A stretch of 63,894 nucleotides of DNA, filler included, from an uncultured bacterium (GTDB taxonomy: Bacteria > CAYJRR01): the NCBI GenBank assembly GCA_964372275.1. It is 4 parts of 4 records of this genome, joined end to end, with 100 filler letters (N's around TTAATTAATTAA, not from the genome) between each part and the next. Parts side by side here need not be neighbours in the genome. Positions count along the whole stretch, not along the records: positions 1 to 19,801 come from CAYJRR010000085.1; 3 more parts are not named here. One strand, 5' to 3'. Below are positions 1 through 63,894 of the stretch, piece after piece (position 1 is the stretch's first letter; each line of letters begins with the position of its first letter). A program made the translations under genes and the position numbers. Under the pieces are notes generated by a model. That model saw nothing but the letters and a program-made list of their open reading frames with translations. It was not told where the DNA came from and searched no databases.

Positions 1-272
1 CCATCGCGGCCCCCCCTCATTAAGGACTACCCGGCGGCTCATATAATTCAAATCTAACCGGGCTACCTGGACCCGGCTCCTTGTTTTGGGGTCGAGCGCG
101 CGCACGACTTCCCCGGATCGGCGGTTCTACGAAGCGTCGACCGAATCGTCTTCGTGAACGTTCTCCGGACCGAAGAGGTCCGACCGAACTGTCCGCCGGG
201 CGCTCCCTGTCTCGCACCGGACCCGCCGCACTTCCGCGGGATCTCCGTGACCGTGCTCCGCGATCCCGGAGC

Positions 273-1070
273 CTAGGAGCCCCCGCGGCGGGTTCCGGGA
301 TGGAGGGGGAGGGGAAGCAGCGCCAGGCCTCCCGGGAGACGGTCGCCCGCGAACGGGCCCAGCCCCACCACCACGCGCGCGTCCGACCGTCCGTCGAGGA
401 AGGTGCCGAGCGCGCGGTCCCAGATCGAGAAGATCGTCCCGAAGTTCCGGTCGTGCTCGGCCGGATCGATCGAATGGTGCAGCCGGTGCAATGCCGGAAC
501 GACGAACAGGCGGCCTACCAGCGCCTCGACGCGCGGCGGGAGCCGGCTGTCGGAGTGGACGTAGAGGTTGCAGAGCCCGAAGACCGCCTCGAAGGCGAGC
601 AGCGCCTCGATCGGCGGACCCAGGAGCGCCACCGCCGCGAGCTGGATCGGAAGCGAGAGGACGAGCTCGCCGGCGTGGAACCGCAGCGCCGTCGTCAGGT
701 CGAGCCGCCCGTCGCTGTGATGCACCGCGTGGAAGCGCCACAGCGGCCCGAGCCGGTGGTTGGCGCGGTGCCAGGCCCAGGAGAGCAGGTCGAGCGCGGC
801 GATCGTCGCCGCCACCGCCAGCCAGCCCGGCAAGGCGCGAAGAAGACCGATCCCCCACGATTCGGCGAGCCGCGCCGCGGCACACAGGCACCCGCCGCAC
901 GCGAGCGACAGCAGGACCGTGTTCACCGCTCCGATCGGGAGGTTGCGGTGCCATCGGGCGAGGCCGTTGCGTGGCCCTGTCCACGGAAGGAGCCGCTGCA
1001 GCGTGTAGACGGCGGCGAAAGAGAGAACGAACACCGCCGTCTTGAACAGCCCGAACCGGGACTCGTCCAT
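273..1070 (-). CDS. Sterol desaturase / fatty acid hydroxylase family membrane protein
   Basis: C-terminal part of ORF 273..1754 from ATG at 1070 (MDESRFGLFK); His boxes WHRANH, FHAVHH, YVHS, HRLHH and an NFGTIFSIWDR motif; hydrophobic helices. Confidence 0.9.
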   Translation of the reverse strand: MDESRFGLFKTAVFVLSFAAVYTLQRLLPWTGPRNGLARWHRNLPIGAVNTVLLSLACGGCLCAAARLAESWGIGLLRALPGWLAVAATIAALDLLSWAWHRANHRLGPLWRFHAVHHSDGRLDLTTALRFHAGELVLSLPIQLAAVALLGPPIEALLAFEAVFGLCNLYVHSDSRLPPRVEALVGRLFVVPALHRLHHSIDPAEHDRNFGTIFSIWDRALGTFLDGRSDARVVVGLGPFAGDRLPGGLALLPLPLHPGTRRGGS

Positions 1071-1175
1071 CCGGTCCGGAACGCTAGCGAAGAAGCTCCC
1101 GCTTGACAAAGTGGGCGCGCGGCGGGATTCAGAGCGGACTTCGGACCGACCCGAAGACTTCGAAGGAGACGATCG

Positions 1176-1679
1176 ATGAAGACGACCTCGGCACTGCTCG
1201 CGCTCGCGATCGCGGCGATCGGCGGCAGCGCCCACGCGAAGGGGAAGGAGCACGGCGGCAAGGAGCACGCGGGCAAGGAACACGCCGGCAAGGAGCACGG
1301 CGGAGCGAAGGCGAAGTCCTACAACGCCGAGGAGATCAAGGCGGCGATGAACGCGCACATCACGGCGCAGACCAAGGACGGCGGCGTCCTCCGGATCAAG
1401 GACGAGAAGACGGGCGAGGCGCTGGAGCTTGAGTTCGTCAAGATCCACGATCCCGTGCGCGTCATCGAGAAGAAGGGCTACTTCGCCTGCACCGACTTCA
1501 ATCCCAAGGGGATGAAGGAGAAGCTCTACGACCTCGACTTCTGGCTCAACCCGAACGACAAAGGGGAGCTCAAGGTCTACGAGACCCGCATCCACAAGCA
1601 TCCGGAGCAGAAGGACGGGAAGTGGGAGAAGAAGGAGCGCTACACCTTCATCAACGACAACCCGGTCGAGGTGAAGTGA
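1176..1679 (+). CDS. Secreted hypothetical protein with N-terminal GKEH(G/A) repeats
   Basis: AAGGAG RBS, signal peptide ending AHA, strong GC3 codon bias, stop overlaps the next start (TGATG). Confidence 0.85.
   Translation: MKTTSALLALAIAAIGGSAHAKGKEHGGKEHAGKEHAGKEHGGAKAKSYNAEEIKAAMNAHITAQTKDGGVLRIKDEKTGEALELEFVKIHDPVRVIEKKGYFACTDFNPKGMKEKLYDLDFWLNPNDKGELKVYETRIHKHPEQKDGKWEKKERYTFINDNPVEVK
1242..1301 (+). repeat. 4 x 15-bp coding tandem repeat (GKEHG/GKEHA)
   Basis: ggg aag gag cac ggc / ggc aag gag cac gcg / ggc aag gaa cac gcc / ggc aag gag cac ggc. Confidence 0.9.
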
Positions 1680-2710
1680 TGTCCCGCCGCCGCGCCGGTT
1701 CGCTCCGCGCCGCCGGCGCGGCGGCGCTCGCCCTCCTCGTCCTCGGGGCCGCACCCGCCACGCGGACGATCGACTTCTCCTACGTCGTCACCGCCGACGT
1801 TCCGGCGGGCGAGGGTCCGATCGACCTCTTCGTTCCGATCGCGCGCGGCGACGACGGGCAGGAGATCGTGCGCTCCGAGGTCGTGGCAACCGTTCCGGGT
1901 ACGGAGCGGACCGAGGAAAGGCACGGCAACCGCTTCTGGCACGCTCGCGTCGAGCGCTCCGACGGGACGCCGATCCGGGTGCAGGTCGACTACACCGTGA
2001 AGCGCACGACCGTCCGTCGCGACGTGACCGGGCGCGCGACCACGCGCGACTACAGCCGGCGCGAGCGGAAGGAGGCGTCGATCCACCTCGCCCCCGACCG
2101 CCGCACGCCGGTGAAGGCGGCCTATCTCGAGCCGATGCTCGCCGACCTCCGAGCCCGCGGAGCGAGGAGCCCGTACGAGCGGGCCCGCGCCACCTACGAC
2201 TTCGTCGTCGACACGATGGAGTACAAGAAGACGGGCACCGGTTGGGGGAACGGCGATACCGAGTGGGCCTGCAGCCAGCGCTACGGCAACTGCACCGACT
2301 TCCACGCCCTGTTCCTCTCGTTGGCGCGCGCGCAGGGTCTCCCGTCCCGGTTCGAGATCGGCTTCCCGGTCCCGGAGGACCGGGTGGAGTCGGAAATCCC
2401 GGGCTACCACTGCTGGGTCGAGGTCTATCTCCCGGAGGTCGGCTGGTTCCCGATCGACGCCTCGGAGGCGAAGAAGCGTCCCGAGAAGCGTGACCTGTTC
2501 TTCGGCGCGCAGCCCCCCGACCGGGTTCTGTTCACCGTCGGCCGCGACCTCGAGCTCGGACCCGGACACACCACCGGTCCGCTGAACTACTTCGTCTACC
2601 CGCACGTCGAGGTCGGCGGAAAGGTCTGGACCGGGGTGACCACCCGGTTCCGCTTCGTCGACCGCACCGCGCGGGGCGAGACCCCCACCGCGGGCAAGAC
2701 GACGCTCTGA
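1679..2710 (+). CDS. Exported transglutaminase-like cysteine protease domain protein
   Basis: ATG overlaps upstream TGA; GNCTDFH, YHCWVE and WFPIDAS give a Cys-His-Asp triad; N-terminal signal sequence. Confidence 0.9.
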   Translation: MSRRRAGSLRAAGAAALALLVLGAAPATRTIDFSYVVTADVPAGEGPIDLFVPIARGDDGQEIVRSEVVATVPGTERTEERHGNRFWHARVERSDGTPIRVQVDYTVKRTTVRRDVTGRATTRDYSRRERKEASIHLAPDRRTPVKAAYLEPMLADLRARGARSPYERARATYDFVVDTMEYKKTGTGWGNGDTEWACSQRYGNCTDFHALFLSLARAQGLPSRFEIGFPVPEDRVESEIPGYHCWVEVYLPEVGWFPIDASEAKKRPEKRDLFFGAQPPDRVLFTVGRDLELGPGHTTGPLNYFVYPHVEVGGKVWTGVTTRFRFVDRTARGETPTAGKTTL

Positions 2711-2724
2711 CGCGGTCCGTTCGC

Positions 2725-3723
2725 CTACGGCGCCTTCGGGAGCTTGAGCGTCACCGTCGCCCCGCCGCCGTCGTTGGTGGCGGAGATCGATCCGCCGTGC
2801 GCCTCGACGACCGCGCGGGCGAAGGCGAGGTCGAGCTTTCCGCCGGAGCCCCCGCGGACCAGTGCGCCGGCGTCGAAGACGTGCGAGGGGTGTTCGGCGG
2901 GGAAGGCGGGGCCGGTGTCGCGCACCGTCAGGGTGTAGGCGCGGTCGCCTTCGTCGAGCGAGATCGACACCTTCCCGCCCGGGCCGGCCGCCGACGCGCC
3001 GTGGTCGATCACGCCGCGCAGCGCCGACTCCAGCCTCGAGGCGACGGCGACGACGGTGCGCGGCCCGGCGGCGTCGACCTCGAACGCCACCTGGGCGTGC
3101 CGCGGTTCGGCGCGCAACGCCTCCCCGAGTCCGCGGGCCAGCGCCGCGAGGTCGACGACGTCCCGCTCCTCGTCGATCAGCCCCGCCTCGGCGCGCGCCA
3201 GCTCCACGAAGTGGGTCACCGATTCGTCCAGCCGGCGGCTCGCGTCCTGGAACAGCGCGGCGTGGCGGGTGACGCGCGGGTCGTCGCCGGCGCCGCGCGC
3301 CAGCGAGTCGGCGGCGGCGCGGATGGCGGCGATCGGGTTCTTCAGGTCGTGCGCCAGGTCGGAGAAGAGCGATTGGTTGGCGCGCGACCGGCGGCGCAGC
3401 GCCACCAGCAGCGCGTCGAACGAGGAGGCCAGCTCCCCCACCTCGTCGGCGCGGCGCCGCTCGAGCCCGGCCCCCGGTGCGGCGCGCGTCGCCTGCGGGA
3501 CGATCCGCGCGCGCAGCTCGTCGTAGGGGAGCGCCACCGCCCGGCCGTTCCAGCGTCCGACGACGAACCCGGCCAACGCCGCGGCCGCGATCCGCGCGAG
3601 GAACGGCACCCCGAACAGCTCCAACACCAGCGCGGTGGCGAGCGTCGACGCCGCGGTGTCGAGGCAGGCGATCGTGACGCGCAGTTTCAGTGGCCGGGGA
3701 GCCGGACCGAGCACGAGCCCCAT
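2725..3723 (-). CDS. HAMP-domain sensor histidine kinase with degenerate ATPase boxes
   Basis: ATG at 3723, 5 nt after the regulator stop; two TM helices, HAMP (RRADEVGELASSF), H-box AHDLKNP, HATPase-like C-terminus (VEAHGGSI). Confidence 0.85.
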   Translation of the reverse strand: MGLVLGPAPRPLKLRVTIACLDTAASTLATALVLELFGVPFLARIAAAALAGFVVGRWNGRAVALPYDELRARIVPQATRAAPGAGLERRRADEVGELASSFDALLVALRRRSRANQSLFSDLAHDLKNPIAAIRAAADSLARGAGDDPRVTRHAALFQDASRRLDESVTHFVELARAEAGLIDEERDVVDLAALARGLGEALRAEPRHAQVAFEVDAAGPRTVVAVASRLESALRGVIDHGASAAGPGGKVSISLDEGDRAYTLTVRDTGPAFPAEHPSHVFDAGALVRGGSGGKLDLAFARAVVEAHGGSISATNDGGGATVTLKLPKAP

Positions 3724-3728
3724 CGACG

Positions 3729-4424
3729 CTACGCGGCCTTCCACCGATAGCCGGCGCCGACGATCGTCTCGATCCCGTCGAACGCGGGGTCGATCGCCTC
3801 GAACTTGCGCCGCAGGCGGCGCACGTAGGTGTCGATGATGCGCTCCACCACGATGGTGTCCTCGCCGCGGAGCATCTCCAGCAGCTTCGCCCGCGAGTGC
3901 ACCACGCCGGGGCGGCGCAACAGGATCTCGAGCAGACGGAACTCGGTGACCGTCACCACCACCGGCTGGCTGCGGAAGCGTGCCTCGAGCCGCTCCGGGT
4001 CGAGCTCCAGCCCGCCCCCCGAGACGACCGGCTGTTCCCGGGTGGCGCCGCCGACGCGAAGCGCCTGGCGCCGGAGAAGCGACTGGATGCGCGCCAGGAG
4101 CACACGGGTGGAGCACGGCTTGGCGACGTAGTCGTCGGCGCCGAGCTCGAGCCCCAGCGCCTCGTCGATCTCCCCGTCGCGGGAAGTCAACAGGATCAGC
4201 GGCACGTCGTTCCCGCCCTCGCGCACCTTGCGGCAGAGGGCGAACCCGTCGATCTCGGGCATGTTGACGTCGCTGATCACCGCCTCCGGGCGCTTTTCGT
4301 CGATGGCGGCGAGCCCCTTGGCGCCGTCGGCCGCGGTCAGGACCGCGTGGCCCGCGTCCTCGAACGCGATCGACAGAGCGGCGAGCAGGGCGGGATCGTC
4401 GTCGATGATCAGGATCGTCGCCAT
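3729..4424 (-). CDS. OmpR/PhoB-family response regulator (ChvI/CreB-like)
   Basis: Receiver IIDDD...SDVNMP...LTSR...GADDYVAKP plus winged helix (IDTYVRRLRRK, IETIVGAGY). Confidence 0.95.
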   Translation of the reverse strand: MATILIIDDDPALLAALSIAFEDAGHAVLTAADGAKGLAAIDEKRPEAVISDVNMPEIDGFALCRKVREGGNDVPLILLTSRDGEIDEALGLELGADDYVAKPCSTRVLLARIQSLLRRQALRVGGATREQPVVSGGGLELDPERLEARFRSQPVVVTVTEFRLLEILLRRPGVVHSRAKLLEMLRGEDTIVVERIIDTYVRRLRRKFEAIDPAFDGIETIVGAGYRWKAA

Positions 4425-4507
4425 CGGAAGGAATCGTCTCCCAGCGCCGCGAAAGGCTCAAGAGCCGACCGCCTCGCCGGTACCGCCGTGGTAGCGTTCG
4501 CACCGCG

Positions 4508-6943
4508 ATGCTCCTCCAGGTTGGCCTGGTTCTCGCCGTGGTGTCGGCCGTCACAGTGGCCGGCGCGTGGTGGATCGTGCGCCGGCCGCTCCCGAAGAGA
4601 CGCGGGCGGATGCGGCTGCCGGGCCTCTCCGCGCCCGTGGAGGTGCTGCGCGACATCCACGGCGTCCCGCACCTCTTCGCGGCGAATCTGGAGGACGCCG
4701 CCTTCGCCCAGGGGGTGGTCCACGTCCAGGAACGCCTGTGGCAGATGGAGCTGAACCGCCGCGTCGGGTCCGGGCGCCTGTCGGAGCTGTTCGGCGAGCG
4801 CGCGCTCGCGGCCGACCGCCACCTGCGGCGGCTGGGCTTGCGTCGCGCGGCCGAGGAGGAGGTGGCGCACGTGCGCCCGGAGGAGCGCGCGCTGCTCGAG
4901 GCCTATGCGCGCGGCGTGAACGCGGCGATGGCGCGGCATCCGCGGCCGCTGGAGCTCCGGATCCTGCGGGTGGTGCCGGAGCCGTGGACCCCGGTCGACA
5001 GCCTCTGCTGGGCGAAGGTGATGAGTTTGAGCCTCTGCGCCAACCTCGAGGCGGAGCTGTTCCGGGCAAGGCTGGTGGAACGGGTCGGTCCGGAGCGGGC
5101 CGCGGCGCTGGAGCTGCTCTATCCCGCGGGCTTGCCCGCCGCCGTCCCGCCGGGGACGAAGGTCGGCGATCTGGCTCCGGCGCTGCTCGCCGCATACGCC
5201 GAGATTCGACCCTTCCTTCCGCTCGGGATCGGCGGCGGCAGCAACAACTGGGTCGTCGCCGGAAGTCGCACGGCGACCGGAAAGCCGCTCCTCGCCAACG
5301 ACCCGCACCTGGTTCTGTCGCTGCCGGGTATCTGGTACGAGACGCACCTGGTGGCCGGCGACGTCGACGCCTACGGCGTGACGATGCCCGGACTTCCCGG
5401 GATCGTGCTGGGGCACAACCGCCACGTCGCGTGGGGCTTCACCAATTCGTTCGCCGACGTGCAGGACCTCTACCTGGAGCGCTTCCACCCGGAGCGTCCG
5501 GACGAAGTGGAGTTCCAGGGACGGTTCGAGAAGGCGCGCGTGGTGCGCGAGACGATCCGCGTCAAGGGGCGCCCGGACGTGGTGGAGGAGGTGCGGATCA
5601 CGCGGCACGGACCGGTGTTGACCGGCCCTGGATCGACGACCGGCCTCGCGCTCCGCTGGACCGCCTACGAGCCGGGCCACACGGTGGCGGCGATGGTCGG
5701 CATGATGCGCGCCCGTGACGTCCACCAGTTCCGCGAAGCGCTGCGCGACTGGCACACCCCGTCGCAGAACGTCGTCTTCGCCGACGACGCCGGGAACATC
5801 GGCTTCCGGATGTCGGGGGTCGTCCCGATCCGCGCCAAGGGATCGGGGCTGACCCCGGTCCCGGGCTGGTCGGGCGACCACGAATGGACCGGCTACGTGC
5901 CGTTCGAGGAGCTGCCGCAGGCGATCAACCCGAAGGCCGGATTCATTGCCACCGCCAACAACCGCGTCGCCGGCGACGGTTATCCCCACCACCTCACCTG
6001 GGACACGATGAACGGGTACCGCGCCGACCGGATCGAGACGTTGATCCGCGCGACCCCCCGCCTGGGGCCGAAGGAGTTCCGCGACATCCAGATGGACGTC
6101 TTTTGCGCCCCGGGGGCGCGCTTCGCGGCCACGGTGCGGAGCGTCGGCCTGAAGCCGACCGACTCGATCGAACGGCAGGCGCTGGACGCGCTCCTTCGCT
6201 GGGACGGGCACGCCAGGCCCGAGAGTGGCGGCTGCGCCGTCTACCAGGCGATGCTGCTGGCGGCGATGCGGCGGGTGTTCGAGCCGGCGTTGGGGCGGAC
6301 GCTTCTCGACGCGATGATGGGGCGCTCCGACAACCCGATCAACCCGTTCGGGATCCTGGTCGGTCGTTACAGCGGGGTCCTGGTCGAGGCCTTCGCGCGT
6401 CGGGACACGCGCTTTCTCGAGGCCGCCGAGTTCCGCTGCGGACACGCCGAACCCTGGAAGGTGCTGGCGGCGCGCGCGCTGAGCGACGCCGTCGCCGAAC
6501 TGCGCGCGCGGATGGGGGACGACGTCGCCCGCTGGTCGTGGGGCCGGATCCACACCCTGTCGCTCAAGCATCCGCTCGGTTCGGTGAAGCCGTTGCACCT
6601 CCTCTTCAACGGCCCGACCGTCCCGATCGGCGGCGATACCGACACGCCGCTGCAGACGGCGGTGGTGCCGCACGCGCCGTTCGGCGCCGACGCCTGGTCG
6701 CCGTCGTGGCGGCAGATCGTCGATCTGGCGGCGCCGCACCGGTCGGTGTCGGTGCTGCCGGGAGGGCAGTCGGGGCATCCCGGTAGTCCGCACTACCTCG
6801 ACCAGTTCCCGCTGTGGTTGCGCGGCGAGTACCACGCGCAGTGGCTCGACCGCCCCGAGATCGAGGCCCACCTCGAGGGGCGGCTGCGCCTCGAACCGGA
6901 GGCCGGCGTCGCGGCGGCGGGTCGGGAGCGCGGCGCGGCGTGA
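4508..6943 (+). CDS. Penicillin acylase family Ntn hydrolase
   Basis: RDIHGVPH, GSNNW autocleavage site, LLANDPHL, ATANN, PGGQSGHPGSPHYLDQ; N-terminal membrane anchor. Confidence 0.95.
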   Translation: MLLQVGLVLAVVSAVTVAGAWWIVRRPLPKRRGRMRLPGLSAPVEVLRDIHGVPHLFAANLEDAAFAQGVVHVQERLWQMELNRRVGSGRLSELFGERALAADRHLRRLGLRRAAEEEVAHVRPEERALLEAYARGVNAAMARHPRPLELRILRVVPEPWTPVDSLCWAKVMSLSLCANLEAELFRARLVERVGPERAAALELLYPAGLPAAVPPGTKVGDLAPALLAAYAEIRPFLPLGIGGGSNNWVVAGSRTATGKPLLANDPHLVLSLPGIWYETHLVAGDVDAYGVTMPGLPGIVLGHNRHVAWGFTNSFADVQDLYLERFHPERPDEVEFQGRFEKARVVRETIRVKGRPDVVEEVRITRHGPVLTGPGSTTGLALRWTAYEPGHTVAAMVGMMRARDVHQFREALRDWHTPSQNVVFADDAGNIGFRMSGVVPIRAKGSGLTPVPGWSGDHEWTGYVPFEELPQAINPKAGFIATANNRVAGDGYPHHLTWDTMNGYRADRIETLIRATPRLGPKEFRDIQMDVFCAPGARFAATVRSVGLKPTDSIERQALDALLRWDGHARPESGGCAVYQAMLLAAMRRVFEPALGRTLLDAMMGRSDNPINPFGILVGRYSGVLVEAFARRDTRFLEAAEFRCGHAEPWKVLAARALSDAVAELRARMGDDVARWSWGRIHTLSLKHPLGSVKPLHLLFNGPTVPIGGDTDTPLQTAVVPHAPFGADAWSPSWRQIVDLAAPHRSVSVLPGGQSGHPGSPHYLDQFPLWLRGEYHAQWLDRPEIEAHLEGRLRLEPEAGVAAAGRERGAA

Positions 6944-8361
6944 TGCGGGGGGTCACGCTCGCCGCTCTGGCGTCGTACCTGGTCCTGCTGATCGGCGTCG
7001 GCCTCTGGTCGGCGCGGCGGCACAAGGGGTTCCACGACTACGTCACCGGCGGCGGGCGGATCCCGGCGTGGATGCTGGCCCTGTCGTTCCTCTCCAACTT
7101 CGTCAGCTCCAACTCTTTCGTCGGACACAGCGCCAAGAGCTACCAGGTGGGGCTCACCTGGTGCCTGGTCGGCGGGATCATGGTCGCCTGCTGCGCGCTC
7201 TCCTGGTTCGTCTTCGCGCCGCGGTTCGCCGCGTTCGCCGGACGCACGCGAGTGACGACGCTTCCGGAGTTTTTCGAGACCCGATTCGCGTCGCCGGCGT
7301 TGGGGGCGGTCGTCGCGGTCGTGGTGGTGGTTACGACGCTCTTCTACCTGCTCGCGGTCCTTCGCGGGACGGCGCTGGTGGTCGCCAGCGGGCTGGGGCT
7401 CCCCTACGTCGGGGCGCTGGGGGTGATCTACGTCGTGACCCTGGTCTACGCGGCGCTCGGCGGCCTGTGGGCCGACGTCTCGACCGACGTGGTGCAGACC
7501 TTCGTGCTCGTTGCCGGGGCGGTCGCACTCCCGCTCGCGGTCCTCGCCGCGGAGCCGGCCGCCACGGCGCCGCCGCCGATCGAGCCGGTGCCGCTGGCGC
7601 TCGTCCTCTCGGTCGGCATCGCCGGCGGGGTGAAGCTCCTCGCCGACCCGAAGCAGATCATCGTCTTCTACGCCTTTCAGGACCCGGCGCGCGCGCGGCG
7701 GTTCCGGTGGGTGGGGCCGACGCTGCTCCTCCTGGTCTACGCCTGCCTCTTTCCGCTCGGCTTCCTGGCGCGGCGGATCGCGGGGGAGGTGCCGGCGCTC
7801 GAGTCGCTCGTGCCGTGGCTCGTCTTCGAGCGAGGGATCCTCGGCGCCTGGCTCGGACCGCTGTTCATGGTGGCGCTGGTCGCCGCGGCGATGAGCTCGC
7901 TCGACTCGGCGCTCCTCGTCGTCGCCTCCTGCGTCGAACGCTCGCTCTTCGCGCGTGGCGGCACCCCCCCGAGCGTTGCGCGCACGCGGCTCCTCGTCGT
8001 CGCCGCGGCGACCGCCAGCCTCCTGCTTTCGATCCGGCCGCTGGGCGGCATCATCGAGCTGACCACCTTCGCCGGCGCGCTCCTCGGCGCGGCGCTCCTC
8101 CCCGCGATCGGCGTCGGGTTGACCTCGCGCGAGATCCCGGCCCGCGCCGTCCTGGCGTCGATCGCCTTCGGCTGCGCGGGCGCCGTCGCCGGAAAGCTGT
8201 TGCCCGACCTCGTCGGGATCCGCTCCCCCTGGTTCCAGGACATGTTCGTCGGTCTGGCCGCGTCGACGCTGGCGCTGCTTCCTAGTCTCCGACGCGCTCC
8301 AGGTTCTCGAACGTCAGGTCGTAGCGCACCCAGTAGTACGGGTCGTCCGAGCCCTGCTTGA
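6943..8361 (+). CDS. Sodium:solute symporter family protein
   Basis: TGATG coupling to the acylase; many TM helices; TLPEFFETRF, YAALGG..ADVSTDVVQ, AAAMSSLDS motifs. Confidence 0.9.
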   Translation: MRGVTLAALASYLVLLIGVGLWSARRHKGFHDYVTGGGRIPAWMLALSFLSNFVSSNSFVGHSAKSYQVGLTWCLVGGIMVACCALSWFVFAPRFAAFAGRTRVTTLPEFFETRFASPALGAVVAVVVVVTTLFYLLAVLRGTALVVASGLGLPYVGALGVIYVVTLVYAALGGLWADVSTDVVQTFVLVAGAVALPLAVLAAEPAATAPPPIEPVPLALVLSVGIAGGVKLLADPKQIIVFYAFQDPARARRFRWVGPTLLLLVYACLFPLGFLARRIAGEVPALESLVPWLVFERGILGAWLGPLFMVALVAAAMSSLDSALLVVASCVERSLFARGGTPPSVARTRLLVVAAATASLLLSIRPLGGIIELTTFAGALLGAALLPAIGVGLTSREIPARAVLASIAFGCAGAVAGKLLPDLVGIRSPWFQDMFVGLAASTLALLPSLRRAPGSRTSGRSAPSSTGRPSPA

Positions 8362-8737
8362 AGTAGCGGCCGGTGTAGGCGAACGATCCGCCGTCGGAGG
8401 TGAGCGCCCCTTCGGTCGAGATCCGGACGACGATCACCCCGAGGTCGCCGCCGACGTCGTACTCCCCTTGCAGATAGTCCGAGCCGAAGGTGAGACCCCT
8501 CGGGTCGGCCAGCGCCGTGAATCCGGCGAACGAGACCGCCGGACCGAACTGGTCGACGACGAACTTCACGGTCCGGTCGTCGACCGACATCTCCCCCCCG
8601 TCCTGGGTGGAGTAGCGGATCGTCACGTCGGCGGTGAACGTGCCGTCGAACTCCGCGGCCGACAACGGATATTCGGATCCTCCGGGGTCGCAGCCGCCCG
8701 CCAGGAGCAGGGCCAGCAAGCCTCCACGCGTGCCCAT
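8282..8737 (-). CDS. Putative lipoprotein of unknown function
   Basis: GGAGG RBS, lipobox LLAGGC, beta-strand-like mature sequence; 3' end overlaps the symporter by 80 bp. Confidence 0.7.
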   Translation of the reverse strand: MGTRGGLLALLLAGGCDPGGSEYPLSAAEFDGTFTADVTIRYSTQDGGEMSVDDRTVKFVVDQFGPAVSFAGFTALADPRGLTFGSDYLQGEYDVGGDLGVIVVRISTEGALTSDGGSFAYTGRYFKQGSDDPYYWVRYDLTFENLERVGD

Positions 8738-8763
8738 CGTGTGACCTCCCTCGTCTACTGTAA

Positions 8764-8798
8764 CCCCGCAAAGCCGCTCTGGCAGCGGATTTGCGGGG
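8764..8798. promoter_or_regulatory. Inverted repeat between divergent genes, containing a sigma54-like -24/-12 motif on + strand
   Basis: CCCCGCAAA/TTTGCGGGG and CCGCT/AGCGG arms; TGGCAGCGGATTTGC (8780-8794) has GG-N10-GC spacing. Confidence 0.4.
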
Positions 8799-8836
8799 AG
8801 TTACCCCACGGTGGCGGTGCCGGGTAGGATGCCGCC

Positions 8837-9490
8837 GTGCGGCTGCGAACCCCCTGGATCTTCGACGTCGGCGCCGGGATCTACGACCGGCTCACCGACC
8901 AGGCGGTCTGGCGCGCCCACTGCCGGGAGATGGCGGCGCGTCTCCCCGGCGGGCCGGTGCTCGATCTGGGGATCGGACCGGGAGTCTCCGGGATCGAGAT
9001 GGCGCGCGCGTCGCCGGGACTCTCGTTCATCGGAGTCGACCTGGCGATGCCGATGCTCGAGCGGGCGAAACGCCACGTCGCCGCGGCGCAGGTCGAGCTT
9101 CCCCTGGTCCGCGCCGACGCCGCGCGGCTCCCGTTCGACGCCGGGAGCTTCGCCGCCGCCGTCGGCCACAGCTTCCTCTACCTCGTCGAAGACCGGACCG
9201 CCGTGCTTCGCGACGTCCACCGCGTGCTCCGCCCGGGTGGGCGGATCGTCTTCCTGGAGCCGAACGGCGCGACCGGTTCAATCGCGCGCGCGTCGGCGAT
9301 CGGGCGCGCGGTCGTCCGGGGCGAGGTGCGGTTTGCGACCTCGATGGCGCTCTGGAACGTCTTCTCCCGGTTGCACGGCCGCTTCACCGCCGAGACGATC
9401 GGGGCGCAGCTCGCGGCCTGCGGATTTTCCAATCCCAAGGCGGAGCCGACGCTCGGCGGCCTGGGGCTGATCGCCTCGGCCGAGCGGTGA
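8837..9490 (+). CDS. Class I SAM-dependent methyltransferase (UbiE-like fold)
   Basis: VLDLGIGPG motif I, GVDLAMPML, ADAARLPF, RVLRPGG; GTG start. Confidence 0.9.
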   Translation: MRLRTPWIFDVGAGIYDRLTDQAVWRAHCREMAARLPGGPVLDLGIGPGVSGIEMARASPGLSFIGVDLAMPMLERAKRHVAAAQVELPLVRADAARLPFDAGSFAAAVGHSFLYLVEDRTAVLRDVHRVLRPGGRIVFLEPNGATGSIARASAIGRAVVRGEVRFATSMALWNVFSRLHGRFTAETIGAQLAACGFSNPKAEPTLGGLGLIASAER

Positions 9491-9720
9491 CCGTGGCGCG
9501 AACGCGGGGACAACGGCGCGTGACCGCACCGAACCGGTTCGCCGCGGCGACCGGGGTCGCGGGGGCGGCGGCGGCCGTCCCGGCGGCCTTTCCCGCGGCA
9601 TCCCCCCCGCCGGGGGTACACCCCACGGCCGCCGTTACGGCCTCCGTCGCGGCCCCGGTACCGGTCGCGAATGCGGCTACGTGGACACGGGCACGAAAGC
9701 GTGTCTGAAATACGCGCCCC

Positions 9721-11406
9721 ATGATCCCCCTGCTCGCGTCCATCCTTCTCGCCGCGCCGGCCTCCCACGCGCCCGCGCAGCTCCTCCTCACCCACGCCAA
9801 CGTCGTCACCCTCGATCCGGCGCACCCGCGCGCCGAGGCGATCGCGATCCGCGGTGACACCATCGTCTACGTCGGCGATGCCGCCGGCGCGGAGGCGTTC
9901 GCCGGACCGAAGACCGAGCGCATCGACCTGGCCGGCTCCACCGTCGTTCCGGGACTGGTCGACGCGCACGCGCACGTAGCCTCCCTCGGTGGCGACCTGG
10001 AGAGCCTGCGGCTGAACGGCACGACGAGCTGGGAGGCGGTCGTCGCCGCCGTCGCGGAACGGGTCGCCCGGGCGAAGCCGGGCGAATGGATCGTCGGGCG
10101 CGGCTGGGATCAGAACGACTGGGCGGTGAAGGAGTTCCCGACACACGAGAAGCTCTCGGCCGTTTCGCCGAACAACCCGGTGTTGCTGTCGCGGATCGAC
10201 GGGCACGCCGTCGTCGTCAACGCGCTCGCCCTGCGGACGGGGGGCGTGACCCGCGCGACGGCCGACCCGCCGGGCGGCCGGATCCTGCGCGCGGCCGCGG
10301 CCGGGGAGCCGACGGGGGTGCTGGTCGACGACGCGATCGATCTCGTGGCGAAGCACGTCCCCTCGCCGACGCTCGCGCAGGTGAAGGCGCGGATCCTGCG
10401 CGCGCAGGAGGCCTGCCTCGCGGCGGGGCTCACCGGCATCCACGACATGGGGGTCGGCGCGACGGAACTGGCCGCCTTCGAGGCGCTCGACCGGGAGCGG
10501 AAGCTGAAGCTTCGCGTGTACGCTTTGCTCGACGGCGGCGACCGCTCGCTCTTGAAGAAGCGGTTCGCCCGCGGTCCGGTCGTCGCGAAGGGCAAGGGGC
10601 GGCTGACGGTTCGCGGCTTCAAGCTGTTCGCCGACGGCGCGCTCGGCTCCCGCGGCGCGGCGCTGCTCGCCGACTACGCCGACGAGCCCGGGAATCGCGG
10701 TCTGCTGCGCGACGGAGTCGACGAGATCGCCCGGCGCATCGACGAAGGCCGAAGGGCCGGCTTCCAGGTGGCGGTCCACGCCATCGGGGACGCCGGCAAC
10801 CGAGCGGTGCTCGACGCCATCGAGAGCGTCCGCGACCGCGTCGAGCGGCGTTCCGGCGGGAAGCCGATGTCCGCGGTCGAGCGCCCGCGGATCGAGCACG
10901 TGCAGGTGCTGGCGCCGGAGGATCTGCCGCGCCTGGCGAAGCTCGGGGTCGTCGCTTCGATGCAGCCGACGCACGCCACCTCCGACATGCCGTGGGCCGA
11001 AGCCCGCCTGGGGAAGGAGCGGGTGAAGGGGGCCTATGCCTGGCGCACGCTCCTCGACTCGGGGGCGTCGCTTGCGTTCGGCTCCGACTTCCCGGTCGAG
11101 GGGGTCTCGCCCCTGTGGGGGATCTACGCCGCGGTCACCCGTACCGACCACCAGGGGAGTCCGGCGGGCGGGTGGTTGCCGTCGCAGAAACTCTCCGCGC
11201 TGGAAGCGCTGGCCGGATTCACCACCGGCGCGGCCTACGCCGGTTTCGACGAACGGTCGGGCGGGACGATCGCGGCGGGGCGGCGGGCCGACCTGACGGT
11301 CTTGTCGCGGGACCTCACCGCCGTAGCAGCGGCCGAGATCCTCACCACGGAGGTCCGGATGACCGTCGTCGGAGGGGAGATCGTCTTCCGCCGCGACGCG
11401 AGCTGA
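9721..11406 (+). CDS. Exported YtcJ-like amidohydrolase (Amidohydro_3)
   Basis: PGLVDAHAH, KLFADGALGSRGA, VHAIGD, RIEH, SMQPTH, FGSDFPV; signal peptide. Confidence 0.93.
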   Translation: MIPLLASILLAAPASHAPAQLLLTHANVVTLDPAHPRAEAIAIRGDTIVYVGDAAGAEAFAGPKTERIDLAGSTVVPGLVDAHAHVASLGGDLESLRLNGTTSWEAVVAAVAERVARAKPGEWIVGRGWDQNDWAVKEFPTHEKLSAVSPNNPVLLSRIDGHAVVVNALALRTGGVTRATADPPGGRILRAAAAGEPTGVLVDDAIDLVAKHVPSPTLAQVKARILRAQEACLAAGLTGIHDMGVGATELAAFEALDRERKLKLRVYALLDGGDRSLLKKRFARGPVVAKGKGRLTVRGFKLFADGALGSRGAALLADYADEPGNRGLLRDGVDEIARRIDEGRRAGFQVAVHAIGDAGNRAVLDAIESVRDRVERRSGGKPMSAVERPRIEHVQVLAPEDLPRLAKLGVVASMQPTHATSDMPWAEARLGKERVKGAYAWRTLLDSGASLAFGSDFPVEGVSPLWGIYAAVTRTDHQGSPAGGWLPSQKLSALEALAGFTTGAAYAGFDERSGGTIAAGRRADLTVLSRDLTAVAAAEILTTEVRMTVVGGEIVFRRDAS

Positions 11407-11463
11407 AATAAGGTGCGGACCGGCGCGTAGGGGGGGCCGCCACGTTCGACCCGAGGAGCCCCG

Positions 11464-13638
11464 ATGCCGACCGGTCCCGCCTTCGCCCTGATCCTCGCCG
11501 CCTTCTCCGATCTCCCCTCGATCGACGCGCCGGTCGTCACCGAGCCGCCGACGATCGACGGCCGGCTCGACGAGCCGGTGTGGGAACGGGCGGTGAAGGT
11601 CGACACCTTCTCCGCCGCCAAGCCGACCGAAGGGGCCCCCCCGTCGGAGCGCACCCAGGTGCGCCTGCTGCGCGACAGCCAAGCCCTCTACCTCGCCTTC
11701 GAGGCGTTCGAGCGCGATCCGTCCCAGGTCCGGGTCTCGTTCGGCGATCGCGACGACGTCGGATCGGACGACCTGGTCGGCGTCCTGCTCGATCCGTTCG
11801 GCGACGAGCGCCGCGGGTTCGAGTTCCTGATGAATCCCTACGGCTTCCAGCTCGACTGCGTCCAGATCGAAAGCGGCAACGAAGACTGCACCTGGGACGC
11901 GCTCTACGACTCGCGCGGCCGCACCACACCGGAGGGGTTCGTCGTCGAAGCGCGGATCCCGTTCGCCAGCCTCCGCTTCGACCCGACGCGCGACGCGTGG
12001 CGGATGCAGCTCCTGCGGGTGATCCGGCGTACCGGGGAGGCGCTCGTCTGGTCGCCGTTCCAGGCGGCGCGCGGCGGGTTCCTGCGCCAGACGGGACACC
12101 TCACCGGGATGCGCGGGATCCCGGCGCGCCGCACGGCGGAGCTCCTGCCGGAGATGACGATGCGCGCCGGCCCCGCGACGAGCCGCGCGGGCGCGCTCTA
12201 CGCGCCGGAGGCCGATTCGGGGCTCCCCGAGAACGCCGCCGCCGACCTCGGGCTCTCGGCGAAGGTGGCGCGCGCCGGGGGCGCCGTCGACCTCGCGATC
12301 AACCCTGACTACAGCCAGATCGAGTCGGACGCCTCGCGAATCGCCGCGAACGAGCGGTTCGCCCTCTACTACGACGAGAAGCGGCCGTTCTTCCTGGAAG
12401 GACGCGAGCTGTTCGCGATGCCGTGGGAGGCGGTCTACACCCGTTCGATCGTCGACCCCGTCTATGGCGCGAAGGTCTCGGGCAAGGCCGGGCGCACCGC
12501 CTTCGCCGTGCTCCACGCCGAGGACGACCAGCCAGCGGCGAGCGTCGTCGACGGTCGCTGGAGCCCGGAGAGCTACGCCGAAGGACGGGCGATCTCGACC
12601 GTCGCCCGCGGCGTCACCGACTTCGGCGGGGACAACACCGCCGGTTTCCTCGCGACGACGAAGAGGGTCGGCGAGCATTGGAACCGCGTTGTCGGGGCCG
12701 ACGGGAAAGTCGCGGTCACCGAGTCGTATCGCCTGATCGCGCAGGGGCTCTGGTCGGCGACCGACCTGCCCGGCGGCCTCTACGAGACCGGGACGGCGGT
12801 CAAGGTCCGCCTCCGCGGCGGCGACCGGCGGCTCAGCTGGTTCCAGTGGTACGAACAGATCGATCCCGACTTCCGCGCCGAGACCGGGTACATCCCGCGC
12901 GTCGGTTATCGCGAAGCGGGCCTGGGGCCGTCCTACCGGATCGAGACCGGACGCAGCACCGGCCTGCTCGCGGTGCGGCCCGAGGTCGAGGTGAGCTGGC
13001 TCGACTCCCAGGTCGACCACGACTTCGAGCGGTTCGGCCGGACCCGGATCGTCTTCGAGTTTCCGGCCACGCGGTTCGTCGTCGCCGGCGCGGCGGCCGA
13101 GGAAGGGTTTTCCAACCGCACGTTCCACAAGAACCGGGTCGCGGTCGGGGGCGGAGGATCTCCGACCGGGTGGCTCTCCTTCGACGCCGACCTCTCCGCC
13201 GGGAAGCAGATCTCCTACTTCCAGCCGGACGACCCGTACGTCGGCGGCGTGGTCGCGGCCGGCGGCGGCGTGGAGCTCAAGCCCTGGGACCGGCTACGGT
13301 TCGGCGCGCGCTACGGGCGCTCGATCTTCTCGTCCGGCGAGGTGGGCGATGCCTGGCGTCAGCTCACCTCGCGGGGCGGCGAGGAGACGGTCTTCGACGA
13401 GGCCGTCTCCCGTGGAAGCGTGCTGTTCTTCCTGACGCCGTCGATCTCGGCGCGGGTGATCGGCGACTGGACCTCGGATTCGGACCGGATCGTCCTCTCG
13501 GGCCTGCTCTCCTATCGGCCCGGACCGGGGACCGTCTTCTACGTCGGCTACCAGGACGCCGCCCCCGCCGGCGCCGACCCGTCAACCGCCCCCGCGCGCG
13601 CCGCCTTTCTCAAGCTCTCCTACCTCTGGCGCTCCTGA
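11464..13638 (+). CDS. CBM9-like / DUF5916 outer-membrane protein
   Basis: PTIDGRLDEPVW N-terminus, NPDYSQIESD...RFALYYDEKRPFFLEG, barrel-type C-terminus FLKLSYLW. Confidence 0.85.
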   Translation: MPTGPAFALILAAFSDLPSIDAPVVTEPPTIDGRLDEPVWERAVKVDTFSAAKPTEGAPPSERTQVRLLRDSQALYLAFEAFERDPSQVRVSFGDRDDVGSDDLVGVLLDPFGDERRGFEFLMNPYGFQLDCVQIESGNEDCTWDALYDSRGRTTPEGFVVEARIPFASLRFDPTRDAWRMQLLRVIRRTGEALVWSPFQAARGGFLRQTGHLTGMRGIPARRTAELLPEMTMRAGPATSRAGALYAPEADSGLPENAAADLGLSAKVARAGGAVDLAINPDYSQIESDASRIAANERFALYYDEKRPFFLEGRELFAMPWEAVYTRSIVDPVYGAKVSGKAGRTAFAVLHAEDDQPAASVVDGRWSPESYAEGRAISTVARGVTDFGGDNTAGFLATTKRVGEHWNRVVGADGKVAVTESYRLIAQGLWSATDLPGGLYETGTAVKVRLRGGDRRLSWFQWYEQIDPDFRAETGYIPRVGYREAGLGPSYRIETGRSTGLLAVRPEVEVSWLDSQVDHDFERFGRTRIVFEFPATRFVVAGAAAEEGFSNRTFHKNRVAVGGGGSPTGWLSFDADLSAGKQISYFQPDDPYVGGVVAAGGGVELKPWDRLRFGARYGRSIFSSGEVGDAWRQLTSRGGEETVFDEAVSRGSVLFFLTPSISARVIGDWTSDSDRIVLSGLLSYRPGPGTVFYVGYQDAAPAGADPSTAPARAAFLKLSYLWRS

Positions 13639-13716
13639 CGTGACGGCCGGCACGGGACTGGGCGCTGTGACGTCGGCCATGGTCAACGCCCGCCGGGTGG
13701 AGCGATCATCGCGGAC

Positions 13717-14367
13717 ATGAAGGCTCGCGGATCGATGGCGGCAGTGTCGCTCGTCCTGATCGCGGAGCTCGTCGCCGGATGCCGGGACGAGCGGCGCAAG
13801 ACGAACAACGACGACGACCTCGACACCGAGGCGGGGGTCATCGACGTCTACCAAAACTTCGAGCCGACGATCTTCAAGATCACCACCGCCGGTCTGGCGG
13901 CGAAGGACACCGCGGCGCAGGGGGCGAACATCCCCGCCGTGCCACTCACCGGCGACGTGATGGGGACGGGGACGATGGGGGGGACGGTGGCCCAGTCGGG
14001 CAGCCTGAACCAGAACTTGAACCTCTGGGTGCAGCTCAACGATTACAGCGACACCGGTCTGGTGCGCTACCAGACCGAGGGGACCTCCCTCCAGTTTGGG
14101 CTCAACATCACCAACCAGCCGTCGGACAACCAGATGACCGGCGACCTGGTGGGCGCGCTGACCCTGGCCGGCGACGTCGAGGGCATCGGCGATTTCGACC
14201 TGCACACCGTCTCCGACCTCGCCGACGACGACGCGAATCCGGCGCTGATCTGCACCCGCGTGACCGGGACGGTGACGGCCGTCCACGACTCGACGCTGAC
14301 GGTCGACTTCGTGATCGCGGCCGGCGTCCTCGACTCCGCGCAAGCCCTCAAGTGCTCCACCCTGTAG
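13717..14367 (+). CDS. Putative lipoprotein of unknown function
   Basis: Lipobox LVAGC; Thr/Asp/Asn-rich beta sequence; good codon bias. Confidence 0.75.
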   Translation: MKARGSMAAVSLVLIAELVAGCRDERRKTNNDDDLDTEAGVIDVYQNFEPTIFKITTAGLAAKDTAAQGANIPAVPLTGDVMGTGTMGGTVAQSGSLNQNLNLWVQLNDYSDTGLVRYQTEGTSLQFGLNITNQPSDNQMTGDLVGALTLAGDVEGIGDFDLHTVSDLADDDANPALICTRVTGTVTAVHDSTLTVDFVIAAGVLDSAQALKCSTL

Positions 14368-14371
14368 CGGG

Positions 14372-14800
14372 TCAGCGGTGGAGGTGGCCGACGTCGGGGG
14401 CGCGTTCGCGGGTGAGGCGGATCGTGCCGAGGCGCTTCACGTTGGCGCAGGCGTCGACCTCCCCCTCGCCGCAGGCCGCGGCGTCGACGACGTAGAAGCG
14501 CGCCGGGCCACCTTGCTTCTCGGGGAGCGGCGCGTCGCCGAGACGGTAGGCGACGACCGCGTTGTCGGCGATCGCGCTTAAGCGGACGCTGATCTCGAAG
14601 GCGCCGTCCTCGGAGCAGAGCGAGGCGTAGGCCGCCGAGGCGGTCGGCGCCACGGCGTCGAGCAGCGCCCGCAGCCGCACCGCGCCGCCGGTCTTGCCGG
14701 GGACCAGGGTCGAGAGGTCGTCGATCTGGCCCGGCAGCGCGCGCAGCTCGGCGAAATCGAACTCGCGCGCCCGCGACACCTCGCCTTCGACCCGGATCAT
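14372..14800 (-). CDS. Molybdopterin-dependent oxidoreductase-like single-domain protein
   Basis: IRVEGEV...FDFAELRALP, VRLRALL, VAYRLGDAPLPEKQGGPARF, CANVK resemble the Oxidored_molyb domain; GAGGG RBS. Confidence 0.7.
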   Translation of the reverse strand: MIRVEGEVSRAREFDFAELRALPGQIDDLSTLVPGKTGGAVRLRALLDAVAPTASAAYASLCSEDGAFEISVRLSAIADNAVVAYRLGDAPLPEKQGGPARFYVVDAAACGEGEVDACANVKRLGTIRLTRERAPDVGHLHR

Positions 14801-14818
14801 TCGTCCCTCATCGCGCCG

Positions 14819-15391
14819 CTATCCGCGCAGGGCGTAGCTCGTCTTCCGCGCCCACTGCGAGTCGGGCCAACGAGCGACGATCGTCGACCAACGTTCGGTG
14901 CAGTCGGCAAAGACCTTGGAGCGCCGGTAGCGGCTGATCCCCTGCCAGTAGATCGCCTCCGGCGCCCGCTCGGCCGTCCGGCCGCCCGGCGTCGCGTCGG
15001 CGACCGCCTGGAAGAGCCGGTCGGCGTCGTCGTATCGCTTCTCCCCCATCGCCAGGATGGCGCGGCCGAAGTCGAGCTCGACCAGGAACTCCTGCGGCGG
15101 CAGGAATCCGACCTGCACGTGCGCCGGCCGCTCGTCGGCGCCGGCGACGATCAGCCCCGGCAGCCAGCGGGCGTTCATCTTGCGCGGCAGGTCTCCCGCC
15201 TTCGTGCTCTCCAGCTTGCAGGGGACGAACGAATCGCGGAGCCGCTCGATCACCGTGGGGTCGGGGTACGTCACGGTACCCATCTCTTTGCACCCCATTC
15301 AGGTGTGCGCGTAGAGCCAGAGGAAGATCGGAAGGCCGCGCCCCTGCGCCTGCGCCCGCGCCTCTTCCCAGCTTTCGATCCACGGGATCAT
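14819..15391 (-). CDS. Selenocysteine-containing thioredoxin-fold (UxxC) + TPR-like protein, 190 aa
   Basis: GGAGG RBS then ATG 15391: MIPWIESWEEARAQAQGRGLPIFLWLYAHT-TGA(15301..15299)-MGCKEMGTVTYPD in one frame; TGA sits at the first Cys of the CxxC site; cis-Pro WLP and GFLPP; downstream hairpin. Confidence 0.88.
15257..15296 (-). other. Bacterial SECIS-like hairpin of the thioredoxin selenoprotein
   Basis: mRNA GGGUAC-cGUgac-GUACCC upper stem (15264-15281), loop starts 24 nt after UGA with GU; lower GGGGU/ACCCC pairing. Confidence 0.7.
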
Positions 15392-15413
15392 CTCGAACCT
15401 CCGCCGGCGGATC

Positions 15414-16484
15414 CTACTCCGGCGCGGGCGGGTCGGCCACCACCACCGACGCGTGCTCGGCGACGTAGCGCTGCGAGATCCAGCCGTAGCCCGGACCGAA
15501 CGGGTGATCCAGGCCGAAGCTGGCGGCGCCCCAGCTGTTCTTGAAGAGGTAGAAGCCCCGTTCGCGCACAGCGTGTCCGTCGGCGTCGAGGACGATCCTC
15601 CCTTCGCCGTCGCGCACCGGGACCTCGAGGGTGTCGTCCCAGCCGACGATCAGGACGCCGTGCCCGGCCGGATTCCGCTCCGAATCGGCGCGGTCGGCGT
15701 CGTTCGGATAGGTGACGAACCCGGCGCGCCAGTAGTCGCCGTTGAGCGGAAGCCCCGACAGGCCGTGGTTCCAGCTCTGGTAGAAGACCGGCAGCCCGAT
15801 CGTCGCGCCGGACTCGGTCTCCGCCAGGTGCGACTTGATCGCGTTCGGGTGGAGGTATCGCGGCATCGGCAGCTTGAAGCGGGGCGCGGCGAGCGCCTCG
15901 TCCGGCGGATCACCGTTGGTGAAGCAGACGCGGGGCCGGGCGGCGGCGGCCGGATCGCACGCCGGGTCCTGCGCAGGACCCCAGGGGTCGGGTTGGTAGG
16001 GGGCGACCGGCTCCTCGACGATCCCGAACTTCGAGACCGCTTCCAGGTTCACGCCGCTGTGCGACCCCTCGCCGTCGGGGAAGGCGCCGAGCTCGGTCTT
16101 GACCGACCACTGGAGGAACTGTTCCGAGAAGTCGGGGTTCGCCAGACCCCGCTTCTTGTAGAGGCTCTCGACCAGGGCGACGCTGGCGAAGACCGAACAG
16201 ACGCCGCGCCCGCCCTGGTCCTTCACCGGTGTGTCGAAGCGCGCGACGTCGAAGACGGCCGGCAGGATTGCGGGGAGGCTGGTGTCGACCAGCTCGTCGG
16301 CGGTCGGTACGCCGGCGAACAGCGCGTCGAGATCGGACAGCGTCGGGCGATTGTCGGTCGGCGGCTCGACCGGCGGTTCGCTCGGCACCGACGAGACCTC
16401 CGCCGTACGGCAGGCGGCCGAGAGGAACAGCAGAGCGGCCGCGAGGCGGGAGAGGTCGATTCGCGGCGTTCGTTCGTTGCGCAC
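15414..16484 (-). CDS. Papain-like C1 family cysteine peptidase, probable lipoprotein
   Basis: DQGGRGVCSVF, FSEQ, AGHGVLIVGW, FKNSWG; lipobox LSAAC; GTG start at 16484 after AAGGA. Confidence 0.9.
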   Translation of the reverse strand: MRNERTPRIDLSRLAAALLFLSAACRTAEVSSVPSEPPVEPPTDNRPTLSDLDALFAGVPTADELVDTSLPAILPAVFDVARFDTPVKDQGGRGVCSVFASVALVESLYKKRGLANPDFSEQFLQWSVKTELGAFPDGEGSHSGVNLEAVSKFGIVEEPVAPYQPDPWGPAQDPACDPAAAARPRVCFTNGDPPDEALAAPRFKLPMPRYLHPNAIKSHLAETESGATIGLPVFYQSWNHGLSGLPLNGDYWRAGFVTYPNDADRADSERNPAGHGVLIVGWDDTLEVPVRDGEGRIVLDADGHAVRERGFYLFKNSWGAASFGLDHPFGPGYGWISQRYVAEHASVVVADPPAPE

Positions 16485-16509
16485 GGTCGGTCCTTCGGGC
16501 CGTCCGTCG

Positions 16510-16525
16510 AGCAATCCGGATGCCA
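16510..16525 (-). promoter_or_regulatory. Sigma54 (-24/-12) promoter of the C1 peptidase unit
   Basis: Minus strand TGGCATCCGGATTGCT, GG-N10-GC, 25 nt before the GTG. Confidence 0.75.
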
Positions 16526-16733
16526 GCGAAGCCCGCCGACCCGGTCGTGCAACTAGCGGCGATCGCAGCGCTTCCCGATGCGTCTCGGCGTTCGCGGCGC
16601 CCCCGTCCGTCCGTCCCCTGGGTTCGGGAGGTCCCCCTGTCCCGTCCGTAGACCCGCGGCCGGTCGAGAAGTGGTGCGGTACGGCACCGCGGACAGGCTA
16701 GACTCCGTCGCCCCAAGAAGGAGTAACGGATCG

Positions 16734-17015
16734 ATGGCGCGAACGGTGAAGTGCGCGAAGCTGGGCAAGGAGCTGCCGGGTCTCGACTGGCAGCCGTATC
16801 CGGGGGAGCTCGGGAAGAAGATCTACGAGAACGTCTCGGAGCAGGCGTTCCAGATGTGGCTCGAGCAGGCGAAGCTGATCATCAACGAGTACCGCCTGAA
16901 CCTCGCCGATCCGGCCGCCCAGAAGATGCTCTACGAGCAGGCGGAGAAGTTCTTCTTCGGAGAGGGGGCGCAGATGCCCCCCGACTACGTCCCGCAGGGG
17001 GCGGCCAAGAAGTAG
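16734..17015 (+). CDS. yggX: Fe(II)-trafficking / oxidative damage protection protein
   Basis: MARTVKCAKLGKELPGL..PYPGELGKKIYENVS...W...IINEYRLNLADP...FFF; AAGGAG RBS. Confidence 0.95.
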   Translation: MARTVKCAKLGKELPGLDWQPYPGELGKKIYENVSEQAFQMWLEQAKLIINEYRLNLADPAAQKMLYEQAEKFFFGEGAQMPPDYVPQGAAKK

Positions 17016-17036
17016 CCGGCGGCCGTTCGCCGCTCG

Positions 17037-18548
17037 ATGAGAGCACCGGGCGACATCCTGCTGGTCTCGACCTACGAGCTGGGCCGCCCGCCGTTGGGGA
17101 TCGCCTGGCCGGCGGCGTTCCTGGAACGCGCCGGATTCCGGCCGGCGACGCTCGACCTCTCGGTCGAGCCGCTCGACGAGTCGCGCATCGCGAACGCGCG
17201 CTTCGTCGGGATCTCCGTGCCGATGCACACGGCGCTTCGGCTCGGCGTCCGGCTCGCGGAGCGGGTCCGCGCGCTGGCGCCAACGGCGCACGTCTGCTTC
17301 CACGGACTGTACGCGTTCGCGAACGCGTCGTTCCTGCTCGAGCGCCTGGGCGATTCGGTGGTGAGCGGCGAGCATGAGGCGGCGCTCGTCGCCTGGATCG
17401 AAGCGCTCGAAGCGGACGCCGCGGAGCCCGGCGCCGCCCGGTCGATCACGACCGGTGCCGTCGCCGGCGGGGGGACGGCGATCCCCGGGATCCGCGTCCG
17501 GGGCGGGGAGGCGGCCCCGATCCTGCGGCGCCTCGACTTCCCGGCCCCTTCGCGCGCGGGGCTCCCGCCTCTCGACCGCTATGCGCGGATCGACGTCGAC
17601 GGCCGCCAGGGGCTCGCGGCCGCGGTGGAGGCCAGCCGCGGGTGCCTCCACCGGTGCCGCCACTGCCCGATCCCGCCGGTCTACGACGGCCGGTTCTTCG
17701 TCGTGCCGGAAGCCGTGGTGCTCGCCGACGTCGACGCGGCGGTGGCGGCGGGCGCGACGCACGTCACCTTCGCCGACCCCGACTTCCTCAACGCCCCGGC
17801 GCATGCGCGGCGCGTGTTGGAACGGCTCCACGCGCGCCATCCGTCGCTCACCGTCGACGTCACGGCGAAGGTGGAGCATCTGCTCCGCGATCCGGCGTTC
17901 CTCGGCGACGCCAGGCGCTGGGGCTGCCTGTTCGTGGTGACCGCCCTCGAATCGCTCTCCGACCGCGTGCTGGCGATCCTGGAGAAGGGGCACACCCGCG
18001 CCGACGCGCTCGAGCTGCTCGACCTCGCCCGGGAGGCCGGCGTCTGCGTGCGGCCGTCGCTCCTTCCGTTCACGCCGTGGTCGACGCTCGACGACTACCT
18101 CGAGCTCCTGGACCTCCTCGTGGACCGCGACCTCGTCGACCACGTCGATCCGGTGCAGCTCACGATCCGGCTGCTGGTGCCGGCGGGATCGTTGCTGGAA
18201 CGCGATCCCGAGTTCGTGCCGCACCGCGGACCGTTCGAGGCGGAGCGCCTCTCCTGGCGCTGGACGCACCCCGACCCGAGGATGGACGCGCTCCACGAGC
18301 GGGCGGCGAGGATCGCCGCCGACGCGGCCCGTGCCGGCGAACCGCCCGAGACGACCTTCGCGCGCCTGCGCGAGGCCGCGCTCGAGGCGCGCGACGGCGC
18401 GCACCGCCGCGCGGTCGCCGGAGAGGCGCGCGACGCGACGGCGCGCCGCCCCCGCGCCCCCCGGCTGACCGAGCCCTGGTTCTGCTGAGCGGAACCGCTC
18501 GAGGGTCGGTCCGACCCTCTCGCCCGCGAACGCCGCGCCGCGACCTAG
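17037..18548 (+). CDS. CUAEP/CCAEP-tail radical SAM selenoprotein (cobalamin-binding-like N-domain), 503 aa with Sec readthrough
   Basis: ASRGCLHRCRHC (CxxxCxxC), TFADPDF; RLTEPWFC-TGA(18486-18488)-AEPLEGRSDPLARERRAAT-TAG; SECIS-like hairpin; final TAG overlaps the convergent gene's TAG. Confidence 0.9.
18489..18527 (+). other. Bacterial SECIS-like hairpin of the radical SAM selenoprotein
   Basis: Perfect GAGGGUCG-guc-CGACCCUC stem (18501-18519) starting 13 nt after UGA; loop starts GU; lower GCGG/CCGC pairing. Confidence 0.78.
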
Positions 18549-19801
18549 GCCTTGTTGAGCGACGCGGCGATCCGCACGTCCAGCCTCCGGTGGGCGTCGC
18601 GGAGCGATCGCTCGACCGACTCCGGAGATTCGCCCCGCGCGAAGAGGAAGCCGAGATAGCTCGATCCCTCGGGCAACGCGACGACCGTCCGGCCGGTCTG
18701 CGCGGTGATCGAGAGCTCCTCGATCCCCGGGACGGCCTTGGCCGCCTCGATGCCGTCGATGCCGCGGAAGACGCCGGTCGCCGGGATCGGGAGCATCATC
18801 ACCCCGGCCGCGGGGCGGGACGGATCGCGTGTGACGGGCGTCCCGTCGGGGGGCCGCCGATCCGGCCGCATCGAAGAGCCCCTCGCCACGGCGTGGCGCA
18901 GGATCACCTCCTCGAGCGACATCCCGGCGCCGAAGCGCAGCGCGCGCGAGCAGAGTCCGCCGATCGAGCGCGCGGCGATCTCCAGGACGTGTGGCCCGCC
19001 GGCGGCGACCCGGAGCTCGGCATGGACGGGGCCTTCGACCAGGCCGAGCGCCGCCGCGGCGCGGGCCGTCTCGGCGAGGATCGCGTCCTGCGTGGAGGAG
19101 GGGAGGCGCGACGGCGTGACGTAGATCGTCTCCTCGAAGAACGGGCCGTCGAGCGGGTCGGGCTTGTCGAACAGGGCGAGGACCTCGAGCCGGCCGTCGG
19201 TGAGGAGACCCTCCAGCGCCACCTCCCCTCCGGGGACGAACGATTCGACCAGCACCGATCCGGCGGTGTCGCCGGCGCGGGCACGCACCTCCGGGTCCGA
19301 GAGGATCTTCCGCACCCGTTCGAACGCGGCGGCGAAGCCGGGCTCGTCGTCGGCGCGGATCACGCCGCGGCTGGCGGAGAGCGAGCGGGGCTTCACCACG
19401 CAGGGGAAGCCCGGGTCGGCGGCCGCCCGCGCCGCCGCCTCGACCGCCGGGAGCGACAGCGGAAGCTCGCGGAACCGCGGCTGGCGCACGCCCCCCTCGG
19501 CGAACCGTCCCCGCATCTCGCGCTTGTCGCGAGAGGCGCGCGCCGCGCCGACCGGGTTGTGCGGAAGTCCGAGCGCGCCCGTGGCGAGGGCGGCGACCAC
19601 GGTGGTCGGATCGTCGGTGGCGACCACGCCGTCGAGCGGCGACGAGGATGCGTACGCCACGATCCGCCGGGCCGACTCCTCCGGGTCCAGGAGGTCGAGG
19701 ACGACCGAGTCTCGCGTGAGCGGCACCGCCCCTTGCGACTCGAGCACGTGGCACCGGTCGCTCCCCAGCACCACCTCCACCCCCAACCGGTCGGCCGCCG
19801 C
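18545..19801 (-). CDS. ATP-grasp domain protein (amino-acid ligase-like), 5' end cut by contig end
   Basis: RDKREMR, FPCVVKP..LSASRGV, LVESFVPGGEVALEG, GPVHAELR, LEIAARSIGGLC. Confidence 0.9.
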   Translation of the reverse strand, partial: AAADRLGVEVVLGSDRCHVLESQGAVPLTRDSVVLDLLDPEESARRIVAYASSSPLDGVVATDDPTTVVAALATGALGLPHNPVGAARASRDKREMRGRFAEGGVRQPRFRELPLSLPAVEAAARAAADPGFPCVVKPRSLSASRGVIRADDEPGFAAAFERVRKILSDPEVRARAGDTAGSVLVESFVPGGEVALEGLLTDGRLEVLALFDKPDPLDGPFFEETIYVTPSRLPSSTQDAILAETARAAAALGLVEGPVHAELRVAAGGPHVLEIAARSIGGLCSRALRFGAGMSLEEVILRHAVARGSSMRPDRRPPDGTPVTRDPSRPAAGVMMLPIPATGVFRGIDGIEAAKAVPGIEELSITAQTGRTVVALPEGSSYLGFLFARGESPESVERSLRDAHRRLDVRIAASLNKA

Positions 19802-19901
19802 NNNNNNNNNNNNNNNNNNNNNNNNNNNNNNNNNNNNNNNNNNNNTTAATTAATTAANNNNNNNNNNNNNNNNNNNNNNNNNNNNNNNNNNNNNNNNNNN
19901 N
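19802..19901. other. Artificial contig linker
   Basis: N44-TTAATTAATTAA-N44 (stops in all six frames). Confidence 0.99.
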
Positions 19902-20760
19902 GGGTTATATTGTCCTCCCGGACGCCCGCGCCCGGGGGCTGTCCGTTGACGGTGAGCGTCACCAACTTGAAGCGCTCCGCTTTCAGCCGTTCGACCGTCT
20001 TGGCGACCGACGGAGGGAACTCGTCGGGATCGACCACCAGCCCGGGCATCAGCGTGAGGGCGGCGGCGGCGTCGTCGGACGCCAGCTTGACGTCGTTCAT
20101 CGAAAGGTAGACGGCGGTCCGCCAGAGCAGCAGACGGACGCGGTCGGCGAGAGGGAAGGCGAACCGGTCCTGCAGGTTCGACAGCTCCCCCAGGCGGGCG
20201 ATCGCTTCGAGCGGACGGTCGTCGTAGTAGGCGGTCGAGGCATCTTCGAGCAGCGTCGCCGCCTGTTTGAGCGAATCGGCGTCGGGAACGACGCCCGCCG
20301 TTCCGGCCGTGGTGACGTGGGCCGTGCCGAGCAGGCTGGCGATCTCCTCGGTCGGGACGAGCGTCAGCTCGGAGAGGCCGGTGAGCGCCTGCTCGAGACG
20401 TCGCTGCAGATCGCCGGCGACGACGGCTTCGGGGCCGACGCTCAAGACCGCCACGCGGGCGGGGACCGCGGCCTTGGGCGCCGGCGTCGCCTCCGGGCTC
20501 GCGGTTGGCGCGGGCGATTCGCTCGCTGCTGGGGACGGGGAGGGGCTTGCCGTCGCACCGGGTGGCGTCGGCGAGGGCGCGGCAGCCGGCGTCGCGCCGG
20601 GAACGGGTGACGCCGTCGACGCGGGGGAGACGGTCGAGGCGGGGGAGGCGGTCGATCCGGAATCGGCACCGTGCCCCGTCCGGGCCGCGGGCGCCGACGC
20701 AATGGCCGCGGCGAGCGCCATCGCCAGGAGGCCCGCTGCCGGCGACGGCCGCCGCGTCAC
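19902..20760 (-). CDS. Secreted Pro/Ala-rich protein with helical region and probable PEGA-like domain, 3' truncated
   Basis: GTG overlaps the NHL gene stop (GTGA); signal peptide, STASPA repeats, DPDEFPP, LTVNGQPPGA. Confidence 0.7.
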
Positions 20761-23000
20761 GGCACGATCCGGCGGATGCGGTGATTCCAATCGGTCACGT
20801 AGACGACGCCGTCGGCGCCGATCGCCAGGCCGAACGGCCGGCTGAGCGACGCGTCGAGACGCGGCCCTCGCTCGCCGGCCAGCCCCCAACGACCGGTCCC
20901 CGCCACCCGCTCGACGATTCCCGACCCGGAGAGCTTCGCGCGCCGGACGATCGCTCCGTCGGACTGCGACCAGTAGAGATACCCGTCGTGGATCGCGAGG
21001 CCCAAGGGCCGGCCGACGGTCGCCAGGTTCGGCGGCAATCCGTCCCCCGCATACCCGGTGTTTCCGTTGCCGGCGAAGGTCGTGATCGTGCCGAGGGCGA
21101 GGTCGACCTTCCGGATGCGATGGTTGTTGTGGTCGGCGATGAACAGCACGCCGGTTCCGACGGCGAGGCCGGTCGGCTGGCTCTCCGTCATGTCGAAGGT
21201 GGCGTTCGTCGCGAGGCCCCCATCGCCGCCGTAGCCGGAGGCGTTGGTGCCGGCGATCCGGTTGATCTGGCCGGAGCCGACGGTGACGCCGCCGACGACG
21301 ATCGGGTTCGCCGTGCGGTTGATCATCCGGATCCGGTCGTCGTCGGCGATGAAGAGATTGCCGGCGGAGTCGACGGCGACGCCGGTCGGCGCGTCGAGGG
21401 CCGCGGCGGCCGGGGCCCCTCCGTCGCCGGTTCCGAAGTTCACCTTCACGCCGGTGCCGGCGAGGCGTCGGATCACCCCGTCGGCGTCGATCTCCCGCAC
21501 CACGAAGTTCCGCGCGTCGGCGACGACCACGACGTCGCGGCGGGCCGCCACGGAGGTCCCCCAGAAGCCGGCGTCCCGGGCCGGACCCTCGTCGCCGGTG
21601 GCGAGCGGGCTGCCGGTGCCGGCGACGGTGTCGCGGTCGCCGCTCTCCGGATCGACCCGCCACAGGTAGGCGTTCTCCGCGGTCATCCGCAGCGATCCGT
21701 CGTCGAGCACCGCGATCGACGTCGGCTCGAGCCACGCGCCGTCGAGGCGCCCTTCGTCGGCGTACCCCGCGATCACCGTCATCGTCGGACTCGCCGGATC
21801 GATGCGCCGGATCACCGCGTTGCCGCCGTCGAGCACCAGCATCGCCCCGTCGGCGGCGACCAGCGGCGGGGCGCCGCTCAGGCGGAACGCCTGCTGGCGG
21901 GGGGCGGAGCCGTCGAGGTAGGGGAAGTCGCTCAAGCCCGTGCCGGCCACGGTGTCGATCGCGGTGGCGTTGACGGTGATGCCGCCGAACGAGAGGGAGG
22001 CCGCGCTCCCGATGTTCACCATGCGGATCCGGGCGTTGTCGTGGTCGGCGATGAACAGGCGTCCTTGACCGTCGTACGCGACGCCGGTGGGGGAGTTGAG
22101 GAGCGCGGCGGTCGCCGCGCCGCCGTCCCCGGCAAATCCGCGCGTGCCGGTTCCGGCGATCGTCTGCACCACGCCGCCGGCGATCTTCCGGATGCGGTGA
22201 TTGCCGGTGTCGGCGAAGACGATCGAGCCGTCGGGAAGCTCGACCGCGTGGTCCGGCGAGTTGATCGCCGAGGCGGTCGCCGCGATGCCGTTGGCCCCGG
22301 CGCCGGCGGTTCCCGTCCCGGCGATCACCGCCCGGCTCTTCGCGGGGATCGTCACGTTGGCGACCGACACGTTGACGTCGCCGCGGTTGATCGCCCAGAT
22401 GCGATGGCCGTTCCCTTCGGGAACGAGGAGCTGTCCGCCGCGCGTGCACGACAGGTGCGAGGAGGTTCCCAGCGACAGCGCGATCGCCCCCGCGGCATCG
22501 GACACGAGCTCGATCAGCCCGGTCCCCGGGTTCAGGCCGTAGATCAGGTTGTCGCCGGCGGGCAGTCCGAACGGCTGTTCGGCCCAGGAGGACCAGTAGA
22601 CCCAGCCGTCGGAACAGGCGGCGACGGTGTCGGGGCGGGTGATCGCCGTCTCGAGCGCCGCGCCGCCGGCGCGAAAGCCGAGGTCATCGGACTCGCCGTT
22701 CCCGGCGACCGTCTCCACCACGCCGTCAGCGTCGATGCGTCGGATCCGGTTCTGGAACGTGTCGGCGACGAACAGGTTGCCGCTCGTGTCGACGGCGAAT
22801 CCGCGGGGATATCCGAAACTCGCCTCTAGCGCCGGTCCGCCGTCGCCGGCGCCAACCGACCCGAGCGAACAGGAGCTCCCCGCCTTCTCGCAGTCGACCG
22901 TCTCGTCGTCGATCACGAACCGGCTGCGGACGCAGGAGATCGACACGACCGTCGCGGCGAGGAACAGGAGGAGCGCGCGACGTCGGCGGTAGCCACGCAT
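20757..23000 (-). CDS. NHL-repeat beta-propeller protein, probable lipoprotein
   Basis: Many GDGGxAxxA..P.GVAVDxxGNLFIADxxNxRIR units; N-terminal hydrophobic stretch ending SISC. Confidence 0.92.
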   Translation of the reverse strand: MRGYRRRRALLLFLAATVVSISCVRSRFVIDDETVDCEKAGSSCSLGSVGAGDGGPALEASFGYPRGFAVDTSGNLFVADTFQNRIRRIDADGVVETVAGNGESDDLGFRAGGAALETAITRPDTVAACSDGWVYWSSWAEQPFGLPAGDNLIYGLNPGTGLIELVSDAAGAIALSLGTSSHLSCTRGGQLLVPEGNGHRIWAINRGDVNVSVANVTIPAKSRAVIAGTGTAGAGANGIAATASAINSPDHAVELPDGSIVFADTGNHRIRKIAGGVVQTIAGTGTRGFAGDGGAATAALLNSPTGVAYDGQGRLFIADHDNARIRMVNIGSAASLSFGGITVNATAIDTVAGTGLSDFPYLDGSAPRQQAFRLSGAPPLVAADGAMLVLDGGNAVIRRIDPASPTMTVIAGYADEGRLDGAWLEPTSIAVLDDGSLRMTAENAYLWRVDPESGDRDTVAGTGSPLATGDEGPARDAGFWGTSVAARRDVVVVADARNFVVREIDADGVIRRLAGTGVKVNFGTGDGGAPAAAALDAPTGVAVDSAGNLFIADDDRIRMINRTANPIVVGGVTVGSGQINRIAGTNASGYGGDGGLATNATFDMTESQPTGLAVGTGVLFIADHNNHRIRKVDLALGTITTFAGNGNTGYAGDGLPPNLATVGRPLGLAIHDGYLYWSQSDGAIVRRAKLSGSGIVERVAGTGRWGLAGERGPRLDASLSRPFGLAIGADGVVYVTDWNHRIRRIVP

Positions 23001-23085
23001 TCAACTCATTCTATTCGCGAATCCGGTCCCGACGCGAATGGTCACGCCCTTCGGGCTCATCGGGGGAACTCCCCCATGCCCCCTG

Positions 23086-23913
23086 CTACGCCTTGGCGCG
23101 CGCCGGTTCGGCGGGGAACGTTCCGGCCAGCGCGTCGAGCACGAGCTTCCGCGTGTCGTCGGGGAAGTCGCTGCGCGAGATCCACTCCAGGTAGCCCCGC
23201 TCGTCCGCCGCCATCTGCTGCAACGTCTTCCCCTGGTGTTTGCCGAAGTTGATCCGCGCTGCGCCGTCGCGCCACGCGATCTTGCCGTCCGAGCTCAAGG
23301 CGTCCGGCGACCGCTGGCGGCAGTACTCGTCGAGGGTCGTCACGTCTCCCGGCAGCGCGAGGTAACGCGCGAGCTGCGCGCGGAGGACGTCGATCGTCGC
23401 CGCCACGTCCGCCTCGGCGCGGTGTCCCTGGTGGGGGCGCTCGCAGTAGAAACGCACGGCCGACTCCAGGCCGAACTTCTCGTTGCGGTGGAAGATCGCC
23501 ATCGCGTCGATCACCCGGCAGCGCTCCGGGTCGAAGCGGATCTGCGCGCGCGCGAACTCGGCGGCGAGCACCCGCAGGTCGAAGCGGCGCAGGTTGAAGC
23601 CCCCCAGGTCGTGGCCCTCCAGCGAGCGCGCCAGCTCGGAGGCGATCTCCGCGAACGCCGGGGCGTTGGCCACGTCGGCGTCGGTGATCCCGTGGACGGC
23701 GCTCGCGTCGGCGGGGATCGGTTGGCCGGGGTTCACCAGGGTGCGGAAACGGGTGACCTGGCCGGTCGGCAGCACCGTGACACTGGCGTACTCGACGATG
23801 CGATCTCGTTCGGGGGAGGTTCCGGTCGTCTCCAGGTCGAGGAAGCTCAACGGCCGCTCGATCTTGAGCCGCCGCGCGATCTCGCGCAGAGCCTCCTCGG
23901 TGGCGCCGGACAT
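23086..23913 (-). CDS. DEDDh 3'-5' exonuclease (DnaQ-like)
   Basis: FLDLETTG, VHGITD, GFNLRRFD, HRAEADV; C-terminal INFGKHQGK module. Confidence 0.92.
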   Translation of the reverse strand: MSGATEEALREIARRLKIERPLSFLDLETTGTSPERDRIVEYASVTVLPTGQVTRFRTLVNPGQPIPADASAVHGITDADVANAPAFAEIASELARSLEGHDLGGFNLRRFDLRVLAAEFARAQIRFDPERCRVIDAMAIFHRNEKFGLESAVRFYCERPHQGHRAEADVAATIDVLRAQLARYLALPGDVTTLDEYCRQRSPDALSSDGKIAWRDGAARINFGKHQGKTLQQMAADERGYLEWISRSDFPDDTRKLVLDALAGTFPAEPARAKA

Positions 23914-23975
23914 TGGGGCGCGCAGCATACCACGTGTGAAAACGGCGCGGAGGCGGCACGAAGGACTGGAGTAGA

Positions 23976-26489
23976 ATGGGAGAGCCGATGCGTTGCCGGG
24001 CGCTTTTCGCGTGTGCGGTCGTCGTCGTCGGGGCCTGGGTGGGCTCGGCGGCGGCGGAGGCGGAGGAGGGGGGGGGCGCCCCGCCGGAGGCCATCGCGTC
24101 CCCGACCCCCGTCGCGCCGGCGCCGGACGCAAGCCCCGAGCCCGGCGCGAGCGCGCCGCCGTTGCCGGCGGAAACACCGCCGGCGGAGACGAAGGCGCCG
24201 GAGGGGACGTCGGCGGACGCGGCGGCGCCGGGAACGCCGGCGGCCGCGACCGATGGCGGCGCGCCTGCTGCCGCCGCCCCGGCCTCCGCGACCGAAGCCC
24301 CGGCCGGCGGATCGCCGGGGGCCGCGCCGGCCGACCCGTTGCCGATCGTTCCGCGTCCCCGCCCCGCGCGCGCCGAGATGGTGACCGGTCCACCGACGCT
24401 CTACGGCTACTCCGGCGGGCTGCGCGTCGTCTCGGCGAGTCCGACGTCGTGGCTGGCCGCGAACGTCGTCGTCGCCGGGGAGTGGTTCTCGATCCCCGGC
24501 TACCTGATCGAGGGGAAGAAGCACCATCACAACGGCGCCTCCTTCACGGTGAACGTGGCGCTCCTCAAGTACCTCGAAGTGGCTTCGACGATCCTCGGGT
24601 CGACGCACCACGACGGCGGCACGAACCCGGTCTTCATCGCCGCGATCGGCGATGCCGACGTCAGCGGGCGGGTCGTCCTCCCCGTCTTCCATCGGGGATC
24701 GTTCCGCCTCTGCCTCGGCGCGAGAGGCGGCGCGAAGCTGATGCAGGGATCGATCGACGCCGAGGACCCGGAGGCGCGGCCGGAGTTGATCCGGAGCCCG
24801 TACGGATTCGGACTGTTGTCGATCGAAGGGGGCCCGGCGCGATTGAGCCTGAACGGCGGTTTCATGGAGGACCGCTCTCGGGAGCTGGTTGCCGACGACT
24901 TCGACTTCGACCTGCAACCGGCCGAAGCCTACGCCTACGGCGTGAGCCGGTACGACGCCTACCTGGGCGGCGTCGCGCTCGACTTTCCACGGTGGCGATT
25001 CGCGCCGTTCGTCGAGGCGAGCGGTCGATCGGACATCGGCGCCGACGGTGATCCGGCGATCGTCGGCACCGGGGGGCTGCGCGCGCAGAGCGCCGACCGG
25101 CAGGCCACCTTCTTCGTGGCCGGGGATCTCGGGTTGATGGGAAAGAAGGTCGTTCCCGGCCGGCTGCGGGCCCCCGAGTGGCAGGTGGTCGGCGGCTTCA
25201 GCATCTCGTGGGGCCAGCGCCTCCCGTCGCGCAGCCCGCTCCTGCCGCCGGCGATCCCGATCGCACGGGCCCCCGCCTCCCCCGCCGCGCTTCCGGAGGT
25301 CGCCGACTACATCGCGGTGAAGAAAGGGGTGCTGGTCGGTTCGATCGTCGAGGACGCGACCGGAAAGGCGGTCCCCGGCGCCACGATCGAGCTGGACGAC
25401 GGGTCGTCGGTGGTCGCCAACGCCGACGGACGGTTCGACGCCACCGGGCTGAAGCTTGGGTTGGCCTTCCTGACCGTCCGGCACCCCGGTTTCGCGGAGA
25501 AGCGCGCCGTCTACAGCGTCACCGAGCGGCGCGACAACGCGTTGGAGCTGCGGCTGCTGCGGCCGGAGGAGGCGATCCGGGTCGCTCGCGCCGCCGCCGT
25601 GCCGATCGAGGACGCGGCCGCGGGCGCCACCCCGGGCGCGATCGTCGGCGCTGCCGTCGCCACCGCGCGCGTTGCCGACGGCGCGGCCGTCACGACCACC
25701 GCCGCCACCGACGGGGCCGCGGACGCCACGTCCGGCGTTGCCGACGGCGCCGCGGCCACGACGCCGGCCGCCGCCGCGGCCACGACGCCGGCCGCCGCCG
25801 CCCCGGTCGCCGCGGGCGGCCCGGTCCCGTCGCTGACGGTCGAGGTTCCGCTCGACGCGGTGGCGGGTGCCGCCGACGTCGCCACCGGTTCCGCTTCGGC
25901 CGCAACCGGCGTCGCCGGGACCGGTCTCGCGGCCGCCGCGACCGCCGGCGAGACGACGTCGCTTCTGGCCGCGCCGCTCGACGTCGCGGCAACCGTCGTT
26001 TCGAGCCTTCCCGTCGCCGCGGCCGGCCTTCTGCTGGCGGTTCCGTCGCTCCTTTCCGGCGGGGACGGCGGCGCGCCCGGTCCGTCCTCCGGCGGCACGG
26101 CCGGTCTCGCCTCCGGCGTCGCGGCCGGTCCGGTCTCCGTGGCCGCGCCCGTTGCCGCCGTCGCCGCCGTGCCCGACGCGCCGACCGCGTCCCCGGCGGC
26201 CGCTCCCGCCGTCGGCTCCGCGAGCGGAGCGCCGGGGACCGACCCGGCCGCGACGCTCGCCGTTGCCCCGGGGGCGCCGGTCGTCGCACTCGCGCCGGCG
26301 GCCGCGTCGGAGCTGCCGATCGCCGCGGCCGTGGCCTCCGCGCCGACGCTCCCCGTCGTCCCCCGGGTGCTGATCCTCCCGCCGCCACGACCGCGCCCCG
26401 GACCGGAGGCCAAGCTCCTTCCCGTCACCGCCCGCTGGCCCGCCGCCAGCCGCCGGGGTCTTTCCTGGCGCCGAATGCCGCTCCCCTAG
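23976..26489 (+). CDS. Secreted protein: Pro/Ala linker, barrel-like region, carboxypeptidase-regulatory-like domain, long Ala-rich tail
   Basis: Signal peptide; GSIVEDATGKAVPGATIEL...ANADGRF...VRHPGF; start could be 23988; tail frame less certain. Confidence 0.7.
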   Translation: MGEPMRCRALFACAVVVVGAWVGSAAAEAEEGGGAPPEAIASPTPVAPAPDASPEPGASAPPLPAETPPAETKAPEGTSADAAAPGTPAAATDGGAPAAAAPASATEAPAGGSPGAAPADPLPIVPRPRPARAEMVTGPPTLYGYSGGLRVVSASPTSWLAANVVVAGEWFSIPGYLIEGKKHHHNGASFTVNVALLKYLEVASTILGSTHHDGGTNPVFIAAIGDADVSGRVVLPVFHRGSFRLCLGARGGAKLMQGSIDAEDPEARPELIRSPYGFGLLSIEGGPARLSLNGGFMEDRSRELVADDFDFDLQPAEAYAYGVSRYDAYLGGVALDFPRWRFAPFVEASGRSDIGADGDPAIVGTGGLRAQSADRQATFFVAGDLGLMGKKVVPGRLRAPEWQVVGGFSISWGQRLPSRSPLLPPAIPIARAPASPAALPEVADYIAVKKGVLVGSIVEDATGKAVPGATIELDDGSSVVANADGRFDATGLKLGLAFLTVRHPGFAEKRAVYSVTERRDNALELRLLRPEEAIRVARAAAVPIEDAAAGATPGAIVGAAVATARVADGAAVTTTAATDGAADATSGVADGAAATTPAAAAATTPAAAAPVAAGGPVPSLTVEVPLDAVAGAADVATGSASAATGVAGTGLAAAATAGETTSLLAAPLDVAATVVSSLPVAAAGLLLAVPSLLSGGDGGAPGPSSGGTAGLASGVAAGPVSVAAPVAAVAAVPDAPTASPAAAPAVGSASGAPGTDPAATLAVAPGAPVVALAPAAASELPIAAAVASAPTLPVVPRVLILPPPRPRPGPEAKLLPVTARWPAASRRGLSWRRMPLP
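25749..25796 (+). repeat. 2 x 24-bp exact tandem repeat (AAATTPAA)
   Basis: gccgcggccacgacgccggccgcc twice. Confidence 0.85.
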
Positions 26490-26651
26490 GTCGACGCGGT
26501 CTGCGGTCTTCACCCGAGAGAGCGAAACCGTCGATCGTGACCATTCGTCACTGCGCCGACTCGGCGCATCGGCAAAAGATTGCCATGCGAGAGTGCGGGC
26601 GATTTCGGCGATCCTAGAGCGGAATGTGAGCCCGATCACGCAGGGGGTCCG

Positions 26652-27951
26652 ATGCGCGCGCTCGTCACGTTCACGCTTCTCCTGTTGTCGGTGATCGTCC
26701 CCGGCTGCCAGGCGGCCCAGTCCGGCGCCGGGGCGCCGTTGTCGATGGTCCTCGACCTCGCCAACGTCGCCGGGACGCTCTACACCAACGGCGTCGTCGA
26801 GTTGTGTGCCGTCGCCTACGGCGCGACGCCGAAGACGATCGACTTCATTCTCGACGGGGAGCTGCTCGCGTCGACCGAGATCCCGTTCTGCTATGCGTGG
26901 GACAGCACGTCGACGCCCGAGGGGGCGCATCTGCTGTTGGTGCGGGGGCAGATCGGCGAGGAGGTGATCGAGAGCGCCGCGATCACGGTGATCGTCGATC
27001 GCACGCGTCCGACCGTCACGCTCCGCACGCCGATCCCCAACGCGGTGAACGTCTCGGTCCAGGAGGCGATCCGCATCGAGTTCGACGAGCCTCTCCATCC
27101 CGCCTCCCTGACGCAGGACGCGGTGATCCTCTCGGGGTCGGGTTCGGTGGCCCTCGCCAAGACCCTGACGTTGACCGAGGACGGGCAGGGTTTCGTGATC
27201 GCCCCCACCGCCGTTCCTCCGCTCCCGACCACCCTTCGCGTCGACCTCTCCGACGGCATCACCGATCTCGCGGGGAATCCGGTCGACGTCGGCGGCACCG
27301 TCTGGTCGTTCACCCTGCCCGCATGGGTCCAGGTCGGTCAGAAGGCGAACAGCGCCGCCCGCAACCTGGTCAACACCAGCGCCTGCCCCGTCGCCGTGGT
27401 CGGCACGACGGGGCAGTTCGTGTTGGCGTGCGTGGANNNNNNNNNNNNNNNNNNNNNNNNNNNNNNNNNNNNNNNNNNNNNNNNNNNNNNNNNNNNNNNN
27501 NNNNNNNNNNNNNNNNNNNNNNNNNNNNNNNNNNNNGCTCGACACCGCCGGCAATCCGGTGGTCGCGTGGGAGGAACCGGATACGACCGTCACCAACGTC
27601 TACGTCAAACGTTGGACCGGGACGGCGTTCGTCTCGGTCGGTGGCCCGATCCAGGAGCAGCTCGGAACGACGAACGCCACCGTTTCGAGAGTCGTCGTCG
27701 ATCCCAAGACCAACTTCCCGATCGTGGCCTGGTTGGAGGGGGACGGCAGCAGCTCCGAGGTGTTCGTCAAGCGGTGGGACGGATCGAACTGGGGGCCGAC
27801 CGAGACGATCAAGCCGACGATCAACAACGGCGTGCTGAGCTTCCAGCCGTTCATGACGATCGGCAAGACGAAGACCCCGGTCTTGAGCTTCATCGAGCAG
27901 GATCCGACCGGGACCACCTTCAGCGTCTACGTGCAGCAGATGAACCGCTGA
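26652..27951 (+). CDS. Ig-like (Big_5-type) domain lipoprotein with C-terminal propeller-like repeats; interrupted by scaffold gap
   Basis: Lipobox IVPGC; VDRTRPTV...IRIEFDEPL.PAS...ITDLAGN; after the gap NPVVAWEE...SVYVQQMNR matches the downstream paralog. Confidence 0.8.
27437..27536. other. Scaffold gap (100 N)
   Basis: N run inside a gene. Confidence 0.99.
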
Positions 27952-27973
27952 CGATCTCTTCTTGGAGAGGGCG

Positions 27974-29845
27974 ATGAGATCGACTGTTCGCGCCGCATCG
28001 ATCGTGCTCGGGCTCGCCGCCGCGAGCTGCTCGTCCGACGAAGAGGGGTCGATCGGACCGACCGGGATCGGCATCGACCTGCTCGAGCCGGAGGATCAGA
28101 GCTACACCAACGGCACCGTCACCGTTCGCGCCGTGACCTACGGACTCTCCCCCGACCTGCCGGTGCACATCCTGGTGAACGACGCGGTGGTGATGACGCT
28201 CGACGCCGCGCCCTACGTCTACCAGTGGGACACAAGCGGCAGCGTCGAGGGTCCGCAGCAGATCAAGGCCCGGGTCACCTCCGACGAAGTCCTGTACGAG
28301 AGCCGGAAGATCTACGTCCGCGTCGATCGAACGCCGCCCGTGGTCAGCTCCCGAACTCCGGCCACGGGGGCGATCAACGTTCCGGTGACCGATCCGATCC
28401 GGATCGACTTCAGCGAACCGATCGATCCCGCCACCGTCACCCAGGAGTCGGTCCGCTTGACCGGCGCGAGCTCGGCCGAGATCGCCAAGACGCTGTCGAT
28501 CGGCGACGACGGCACGTCGGTGACGATCGCGCCGATCGGCGAGATGGCGCTGCCGCTTACCGCCCGCATCGAGCTGACCGGCGACATCGCCGACCTCGCC
28601 GGAAACCGACTCGCGGCCGAGAGCGACTGGACCTTCTCGGTTCCGGCGTGGTTGCCGATCGGCGGGCGGGTCAACCTTCCGACGCGGAACCTGGTGAACA
28701 CCTCGGCCGCGCCGGTGGCGGTGGTCGGCTCGAGCGGGCAGCTGGTCGTCGCCGCCGTCGAGGCGGTCGGAGCCAACCCGGCTGACGTCTACGTCTACAA
28801 GTGGAACGGGACGCAGTGGTCACCGCTCGGAACGGCCTTGAACACCCTTTCCGGCGCCGCCTCCAATCCGGCGATCGCGGTGAGCACGAGCGGAAATCCG
28901 GTCGTGACTTGGACCGAAACCAACGGAACGACCGCGCAGATCTTCCTGCAGCAGTGGAACGGAGCCGCTTGGGTCGGGATCGGGTCGGCGAACGGCGTTC
29001 TCGACGGAAATGCCACCGCCTCCACCCAGGCCGACTTTCCGACACTCGCGCTCGACCCGGCGACGGCGGCTCCGATCGTCGCCTGGCAGGAGCAGCAGGC
29101 GGCGAACAACACCGCGTCGCCCGACATCTTCGTCCGGAAGTGGAACGCGACGTCGTCGTTCTTCGAAACTCCCGGGGGCGGCGTTCTGTCGGGCGTCGGC
29201 GCGGTGGCCAGCAACACCAGCGCGGCGACACGACCGTTCCTCCGGCCGGCGCCGAACGGGACCTTCTCCCTGATCTGGCAGGAGACGGCGCAGGCGAACG
29301 GAAACACCAGCGACGGCTTCATCCGGCGATGGAACGGAACGGCGTTCGAATCGCCGTTTCCGACGCAGAGCTCGGTGGGGGCCACCGGCGCCACGAACGC
29401 GACGAGCCTGGTCTCGCCGACCCTTTGGCCCGACACACTCGGAAACCCGGTCGTCGCATGGGAGGAGGAGGCCACCCAGGGGGGCCTTCGCGACATCTAC
29501 GTCCGGCGGTGGACCGGAACGGCGTTCGTCACGATGGGGAGTGCGCTGCAAGAGCAGACCGGGACGACGACCGCGACCGGCGCGCGGATCGTCCTGGACG
29601 GATCGGCCAATCCGGTCGTCGCTTGGCTGGAGGGGGACGGCTCGGTGTCGGATATTTTCGTTCGACGGTGGAACGGCACGAACTGGTCGGCGAGTCAGGC
29701 GATCGTTCCGCCGTCGGACAACGGCATTCTCAGCTTCCAGCCCTATCTGGCGCTCGACTCGAGGAAGGTCCCCTACCTCAGCTTCATCGAGCAGGACCCG
29801 GTCGGAGGAAAGTTCAGCGTTTACGTCCTGCGAATGAATCGCTGA
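27974..29845 (+). CDS. Ig-like domain lipoprotein with xWNG..W / PVVAWxE propeller-like repeats
   Basis: GGAGAGG RBS, lipobox AAASC, VDRTPPVV...FSEPIDPATV...DLAGN, about five repeat blades. Confidence 0.9.
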   Translation: MRSTVRAASIVLGLAAASCSSDEEGSIGPTGIGIDLLEPEDQSYTNGTVTVRAVTYGLSPDLPVHILVNDAVVMTLDAAPYVYQWDTSGSVEGPQQIKARVTSDEVLYESRKIYVRVDRTPPVVSSRTPATGAINVPVTDPIRIDFSEPIDPATVTQESVRLTGASSAEIAKTLSIGDDGTSVTIAPIGEMALPLTARIELTGDIADLAGNRLAAESDWTFSVPAWLPIGGRVNLPTRNLVNTSAAPVAVVGSSGQLVVAAVEAVGANPADVYVYKWNGTQWSPLGTALNTLSGAASNPAIAVSTSGNPVVTWTETNGTTAQIFLQQWNGAAWVGIGSANGVLDGNATASTQADFPTLALDPATAAPIVAWQEQQAANNTASPDIFVRKWNATSSFFETPGGGVLSGVGAVASNTSAATRPFLRPAPNGTFSLIWQETAQANGNTSDGFIRRWNGTAFESPFPTQSSVGATGATNATSLVSPTLWPDTLGNPVVAWEEEATQGGLRDIYVRRWTGTAFVTMGSALQEQTGTTTATGARIVLDGSANPVVAWLEGDGSVSDIFVRRWNGTNWSASQAIVPPSDNGILSFQPYLALDSRKVPYLSFIEQDPVGGKFSVYVLRMNR

Positions 29846-29865
29846 GAGAGCCCGGATATGAATGC

Positions 29866-30392
29866 CTATTCGAATCGGGTCATGTAGAGATTCTGTTGTC
29901 CGGCCTCGTTGCCTCCAATTACGCCAGCCGCTTGACCAAGCTGATGGCTGAATAGCCATGCGGCGCTGGCGCCTTCGCTGCTTTGGTAGCCTTCATCGAG
30001 TCGCCGGTGCGGTCGAGCAGGTCGAGGGTGAGGGTGACGGAGATCTCGTCGTAGAGGGAGAAGCGTGGGTCGGGCGTGAAGGTCAGGACGGCGCCGCTCG
30101 AGACGACGGTTCCGGGTACGGGCGTCTCGCCGGAGCGGACGAGGAAGCTCGATTCGTCGACGGACGCCGGATCGATCGTTTCGGAGAAGGTGACGACGAT
30201 CGGTTGCTCGACGTCGACGCCGGCGGCATCGGCGGCGGGGATCGTCGAGAGGACACGCGGGCGGACGACGACACGGACCCCTTTCACGTAGTCGTCGCAG
30301 GCGGTCAGCGCGAGGGCGGCCAGCACGGGCGCGCCGAGTCGGTCCGTCGATCGCCTCCTCGTCGGGGTTCGCTCCACCGATCGGCACTCCAT
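29866..30392 (-). pseudogene. Truncated or internally deleted Ig-domain lipoprotein
   Basis: Lipobox ALTAC and one Big_5 domain (FSETIDPASV), then an abrupt compositional change near 29990; another frame ends ...NLYMTRFE*. Confidence 0.5.
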
Positions 30393-30531
30393 TCCCGTCC
30401 CACCGGCCGGTCCACGGACGACCGGCGGACCGTCCCGGCGGGTCGGCGCCTCAAATCTCAACGGAGACGGGCAGATACACTATGATGTGGGGGCCGCCGC
30501 GGGTCGGCGGGTGCGCGGCGTCACCGTCGCC

Positions 30532-30558
30532 TTTCCGTGGCGGCGGCGCGGCGGGTCT
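30532..30558 (+). promoter_or_regulatory. Candidate ECF sigma autoregulatory promoter
   Basis: TTTCCG-N11-CGGCGGGTCT; same motif and spacing at 33473-33499. Confidence 0.5.
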
Positions 30559-30575
30559 AGTTCGGCAGGGATGGG

Positions 30576-31061
30576 ATGGAGCTCCCCTCGATCGAGGAGC
30601 TGTACCAGCGATACGGCGCCTTGGTGCGCCGGCGGGCGCGCGCCATCTTGGGGGAGGAGCAGGCGGCGCTCGACGCGATGCAGGAGGTCTTCGTGAGGGC
30701 GATGCGCGAGCGCGACGGATTTCGGGGGGAGGCCTCGCCGGTGACCTGGCTTTACCGGATCACCACCAACCTCTGCCTGAACCGCGTGCGCGACCATGCG
30801 CGGCGCCGGGAGCTGATGGAGGCGCAGGGGCCGCCGCCGGCAGGAGCGCCGGCCGACTCCGAGGACAAGGCGATCCTGGCTTCGGTCCTCGCCCGCGTGC
30901 CGGAGGAGCTGCGCGAGATCGCCGTCTACTACTACGTCGACGAGATGAACCAGGACGAGATCGCCGAGCTCACGGGATTGGGCCGCCGGACGGTCGGGAA
31001 CCGGCTCGAGGAGTTCCGCGCCAAGGCGCGCGCCGCGGCGGGCGGAGGGGAGGCGGCATGA
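30576..31061 (+). CDS. ECF RNA polymerase sigma-70 factor
   Basis: ALDAMQEVF...TWLYRITTNLCLN (region 2) and MNQDEIAELTGLGRRTV (region 4). Confidence 0.93.
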   Translation: MELPSIEELYQRYGALVRRRARAILGEEQAALDAMQEVFVRAMRERDGFRGEASPVTWLYRITTNLCLNRVRDHARRRELMEAQGPPPAGAPADSEDKAILASVLARVPEELREIAVYYYVDEMNQDEIAELTGLGRRTVGNRLEEFRAKARAAAGGGEAA

Positions 31062-31819
31062 TCGACCTGGACCGCCGCGAGCCGCACGCCGGGTGTCCGT
31101 CCAATCTCCGGCTCGACCGCCTGCTGGCCGGGGAGCTTGCGGCGGAACCCGAGCGCGAGCTTCGCGCGCACCTCGCCGCCTGCGCGCGATGCGCGGCGCG
31201 GTTCGCCGCGATCGAGGAGGAGGCCCGTGCCTTCCCGCGCGAGGTCTGGATCCAGGGCGAGGCGGCGAAGGCGAGACGCGCGCTCCGCGCCGGCCGCGGT
31301 CACTGGGGGACGATCGCCGCCTCGCTGTCGGCCGCCGCCGCGGCGGTGGCGCTCTTCCACCTGGCGCCGCTTCCGCATCCGCACCCGGCGGGCGTCCGAT
31401 CGAAGGGGGGAGAGGCGCTCGATCTGGTGGTGCGCCACCGCGACGGATCGGTCGAGGAGACCTCCGGCGACGGACGGCTCCTTCCCGGGGATGCGGTCCG
31501 CTTTCGCCTGTCGCTGGCGACCGGGGGAACGGTGGCGGTGCTGGGCCTCGACGCCGCCGGCCTGGTTACCGCCTACGTCGAGCCGGTCGCCGTGCCGGCC
31601 GGCCGGACGGTGATCGAGGGGAGCGTCGTGCTCGACGAAACGCCGGGTGCGGAACGGTTCGTGGCGGTGATCTGCGCCGCGGCGCCGTCGGCGGAGACCC
31701 TCGTCGCGCGAGGGCGGGCGGCGCTGGAGGCGGCGGCGGGGGATCCGCGCCGGGTGGGTGACCTCGGCATCAAGGGGTGCCGGCAGGTGTCGGCCGTCGT
31801 CGAGAAGGAGGCGCCGTGA
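31058..31819 (+). CDS. Zinc-finger (HxxxCxxC) membrane anti-sigma factor with DUF4384-like periplasmic domain
   Basis: ATGA overlap with sigma; HLAACARC, TM helix, VRSKGG, PGDAVRF, SVVLDETPGAE. Confidence 0.85.
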   Translation: MIDLDRREPHAGCPSNLRLDRLLAGELAAEPERELRAHLAACARCAARFAAIEEEARAFPREVWIQGEAAKARRALRAGRGHWGTIAASLSAAAAAVALFHLAPLPHPHPAGVRSKGGEALDLVVRHRDGSVEETSGDGRLLPGDAVRFRLSLATGGTVAVLGLDAAGLVTAYVEPVAVPAGRTVIEGSVVLDETPGAERFVAVICAAAPSAETLVARGRAALEAAAGDPRRVGDLGIKGCRQVSAVVEKEAP

Positions 31820-33408
31820 ACGTCGGGCGCCGACGGTGGACGCCGACCCGGACGCTCGTCGGCGTCTTGGTTCTCGTCGCAGCGATCCTGCTCGTGTCGT
31901 CCTCCGCCGACGCGGCGGTTCGCCGCTATGCCCTGGTCGTCGGCGCCAACGTGGGCGATGCCGGGGAGGTGGAGCTCCGCTACGCGGAGAGCGATGCCAA
32001 GAGGATCGGAAAGATTCTGCGGGAGATGGGGGGCTTCCCGCCGGAGAACGTGCTGTTCCTCGACGGGGCGACCTCCGACGACGTGCGGCGGACGTTGATC
32101 ACCATCAACTCGCGCGTGCGCGAGACGAGCGGCGATTCGATGCTGTTCGTCTTCTACTCGGGACATGCCGACAGCGAGTCGCTCCACCTGCGCGGCACGC
32201 GCCTGCCGATGGACGAGCTGAAGGGGCTGGTCGACGGTTCGCCCGCCACGGCCCGCGTGCTGGTGATAGACGCCTGCCGCTCGGGCAGCGTGACGCGGGT
32301 GAAGGGGGGGAAGAAGGGACCGAGCTTCGCCATCGACGTCGACGAGCGCCTGACGGCGAAGGGGGTGGCGATCCTCACCTCGAGCGCGGCGGGGGAGGAT
32401 TCGCAGGAGTCCGACCAGCTCGCCGCGAGCTTCTTCACCCACTACCTCGCCTCCGGCCTGATCGGCGCCGCCGACCGGGACGGCGACGGGCAGGTGACGC
32501 TGTCGGAGGCGTTCACCTACGCCTCCGAGCGGACGCTGATCGCGACCGCCGGCACCATCGCCGGTCCCCAGCATCCGACCTACCGCTTCGACCTGGGCGG
32601 TCAAGGGGACCTGGTGCTGACCGCGCCACGGCAGCGAACGGTCGGGTTCGGCGAGCTCACCTTTCCGGCGGCGGGGAACTACATCGTGCAGCGGTCGAGC
32701 GGCTCCGGCCCGGTGGTCGCGGAGGTGGCGGCCGAAAATGGCGGGCGGCGGCTGGCGGTGGCGGCGGGGAACTACCACGTGACGCGTCGCGAGACCGACC
32801 ACCTGCTCGAAGGGCGCTTCGCCGTCGCCGACGGCGGGACGACGCCGGTGGCGCGGGAACGGATGACGCCGATCGCCTACGCCCAGGTGGTGCGGAAAGG
32901 GGGGACCTCCCGCACGCGGGTGGTGAGCGCCTACGTCGCCGCCGGGCGGCGAGGTCCGGTGCTCGAGTTCGAACCGGCCCCGCATCGCGACCTCGGCGTG
33001 CGCGTCGACTTCAAGCCGCTGTCGCTCGACCTCCGGCTGACGGCGCTCGACGTCGAGCTTCCGGAGCGGCAGGACGTTCCGACGGTCGGCTTCGAGGAGC
33101 GGGCGTTGAGCGTGGCGGCGGTGCGCTCGATCGACCTCGGTCCGTCGTCGGTGGGGTTCGGCCTGGAGACGGGGGTGTTCCGCATGGAGCGCATGCACCC
33201 GCTGCTCGACGGGACCCGGCCGGAGATCACCGGCTTCTTCTACGGACCGGTGCTGCAGGCGGAAGTGCCGGTCTGGCGGCGGCTCCATGTCCGCCTCGAC
33301 GGAGGGCTGCTCGCCCATTCACTCAAGCCCCCCCGGACCGAGGAGGAGAACCGGTTCGTGACGACCGTCACGTATCGGATCTCGGCCGGTCTGGGCCTCT
33401 ACTTCTAA
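31816..33408 (+). CDS. Secreted caspase-family (C14) protease with barrel-like C-terminus
   Basis: GTGA overlap; signal peptide; RYALVVGAN, LRYAESDA, FYSGHA and IDACRSG dyad, SFFTHYL, DRDGDGQVT; ends AGLGLYF. Confidence 0.9.
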   Translation: MNVGRRRWTPTRTLVGVLVLVAAILLVSSSADAAVRRYALVVGANVGDAGEVELRYAESDAKRIGKILREMGGFPPENVLFLDGATSDDVRRTLITINSRVRETSGDSMLFVFYSGHADSESLHLRGTRLPMDELKGLVDGSPATARVLVIDACRSGSVTRVKGGKKGPSFAIDVDERLTAKGVAILTSSAAGEDSQESDQLAASFFTHYLASGLIGAADRDGDGQVTLSEAFTYASERTLIATAGTIAGPQHPTYRFDLGGQGDLVLTAPRQRTVGFGELTFPAAGNYIVQRSSGSGPVVAEVAAENGGRRLAVAAGNYHVTRRETDHLLEGRFAVADGGTTPVARERMTPIAYAQVVRKGGTSRTRVVSAYVAAGRRGPVLEFEPAPHRDLGVRVDFKPLSLDLRLTALDVELPERQDVPTVGFEERALSVAAVRSIDLGPSSVGFGLETGVFRMERMHPLLDGTRPEITGFFYGPVLQAEVPVWRRLHVRLDGGLLAHSLKPPRTEEENRFVTTVTYRISAGLGLYF

Positions 33409-33472
33409 GCGAATCGCGGTGCCTTCGAGGCGGTGTGGTTGCCGTCGGAGCCGAAGAAAAATCTCGCCCCGA

Positions 33473-33499
33473 TTGCCGCCGATCCGGTCCGGCGGGTCT
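33473..33499 (+). promoter_or_regulatory. Candidate ECF promoter of the downstream lipoprotein
   Basis: TTGCCG-N11-CGGCGGGTCT preceded by an A-tract (GAAGAAAAAT). Confidence 0.5.
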
Positions 33500-33534
33500 G
33501 TCCGGTTGAGGCATACGGACAAAGGAGATCGAAC

Positions 33535-34452
33535 ATGAAGACGAAGATCCTGACGGCGGTAGGGGCGATCACGGTGGTCGGATGTCAGCCGGCCGACGAG
33601 GCGGGAAGCACCGACGAGGCGGCGGCGGCGCAGGAGGTCTCGGAGGCGATCGAGTCGTCGATCGAGTCGTCCGAAGCGGCCGACGGCGCGATGCCGGTCG
33701 GAGGGTGGGAGGGACCCGTCTTCATCGGCGGCGTGGAGGGGACGGTCACCGTCCTGGAGACCGCGATCGCGTGCGATCACGAGTACCCGTCCCGGCTGTC
33801 GATCGTCTGGGCCGGGGAACGCGACGGCGCGACCCTTTCCGGCAGCGCCGACGTGACCCGCACCTTGACCCCCGACGCCTGCCCGCCGACCTCGGTCGAC
33901 GGCGTCGAGGAGATCGTCTTCGTGCGCGATCGGGCGCGCGGCGAGCGGGCCGAGCGCATCGACGGGACGGCGGAGCTCCGCTGGACGGCGGACTTCGAAG
34001 AGCGGGCCGCGCGCAAGGACGTCGAGGTCGCCCTCACCCGGAAGGTCACCGAGGGGGACGTGACGATCCGCGATCAGTCTCTGTCGGGTGAGAAGTCGGT
34101 CGAGCTTGCCGCCAACGGCGACGGTCCGGAGGACGACACCCGCCTGGTGAACGGCGAGCTGACCCTCGACCTCAACCTGGCCCGGATCCGTCTCGAGATC
34201 GCCGCGCAGGACCTGCTGTTCCGCCGCGACTGCTGCCACCCGGTCTCGGGCCGGATCGACTTCCAGCGGTTCGCGATCGACAACCCCGAGGAGTCGGAGA
34301 GCCGCGCGGTGCGATTCGGTCCGTCCTGCGGCGAGGCCTACAACGCGCACGACGAGGCGATCGACTTGCGGGAGTGCCCGGTGCGGGACGCCGAGCACGA
34401 CGGTGAGCACGACGGCGAGCACGACGGCGACCAGGGCGGCGACGCGGAGTAA
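33535..34452 (+). CDS. Acidic lipoprotein of unknown function with EHDG tail repeats
   Basis: AAAGGAG RBS, lipobox VVGC, DCCHPVSG and FGPSCG Cys motifs, 3 x 12-bp repeat at 34393-34428. Confidence 0.85.
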   Translation: MKTKILTAVGAITVVGCQPADEAGSTDEAAAAQEVSEAIESSIESSEAADGAMPVGGWEGPVFIGGVEGTVTVLETAIACDHEYPSRLSIVWAGERDGATLSGSADVTRTLTPDACPPTSVDGVEEIVFVRDRARGERAERIDGTAELRWTADFEERAARKDVEVALTRKVTEGDVTIRDQSLSGEKSVELAANGDGPEDDTRLVNGELTLDLNLARIRLEIAAQDLLFRRDCCHPVSGRIDFQRFAIDNPEESESRAVRFGPSCGEAYNAHDEAIDLRECPVRDAEHDGEHDGEHDGDQGGDAE

Positions 34453-34480
34453 CCGGCGACGTGTAGAGATCGATGGATGG

Positions 34481-34510
34481 AGGCGGCGGGGCTTTCGAGC
34501 TCCGCCGCCT
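34481..34510. terminator. GC-rich hairpin between convergent genes
   Basis: AGGCGGCGGGGCT-TTCG-AGCTCCGCCGCCT; no U-tract. Confidence 0.55.
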
Positions 34511-34526
34511 TGCGTCCGTTATCGGT

Positions 34527-36686
34527 TCAGCGTCCGGTGACGGGCACCAGCGCCGTTGACCAGCCGGGATACTCCACCAGCGGGTGGTCGTCGGTGACGA
34601 CCCATCCCGTGGGCTCCTCGGCATGACGCGCGTCGAGGCGCCGGAAGAGCGTCCGTCCGCCGGATGCGGCGGCCGCGGCGTCGTAGGCGGCCATCTCCAG
34701 CCCCAGTAGATCGCCCGCGGCGATGCGCGTGCGGAACGACTCTTCGGTGGCGACGATCGGCTCGTCGGAGCAGACGATCGCGTAGCCGTCGTCGAAGGTG
34801 ACGCAGTCGCGGAAGACCGACGCCGCCGTCTCCCGGACGATCCGGGACTGGGCGGGGTTTCCGAGCGAGTTGGAGTAGATCGCGAAGACCCCCCCTTGTC
34901 GGAGGCGGCGCTGCACCAGCCGGAAGTACTCCCGCGAAAGCAGGACGCTCGACCCCGCCTGCTTGAGGTAGAGCGGCTGCTGGGTGATGAGGTCGTACCG
35001 CTCCGGCCGGAGCGCGAGTCCCGAGCGGCCGTCCTGCCAGAGGAGCCGAACGCGCGGGTTGCGCGCGATCTCCAGCGTGCCCATGGGGAAGGCGTGGAGG
35101 ATCTCCTCGAGCCCGCGATTGATGTCGTAGCCGTCGACCCGCCGCACCGTGCCGACCTTCGCCAAGGTCCCGACGGTGATCCCGGCGCCGACCCCCACGA
35201 CCAGCGCCTCCTCGATCGGCTCCGGGTGGACCAGCACCGGCGCGACCGCCATCAGCCAGTTCGCCGAACCGACGTGGCTCGTTCCGTCGGAGAGACTGGA
35301 GTGCCAGAGCCCGTCCCAGACCAGACTGCCCGTCCGGTCGACCTCGACCACGCCGTCGCGGTCGTAGACGGCGGTCTCGATGGCGCCGCCCGACGGACCC
35401 GGCCGCGCGGCTCCGTGGAGGCCGACCGCCGCGACGCCGGCGATCGAGACCGGGCGGGCGATGCGTCGGATGCGGCCCTCCTCGTGCAGGTAGACCGCCA
35501 GCACGCCCGCCGCGAGCGTCAGCGAAAGCGCCTCGGGCGACATCTCGTACCCGACCAGCGTGCCCAGCAGGATCCCGGCGCAGGATCCCGCGGTGTTCCA
35601 GGCCCCGAACCGCCCGACGTCGCTCCCCCACCGCCGGGCGTTGCGGGAGACGAGACCGCCGTAGGCCAGCCCGAACCCGATCACCGGGAGGCTCGCGACG
35701 ACGGTCGCGGCGGCGAGCGGAAGGTGGAGCGACCAGCGGTCGAGGTGCAGGATCGGTGGCATTGCCGCGACGAGCACCGCGGTGGCGAGGATCGCCGGCG
35801 CGATCGCCGTCCCGGGCAGACGCGCGGCGAGGAACGCCCCCAGCGACCAGGCCGTCAGGAAGCCGCCGAGCACCGCCGCGAAGGTGTAGGGCAGCGGCTC
35901 GTGCGCGAGCGCCATCGCCCGGAACAGGTACATCTCGTATCCGAGGGAGAGCAGACCCATGAACAGACCGAGAACGTCCTCCCGGGTCGGTCGCAGGTGG
36001 GACGGGCGCGCCGGCGAGGCGGGATCGGGAGCCGGAGCGGGGGCGGCACCCGTGACGGCGGCGGCGAGCGCGAACAGCAGTGCCCCGGCGGCGCCGTTGA
36101 GCGACGCGGCGGTGAGGATCGCCGCGCTCTGACCGAAGCGCGGGAGCAGCAGGAAGCCGCTGGCGAGCGCGCCGAGCACGGCCCCCGACGTGTTCACGTA
36201 CAGGAGCACGTTGACCAGGGACGACCGATCGTGGCCGAGTTGCCGCTGGCACGCCTCCGACGCCAGCGGGATCGTGACCCCCATCAGGAAGCAGGGGACG
36301 CCGAGCACGATCACCGCCCCCGCCGCGTAGAGCGCGCGCAGCGGGACCCCCAACCCGAGCGCCGCCCGCTGCGCGGCGTAGACCGATTCGGAGAGGTCGG
36401 TCGACAGGAGCGTGGCGACGCCGAGGTTCGCGAGACAAAGCGCGACCTCGACCCAGGCGAGCCGCCGCAGCGGGTTCGCCAGCGCCTCCGCCTTCGAGGC
36501 GAAGGCGCCGGAGCCGACGCCGAGCCCGAGCATGAAGACCAGGACCACCGTCATCGAGCTCAACGCCTCGCTCCCGCCGAGAAAGATCTTCAGGCCGCGC
36601 TGCCAGGCGACCTGGTTGACGAGCCCGGCGAAGCCGGAGAGCAGGAGCGCGCCGAGGAGTGCCGCGAGCGTGCGTCGACGCGTCAT
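34527..36686 (-). CDS. Fused membrane (MFS-like) / spermidine synthase-like protein
   Basis: LLLSGFAGLVNQVAW, LMGVTIP, NTSGAVLG, NTAGSCAG; LVVGVGAGIT, DGR...YDLI, LLSREYF. Confidence 0.9.
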   Translation of the reverse strand: MTRRRTLAALLGALLLSGFAGLVNQVAWQRGLKIFLGGSEALSSMTVVLVFMLGLGVGSGAFASKAEALANPLRRLAWVEVALCLANLGVATLLSTDLSESVYAAQRAALGLGVPLRALYAAGAVIVLGVPCFLMGVTIPLASEACQRQLGHDRSSLVNVLLYVNTSGAVLGALASGFLLLPRFGQSAAILTAASLNGAAGALLFALAAAVTGAAPAPAPDPASPARPSHLRPTREDVLGLFMGLLSLGYEMYLFRAMALAHEPLPYTFAAVLGGFLTAWSLGAFLAARLPGTAIAPAILATAVLVAAMPPILHLDRWSLHLPLAAATVVASLPVIGFGLAYGGLVSRNARRWGSDVGRFGAWNTAGSCAGILLGTLVGYEMSPEALSLTLAAGVLAVYLHEEGRIRRIARPVSIAGVAAVGLHGAARPGPSGGAIETAVYDRDGVVEVDRTGSLVWDGLWHSSLSDGTSHVGSANWLMAVAPVLVHPEPIEEALVVGVGAGITVGTLAKVGTVRRVDGYDINRGLEEILHAFPMGTLEIARNPRVRLLWQDGRSGLALRPERYDLITQQPLYLKQAGSSVLLSREYFRLVQRRLRQGGVFAIYSNSLGNPAQSRIVRETAASVFRDCVTFDDGYAIVCSDEPIVATEESFRTRIAAGDLLGLEMAAYDAAAAASGGRTLFRRLDARHAEEPTGWVVTDDHPLVEYPGWSTALVPVTGR

Positions 36687-36883
36687 CGGCCCCCGAGCAT
36701 ACCGTCGTCGGGGGCACCGCTGCGACCGNNNNNNNNNNNNNNNNNNNNNNNNNNNNNNNNNNNNNNNNNNNNNNNNNNNNNNNNNNNNNNNNNNNNNNNN
36801 NNNNNNNNNNNNNNNNNNNNNNNNNNNNGTCGACGCGTCATCGGCCCCCGAGCATACCGTCGTCGGGGGCACCGCTGCGACCG
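36674..36883. other. Scaffold gap flanked by an identical 55-bp sequence (assembly overlap artefact)
   Basis: 36674-36728 equals 36829-36883 on either side of 100 N. Confidence 0.9.
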
Positions 36884-36951
36884 GGCCGACGCGCCGGGGC
36901 GGCATCGACGCCGGCCGCGCACGTGCTAGCCTCCGGAGGGTCGAGGTGGCC

Positions 36952-39147
36952 ATGCGCACGCGCTCCCACGCCGTCCTGATCGCTCTGGCGCTCGCCCTCC
37001 CGGCCGGCGCCGGGGGGTGCAAGCGAAAGCCGTCGAACGCGGGGAACGGGCCGATCCCCTCCGAGTTCGGGCTCGACGCGCGTCCGTCCAATCCGACCTG
37101 CCTCGCCCCCGCGCGGCCGACCGTCGATTCGAACGTGACGCTCGAGCCCGCCTTCGCCGGGCTGCCGGCGTTCCTCTATCCGGTGGCGCTCCTGCAGAAG
37201 CCCGGCGACGGCACACGCTGGTACGTCGTCGAGAAGGGGGGGAAGGTCTTCACCTTCGCCAACGATCCCGGCGTCACGTCGCGGTCGGAGTTCCTGAACC
37301 TGACCGGCACCGTCTCCAGCGGCGGCTTCAACTCCGAGCGCGGGCTGCTCGGGATGGCGTTCCATCCCTCGTTCGCCTCCAACAAGCATCTCTTCGTCTC
37401 CTACACCGCCGGGAGCAGCGGCACCTCCAAGATCGTCCGCTTCAAGAGCAACGATGGCGGGCTGACCGCCGACCCGACCAGCGCCGCCGAGTTCCTCTCC
37501 CTCAACCAGCCGTACGCCAACCACAACGGCGGCGACATCCACTTCGGACCGGACGGCTACCTCTACATCGCCTTCGGCGACGGCGGGTCGGCGGGCGATC
37601 CGGGGAACCGGGCGCAGGATCCGTTCGAGCTGTTGGGAAAGATCCTGCGGATCGACGTCGACGGCGGCCCCCCCTACGACGTCCCCTCGACCAACCCCTT
37701 CGCCAGCGGCGCCGACGGCGCGGCCGAGGTGTACGCCCTCGGGATGCGCAATCCGTGGCGGTTCTCCTTCGACCGTGGCACCGGCGAGCTGTGGGCGGGG
37801 GACGTCGGCCAGGACTGCCACGAGGAGGTCGACCGGATCGAGCTGGGGGGCAACTACGGCTGGCGCGTGCGGGAGGGCTCGACCTGCTACGACAGCTTCG
37901 ACTGCACCCCCGACCCGTCGGACTGTCCGTCCGGCGGGTACGTCGACCCGGTCGTCGACTACCCGAACCCGGGCGAAGGGCAGTCGATCACCGGAGGATA
38001 CGTCTATCGCGGCTCCGCGATCCCGGCGCTGGTCGGCATCTACGTCTTCGGCGACTTCGCCAGCGGCACGATCTGGGGGATCTTCCACGACGACGACGGC
38101 GTCCCGTACCGCGATGTGCTGGTCGAGTCGGGGATGGCGATCTCCTCGTTCGGCGAAGGGGAGGACGGCGAGCTCTACGTCATCGACTACGCCGACGGGC
38201 GGCTGCACAAGATCGTGCCCGCCGGGACGGCGCCGGCGGACGGCTTCCCGCAAAAACTTTCGGAGACCGGCTGCTTCGACGCCGACGACCCCACGCGCCC
38301 GTTGCCCGGTCTGATCCCCTACACCGTGAACGTGCCGCTGTGGTCGGACGGGGCGGCGAAGGAGCGTTATCTGGCGATCCCCGACGGGACGACGATCGGG
38401 GTCGATCCGGAGTCGGGGGACTGGGACCTCCCCAACGGGACGGTGCTGGTGAAGACCTTCACGATCGGGGGGCAGCGGATCGAGACGCGGCTCCTCGTCC
38501 GGCACGACGACGGCGGCTGGGCCGGATACACCTACGAATGGGACGACGAGGAGATCGACGCCACGCTCCTCGCCTCCAGCAAGGCGCGCCCCGTCGGCTC
38601 GCTCACCTGGGGGTACCCCAGTCGCGCCGAGTGCCTGCAATGCCACACCGAGGCGGCGGGCCGGTCGCTCGGGCTGGAGAGCGCCCAGCTGAACCGCGAT
38701 TTCGTCTACGTCTCGACCAACCGGGAGGCGAATCAGATCGACACCCTGATCCACATCGGGATGTTCGGCGGGACGCTTCCCAGCAAGGAGTTCCGCTATT
38801 CGTCGATCCACGGAAACGACACGGTGGAGAAACGCGCGCGGTCCTACCTCCACGCCAACTGCTCCAACTGCCATCGGCCGGGCGGCACGGGACAGGGCGG
38901 GGCCGACCTGCGGGCCGCGACCGCCTTCGGGGAGATGGAGGTGTGCAACGTCGATCCGCAGGAGGGCGATCTCGACATCGACGGCGCGAAGCTCCTCGCC
39001 CCCGGGGAGCCCGACCTCTCGCTCCTGCTGGAGCGCATGAAGCGCCTCGACTCGAACCGGATGCCCGACATCGGGACCGGAGTCCCCGACGAGGACGCGA
39101 TCGACGTGATCGAGCACTGGATCGAGACGATCCCGAGCTGTCTCTAG
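36952..39147 (+). CDS. PQQ-dependent sugar dehydrogenase (GSDH) fused to diheme c-type cytochrome, lipoprotein
   Basis: ERGLLGMAFHP, NHNGG..FGPDGYLY, GMRNPWRFSFD, GGNYGW; PLWSDGAAKER, CLQCH, CSNCH, RMP. Confidence 0.92.
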   Translation: MRTRSHAVLIALALALPAGAGGCKRKPSNAGNGPIPSEFGLDARPSNPTCLAPARPTVDSNVTLEPAFAGLPAFLYPVALLQKPGDGTRWYVVEKGGKVFTFANDPGVTSRSEFLNLTGTVSSGGFNSERGLLGMAFHPSFASNKHLFVSYTAGSSGTSKIVRFKSNDGGLTADPTSAAEFLSLNQPYANHNGGDIHFGPDGYLYIAFGDGGSAGDPGNRAQDPFELLGKILRIDVDGGPPYDVPSTNPFASGADGAAEVYALGMRNPWRFSFDRGTGELWAGDVGQDCHEEVDRIELGGNYGWRVREGSTCYDSFDCTPDPSDCPSGGYVDPVVDYPNPGEGQSITGGYVYRGSAIPALVGIYVFGDFASGTIWGIFHDDDGVPYRDVLVESGMAISSFGEGEDGELYVIDYADGRLHKIVPAGTAPADGFPQKLSETGCFDADDPTRPLPGLIPYTVNVPLWSDGAAKERYLAIPDGTTIGVDPESGDWDLPNGTVLVKTFTIGGQRIETRLLVRHDDGGWAGYTYEWDDEEIDATLLASSKARPVGSLTWGYPSRAECLQCHTEAAGRSLGLESAQLNRDFVYVSTNREANQIDTLIHIGMFGGTLPSKEFRYSSIHGNDTVEKRARSYLHANCSNCHRPGGTGQGGADLRAATAFGEMEVCNVDPQEGDLDIDGAKLLAPGEPDLSLLLERMKRLDSNRMPDIGTGVPDEDAIDVIEHWIETIPSCL

Positions 39148-39649
39148 CGGGGATCGGTGGAGGCCCCCGACGTGCGCGAAGACGCGGACCCTTGCGTGGC
39201 GCGGATCCACGCCACCAGCGCGTCGAGCACCTCGGCGTTCGCCAGGAGCGCGGCGCCGGTCGCCGAGCCGCCGGCGATCACCATCTTCTTGGGGCCGGTG
39301 GCGCGCCCGTCCAGTACCAGCGCGCTCATCGCCGCGCGCTTGTCGCCGCGTCCGACGGCGAGGAAGAGCGGCCGGGCGCCGTAGGCCGCGACCAGCTCTT
39401 CGCCGTCGAGGTCCGGCGTGGCGAGCGGAGGGGAGATCAGCGCGACCCCGGCGAGCCGTCCTTCCTTCGCGCCGGTGGCCAGGGCCGCGAGCCCCCCGGC
39501 GCCGGCGCCGACGGCGAAGACCTTCGAAGGATCGCCCGCCGGCCGGCGGTGGAGCCACTCGAGCGCTCCGACGAGGTCGGGGACGATCGATCGGTCGGCG
39601 GCCGGAAGGTCGAGGATCAGCGTCGAGATCCCGACGGAATGCAATCGGG
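39144..39649 (-). CDS. Alpha/beta-hydrolase-fold protein, 5' truncated
   Basis: DLVGALEWL, KVFAVGAGAGG, GVALISP, RPLFLAVG; TAG shared with the GSDH gene (CTAG). Confidence 0.6.
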
Positions 39650-39749
39650 NNNNNNNNNNNNNNNNNNNNNNNNNNNNNNNNNNNNNNNNNNNNTTAATTA
39701 ATTAANNNNNNNNNNNNNNNNNNNNNNNNNNNNNNNNNNNNNNNNNNNN
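39650..39749. other. Artificial contig linker
   Basis: N44-TTAATTAATTAA-N44. Confidence 0.99.
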
Positions 39750-39923
<174 letters not shown>

Positions 39924-39926
39924 TCG

Positions 39927-41231
39927 ATGCGCTTCGAATCGTGGGTCGGATTCCGCTACCTGATCTCGAAGCGAAGCTCGATCTTCGTCTCGTTCATCTC
40001 GGTGATCACGGTGCTCGGCGTGGTGCTGGGGGTCGCGGCGCTGAACGTCACCCTGGCGGTGATGACCGGCTTCGAGGAGGACCTCAAGGCCAAGATCATC
40101 GGGATGAACGCGCACGCGGTCGTCCTCTCGCACCTGTCGACCTTCGAGCCCGATCCCCAGGCCGAGAAGACGATCCGGGAGACGCCGGGGGTGCTGGGGC
40201 TCACCCCGTTCACCTACAACGAGCTCCTGATGCAACAGGGGCCGCAGACCACCGGGGTGATCGTGCGCGGCGCCGACCCGTCCTCGATCGAGGCGGTCAC
40301 CGACCTGGTGTCGAACATCTGCCTGGAGGAGGAGGTCGGCGAGGCCTGCGGCAAGGCGCGGGGAACGCGGATCGACGACCGGCGCGCGGTGCTGGCGGAG
40401 GTCACGCGCGAGCACGAGATCAACGAGAGCGACAAGAAGGTGCCGGGGATCCTGATCGGCAGCCAGCTCGCGTCGCAGTTGTTCGTGGCCCCGGGGGAGG
40501 TGGTGCATCTCGTCGCGCCGGGGGCCGGGATCGGTCCGGGCGGAAACGTCGCCAAGGTGCGGAGCTTCTACGTCGTCGGCACCTTCCGCACCGGGATGTG
40601 GGAATACGACCAGAAGTTCGCCTTCACCTCGGTCGAGGCGGCGCAGCGCCTGTCGGGGGACGACGGGCGGATCGCCGGCTACGAGGTCAAGACCGACGAC
40701 CTCTACCACGCGCCGCAAATCGCGATCCGGATCCAGGAGCGTCTGGGCGGATACCCGTGGGTGGTGAAGAGCTGGGTCGACCTGAACGGCGCGTTGTTCG
40801 AGGCGCTCCGGCTGGAGAAGTTCGTGATGGGTCTGCTGCTCTCGATCATCACCGTCGTCGCCTCGTTCTCGATCGTTTCCATCCTGACGCTGATCGTCCT
40901 GGAGAAGACCAAGGAGATCGCGATCCTCAAGTCGATGGGGGCCTCCGACCGGAGGGTTCTGGGCATCTTCGCCATCGAGGGGTTCACGATCGGCGCCTCC
41001 GGGGTGGTGCTCGGCACGCTCGCCGGCTGGGGCGTCGCGCGCGCGCTCAAGGCCTACGGATTTCCGCTCGACACCACCGTCTACTACCTCGACGAGCTTC
41101 CGGTGATCCTCGAGCCGCTCAACTTCGGCGTGGTCGGGGCGGTGGGTCTGCTCATCACCTTCGTGGCGACGCTGATCCCGTCGATGGTCGCGGCCCGGCA
41201 GAATCCGGTGAACGGGTTGAACTATGAGTAG
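39927..41231 (+). CDS. lolE: Lipoprotein-releasing ABC transporter permease (LolC/E)
   Basis: [52 protein letters not shown]. Confidence 0.92.
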
Positions 41232-42012
41232 GGCGACGGGGGGAGGGAATCCGGGGGAGCGGACCGACCTGGCGGCCGAGATCGTCGTCGCCGGGTTGGC
41301 GAAGAGCTATCCCGTTCCGTGGCAGAAGGGAAACGGGGCGCTGCCTGCGTTGCAGGTGCTTCGGGGCGTCGACTTCACCGTCCGCGCCGGAGAGCGGGTG
41401 GCGATCGTCGGCGCGTCGGGGGCCGGGAAGAGCACGCTCCTCCATCTAGTGGGAACCCTCGACCGGCCGACCTCCGGACGGATCTCGATCGGCGGGCAAG
41501 ACGTCGAGAGGTGGCCTGGACCGCGCCTGGCGCGGTTCCGCAACGAGACGCTCGGCTTCATCTTCCAGTTCCACCACCTCCTGCCCGACTTCAGCGCCTT
41601 GGAGAACGTGATGATGCCGGCGGTCATCGCCGGGCGCGGGCGGCGGGAGGCCGAAGCGCTCGCCCGGGAGGGGTTGGACGCGGTCGGCCTGGCCGATCGC
41701 GCCGAGCACCGGCCGGGGGAGCTGTCGGGCGGGGAGCGCCAGCGCGTCGCCGTCGCGCGGGCGATCGTGCTCCGGCCTCCGATCCTCCTGGCCGACGAGC
41801 CGACGGGGAACCTCGACGCGAAGACCGGGGGGGCGATCCACGAGCTGTTGGCCCGGATCAACGAGGAGCGTCGCGTCTCGCTGGTGACGGTGACGCACAA
41901 CCCCGAGCTCGCGCGGCGGATGCACCGGCAGATCCGGCTGGTGGAGGGCCGGGCGGTCGAGGAGAGCCCCGGGACGGCGATGGAGATCCCGATGGAGGCG
42001 CAGCGACCGTGA
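41224..42012 (+). CDS. lolD: Lipoprotein-releasing ABC transporter ATP-binding protein
   Basis: [42 protein letters not shown]. Confidence 0.93.
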
Positions 42013-44405
42013 CCTTGCGCCGCGCGCGGATCGTTCTCCACCCGCTGCTCGCGATCGCCTTCGCGGCGCCGGCGGCGGCCCAGCGGAGGCTGCCGGAGCC
42101 GCCGGTCGCAGAGGCGCCGGCCGGCCGGATCCGCGAGATCCGGATCGAAGGGAACCGCAAGGCGGAGGCCGACGCGATCCGCTCCCGCATCCGGTCGCGC
42201 GTCGGCGAGCCGGTCGATCCGTCGCAGGTGGCCGCCGACATCCGCGAGATCTACGACCTCGGGCTGTTCCGGGACGTCGTGGTCGACGCGGAACCGGCCG
42301 CCGGCGGGGTCGCGCTGGTCTATCGCGTGGTGGAGAAGCCGTCGATCTGGAGCATCACCTTCGAGGGGAACGACAAGGTCTCGCAGAAGGACCTCGAAGG
42401 GGTGGTCGAGGTGAAGCCGTTCTCGATCCTGGACAAGGCGGCGATCGCCCGCAGCATCGAGAAGATCAAGACGCACTACGCCGAAAAGGGGTTCTTCCTG
42501 GCCGACGTCGTCGCCCGGCCGAAGGAGATCAAGGGGAACCGCGTCGTCCTCGTCTTCCGCATCGACGAGGGGAAGAAGGTCCAAGTGCGGCGCATCCACT
42601 TCCTGGGGAACAAGTTCGCCAAGGACGCCGACCTGCGGCAGGCGATGCTGACCAAGGAGGGGAACGCCTTCTCCTGGCTCACCTCGCGGGGTACCTACCG
42701 CGAGGACGTCTTCGCCGGCGACGTCGAACTGCTCTCCAGCTACTACCTCGACCACGGCTTCATCAACGCGCAGATCGACCCGCCCCGGGTGTCGCTTTCC
42801 CGCGACAAGCGGTGGATCACGATCACCATCAACATCCGCGAAGGGGATCCGTACACCGTCTCGTCGGTCGATCTGAAGGGGGACCTTCCCGGGGAGGGGC
42901 TCTCCTTGCCGCTTCCGGACGGTGCCGACGCCGCCACCAAGGCGCGCGCGCGGGAGGAGCAGAAGGAGCTGCTCGACCTCCTGATCGCCAAGCCCGGGGA
43001 GACGTTCAGCCGCTCGCGCATCGGCCAGGACATCGTCCGGCTCACCGAGCGCTTCAGCGACGACGGCTACGCCTTCGCCAACATCTATCCGCTCACCGAG
43101 GTCGACAACGAGAAGCGGACGATCGCCATCGCCTTCGACGTGCAGAAGGGGGAGAAGGTCTACCTGGAGCGGATCAACGTCCGGGGGAACACCATCACCC
43201 GCGACAAGGTGATCCGCCGCGAGCTGCAGCTCGCGGAAGGGGACCTGTTCAGCGGGGCGAAGCTGAAGCGCAGCCGGGAGAACATCCTCCGCCTCGGCTA
43301 CTTCGAGGACGTCTCCTTCACCACCCCGCGCGGCTCGGCCGACAACCAGTTGGTGCTGAACATCGACGTCAAGGAGAAGCCGACCGGGATCTTCTCCATC
43401 GGTGCCGGATTCTCCTCGGCCGAGAACTTCGTCTTCACCGCCCAGATCCAGAAGAACAACTTCCTGGGCCTGGGCTATTCGATGGCGGCCTCGACCGACA
43501 TCTCCAGCCTGCGGCAGCGGTTCGCGCTGCACTTCCTCAACCCGTTCCTGTTCGACACCGAGTGGACGTCGGGGATCGACCTCTACAACCAGCAGTACGC
43601 CTTCCGCAGCTTCACGCGCCTCGACCGCGGCGGCGACATCTCCTTCGGGCACTACCTCGACCGGCGCCGCGAATCGCTGCTCGTCGGCAGCTACAAGCTG
43701 GAGGACACGCAGCTGGGGGACGTCAACGACGCGCTGCGGCCGATCTTCGGCGAGCCGGGGCTCACCTCCTCGGTGCGCGGAACGCTCTCCTGGGACCGGC
43801 GGGACAATCGCCTCTTTCCCACGCGGGGGTTTTACACCAGCCTCTCGACCGAATACGCCGGCGGTCCGTTCGGCGGCGACCTCGACTTCCTGCGTTTTTC
43901 GGCCAACGCCCGCGGCTTCTACCCGGTCGGAATCGAGGCGTTCCGCCCGGTGCTGCGGGCGAACGCGACGCTCGGCCAGATCTACAGCACCGACGGCGAG
44001 CCGGTCCCGGTCTTCGAGCGCTACTACGCCGGCGGAATCAACTCGGTCCGCGGTTACTACCTCAACTCGCTCGGGCCGACGCAGCGGGTGTTGGGGAGCG
44101 GAGATCCGCAATCGACCGACCAGCGCCTGCCGGTGGGGGGGAACCAGCTGGCGCTCGTGAACCTCGAGGTGGAGTTCCCGATCATCCAGCAGGCGGCGAT
44201 CCGGGGCGTGCTGTTCTACGACGCCGGGAACGCCTTCGCCGCCGAGGATCGGATCTCCTGGGGCGGGATGCGGAAGTCGTACGGATTCGGCATCCGCTGG
44301 TTCAGCCCCATCGGACCGCTCCGGTTCGAATGGGGCTTCCCGATCGACCGGCGGCCGGACGAGGAGAAGCGCCAGTTCGAGTTCACCATCGGGAGCTTCT
44401 TCTAG
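42009..44405 (+). CDS. bamA: Outer membrane protein assembly factor
   Basis: GTG overlap start; five POTRA-like repeats, [37 protein letters not shown]. Confidence 0.97.
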
Positions 44406-44945
44406 ATGCGCGCACGTCGACTGGCAGGGGGCGCCGTTCTCATCGCCGCCACGGTTTCGGTCGCGCCGCCGCGCGCGTCGGCGCAGCCGGCGCCGAAGAT
44501 CGCCTTCGTCGACCTGGAGTACGCCCTCAACAACGTCGACGAGGGGAAGAAGGCGAAGGCGGTCCTGGAACAGGACTACAAGCGGAAGAAGGAGGAGCTG
44601 GAGGCGACGCGGTCCCAGCTCGTCCGCATGGAGGGGGATCTCAAGTCGCAGGTGCTCGTTCTTTCGGAGGAGGCGCGTCGGGCGAAGACGCAGGAGCTCG
44701 GGGTGGCGCAGGCCAAGTACGAGGCCGACAAGAAGGCTGCCTACGAGAGCTGGCAGAAGAAGGAGGCCAGCTTGACCCGCGATCTCCTCGAGCGGCTGAC
44801 GGCGATCGTGCAGCAGATCGGCCGGGAGGGGGGCTACACCTTCATCCTGGAGCGGCACGACGCCTCGGTGCTCTACGCGCCGGAGAACGTCGACCTCACG
44901 CGACAGGTGATCGAGCGCTTCAACAAGCAGGGAGGATCGCGATGA
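44406..44945 (+). CDS. skp: OmpH/Skp periplasmic chaperone
   Basis: KIAFVDL, coiled coil, GYTFILE...VLYA...DLT; directly after bamA. Confidence 0.92.
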   Translation: MRARRLAGGAVLIAATVSVAPPRASAQPAPKIAFVDLEYALNNVDEGKKAKAVLEQDYKRKKEELEATRSQLVRMEGDLKSQVLVLSEEARRAKTQELGVAQAKYEADKKAAYESWQKKEASLTRDLLERLTAIVQQIGREGGYTFILERHDASVLYAPENVDLTRQVIERFNKQGGSR

Positions 44946-45490
44946 GCGGGGACAGGGGTCCGGAGAGCCCCCCGGGGGAGCGCGGACGCGCGGACAAGGC
45001 TCCGGCCGCCGGGGCGATGGACATCCAGGAGCTTCTGCAGACGCTTCCCCACCGCTACCCGTTCCTGATGGTCGACCGCGTCACCGAGTGGGAGCCCGCC
45101 AAGCGGGCGCGCGGCTACAAGAACGTGACGGTCAACGAGCCGTTCTTCACCGGGCACTTCCCGGGCCGGCCGATCATGCCCGGGGTGATGATCGTGGAGT
45201 CGATGGCGCAGGTGGCGGCGACGCTCGCCATGCGCGGCGAAGGGGGGAAGGAGAACCAGGTCTACCTTCTCGGCGTCGACGACTTCCGGATCCGCAAGCC
45301 GGTCGTTCCGGGTGATCGCCTGGAGATCCTCATCGACGTGCTGAAGGTGAAGGGGGCCTTCTGGCGATTCCGGGGCACCGCCACCGTCGACGGCGCCGAG
45401 GTGGCGTCCGGGGAGTTCCTCGCCGCGGTCACCAAGGCGGACGGGAGCGCCGGCGCCGTCGAACGGGAGAAGAAGGGGACCGCCTCGTGA
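44942..45490 (+). CDS. fabZ: 3-hydroxyacyl-ACP dehydratase
   Basis: LPHRYPFLMVDRV, KNVTVNEPFFTGHFP..PIMPGV; ATGA overlap (alternative start 45017). Confidence 0.96.
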   Translation: MSGDRGPESPPGERGRADKAPAAGAMDIQELLQTLPHRYPFLMVDRVTEWEPAKRARGYKNVTVNEPFFTGHFPGRPIMPGVMIVESMAQVAATLAMRGEGGKENQVYLLGVDDFRIRKPVVPGDRLEILIDVLKVKGAFWRFRGTATVDGAEVASGEFLAAVTKADGSAGAVEREKKGTAS

Positions 45491-46323
45491 GCGCCTCCAT
45501 CCACCCGACCGCCCACGTCGAGAAGGGGGCCGAGCTCGCCGACGGAGTGCAGGTCGGTCCCGCGGCCTACGTCGGTGCCCACGTGAAGATCGGCCGCGGG
45601 ACGGTCGTCTCTCCGCACGCGGTCGTCGACGGACACACGGAGCTCGGCGAAGGGAACGTCGTATACCCCTACGCCTCGGTGGGGACGCGCCCGCAGGACC
45701 TGAAGTACAAAGGGGAACCGACCGTCCTCAAGATCGGCCATCGCAACCAGATCCGCGAGTTCACCACCCTCAATGTGGGGACCGTACAAGGCGGCGGGGT
45801 GACGACCCTCGGGTCGGAGAACCTGATCATGGCCTACGCCCACGTCGCCCACGACTGCCATGTCGGCGACCGGTGCGTCCTGACCAACGGGGTACAGCTC
45901 GCCGGCCACGTGACGCTCGAAGAGTACGTCATCGTCGGCGCGATGGCGGCGATCCACCAGTTCGTGCGGATCGGCGCCCACGCCATCCTCTCCGCCGGAT
46001 CGATGATCGGGCGCGACGTTCCGCCGTTCTGCATCGCGGCCGGACGCGGCGGACTGCTTTACGGCCTCAACACGATCGGTCTCAAGCGCCGCGGCTTTTC
46101 CGCCGAGACACGCTCGGCGATGAAGCGCGCCTACCGCGCGGCCTTCCGGTCGGGGTTGTCGGTCCCGAAGGCGATCGAGGCGTTGCGGCGCGACTTCGCG
46201 GGCGTGGCCGAGGCGGAACGGATGGCGGAGTTCATGGCGGCTTCCAAGCGGGGCCTGTGCATCGACTCCAGCCGCCGCAAGGGGAAGCGCGTCGAGACCG
46301 GCAGCGAAGAGGCCGAGGGATAG
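45487..46323 (+). CDS. lpxA: UDP-N-acetylglucosamine acyltransferase
   Basis: IHPTA, PQDLKYKGE, IREF, HVAHDC, LAGHV, HQF, DVPP, GLNTIGLKRRGF. Confidence 0.97.
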   Translation: MSASIHPTAHVEKGAELADGVQVGPAAYVGAHVKIGRGTVVSPHAVVDGHTELGEGNVVYPYASVGTRPQDLKYKGEPTVLKIGHRNQIREFTTLNVGTVQGGGVTTLGSENLIMAYAHVAHDCHVGDRCVLTNGVQLAGHVTLEEYVIVGAMAAIHQFVRIGAHAILSAGSMIGRDVPPFCIAAGRGGLLYGLNTIGLKRRGFSAETRSAMKRAYRAAFRSGLSVPKAIEALRRDFAGVAEAERMAEFMAASKRGLCIDSSRRKGKRVETGSEEAEG

Positions 46324-46329
46324 GCCGGA

Positions 46330-47337
46330 ATGGCGCCTCTACGGTTCGGGGTGGTCGGTTGCGGATACCTCGGGCGCTTCCACGCCGAGAAGTACGCGGC
46401 GATGGCCTCCGACGGGGTGCAGCTGGTGGGTGCCTGCGACATCGCTCTCGACCGCGCGCAGGAGGTGGTCCAGAAGCTCGGCGTCGGAACGGCGTTCGCG
46501 GAGGTCTCCGGGCTCGTCGCGGCCGGCGTCGACGCGGTCAGTGTCGTGGTGCCGACGCACCTGCACCACGCGGTGGCCAAGCCGCTCCTCGAGGCCGGCG
46601 TCGACTGCCTGGTCGAGAAGCCGTTCGCGGTGACGCTCGAGGAGGCCGACGACCTGATCGCCACCGCCGCCGCGCGCGGAAGGGTGCTGCAGGTCGGGCA
46701 CCTGGAGCGATTCAACCCGGTGATGCTCTCGCTCAAGGAGAAGATCCGGAATCCGATGTTCGTGGAGAGCCACCGCTTGAGCTCCTTCGGCGAGCGGGGG
46801 ACCGAGGTCGACGTGATCCTCGACCTGATGATCCACGACCTCGACATCATCCTGATGGCGGTCGACAGCGAGGTGATCCAGGTCTCGGCGGTCGGGATCC
46901 CGGTGCTCACCGACAAGATCGACATCGCCAACGCGCGTCTCGAATTCGCCAGCGGCTGCGTGGCGAACGTGACCGCCTCGCGGGTCTCGACCGGACGCAT
47001 GCGGAAGATCCGGCTGTTCCAGGCCGACGCCTACCTCTCGATCGACTATCAGGCCAAGAACGTCCAGGTCGTGCGGCGCACGGCGGAGCCGGGAAGGGCG
47101 CCATCGATCGGCGGAGAGCTGCTCGAGATCCGGGAAGGGGATGCGCTGGAGGCGGAGCTCCGCTCCTTTGTCGCCAGCGTCCGCGCGCGGTCGCGCCCGG
47201 CGGTCACTGGAGAAGACGGCCGCAACGCGCTCAAGCTCGCCCACGACGTCGCCGACGCGATCCGCCGGCGCGCGGCCGCCGCGCGCGACCGTCTGCCGGC
47301 CGGGATCGCCGACTCGATCCTCGCCCGCCGGACATGA
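46330..47337 (+). CDS. gnnA: Gfo/Idh/MocA oxidoreductase, probable UDP-GlcNAc 3-dehydrogenase
   Basis: GVVGCGYLGRFHA, VEKP, QVGHLERFNP, DVILDLMIHD, ANARLEF, TASRVS; located between lpxA and lpxB. Confidence 0.8.
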   Translation: MAPLRFGVVGCGYLGRFHAEKYAAMASDGVQLVGACDIALDRAQEVVQKLGVGTAFAEVSGLVAAGVDAVSVVVPTHLHHAVAKPLLEAGVDCLVEKPFAVTLEEADDLIATAAARGRVLQVGHLERFNPVMLSLKEKIRNPMFVESHRLSSFGERGTEVDVILDLMIHDLDIILMAVDSEVIQVSAVGIPVLTDKIDIANARLEFASGCVANVTASRVSTGRMRKIRLFQADAYLSIDYQAKNVQVVRRTAEPGRAPSIGGELLEIREGDALEAELRSFVASVRARSRPAVTGEDGRNALKLAHDVADAIRRRAAAARDRLPAGIADSILARRT

Positions 47338-48533
47338 GCGCCGGGTCCGCCGGCGGAGGCCAGGCCCCCCGACGCCTGATGATCGTCGCGGGGGAGGCGT
47401 CGGGGGATTCGCACGGAGCGGCCCTGGTCCGGGAGCTGCGCCGCGCCGATCCGGGCCTCGAGGTGTTCGGGTGTGGCGGTCCGCGGATGCGGGAGGCCGG
47501 CGTCGACGTCGTCTTCGACTCCAAGAGCGTGGCGGTGGTCGGGGCCTCGGAGGTGGTGTCGCGGCTGCCGACGATCCTGCGGGTGCTGGCGTGGCTCCAG
47601 GCGGCGCTGGAGGAGGTCCGGCCCGACGCCGTCGTCCTGATCGACTTTCCCGACTTCAACTTCCGCGTCGCCGCCGCCGCGCGCGCAGCCGGGGTGCCGG
47701 TCTTCTACTACATCTCGCCGCAGATCTGGGCCTGGCGTCGCGGCCGGGCGCGATTCCTCGCGCGCACCGTTGCCGGGATGGCGGTGATCTTCCCCTTCGA
47801 AGCGGAGCTCTACCGCGCGTGGGGGCTGCCGGCGCGCTTCGTCGGACACCCGATCATGGACGGGCCGTTCGGCGCCGTTCCCGACCGCACCGCGGCGCGG
47901 ATCGATCTCGGCCTCGACGCCGCCACGCCGGCCATCGCGCTGCTGCCGGGAAGCCGGGAGAGCGAGGTGGGGCACCACCTGGCGCCGATGATCGCCGCCG
48001 CGTCGCTCCTTGCGCGCGAGATCCCGGGGGCCGTCTTCCTTCTGCCGGTCGCGCCGACCCTCGATCGCCGGCGCCTCGAAGGCGCGCTCGGCGGGTCGGC
48101 GGCGCCGATTCGGCTGATCGAGGGGGACGCGGAGCGGCCGGCCAGCCTGCGCGTGCTGGCGGCGGCCGACCTCGCCGCCGTCAAGTCGGGGACGTCGACG
48201 GTCGAGGCGGCGCTCGCCCAGGTCCCGTTCGTCGTCGTCTACCGGCTTTCGGCGGCGACCTACGCGCTGGGCCGCCTCCTGGTGCGGGTCCCGTTCATCG
48301 CCATGGCGAACCTGATCGCCGGGCGGGAGGTGGCGCCGGAGCTGGTGCAGGGGGCGTTCACCCCCGAGCGGCTGGCGGCGGAGATCGTCGCGCTGCACCG
48401 GGATCCGGCGCGACGCGAGCGGATCCGCGCCGGCCTGGCGGAGGTCCGGGGCAGGCTCGGTGGCCCCGGCGCCTCGGCGCGCGCCGCGGAGATGGTGCTC
48501 GAGCTGTTGGCGACCGAGGCGGAGGGCGGATGA
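47334..48533 (+). CDS. lpxB: Lipid-A-disaccharide synthase
   Basis: AGEASGD, IDFPDFN, YYISPQIWAWR, IFPFE, FVGHP, LLPGSR, KSGT. Confidence 0.97.
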   Translation: MSAGSAGGGQAPRRLMIVAGEASGDSHGAALVRELRRADPGLEVFGCGGPRMREAGVDVVFDSKSVAVVGASEVVSRLPTILRVLAWLQAALEEVRPDAVVLIDFPDFNFRVAAAARAAGVPVFYYISPQIWAWRRGRARFLARTVAGMAVIFPFEAELYRAWGLPARFVGHPIMDGPFGAVPDRTAARIDLGLDAATPAIALLPGSRESEVGHHLAPMIAAASLLAREIPGAVFLLPVAPTLDRRRLEGALGGSAAPIRLIEGDAERPASLRVLAAADLAAVKSGTSTVEAALAQVPFVVVYRLSAATYALGRLLVRVPFIAMANLIAGREVAPELVQGAFTPERLAAEIVALHRDPARRERIRAGLAEVRGRLGGPGASARAAEMVLELLATEAEGG

Positions 48534-49243
48534 GCGGCGTCCTGGTCGTCGTTCCCACCTACAACGAGCGGGAGAACCTTCCGGTCCTGGCCGGCGAGCT
48601 GCGCCGCCACCTGCCGCAGGCAGCCCTGCTCGTGGTCGACGACGGATCGCCCGACGGAACGGGGGAGGAGGCCGATCGACTCGCGGCGGAGCGGCCGGCG
48701 GAGGTGCACGTCCTCCACCGTGCGGGGAAGCAGGGACTCGGGAAGGCCTACCTCGCCGGTTTCCGCTGGGCGCTCGAACGAGGGTACGACCGGATCGTCC
48801 AGATGGACTGCGACTTCAGCCACGACCCGGGGACCGTTCCACGGCTCCTCGCCGCGCTCGACGGCGGGGCCGACCTGGCGCTCGGAAGCCGCTACGTTCC
48901 GGGTGGCGCGACGGTGAACTGGGGGATCGGCCGGAAGCTCCTGAGTCGCGGCGGCAGCGCCTACGCGCGGACGATCCTGGGGATTCCGTATCGCGACCTG
49001 ACCGGCGGCTTCAAGGCCTGGCGACGCGAGCTGCTGGCGCGCGTCCCGCTGGACTCGATCGCCGCGGAGGGGTACTGCTTCCAGATCGAAATGACCTACC
49101 GCGCGCATCGACTCGGCGCGACCGTCCGAGAAGTCCCGATCGTCTTCGTCGATCGCCGGGTCGGACAGTCGAAGATGTCCAGGCGGATCGTGCTGGAGGC
49201 GGTCGCGCACGTGTGGCGGATCCGGGGGTCGACGGCGACGTGA
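48530..49243 (+). CDS. GT2 polyprenol-phosphate sugar (mannose-type) synthase
   Basis: VPTYNERENL, VDDGSPDGT, GLGKAY, QMDCDFSH, GSRY, DLTGGF, GYCFQIE, FVDRRVGQSKM. Confidence 0.92.
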   Translation: MSGVLVVVPTYNERENLPVLAGELRRHLPQAALLVVDDGSPDGTGEEADRLAAERPAEVHVLHRAGKQGLGKAYLAGFRWALERGYDRIVQMDCDFSHDPGTVPRLLAALDGGADLALGSRYVPGGATVNWGIGRKLLSRGGSAYARTILGIPYRDLTGGFKAWRRELLARVPLDSIAAEGYCFQIEMTYRAHRLGATVREVPIVFVDRRVGQSKMSRRIVLEAVAHVWRIRGSTAT

Positions 49244-50679
49244 AGGGCCCCGTGATCCTGGCGATCCTGTTCGCGCTGTTCCGGTTCCCCTTGACGGTGG
49301 CGCTCGAGCTCTCCCCCGACGAGGCCTACTACTGGCTCTGGTCCGAGCGGCTCGACCTGTCCTACTTCGACCACCCGCCGATCGTCGCCTGGTGGATCCG
49401 ACTTTCGACCGCCGTGTTCGGACGATCGGAGGCGGCGATCCGGCTCCCGGCGATCGCCTGCGGGATCGTGGTTCCGGTCGCCGCCGCCTATGCCGCGCGG
49501 ATCCTGTCGCCGCCGTCTCGACGGGACACCGCGGGCCTGGCGACCGCGTTGATCGTCTGCGCCATGCCGCTGATGCATGCCGGGTCGGTGGTGATCACCC
49601 CCGACTCCCCGGCTGCGGCCGCCTGGGCGGTGGCGCTCGCCGCCGTCGCCGCCGCGCTCGCGGGTCGGACCGGCGCCTGGTACGTCGCCGGCCTCGCGAT
49701 CGGGATCGGACTGTTGGCGAAGTACACGGTGATCGCCTTCGTCGCGTCGATCGGCCTGTTCCTCCTCGCCGACCGGGAGGCGCGCGCCCACCTCCGGACG
49801 GTCCATCCCTGGGCGGCGCTGGCGCTGGGGGGGCTCCTCTTCGCGCCCGTCGTCGTCTGGAACGCCGGCCACGACTGGGTCTCGTTCCGCTTCCAGCTCG
49901 ACCACGGCGCGGGGGCGGGCCGGGGCGGAGGCCTCGCGGCGCTCGCGGAGTACCTCCTGGCCCAACTCCTCCTGGTCACCCCGATGGTCGCGATCCTGGT
50001 GGTGCGTCACATTCGTCAGGGCGGGGTTGCCGCGAGCCGGCAGGGGGACCGGCTGCTGGCGTTCTCCGTCGTTCCCACGTTCCTGCTGTTCGCGGTGACC
50101 TCGCTTCGAAGCCCCGCCGAGGCGAACTGGCCGGCCTTCGCCTATCTCGGCGCGGCGGTGATCGCCGGGCTTTCGCTCGCGCGCGCACGCGAAGGGGAGG
50201 GAGGACGCTCGGTGGCGGCGCTCTACCGCAGCGCGGTCGTGGTGGGCGTGGCCGCATCGATCCTGCTTTCGGTCCATGCCGTGCAGCCGCTGGTGCGAAT
50301 CAAACGCGATCGGCTCAAGCGCGAGTTCCACGGCTGGTCGGCGCTGGCGGCCGCGGTCGACGCCGAAGCGGGACCCGACGTCGCGGTGTTCGCCGACTCC
50401 TACCGGACCGCCGCGGAGCTCGCCTACTACGGCGCGCCGAGGGCCGCGGTCGGCGTCCTGCGGAGAAAGCGATCGCGCGCCTCGATGTTCGACCTGTGGC
50501 CGGCCCCCGAGATCGCCCCGGGCGGGGACGCGGTCTACGTCGGCTCGCGCCGCCGGCGGAAGGTCCCTTCGGCATGGCGTCCCCGCTTTGCCGCGGTCGA
50601 GTCGCGTACCCTTCCGCCGGGAGTACGGGGCACGCTGTGGCGCCTCCGTGGATACCAGGCGACGGAGGGTGCGCCGTGA
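49240..50679 (+). CDS. ArnT/GT39-like membrane glycosyltransferase
   Basis: PDEAYYWLW...SYFDHPP, ITPDSP, GLLAKY, PVVVWN..HDW.SFRFQ; many TM helices. Confidence 0.9.
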   Translation: MKGPVILAILFALFRFPLTVALELSPDEAYYWLWSERLDLSYFDHPPIVAWWIRLSTAVFGRSEAAIRLPAIACGIVVPVAAAYAARILSPPSRRDTAGLATALIVCAMPLMHAGSVVITPDSPAAAAWAVALAAVAAALAGRTGAWYVAGLAIGIGLLAKYTVIAFVASIGLFLLADREARAHLRTVHPWAALALGGLLFAPVVVWNAGHDWVSFRFQLDHGAGAGRGGGLAALAEYLLAQLLLVTPMVAILVVRHIRQGGVAASRQGDRLLAFSVVPTFLLFAVTSLRSPAEANWPAFAYLGAAVIAGLSLARAREGEGGRSVAALYRSAVVVGVAASILLSVHAVQPLVRIKRDRLKREFHGWSALAAAVDAEAGPDVAVFADSYRTAAELAYYGAPRAAVGVLRRKRSRASMFDLWPAPEIAPGGDAVYVGSRRRRKVPSAWRPRFAAVESRTLPPGVRGTLWRLRGYQATEGAP

Positions 50680-51860
50680 TCAAGCGGATCGGCCGCTATC
50701 TGCTCCTGGTGGTCGTGCTCGCCGCGGCGGTGGTGATCGTCGACGCGCTGCGGGTGAAGCTGCCGATCGGATTGCCGGGCGCTCCGGTCGGCGGCGAGAT
50801 CACCGGCGCGATCCACGTGCACACCATGGCGTCGGACGGCGGGGGATCGATCGACGACGTCGTCTCCGCCGCGAAATGGGCCGACCTGTCGTTCGTGGCG
50901 ATCACCGACCACAACGCCGCGCTCGCCGCCGACGTGGCGGGGACCGACCGGAGCCACGTGCTGCTCGTCGGCGGCGAGGAGGTCTCGAGCCCCTCGGGAC
51001 ACTTCCTGGCCCTCGGCGTGACCCCCGGATGGCGCGCCGGCGTGCCGAAAAAAACGGCGCCGCTGCTCGAGGCGGCGAAGCGGGCGAACGCCGCCGTCTT
51101 CGTCGCGCACCCGTTCGGCACCCGTCGCGACTGGGAGGATTGGGAGACGACCGACTTCGACGGGATGGAGATCTGGAACGGCGATGCGGAGTGGCGCGAC
51201 AACAACCTCCTCGAGCTCCTGATGTCGGCGCTGATCTACACGGTGAATCCGGACCTGGCGATGGTGCGGCTCGCCGACCGTCCCGAGGCGGCGCTCGCCA
51301 AATGGGACGAGCTCCTCGCCACGCGCCGGGTCGCCGGCATCTGCGGCGCCGACGCGCACGCGCGCGTTCCGATCGCGTTCGGCCGATCGGTCGGATTCCC
51401 GGCATACCTGCGCGTCTTTCGCCTGGCGCGGCAGCACGTCTTCCTTCCCTACGGCTCGGAGATCGATCCGGCGGCGCGAAGCGCCGACGCGGTGGTGCGC
51501 GCGCTGAAGGAGGGGCGGAGCTATTGCGCGATCGACGGCCTGGCGATTGCGAGCGGGTTCGTCCACCGCATCGAAAGCGGCGAGCGCTCGGCGGGACCGG
51601 GCGAGGCGATCGCGTGGACGAAGGGGAGCCGGCTTCGGGTGTCGATCTCGCCGGCCGGAGGTCGTCCGAGGATCCGGGTCTACAAGGACGGAATCGAGAC
51701 GTTCGACCGGCGCGGGTGGCGGCTCGACGCGGAGCTTCCCGGCCCCGGTGTCTACCGGACCGAGGTCTGGTTGCGGCAGCCCGGGATCACCGGCGGACAA
51801 CGCTGGTCCCCCTGGATCCTCTCCAACCCGATCTACGTCACCGACGGGCCGCCGCGGTGA
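50676..51860 (+). CDS. Membrane-anchored PHP-family metallophosphoesterase
   Basis: N-terminal TM; HVHT..SDG, ITDHN, GEE, GHFL, VAHP, GADAH; SNPIYV end. Confidence 0.85.
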   Translation: MIKRIGRYLLLVVVLAAAVVIVDALRVKLPIGLPGAPVGGEITGAIHVHTMASDGGGSIDDVVSAAKWADLSFVAITDHNAALAADVAGTDRSHVLLVGGEEVSSPSGHFLALGVTPGWRAGVPKKTAPLLEAAKRANAAVFVAHPFGTRRDWEDWETTDFDGMEIWNGDAEWRDNNLLELLMSALIYTVNPDLAMVRLADRPEAALAKWDELLATRRVAGICGADAHARVPIAFGRSVGFPAYLRVFRLARQHVFLPYGSEIDPAARSADAVVRALKEGRSYCAIDGLAIASGFVHRIESGERSAGPGEAIAWTKGSRLRVSISPAGGRPRIRVYKDGIETFDRRGWRLDAELPGPGVYRTEVWLRQPGITGGQRWSPWILSNPIYVTDGPPR

Positions 51861-54319
51861 CGCGCCGGCGCGGCTCCGAGTGGGTGCCCCTCGCTCGCGC
51901 GACGTACGCGGCGGCGGGTCTGTTCGCGGTCCTGCCCGCGATCCCGGTCGTCGCGGTCGGCAGCCTGCTTTCGCCGCGATGGCGCGCGGGTCTCGGGGAG
52001 CGATTGGGATCGATTCCGCCGGGAGTCGACGCGGCCCGGGCGCGCGTCCCCCGGATCTGGATCCACGCCGCGTCGATCGGCGAGGTGCGGGCCGCGCACC
52101 CGTTGCTCGCCCGGCTGCGACAGGAGCGGCCGGAGGCCGGAATCTACCTCACCACGACCACCCCCGAAGGGGCGAACACGGCAAGGGCGTTGCGTCTCGC
52201 CGACGGGGTGGGGCTCCTTCCGGTCGATCTGCCCGGCCTTCCGGGGCGGCTGTTCGACCGGCTGCGACCGGACGCGTTGGTGCTGCTCGAGACGGAGTTG
52301 TGGCCCGAACTCCTTCATGCGGCGCGCCGGCGATCGATCCCCGCGCTGGTCCTGAACGGTCGGCTCTCGCAGAGGTCGTTCCGCCGGTACCGCTGCGTCC
52401 GCGGGCTTCTCGCTCCGGTTCTCGACGACGTGACGGTCTTCGCGATGCAGGGGGAGGAGGATCGGAACCGGCTCCTCGCGCTGGGGGCCGACCCGGCCCG
52501 GGTCCTGCTCCACGGAAACCTCAAGTACGACGCGCTCGACCTTCCGCCCCCTTCTCCACCCGCGGCGCTTGGCCCCCTCGCCTCGGAACGGACCTGGATC
52601 GCCGGCTCGACCCACGACGGGGAGGAGGCGGCCGTCGCCGAAGCCTACCGGCGTCTCCGCGGCCGGCTGCCGGATCTCCGCCTGGTCGTTGCGCCCCGCC
52701 ATCTCCGCCGTGTCGGCGACGCGCGGCGGGCGCTCGAGGAGCGGGGGATCGAGGTCGTCCTCCGTTCCGCGCTGGGGAACGTGTCGCCACCACCGGGGTG
52801 CGCGATCCTGTTGGACACGACGGGAGAGTTGGCCGGCGCCTACGCCGTCGCCACCGCCGTCTTCGTCGGCGGAAGCCTGGTTCCGCGCGGCGGACACAAC
52901 CCGCTGGAGCCGCTGGCCCACGCGCGCCCGGTCGCCTTCGGTCCGCACACGCACAACTTCCGCGAGGTGACGTCGGCGGTGTTGTCCTCCGGGGGAGGGC
53001 GCGTCGTCGCCGCGCCGCCGTGGTCCGACGAACGGCCGTCGCGCGCGGCGGTCGATCGAACCGGGGAGGCGCTCGCGGCGGCGATGGAGGAGTGGCTGGC
53101 CGACCCGGCGTCCGCCCGGCGCGTCGGCACCGCGGCGCGCGCGGCGATCGTCGCGCGACACGGCGCGGTGGAGGCCGCGCTCCGCCTCCTGGAGCGAGCG
53201 CTGGGACCTTCCGATCGGGGAGCGGCGCGCCCGCGGGACCCCGATTGGCTCGGTCTCGAGCGCCGTCCGTTCGCGCGCGCCGCCGCCACCGTGGCCGCGT
53301 CGTGCTACGGCGCGGCGGTCGCCGTCCGCGGCTGGGCCTATGCGGCCGGCGCCTGGCCGTCGGCGCGCGCCGCCGTGCCGGTCGTCTCGGTCGGGGGCTT
53401 GACGGTCGGTGGAGCAGGAAAGACGCCGGCGGTCGTCGAGCTCGCGCGGCGTCTTCACGCGCGCGGGCGCCGGCCGGCGATCCTCTCCCGCGGCTACGGC
53501 GGGGCCGTGGGCGCGGTACCGCGGATCGTCTCCCGCGGAGGATGGGCGACCACCGACGCGCACTCCGATCCCGCCGCGTCCGACCCGGCCACGGTCGGGG
53601 ACGAACCGCTGCTGATCCGGTCGCGCCTCCCGCAGGTGGCGGTGGTGGTCCACCCGGATCGCGTCGCCGCGGCGGAGGTGGCATGCGACCTGGGGGCCGA
53701 CGTCCTGCTGCTCGACGACGGGCTCCAACATCGCCGGATCCGGCGCGATCTGGAGATCGTCCTGCTCGACGCCCGGCATCCGTTCGGCAACGGACGGCTC
53801 CTGCCGGCCGGGCCGATGCGCGAGGGTCCCGCGCGGCTTCGCGCGGCCGACCTCGTGATCCTGACGCGCGCGAACGTCGCCGGCGGGTCCGCGACCGCGC
53901 GTGCCCAAGCGCGCGTCGTCCTTTCCACCGATGCGCCGATCGCCCGGTTCGCCCACCGCCTCGGCGGGCTCCACCGCCACGGCGGGCGGACGCAAGGCGC
54001 GCGGGCTTTCGCCTTCGCCGGGATCGCCGATCCCGACGGCTTTTTCGAGATGCTCCGCGCGTCGGGCGCGACGCTCGCCGGGACGCTCGCCTTCCGCGAT
54101 CACGCCGCCTACGGCGGAACCGAGGTTGCGGCGATCGAGCGGGAGGCCGCGGCGTGTGGCGCCGACCTGTTGATCACGACGGAGAAGGACGCGGTCCGCT
54201 TCCCGGGAACGACGTGGCCCCTGTTGACCGCGATCCTCTCGTTCGAACCGATGGAACCGTCGGACGCCGCGGTCGTCGATTCCGCGCTCGATCGCGTGCT
54301 GCGCTCGCGGTCCGTCTGA
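51857..54319 (+). CDS. waaA-lpxK: Fused Kdo transferase (WaaA/KdtA) and tetraacyldisaccharide 4'-kinase (LpxK)
   Basis: WIHAASIGE, ETELWP, GSTH.GEE, APRH, GGHNPLEP, then in the same frame VGGLTVGGAGKTP, SRGYG, GDEP, DDGLQH, TTEKD. Confidence 0.9.
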   Translation: MTRRRGSEWVPLARATYAAAGLFAVLPAIPVVAVGSLLSPRWRAGLGERLGSIPPGVDAARARVPRIWIHAASIGEVRAAHPLLARLRQERPEAGIYLTTTTPEGANTARALRLADGVGLLPVDLPGLPGRLFDRLRPDALVLLETELWPELLHAARRRSIPALVLNGRLSQRSFRRYRCVRGLLAPVLDDVTVFAMQGEEDRNRLLALGADPARVLLHGNLKYDALDLPPPSPPAALGPLASERTWIAGSTHDGEEAAVAEAYRRLRGRLPDLRLVVAPRHLRRVGDARRALEERGIEVVLRSALGNVSPPPGCAILLDTTGELAGAYAVATAVFVGGSLVPRGGHNPLEPLAHARPVAFGPHTHNFREVTSAVLSSGGGRVVAAPPWSDERPSRAAVDRTGEALAAAMEEWLADPASARRVGTAARAAIVARHGAVEAALRLLERALGPSDRGAARPRDPDWLGLERRPFARAAATVAASCYGAAVAVRGWAYAAGAWPSARAAVPVVSVGGLTVGGAGKTPAVVELARRLHARGRRPAILSRGYGGAVGAVPRIVSRGGWATTDAHSDPAASDPATVGDEPLLIRSRLPQVAVVVHPDRVAAAEVACDLGADVLLLDDGLQHRRIRRDLEIVLLDARHPFGNGRLLPAGPMREGPARLRAADLVILTRANVAGGSATARAQARVVLSTDAPIARFAHRLGGLHRHGGRTQGARAFAFAGIADPDGFFEMLRASGATLAGTLAFRDHAAYGGTEVAAIEREAAACGADLLITTEKDAVRFPGTTWPLLTAILSFEPMEPSDAAVVDSALDRVLRSRSV

Positions 54320-54331
54320 CGGTCGATCGGA

Positions 54332-54814
54332 TCAGCGGCGCGTGCCGGCGCCGGCGGACGACGAGCGCTCCGGGGTCGACGAGTCCTGGGTCGTCCCGCG
54401 CGGCGCGTTGGAACCGCAGCCGGCCGTTCCGGTCTGCATCGGCTTCTTGGCGAGACGCAGAGTGATCGGCGCACCCTCTGGACGAAAGCCCAACGACGTC
54501 CCCACGTGGAGGTAGACGCCGGGCGCGACCATGCTCTCGTAGTAGACGTCGGCGAGGTCGACTTTCGCGCCGTCGACCCGGACGATCGGCAGACCGGTTG
54601 CGAGGTCCGCCTCGACGACCGTCACGTTCGCCGGCTTGAACGGATGGAGCGACGGACGGAGCGCGATCGACGGGGCCATCCGCATTGCGCGGGCCGCCTC
54701 GCCGACGCGGGCGAACAGCGGCTTGGCGAGCCACTCGTTGGTGAAGGCCGATGCCGTCGCGGAGACGATCAGCGCGGCGGCGACGACGATTCCGGTACAG
54801 CGGACGGTCCTCAT
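54332..54814 (-). CDS. Secreted hypothetical protein
   Basis: GGGAGG RBS, signal peptide ending ASA, sigma54 motif upstream. Confidence 0.6.
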   Translation of the reverse strand: MRTVRCTGIVVAAALIVSATASAFTNEWLAKPLFARVGEAARAMRMAPSIALRPSLHPFKPANVTVVEADLATGLPIVRVDGAKVDLADVYYESMVAPGVYLHVGTSLGFRPEGAPITLRLAKKPMQTGTAGCGSNAPRGTTQDSSTPERSSSAGAGTRR

Positions 54815-54849
54815 GACGTTTCCTCCCGTGTGAGTCTGAACGCGCCTTC

Positions 54850-54865
54850 AGCAATGGCCGTGCCG
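54850..54865 (-). promoter_or_regulatory. Sigma54 (-24/-12) promoter
   Basis: Minus strand CGGCACGGCCATTGCT, GG-N10-GC, 35 nt before the ATG. Confidence 0.7.
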
Positions 54866-54989
54866 CGCGAGGGCGCGCGACCGGATCGCGATCGGGAAGG
54901 TGTTTTTCGCCGCCGCCGCGACCGTGCCGGCGGGCCGGTGCGTCGGCTGCGGCATCGTCTCGTCAGGCGTTGGGAGCGCGAGTAGCCAG

Positions 54990-56738
54990 TCAACCGCCGG
55001 TCGATCTCCACCAGGAGAGGTCGATCGTCGGGAAGAGATCGTCTCGACGCGTCAGCTCCTCGAACCACGCGGTCGCGCCGGGATCGGGCGGGGCCCCCTC
55101 CAGCGCGCGCACGGCGATGCCGTGGAGGCGGTCGATCTCCTCCGCGTGCTGGGCGAAGCGCTGCTCGGCGTAGTCGGCGGCGGCGACGGTGGTGATCAGG
55201 AACTGCCAGTCGCTCGCCTCGAGGAGCAGGAGCTGGCGCGCCAGCTGTTCGAGATAGGGCCGGGCCTCGGGCGGCGGCGCGCTTCCGGCCTTCTGAATCA
55301 GCCGCACCACCTTGTCCTCGGCGTCGTAGATCCGTTTCCACGTCCACTGGGTCCGCGGATTGAACCAGACCCAGTGTCCGCCCCCTTCGCCCCACGACCC
55401 TTCCGGCAGGCGGACGACCTCCTTCGGCGGATTGGCGTCCAGGAGCTCCGAACCGGTGACGACCGAAACGTCGGAACGAGCGAAGGTGCGGAAGACCTGC
55501 TCGATCCACCGCGGGCCCTCGAACCACCAGTGGCCGAACAGCTCGGTGTCGAACGGCGCCGCGACGACGCCGGGGGTCCCGGTGCGCTCGCGGTGCTTGC
55601 CCAGGATTCCGGAGACGACGGAGACGAAGTGGTCGGCGTGGGTCCGGATCCGGGCGAGGACGGGCTCCGGATCGTAGATCTCCTTGGCGCCGAGATCGGA
55701 CTTCGCGCTCGTCACCCGCCAGTATTGGTGACCGGAGGGGAACGCCTTCTTGTGGAACTCGCGGTAGGCGCCGTCGCCGGGATAGCCGTGCTCACCGCTC
55801 CAGACCTGCAGGCTGGTGTCGGGGTCCCGCGTGAGGATGCCCAACGCGCCGTCGACCTTCCGCCCGGCGGTCGCGGCGCTCGACGCGGCGTAGACCTCCT
55901 GCGGCGTCACCGGACCCCGGCTGCCCGTGGCGCCGCCGCGGTTCCTGCCCGCCTCGGAGGCGGGCAGGAGCTCGCGCAGGATGCCGTGCCGGTCGGCGTA
56001 GACGCCGAGGGTCTCGCCCCCCTTCAGAAGGTGCGTGTCGACGACCGTGAACCGGAGACCCCGCTCGAGGAGGAACTCGTCGACGCCGCGGCGAGGGAAC
56101 GCGCTGCCGCCGTTCCCGCCGATCGGCCGGGTCCAGGGTCCGGCCGGGCGGTAGGCGCATTCCGGCATCCACACGCCCGCCGCCTTCCGTCCGAAGCGCG
56201 CCGCGTAGGACGCCTGCCCGAGCGCCACCTGGGCGTTCACGCACTCGTCGCGCCCGAGGAGCGGGAGGTAGCCGTGCGTCGCGGCGCAGGTGATCACCTC
56301 CAACTGCCCCTCGTCCTGCAGACGGCGAAACGCTCCGACGAGGTCGGCGCGGTACGGTCCCCGGAACCGCTCCCGCACGCGCCGGTACTCGTCGGCGAAG
56401 GTCGCCGCCAGCCGCTCGAGCTTGGGGCTCCCGGTCCGGGCGAAGGTCTGCTTGTCCTCGTCGGCGGCGGCAGCGCGCGCGCGGCAATAGCCCTCGAACT
56501 CCGCCGGGAAGGAGGGGTGGGCGAGCATCTCGGCGAGGACCGGCGTGATCCCGATCGTCACCTTGGGCGCGATGCCGTCGGCCGCGAGACGGTGGAACGC
56601 ATCGAGGAGAGGGACGTAGCACTCGGCCGCCGCCTCCATCAGCCAGCTGGTGCCGTGCGGCCACGTTCCGTGGTTCGTGACCCACGGAAGGTGCGAATGG
56701 AGGACGAGAACGAAGCTGCCTTTCGATTGAATCGCCAT
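54990..56738 (-). CDS. GH57 1,4-alpha-glucan branching enzyme (DUF1957 type)
   Basis: VLHSHLP, ATHGYLP, WMPECAY, QVWS...GYPGD..YREFH, PFDTELFGHWWFEG, ASDWQF. Confidence 0.93.
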   Translation of the reverse strand: MAIQSKGSFVLVLHSHLPWVTNHGTWPHGTSWLMEAAAECYVPLLDAFHRLAADGIAPKVTIGITPVLAEMLAHPSFPAEFEGYCRARAAAADEDKQTFARTGSPKLERLAATFADEYRRVRERFRGPYRADLVGAFRRLQDEGQLEVITCAATHGYLPLLGRDECVNAQVALGQASYAARFGRKAAGVWMPECAYRPAGPWTRPIGGNGGSAFPRRGVDEFLLERGLRFTVVDTHLLKGGETLGVYADRHGILRELLPASEAGRNRGGATGSRGPVTPQEVYAASSAATAGRKVDGALGILTRDPDTSLQVWSGEHGYPGDGAYREFHKKAFPSGHQYWRVTSAKSDLGAKEIYDPEPVLARIRTHADHFVSVVSGILGKHRERTGTPGVVAAPFDTELFGHWWFEGPRWIEQVFRTFARSDVSVVTGSELLDANPPKEVVRLPEGSWGEGGGHWVWFNPRTQWTWKRIYDAEDKVVRLIQKAGSAPPPEARPYLEQLARQLLLLEASDWQFLITTVAAADYAEQRFAQHAEEIDRLHGIAVRALEGAPPDPGATAWFEELTRRDDLFPTIDLSWWRSTGG

Positions 56739-56767
56739 CTAGACCCACCCGTTCATCGAATCGCCGC

Positions 56768-58876
56768 CTATACCCACCAGTTGAGCCGTTCGAACTCTTC
56801 GGTCGGCACCGGGATGCGCACCGCGCCGTTGCGAGGATACCGGTCCACTTCGACACCGCCCGAGAAGAATCGCGCCGCCAGGTCGATCGTCGCGCCGTCG
56901 TGGGCCTGCAGCCAGGCGAACGGAATCTCGAGCTCCAGCACCTTGCCGTAGGCGATTCCGCTCCCCTCGCGGATCGGCCGGAAACCGGTCCCGTCCGGAC
57001 CGGAAAGCTCGTAGGAGCGCACGCCGGGCCGGAACGGGAACCGCGCCCGATACTCGACCGGAGCCGCCTCCCGTACCGCTCCCGGCGGCGAGATCACGAG
57101 CGACAGCACGACGCCGAGGTCGGCCTCCACGCGGTCGGCCTTGGCCAGCGGATCGAAGCGGAGGTACAGCCGCTCCAGGTCGAAGCCGTAGTGGAAGCCG
57201 ACGATGTGCGACGTCCCCTTGTGCATCGCTCCCTCCGAGCGTCCGACGGAGTAGTACCCGGCGCCGGTCCATTCGAAGTAGGAGTCGGCGAGTCCGTCGA
57301 TCCGTGGACGGAGGAGGAGGCGCGGGGGCCGCGCCGAAAGCTGCCGGCCGCGGCTCGAGATCGGAACCATCATCGCCGGCGGTGGCTCCAGGCCGACGGC
57401 ACGGTAGGCGTTGGCGAGGTGGGCGCGGAAGAGCTGGTCGAACTCGGCGTCGTTGTCGCTCGAGAAGTCGTCGCCGAACCACCAGAACCAGTCGCTTCCT
57501 TCGGCGCGCCGCAGACAGTCGAGGGCGCGCTCCCGCGCGGCCTCGTCGAGCGAGCCCCGGTCGATCCGGCTCCGGACATCCTCCCGCGCGCGGCGCAGGA
57601 GGTTCCATCCGGCGTTGTCCTCGCCGTGGCCGATCCAGATGCGGTAGCTGGCTCCGATCCAGGAGCCGGAGTGCAGTCTGTCGAGCCGCTCGGGGGCGGG
57701 CGCCTCGTCGAGCGCCCGGGTGAAGGAGACGGCGCGGATCGGTCCGGCGCGACCGAGGCGGTCATAGAGCCGGGAAAGGAACTCCCGACCGCCGTCGGCG
57801 TAGTACTCCCACGGATTCTCGCCGTCGAGGATCACCGCGGCGCACGCGCGATCGCCCGAGGCCGCCGCTCGGATCGACTCGAGCCGGTCGAGGAGGTCGT
57901 CGACCGCTTGCGCCGCCGGCATCTTGGAGTAGGTGAAGCCGATCAGATCGGAGAGCGTCCGATCGCGGAAGAAGATCGCGATCTCCTCTTCATCGAAGGC
58001 GGCCCGCCACGGGTGATAGAGATCGGCATCGCGTTCCTTTCGCCCGAGGGAGCGGAACAGCACCTCTTCGTCGCTGGCGATCCAGCGCACGCCGGCGCGC
58101 CGGAAGAGGGGAACGACCTCCGGCGAGACGCTCCCCTCCGCCGGCCACATTCCCGCCGGCTTCCGGCCGAACGTCCGTTCGTGCCGCTCGGCCGCCGCCC
58201 GCACCTGCCAGGCGGCGTCCTCCGGCGCGGAAAAGTCGTCGGGCAGCGGTAGCTCGGGGATCGCCCGGCGTGCGTGCCGCGTGTTCACCAACAGGGGAAG
58301 GATCGGATGGTAGTAGGGGGTGCAGGTCAGCTCGACCCTGGCTTCGGCGGCGAGCCGCCGCCAGGTCGGCACCACCGAGGCGACCGCCTCGGCCTGCGCG
58401 TCGAGGAGGCGTCCCTTCTCCGATTCGGTGAAGCCGCCGCCTTTGGCAAGGAGCTCGGCGGCGATCGGATACCGCTCGCGCGCCGCCCATCCGAACCACG
58501 CGAGATTGAACCAGACCTGCAGGTCCCGCAGCTCGTCGGGTCCGAATCGCCGGGCCGCGCCCCCCTCGTCGAGGCTCGACGGTTCGAGACCGCGCTTCAA
58601 CAGGAGGGCGTGGTAGCGGGGATGGGGACGGACCATCGTCTCCCAGTTGGCCATGAAGAAGTAGCGCAGGAGGAATCGGGCCTCCCCGTCGTCGAGATCG
58701 GCCGCCGGTTTCCTCGACAGCGCCAGGAACTGATCGCGGAACGAGTCGTCCGAGCCCGACGCGTACCGTTCCAGCTGGTCGACGAGGACGGTGCCGACGG
58801 GGACGGGCACCCCCGACGCGAGCGGCGAGCGGTTCTCCGCAACGGCCCTGACCAGCTTCGCCTCGCTGGCGTCGAG
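56768..58876 (-). CDS. GH57 amylopullulanase-like glycoside hydrolase, 5' truncated
   Basis: DLQVWFNLAW, PYYHPILPLL, GMWPAEG, SDLIGF, ILDGENPWEYY, AEGSDWFWW, FDQLFR. Confidence 0.92.
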   Translation of the reverse strand, partial: LDASEAKLVRAVAENRSPLASGVPVPVGTVLVDQLERYASGSDDSFRDQFLALSRKPAADLDDGEARFLLRYFFMANWETMVRPHPRYHALLLKRGLEPSSLDEGGAARRFGPDELRDLQVWFNLAWFGWAARERYPIAAELLAKGGGFTESEKGRLLDAQAEAVASVVPTWRRLAAEARVELTCTPYYHPILPLLVNTRHARRAIPELPLPDDFSAPEDAAWQVRAAAERHERTFGRKPAGMWPAEGSVSPEVVPLFRRAGVRWIASDEEVLFRSLGRKERDADLYHPWRAAFDEEEIAIFFRDRTLSDLIGFTYSKMPAAQAVDDLLDRLESIRAAASGDRACAAVILDGENPWEYYADGGREFLSRLYDRLGRAGPIRAVSFTRALDEAPAPERLDRLHSGSWIGASYRIWIGHGEDNAGWNLLRRAREDVRSRIDRGSLDEAARERALDCLRRAEGSDWFWWFGDDFSSDNDAEFDQLFRAHLANAYRAVGLEPPPAMMVPISSRGRQLSARPPRLLLRPRIDGLADSYFEWTGAGYYSVGRSEGAMHKGTSHIVGFHYGFDLERLYLRFDPLAKADRVEADLGVVLSLVISPPGAVREAAPVEYRARFPFRPGVRSYELSGPDGTGFRPIREGSGIAYGKVLELEIPFAWLQAHDGATIDLAARFFSGGVEVDRYPRNGAVRIPVPTEEFERLNWWV

Positions 58877-58976
58877 NNNNNNNNNNNNNNNNNNNNNNNN
58901 NNNNNNNNNNNNNNNNNNNNTTAATTAATTAANNNNNNNNNNNNNNNNNNNNNNNNNNNNNNNNNNNNNNNNNNNN
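58877..58976. other. Artificial contig linker
   Basis: N44-TTAATTAATTAA-N44. Confidence 0.99.
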
Positions 58977-60358
58977 CGCTCCAACAGCTTCTGCGGCGAG
59001 AGGACCCCCATGCGCGCCGCAGCCAGCTCGATCGCCAGCGGAATGCCGTCGAGCTGCTTCACGATCTCGGCGATCGCCGCGGCGTCGGCCGCCGACGGCG
59101 CGTACCCCTTCCTCACCTCGCGCGCGCGCTGCAGGAAGAGCTGCGCCGCCTCCGACTCGAGCGGATTCCCCCCGTCGCCCTGGCTACCGAGCGGCTTGAG
59201 CTCGTAGGCCGTCTCCCCCGGGATCCGCAGCCGTTCCTGGGAGCTGACCAGGAACCGCGCCTCCGCCGCGAGCTGCATCCAACGGCCGACGGTGGCCGCG
59301 GCGTGCTCGACCACCTGCTCGAAGTTGTCGAGCACCAGCATCGCCCGGCCGCGCCCCGCCAGGGCGGTGCCGATCTGGTTCACGGTGTCGCCGGAGCTCT
59401 TGCCGCCGGTGAGCGGGATGTTGAGCGCCGCGCCGATCGCGATGCAGATCCCGTCGAGGCTCCGCGCCTCGGTCAGATCGCAGAACCAGACGCCGCCATC
59501 GCGCGCGTAGTCGTCCAGGTGGATCGCCGCGTAGCGGGTCGACAGCCGCGTCTTTCCGGTTCCGCCCGGGCCCATCAACGTCACCAGGCGCGCGCCCCCC
59601 TGCACGATCGCGTGCAGCGCCTCGAGATCGGCGGCCCGCCCGACGAACGGGGTCGGGTGCGGCGAGAGGTTCGTCTTGCGGACGTCGACCGTCTTCAGCG
59701 GCGGGAAGGTCCGGCCTTCGAGCGAACGGGGCAGCGCCTGGAACAGACGTTCGGCCGATTCCAGGTCCTTGAGGCGGTGCTCGCCGAGGTCGGTGAGCAG
59801 CGGATCGCCCAGCGCCGCCAGATCGGCCTGGATCTCCTTCCATACTCGATGACTGAGGAGGATCTGTCCGCCGTGTCCGGCCGAACCGATCCGCGCGGCG
59901 CGATTCACCACCGGACCGAAGTAGTCCATCCGGCCGGTGACCGGATCGGGCACGCACTCCGGCTCTCCGGCGTGCACCCCCATGCGAACGCGGATTCCGC
60001 GGCGGAGGACACGGCCGTCGGCGGCCAGCTCCTCCTTCCCCAGCTCGTCGTCGAGGAGCTGTGCCTCCCACGGCTCGTCGACGAGCTGCCGCTGCACGTC
60101 GAGGCACCATTGCACCGCGTCACGCGTCGAACGGAACGCGACGATGAAGGCGTCCCCTTCGGTCTTCACCTCGTAGCCGTTGCGCGCCACGATCGCGCGC
60201 CTCAAGGCGGCGTTGTGCTGATCCAACGCGCGCCGCATCTGGTCGGGGCGGCGCTCCCAAAGCTTCGTCGACCCCTGGATGTCGGTGAAGACGAGCGCGA
60301 TGGCGCCGACGGGCGCCATCGCGGGTGTGGCATCGGAGCGGGTGGGCGCGTCGCTCAT
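58977..60358 (-). CDS. Class III adenylate/guanylate cyclase fused to STAND-type ATPase, 3' truncated
   Basis: FTDIQGST, VKTEGDAF, RMGVH, DYFGPVVNRAAR; GPGGTGKTRL, LVLDNFE, DGIPLAIELAAA. Confidence 0.93.
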
Positions 60359-60397
60359 CGGGCGAGGGATCGTAACCCCTCGCCCGACGCTCGGAAA

Positions 60398-61384
60398 CTA
60401 CGGCTGCGAGACCGGGCCGCCCTGGGCGACCTGTCCGGCCTGCGCCACCTGCGAGGTCTGGCCGACCTGGCCGGCGTCCGGCTGGTGGGCGGAGTAGACC
60501 ATCCCGACCACCTTCTCCGACCGCACGCCGTGGACGTCGGTGACCGAGATCAGCAGCGGATCCCCTTCGACGGTGTTCGCGGGGAGCACGGATCGGAGGA
60601 GACCCTTGCCGGTCGCGGGATCGACCCCGACGCTGGGATTGACCGTGACGCCGGTGCGCTGGTTGCGGATCGCGACGGTGGCGAACGGCTCGACGGCGCC
60701 GTCGCCGACGATCTGCGCCTTTCCGTCCTTCGTCTCGAATCGCAGGCACTGTTCGAGGATCACCGGCGCGGTGACGTCCGGCTCCGGACCGGTCTGCGTG
60801 TTGACGCGGCTTCCGTTGGCCTGCAGGAAGGCGTGGGTGGTGTTCGAGCGCAACGGACTGAAACGGTGGGTGGTCGGCTGGCTGCGGTTGTTGGACGGAT
60901 CGACGGCCCAGACGGTGTAGACGTCGCCGGAGCGGATCCCCAGCGCCGTCATCTCCTCGGCGTTGATCGCCGATGCGGCGCGGCCCTCGAGCAGGTTGGC
61001 GCCGGTGATCTTGTACTCCTGCTTCTCCTTGTCGCCGGCATTCGGGTTCCTGGAGCGGTTCACGAAGAACAGGCGGGTGCCGGTCTCGATGTTGGAGAAC
61101 TCCACGTACGCCGGATCGCGACGCGGCCCGGTCGTGGCGGAGCGCGACCAGGGACCGTAGGCGATGCTGACCTGGATGTTCGGCTGCGGCGGAGGCGTGA
61201 CGTCCTTGGGATGGACGGCGACGTGCGTGGTGGCGATCGCCGAGGCCGCCGCGATCGAATCGGCGAGGCTGATCACCGCGGAGGCGGCGGCGCTCTGCGG
61301 ATCGCAGTCGGCGGAGGCGCTGCCGGAGGCGAGGACACCGGAAACGGCGACGAGCGACGGAATCGTGAGTCGGAGGGCGCGCAT
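60398..61384 (-). CDS. Secreted hypothetical protein with Ig-like beta domains and Gln-rich tail
   Basis: GGAGAG RBS, signal peptide ending ASA, WAVDPSNNRS and SVTDVHGVRS repeats, GAVEP motif, GQVAQ tail. Confidence 0.75.
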   Translation of the reverse strand: MRALRLTIPSLVAVSGVLASGSASADCDPQSAAASAVISLADSIAAASAIATTHVAVHPKDVTPPPQPNIQVSIAYGPWSRSATTGPRRDPAYVEFSNIETGTRLFFVNRSRNPNAGDKEKQEYKITGANLLEGRAASAINAEEMTALGIRSGDVYTVWAVDPSNNRSQPTTHRFSPLRSNTTHAFLQANGSRVNTQTGPEPDVTAPVILEQCLRFETKDGKAQIVGDGAVEPFATVAIRNQRTGVTVNPSVGVDPATGKGLLRSVLPANTVEGDPLLISVTDVHGVRSEKVVGMVYSAHQPDAGQVGQTSQVAQAGQVAQGGPVSQP

Positions 61385-61444
61385 GGTTCTTCTCTCCCGG
61401 GGCGGAGGTTGGTCGGTGGGTTGGAATCGGTCGCGGCGCGCGTA

Positions 61445-61460
61445 AGCAGCGGCCGTGCCA
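61445..61460 (-). promoter_or_regulatory. Sigma54 (-24/-12) promoter
   Basis: Minus strand TGGCACGGCCGCTGCT, GG-N10-GC. Confidence 0.7.
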
Positions 61461-61654
61461 TCGGCCACCCGCGCGCGCGGCGAACGAAAAGCTCGGTCGC
61501 ATTCGACGCTTTTCGCGCTCGCCGCCCGGCGTTGAGACGCGCGCTATCCAGGGCGCGGACCTCCCGATGACGCGTCGCGTGAGACTCGCGATTCCCATCG
61601 AGTCAATGAGTTGCGACTCACCGACGGATCGCCGGTCGCCTCGCGATCGAACGA

Positions 61655-62206
61655 TCAGCCGCCGAAGAGCGCTTGCGGCCGCCGGTCGGACTCCCCGGTG
61701 CCGGCCTCGCGGAACGTCTCCACCCGTCCGGCGGCGAGGCTCGCCCAGAGCGCCACGCCGACGGTGGTGTCGAGCACCATCTGGCAGGCGCGGGGGATCT
61801 CGTGGTGCTCCGTGTCGAAACGCGGATCGGCGGCGAGCAGACGCTCGATGGCGGGCGGCGCGAATCGCTCGCGCAGCCGGCGGCGCCGGACCGCCTCGTT
61901 GGCGCCGCAGGCGACGAACAGCAGGGCGCACCGGGCGTCGCCGGCGGCCCGCATCAGCTCGCGGCGAGCCGCGGCCGAATGGAAGGGCGCGACGAACACG
62001 ACCGGCGACCCCGCCGCGAGCAGGCCGACGGCGCGGCGGAGGCCGGCGCCGTACTCCGCCGCCGACGGCAGCGGATCGGCGCGCCCCGGATCGACCTCCA
62101 GTTCGACGAGCGGGGCCTTCGTCCGTTCGGCGACGAGCCTGCCGAACCGCCTCCGGCCGGTTCCGGGCAAGCCGGCGACGGCGACCAGGACCGGAGGCGG
62201 GGTCAC
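61655..62206 (-). CDS. Degenerate AAA_33-type P-loop kinase-like protein
   Basis: GTG overlaps upstream TGA; VAVAGLPGTGRRR, VVFVAPF...RREL, LFVAC...RRRL, LDTT. Confidence 0.7.
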   Translation of the reverse strand: MTPPPVLVAVAGLPGTGRRRFGRLVAERTKAPLVELEVDPGRADPLPSAAEYGAGLRRAVGLLAAGSPVVFVAPFHSAAARRELMRAAGDARCALLFVACGANEAVRRRRLRERFAPPAIERLLAADPRFDTEHHEIPRACQMVLDTTVGVALWASLAAGRVETFREAGTGESDRRPQALFGG

Positions 62207-63234
62207 GTGCGCCCTTTCGACGGCTCGTGCGAGAGCGCCTGCTCCACCGCCCCCATCAGGCTCGGCATGCGGACCGGCTTTCGGAAGAACTTGTAGATCC
62301 CTTCCTCCTCGGGATGGCGCATGTCGTCGGAGAGCCCGAAGGCGCTGACCATGATGATGGGCACGGATGGGCGGACCTGCTTCACGTGATGGGCGAGCTC
62401 CACGCCGGAGCCGCCCGGCATTCGTTTGTCGGTGACGATCAGATCGAACCGCTCCTTGTCGAAGCGGGCGATCGCTTCGCGCCCGCTCATCGCGCGCGCG
62501 ACCTCGAACCCGTCCTCGACCAGCACCGACTCCAGTACGTCCAGGAACTCCGGGTCGTCGTCGACGATCAGGATCCGGGGCGGGCGGGCCGCCCGCTCCG
62601 CCAGCTCCGCGACCTCCTCCGGCGGCGACCGGCGCAGGAGCTCCACCCGGTCGGCGACGTAGTCGAGCCAGTCTTCGATCCGCAGCGAGGTCTCGATGAC
62701 GATGTGGCTTTCGGGGGGGACCTCGTCCAGGAACTCTTCGAACCGCCGCGTGTGCTCGACGTAGACGCGCCAGGTCTCGTCGATCAGGTCCTCCCGTCCC
62801 TCCCGTTCCAGGCGGCGCCGCAGCCGGTGGTATCGGACCGTCTCCCAGCAGAGGCACTCCACCGCCAGGAAGGCGGCCCCGACCCCGGCCGCCAGGTCGG
62901 CCGCGCGCCCCCGGTAGTCGCGAAGCTCGAAGGCGGCGTCGACGATCGCCGACCGGCCGGCCGAAAGGTAGGCGTGGGCCCGCTTCAGGACGGCGTCGTA
63001 GAGGCGCGATAGCGGATCGGGGCCGACGTCGGAATAGACGTCGATCGTCCCCTCCTTCAAGACGATGCCGCCGACCTCGACCTGGAGGACGTCCGACGAG
63101 ATCACCTCGGCGCCGATCCGCCGCGCCAGGGCTTCGGCGAAGGTCGTCTTGCCCACCCCCTGCACGCCGGAGGTGATCACCAGGATCGGGCGCGCCTCCT
63201 CCGCCGCCGTGCGTTCGCCCGTCTCTCCGGTCAT
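62203..63234 (-). CDS. AAA_33-type P-loop kinase fused to a C-terminal receiver domain
   Basis: GVQGVGKTT, ISSD, AIVDAAF; then ILIVDDD, TDKRMP, MVSA, FRKP; GAGAGG RBS. Confidence 0.88.
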   Translation of the reverse strand: MTGETGERTAAEEARPILVITSGVQGVGKTTFAEALARRIGAEVISSDVLQVEVGGIVLKEGTIDVYSDVGPDPLSRLYDAVLKRAHAYLSAGRSAIVDAAFELRDYRGRAADLAAGVGAAFLAVECLCWETVRYHRLRRRLEREGREDLIDETWRVYVEHTRRFEEFLDEVPPESHIVIETSLRIEDWLDYVADRVELLRRSPPEEVAELAERAARPPRILIVDDDPEFLDVLESVLVEDGFEVARAMSGREAIARFDKERFDLIVTDKRMPGGSGVELAHHVKQVRPSVPIIMVSAFGLSDDMRHPEEEGIYKFFRKPVRMPSLMGAVEQALSHEPSKGRT

Positions 63235-63424
63235 GCGTGGTCCTCTCGGGACGTGTTCGCCCGCGTCAAGCGTTTTCTATAGGCATCCACACGGCGCGCG
63301 GAAGTCCGGTGAACGCGGGTGGCGTCGGAAAGCCGCCACGCGTACGTCGGGCGCACGCAACCGATGCGAGTCGAAGAGTCGCTCGCCACGGAGCAGGGAG
63401 CCCCCTACAATCGACGAACCCCAG

Positions 63425-63894
63425 ATGAAGATCGCTCTCACGCACAACCTGAAGCTGACCTCCCACATCGAAGAAGCCGAGTTCGACACCCCCGAGACGA
63501 TCGACGCACTGGCCGCCGCCCTCACCGCCCGCGGGCACGAGGTGGAGCGCATCGAGGTCTCCGGCCCCGCCAGCCGCCTGGTGGCCCGACTCGAGGCCTA
63601 CTCCCCCGACCTGATCTTCAACACCGCCGAGGGCCGCCGCGGTCGCACCCGCGAGGCGTTCTACCCGGCGCTGTTCGACGAGCTCGGCTTCCCCTACACC
63701 GGCAGCGACGCCTACACGCTGGCGATCACCCTCGACAAGGCGCTCACCAAGAAGATCCTCGCCGGCTACGGCGTGCCCAGCCCGCGCGGACGCTTCGTCA
63801 CCCGCGCCACGCTCGGCGGCGGGGGGCTGGACGACCTCGACTTCCCGGTGATCGTGAAGCCGAACTTCGAGGGCTCCTCGAAGGGGATCGGGGA
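63425..63894 (+). CDS. D-Ala-D-Ala ligase-like ATP-grasp protein, runs off the window
   Basis: MKIALTHNL...AEFD, DLIFNTAEG, PYTGSD, TLDKALTK, FPVIVKPNFEGSSKGI (not in the ORF track). Confidence 0.9.
   Translation, partial: MKIALTHNLKLTSHIEEAEFDTPETIDALAAALTARGHEVERIEVSGPASRLVARLEAYSPDLIFNTAEGRRGRTREAFYPALFDELGFPYTGSDAYTLAITLDKALTKKILAGYGVPSPRGRFVTRATLGGGGLDDLDFPVIVKPNFEGSSKGIG

Follow-up and report, generated by a model that had tools for sequence, protein, structure and literature searches.

A probable UxxC selenoprotein joining a thioredoxin fold to a TPR-like tail in an uncultured bacterium

Described relatives of the two domains

Thioredoxin-fold selenoproteins that carry a UxxC motif and a SECIS within the coding region are well known. 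The described thioredoxin-fold selenoproteins share with the protein considered here the placement of selenocysteine (Sec, U) in the redox motif and a coding-region SECIS, and differ from it in having other motifs, as follows: CxxU, VPGU, and UxxxxU. A "Thiol:disulfide interchange protein" selenoprotein family, with a UxxC motif, the Pfam domain PF13098, and WP_011366075.1 as its representative, is found in the consulted part of the Kryukov and Gladyshev lists. Our protein matches PF13098 at the borderline, with 27.3 bits against a cut-off of 27. For Planctomycetes genomes, the consulted part of PMC4807772 gives two Sec candidates called "thiol-disulfide isomerase-like thioredoxin", without a SECIS. 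The words "TPR" and "tetratricopeptide" are absent from the family table and text of a 2026 review, and our literature search found no paper describing a selenoprotein made of a thioredoxin fold and a TPR domain. The curated NCBIfam selenoprotein models were likewise scanned, and none was passed by our protein, P0001, which scored 27.6 bits against a cut-off of 805 for TsoB (NF045694), 23.6 against 300 for Trx7/PDZ (NF041199), and 20.6 against 275 for VPGUxxT (NF041382/3). When the 51 members of our family alignment, A5, were scanned singly, matches to the selenoprotein models were weak, the best being to TsoB (E 9.3e-16; for members beyond P0001, the results are E-values only).

Three further groups of proteins resemble the product in part. 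The gamma-type domains of DsbD and DsbH (PF13899, Thioredox_DsbH) are periplasmic Cys proteins, either standing alone or fused to membrane domains. In contrast, the protein described here lacks a signal peptide, carries a predicted Sec where those domains have their first Cys, and has a TPR-like tail added. The DsbD model NF001419, which spans a membrane core and two periplasmic domains, gives 27.9 bits against a cut-off of 330, with the match confined to the gamma-domain region. The tail is matched, over residues 108–185, by the C-terminal TPR domain of YbgF/CpoB (PDB 2xev, E 2.8e-15, and 6g5s, E 2.5e-11, in profile searches), and the NCBIfam model TIGR02795 for YbgF/CpoB gives E 4.3e-7 and 30.5 bits, under its cut-off of 90.1. 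Our protein differs from YbgF/CpoB in lacking a signal peptide and an N-terminal coiled coil and in being fused to a thioredoxin fold. The likeness to YbgF/CpoB (TIGR02795, NF008068) is at the domain level only.

CnoX, also called YbbN, has a holdase role and a mixed-disulfide role. Its domain order is like that of our protein: a cytoplasmic thioredoxin domain is followed by TPR-type helices (E. coli, 3qou; Salmonella, 3qdn). YbbN is the top Foldseek match of the predicted structure (E 3.2e-6, 195 aligned columns). The superposition of the whole proteins is weak, with a TMq of 0.43, an rmsd of 11.9, and 14% identity, and it follows that the domains are arranged differently. YbbN is also larger, at about 285 residues, with a longer TPR region.

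A reading frame with a single in-frame TGA

The window, that is, the whole stretch of DNA analysed, is 63,894 nt long with filler included and is made of four joined parts; the gene lies in the part from CAYJRR010000085.1 (positions 1 to 19,801). A sequence-only reading of the window had claimed that a 159-residue ORF beginning MGC continues upstream, through one TGA, to an ATG preceded by GGAGG, and that the extension restores a U-M-G-C active site. Direct reading of the DNA bears this out. The ORF occupies 14819..15298 of the minus strand, the frame runs past the single TGA to that ATG, and translation with the TGA as U yields a product of 190 residues, MIPWIESWEEARAQAQGRGLPIFLWLYAHT-U-MGC..., in which the motif is present. 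The features of the locus are collected in Table 1.

Table 1. Features of the selenoprotein locus, with positions counted along the window
Feature	Position	Strand	Remarks
Predicted selenoprotein CDS	14819..15391	minus	190 residues; Sec is codon 31; TAG stop at 14821..14819
GGAGG, Shine-Dalgarno-like	15398..15402	minus	6 nt 5′ of the ATG (15391..15389); read from sequence
In-frame TGA, codon 31, proposed Sec codon	15299..15301	minus	opens the U-M-G-C active site
TGC codon, Cys34, proposed resolving Cys of UxxC	15290..15292	minus	
Thioredoxin-fold domain, residues 1 to ~98	15098..15391	minus	Thioredoxin_7 / DsbD-gamma / DsbH type
C-terminal five-helix TPR-like domain, residues 99–190	14822..15097	minus	resembles YbgF/CpoB
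SECIS-like hairpin	15264..15281	minus	5′ arm GGGUAC 15281..15276; loop CGUGAC 15275..15270; 3′ arm GUACCC 15269..15264
Downstream gene, 142 aa, partial molybdopterin-oxidoreductase domain	14372..14800	minus	Pfam PF00174, E 9.4e-11
Upstream gene, 366 aa, papain-family (C1) peptidase-like	15414..16514	minus	Pfam PF00112, E 7.8e-7

GC3 is 0.90 in the 40 codons 5′ of the TGA and again in the 40 codons 3′ of it. With GC3 as a filter over the 63.9-kb window, one TGA passes besides that at 15301. This other TGA, at 39921, was considered as a second selenoprotein and rejected as an ordinary lysS/lolE-type gene boundary. The lysyl-tRNA synthetase gene of the window is broken up by masked runs of N. A looser motif filter returned 22 candidates in the window, and all except 15301 look like off-frame noise rich in Arg, Ser, and Pro.

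The two-domain organization of the read-through product, which had been read from the DNA as a thioredoxin N-terminus with a TPR-like tail, is backed by Pfam, by the PDB profile matches given above, and by a confident structural model. PF13899 is matched above its gathering score, and the topology is that of thioredoxin, with helix 1 carrying the redox motif at its N-terminus. The closest structures to the thioredoxin part are DsbD-gamma, DsbH, and a cytochrome c biogenesis-related domain, all electron-transfer disulfide reductases. The AF2 model of the full product has a pLDDT of 97.6 and places Sec31 at the start of helix 1, with tail helixes at residues 99–116, 120–132, 143–158, 162–174, and 179–189.

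The neighboring genes are close. The downstream gene begins 18 nt past the stop codon and is possibly co-transcribed with the selenoprotein gene; the upstream gene terminates 22 nt before the ATG. An Oxidored_molyb neighbor is common only to the window and one other locus, L004 (66% identity), and is missing from this place at the other loci. No homologue of the C1 peptidase-like gene adjoins the gene in the loci other than the window's. Amidohydro_3 adjoins the gene in L002 and L013 and, in the window, lies 3.4 kb away on the opposite strand. Over 36 loci, no conserved operon partner was found, as the sole broad cluster was the gene itself together with its shadow ORFs.

The TGA occurs at the identical column in all 17 loci that span the N-terminus, 2 of them from genomes and 15 from metagenomes, at 28–61% identity, with the motif U-[LMGTP]-[GA]-C. 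Among 401 Planctomycetota genomes, there were 67 family-type matches, of which 66 have a single in-frame TGA, the 67th beginning past the TGA column; in a further 20 genome loci that were fetched, the U-motif was at the expected place in 19. Cys34 is kept in at least 90% of the 51 rows of alignment A5 and is thus nearly invariant. As for the assembly, two other studies assembled the TGA without variant, in contigs from runs X2 and X3 that show 0 differences, and it is not an assembly error.

Protein database records of the family are mostly short. All 44 close homologues are 119–164 residues long, none covering more than 83% of the query, and in an aligned subset of 20 every start is MGC or a later Met. 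In a wider set of 193 database homologues, 129 begin after column 31, 99 of them at column 32 or 37. The label given by JGI to truncated homologues is "TolA-binding protein". The full-length homologues in this set include 50 with C..C at the positions of U31 and C34, in which C-x-G-C is aligned to U-x-G-C; a Trp is at column 31 in one of the 193. Thus, the expectation that homologues would have TGA or Cys aligned with residue 31 was confirmed by both kinds of data.

The hairpin, the Sec machinery, and the reading of the TGA

In the hairpin 3′ of the TGA, six base pairs form the stem and six nucleotides the loop, of which the second is G and the third U. Counted from the UGA, the stem begins after 17 nt, and the first loop nucleotide is the 24th, which gives a spacing of 23 nt. 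The sequence-only reading had noted this GGGUAC/GUACCC hairpin and placed it 24 nt downstream; the hairpin is there, and the figure fits the start of the loop, the stem being nearer. According to the consulted part of PMC13188914, the consensus bSECIS has a loop of 3–9 nt, a stem of 4–16 bp, a G within the first two loop positions, a spacing of 16–37 nt, and an MFE of −7.5 kcal/mol or lower, and the window hairpin lies within all four constraints as presented in that part of the paper. The 22-nt hairpin alone has a predicted energy of −8.8 kcal/mol, which was equalled by 3 of 200 shuffles, and its 60-nt and 76-nt contexts are not unusually stable (z = −0.85 and −0.47) in a sequence with 70.7% GC. 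Taken alone, a hairpin in this GC-rich sequence is weak evidence, and the case is carried by the comparative data rather than by the single sequence.

The comparative data are as follows. In 35 distinct sequences, pairing is kept in 210 of 210 cells, and three of the six stem pairs are altered on both sides (13 cells). The observed covariation score was reached by 0 of 500 shuffles, and in slid control windows, pairing was found in just 17–55% of cells. Codon choice at the stem sites differs from that in the rest of these genes. All 26 Asp codons there are GAT (38% elsewhere), all 7 Gly codons GGT (16%), all 26 Thr codons ACG (34%), and all 9 Ser codons TCG (19%). Tyr is TAC solely opposite GGT (7/7) and TAT solely opposite GAT (24/24). 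Amino acid changes are also compensated from arm to arm, with Asp/Tyr-TAT versus Gly/Tyr-TAC, Ala/His, and Glu-Ala/Leu. The window hairpin codes for part of M-G-T-V-T-Y-P, and the family peptide is [DG]-[TA]-V-[TS]-Y-P. Since the hairpin encodes a conserved peptide, and a TYP-like motif is found in the Cys homologues, nucleotide conservation here is partly due to selection on the protein. The suggestion that the hairpin would stand up as a bSECIS is thus borne out by the published constraints and by covariation over the 35 sequences.

Sec machinery was sought in genomes of relatives and found there in whole or in part. The Planctomycetales MAG that carries locus L001 (G001) has selB (366 bits), selA (541), selD (351), and tRNA-Sec (75 bits); the selD of this MAG has one TGA of its own. 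Among the Planctomycetota genomes, selB (E ≤ 1e-60) is present in 53 of 57 carriers of the family versus 232 of 344 non-carriers (Fisher p 2.7e-5), and the remaining four carriers have selA at more than 530 bits, so that selB or selA is found in 57 of 57. In a Myxococcales MAG of 3.6 Mb (G002), selA and selB are present, and neither selD nor tRNA-Sec passed its cut-off. The 63.9-kb window itself has no tRNA genes and no Rfam matches. The family is present in about 14% of the sampled Planctomycetota species (57/401), and a single genome has as many as three paralogues. Elsewhere its occurrence is sporadic, the window gene being one case. Among 301 Myxococcota genomes, a full-length match was found in one, G002; the other Myxococcota matches, among those listed, are just to the thioredoxin domain of larger proteins.

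Two other readings of the TGA have to be weighed against Sec. If it were a true stop, the product would be a protein of about 155–159 residues starting at Met32 or Met37, and the 30 upstream codons would be an untranslated segment, a leader peptide, or the remnant of a broken gene. The annotation of all 44 close database records takes this form, a Met directly follows the TGA in the window, and TGA is the ordinary terminator of many family members, such as L001, L003, and L004. However, the 30 upstream codons retain protein-level conservation down to 28% identity (W4 and a P-[IV]-F-L strand) along with the GC3 of coding sequence. In the structural model, they supply the first strand and the first helix of the thioredoxin fold, and a cut at this point would go right through the active site. 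In addition, a stop that 66 of 67 genes across a phylum retain at a single column is not decay, and L001–L012 have Leu or Thr after U, which leaves no start codon there. We regard a true stop as extremely improbable. Use of TGA as a terminator also bears on the other reading, in which translation passes the UGA with insertion of Cys or Trp, whether through a near-cognate tRNA, a suppressor tRNA, or a local change of the code, with the hairpin as a generic stimulator of read-through: several family members end in TGA, and the code is thus not reassigned. The single homologue with Trp at the column favors such a read-through, whereas the residue aligned in 50 full-length homologues is the redox Cys of C-x-G-C, the hairpin agrees with a SelB-type bSECIS in loop, spacing, and energy, and every one of the carriers has selB or selA. 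This reading fares slightly better than a true stop and is still most improbable.

The claim that the UGA encodes Sec is, in turn, supported by the conserved TGA, the Cys homologues, the covariation of the hairpin, and the sel genes of the carriers. From these comparisons of sequences, we consider it very likely that the gene encodes a real selenoprotein using this SECIS.

Proposed function and family

The ATG directly precedes the thioredoxin fold, which leaves no signal peptide, and therefore the protein should act in the cytoplasm. We propose that it would serve there as a selenol/thiol-disulfide reductase. During translation, the hairpin 17 nt past UGA-31 would function as a bacterial SECIS and recruit SelB loaded with Sec-tRNA(Sec), and the UGA would then be decoded as Sec instead of stop. 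Judging from the fold and the motif, the Sec31 selenolate would attack a client disulfide or another oxidised sulfur or selenium center, Cys34 would resolve the mixed intermediate to give a selenenylsulfide, and a cellular reductant would recycle the latter. The tail may dock a client or a partner, in which case the protein would resemble the thioredoxin-plus-TPR "chaperedoxin" CnoX/YbbN. The tail motifs APEA-YW-G and P-S-WA are strongly conserved, are of surface type, and are kept in both the Sec and the Cys clades, which suggests a conserved interaction. By analogy, a client-handling role like that of CnoX is a tentative possibility.

An alternative is that the protein is a selenoprotein in which U-x-G-C would serve for peroxide detoxification or for binding a soft metal or metalloid, with the tail as a structural cap or an oligomerisation module. 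It draws on the consulted portion of the review table, which places many UxxC and CxxU selenoproteins of unknown role beside metal-handling ones, and on the fact that no conserved partner gene pointing to a defined client was found. The structures nearest to the thioredoxin part argue against it, as these are electron-transfer disulfide reductases, as do the tail motifs shared by the Sec and Cys clades and the YbbN chaperedoxin, the only solved protein that aligns across both domains. We judge a peroxide or metal role to be unlikely, slightly more so than the CnoX-like role, although much less so than the two readings of the TGA discussed above.

As for the family behind the proposed reductase, it is tempting to suggest that cytoplasmic thioredoxin-TPR proteins with almost obligate Sec form an uncatalogued "seleno-chaperedoxin" family, with the window gene as its founding example and Sec as the ancestral state; taken as a whole, this suggestion is doubtful, about as much so as the CnoX-like role. 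In a quick tree, used as a hint only, each of the four Sec groups has the identical type of hairpin. A hairpin shared by all four groups would make Sec the ancestral state, with the Cys forms derived from it through repeated Sec-to-Cys replacement. An ancestral Sec is the reverse of the usual assumption.

No principle is altered by the finding. Its meaning lies first in the annotation, since records of close relatives are cut at the active site (44/44 close records; 129/193 in the wider set) and are therefore filed as "TolA-binding protein" or as hypothetical, with the redox domain invisible. A profile permitting U at column 31 would mend hundreds of records. The compact, highly conserved 18-nt SECIS is material for recoding studies. 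For the Planctomycetota, a phylum with few descriptions of its selenoproteome, the family adds a widespread selenoprotein, and a Sec version of a thioredoxin-plus-TPR protein would test what selenium contributes to a client-handling redox chaperone.

The read-through frame and the conservation of its TGA

The sequence-only reading had proposed that an ORF beginning MGC extends upstream through one TGA to an ATG preceded by GGAGG, with a GGGUAC/GUACCC hairpin downstream of the TGA. These elements were found as described, and the observation is correct in every detail; their coordinates are collected in the table. Translated with TGA as U, the frame gives a product of 190 residues, MIPWIESWEEARAQAQGRGLPIFLWLYAHT-U-MGC.... 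Relative to the UGA, the hairpin stem begins 17 nt downstream and the loop at the 24th nt. On each side of the TGA, the nearest 40 codons have a GC3 of 0.90.

Features at and around the read-through gene in the window
Feature	Position	Strand	Remark
159-aa ORF, N-terminus MGC	14819..15298	minus	from the ORF list
Single in-frame TGA	15301..15299	minus	frame open on the upstream side
ATG start	15391..15389	minus	reached by the same open frame
GGAGG	15402..15398	minus	6-nt spacing to the ATG
Hairpin GGGUAC-CGUGAC-GUACCC	15281..15264	minus	read in the sequence
Molybdopterin-oxidoreductase-like protein, 142 aa	14372-14800	minus	PF00174, profile positions 74-148 of 169 (middle to C-terminal)
Amidohydro_3	9721-11406	plus	PF07969, E 5e-107; 3.4 kb from the selenoprotein gene, opposite strand
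Bacterial Fe(2+) trafficking domain protein, 145 aa	16578-17015	plus	PF04362, E 5.8e-38

Among 5.8 billion proteins, a word-based search found 44 relatives; they are 119-164 aa long, and none covers more than 83% of the query. The 20 that were aligned all (20/20) start with MGC or with the following Met, just past the TGA column, which fits gene callers cutting the whole family at one codon. DNA loci were fetched from genome contigs (2) and metagenome contigs (20). Five (L018-L022) match the C-terminal part only and are uninformative; the 17 that cover the N-terminus all have a TGA in the same column and a conserved upstream peptide, with the motif U-[LMGTP]-[GA]-C; their identities span 28-61%.

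When 401 Planctomycetota genomes were searched with a profile (E<=1e-28), 73 matches turned up in 63 genomes, 6 being thioredoxin domains of larger proteins and 67 family-type. One in-frame TGA is present in 66 of these 67, the last starting past that column, and 57 of the 401 genomes are carriers. U-x-[GAS]-C stands at the expected place in 19 of 20 loci fetched from Planctomycetota genomes; the locus missed by the pattern, L069, has an extra TAA. Among 301 Myxococcota genomes, a full-length match was found only in the Myxococcales MAG G002, which holds L002; this match also has one TGA.

Some Planctomycetota hold several copies: G452 has a tandem pair (G452:C61:65118-66343), G536 three copies in three places, and the Planctomycetales MAG G001 a second copy (G001:C100:1881-2408). 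Every copy has its own in-frame TGA, and both tandem copies (L074) keep the hairpin.

Three other sequencing runs have contigs over the site. Two of them, X2 and X3, belong to separate studies, and their contigs read across the TGA with 0 differing letters, which argues against an assembly error; one of these runs may be the window's own sample. One further TGA in the window passes the GC3 filter, at 39921-39923 on the plus strand. It was rejected as a second Sec site, being an ordinary two-gene boundary in the same frame despite coding-type GC3 on both sides; we take it, from the peptides, to be the stop of a lysS-like gene followed in frame by a LolC/E-like start. The lysyl-tRNA-synthetase-like gene ending at 39923 is interrupted by one pair of N runs; masked stretches in the window amount to 464 N, spread over eight runs, including 19802-19901, 27437-27536, 36729-36828, 39650-39749, and 58877-58976.

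Cysteine homologues and the putative SECIS

At E<=1e-3, an exhaustive HMMER search against 1.84 billion representatives yielded 1815 matches; 193 database homologues were aligned to the family profile. A start after column 31 is seen in 129 of the 193, in 99 of these exactly at column 32 or 37. Opposite U31..C34, C..C is found in 50/193, C..S in 5, S..C in 4, and Trp in 1. The prediction that homologues carry Cys or TGA at residue 31 is borne out by these 50 and by the TGA of the 17 loci; as aligned, the C..C homologues and U31..C34 are a classical Sec/Cys pair. In a quick, unfinished tree, the Sec forms make up roughly four groups interspersed with the Cys forms, a pattern that does not exclude a single origin of the Sec forms. 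It is plausible that Sec is ancestral and that Cys forms arose by later Sec-to-Cys replacement, because the same hairpin is common to all Sec groups.

According to the accessible text of a 2026 review (PMC13188914), the consensus bacterial SECIS has an apical loop of 3-9 nt, a stem of 4-16 bp, a G within the first two positions of the loop and, in most cases, G or U after it, a UGA-to-loop spacing of 16-37 nt, and an MFE <= -7.5 kcal/mol. Every one of these constraints holds for the window hairpin, with a 6-nt loop (CGUGAC), a 6-bp stem, G then U at loop positions 2 and 3, a spacing of 23 nt, and an MFE of -8.8 kcal/mol. The 60-nt and 76-nt contexts around the hairpin are no more stable than shuffles, and one hairpin alone in 70.7% GC sequence proves little.

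Covariation was scored in 35 distinct sequences, namely 17 rows of alignment A3 (the window and 16 loci; L009 was left out as identical to L008) and 18 Planctomycetota rows (L061 = L001 and L073 = L014 were dropped). Standard pairs fill 210/210 cells of the six stem pairs, and three pairs show changes in both partners (13 cells). The covariation score was reached by 0 of 500 shuffles, and control partners slid by 1-3 columns paired in 17-55% of cells. The stem is kept in AT-rich genes, where the loop is AGUUUC, and in a divergent clade the stem has 7-9 bp and the loop 4 nt.

The hairpin overlaps the codons of a conserved peptide, [DG]-[TA]-V-[TS]-Y-P, and synonymous sites were therefore examined. 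At +7, Asp is GAT in 26/26 cases in the stem (38% elsewhere in the same genes) and Gly is GGT in 7/7 (16%); at +10, Thr is ACG in 26/26 (34%) and Ser is TCG in 9/9 (19%). The third base of Tyr follows its pairing partner, TAC with GGT (7/7) and TAT with GAT (24/24), and the amino-acid changes in the stem (Ala/His; Glu-Ala/Leu) are compensatory at the RNA level. Comparison of the Sec forms indicates selection on the RNA beyond that on the protein, and the comparative evidence for a candidate SECIS is strong.

Selenocysteine genes and genomic context

A search for Sec genes had also been named as a check, and in relatives they are present: the Planctomycetales MAG carrying L001 has all four (selB 366 bits, selA 541, selD 351, tRNA-Sec 75), and selB or selA occurs in all 57 carriers. 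The selB gene (E<=1e-60) was found in 285/401 Planctomycetota genomes, in 53/57 carriers versus 232/344 non-carriers (odds ratio 6.4, Fisher p 2.7e-5); the 4 carriers lacking a selB match each have selA at >530 bits. In the 3.6-Mb Myxococcales MAG, selA and selB were found, but no selD or tRNA-Sec above cut-offs. Searches of the window itself for tRNA genes and Rfam families found nothing. In G001, the selD match (G001:C237:11766-12689) has one in-frame TGA, and this SelD is probably a selenoprotein itself; the tRNA-Sec gene is at 3031-3124 of that contig.

No conserved gene neighbour was found across the compared loci, and contexts otherwise differ. The PF00174 gene follows the selenoprotein gene after 18 nt, and the pair recurs only in the metagenome contig L004 (828-1256), at 66% identity. 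Amidohydro_3 lies directly upstream on the same strand in L002 (2259-3938) and L013 (2-1633); its proximity may be a remnant of shared regional ancestry and not a functional link. The PF04362 gene is divergent from the peptidase/selenoprotein gene row.

Protein fold and proposed activity

The proposed thioredoxin N-terminus and TPR-like tail agree with Pfam, structure-profile matches, and a confident AlphaFold2 model. Residues 4-64 match Thioredoxin_7 (35.4 bits vs cut-off 27), with weaker matches to Thioredoxin_2 and Thioredox_DsbH. The model, from a 51-row Sec and Cys alignment (pLDDT 97.6, pTM 0.92), predicts that residues 1 to ~98 form a thioredoxin fold, in which U31 immediately precedes helix 32-41, and that residues 99-189 form five more helices. 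By sequence profile, the structures nearest to the thioredoxin part are 2kuc and DsbD-gamma (E 2e-17 to 2e-16), and the tail has matches to YbgF (2xev, E 2.8e-15) and CpoB (6g5s), in both cases to the TPR domain. The best overall Foldseek match is E. coli YbbN/CnoX, the only solved protein in which TPR likewise follows Trx, but it superposes poorly (TMq 0.43, rmsd 11.9, 14% identity). The ATG lies immediately before the fold, leaving no signal peptide; the protein should therefore be cytoplasmic, unlike DsbD-gamma, DsbH, and YbgF.

Selenoproteins with a thioredoxin fold and a UxxC motif have long been known. The 190-aa product stays far below the cut-off of every NCBIfam model: the nearest selenoprotein models (TsoB, Trx7/PDZ, VPGUxxT) give it 20-28 bits vs cut-offs of 275-805. 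The other 50 members, scanned singly, match these models only weakly. Full-text literature searches found no description of a Trx-TPR selenoprotein, and neither "TPR" nor "tetratricopeptide" occurs in the accessible text of the 2026 review, whose Table 1 covers known and predicted prokaryotic selenoprotein families (PMC13188914). Caveats on newness are a listed UxxC selenoprotein family with PF13098, to which the product may belong, its PF13098 score being at threshold (27.3 vs 27), and two unresolved thioredoxin-like Sec candidates in a Planctomycetes genome paper (PMC4807772, supplementary table S9).

Comparison across the family supports recoding of UGA-31 via a putative SelB-type SECIS. 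From fold and motif, Sec31 would be the attacking nucleophile of a selenol/thiol-disulfide oxidoreductase and Cys34 the resolving residue. The tail motifs APEA-YW-G and P-S-WA are conserved in both Sec and Cys clades, and the architecture suggests that the conserved tail may dock a client or partner, for which CnoX is the model. The selenocysteine interpretation is supported by the conserved TGA, the Sec/Cys pair, and the covarying hairpin, and the window gene almost certainly encodes a genuine selenoprotein, of a familiar type and hitherto unannotated.
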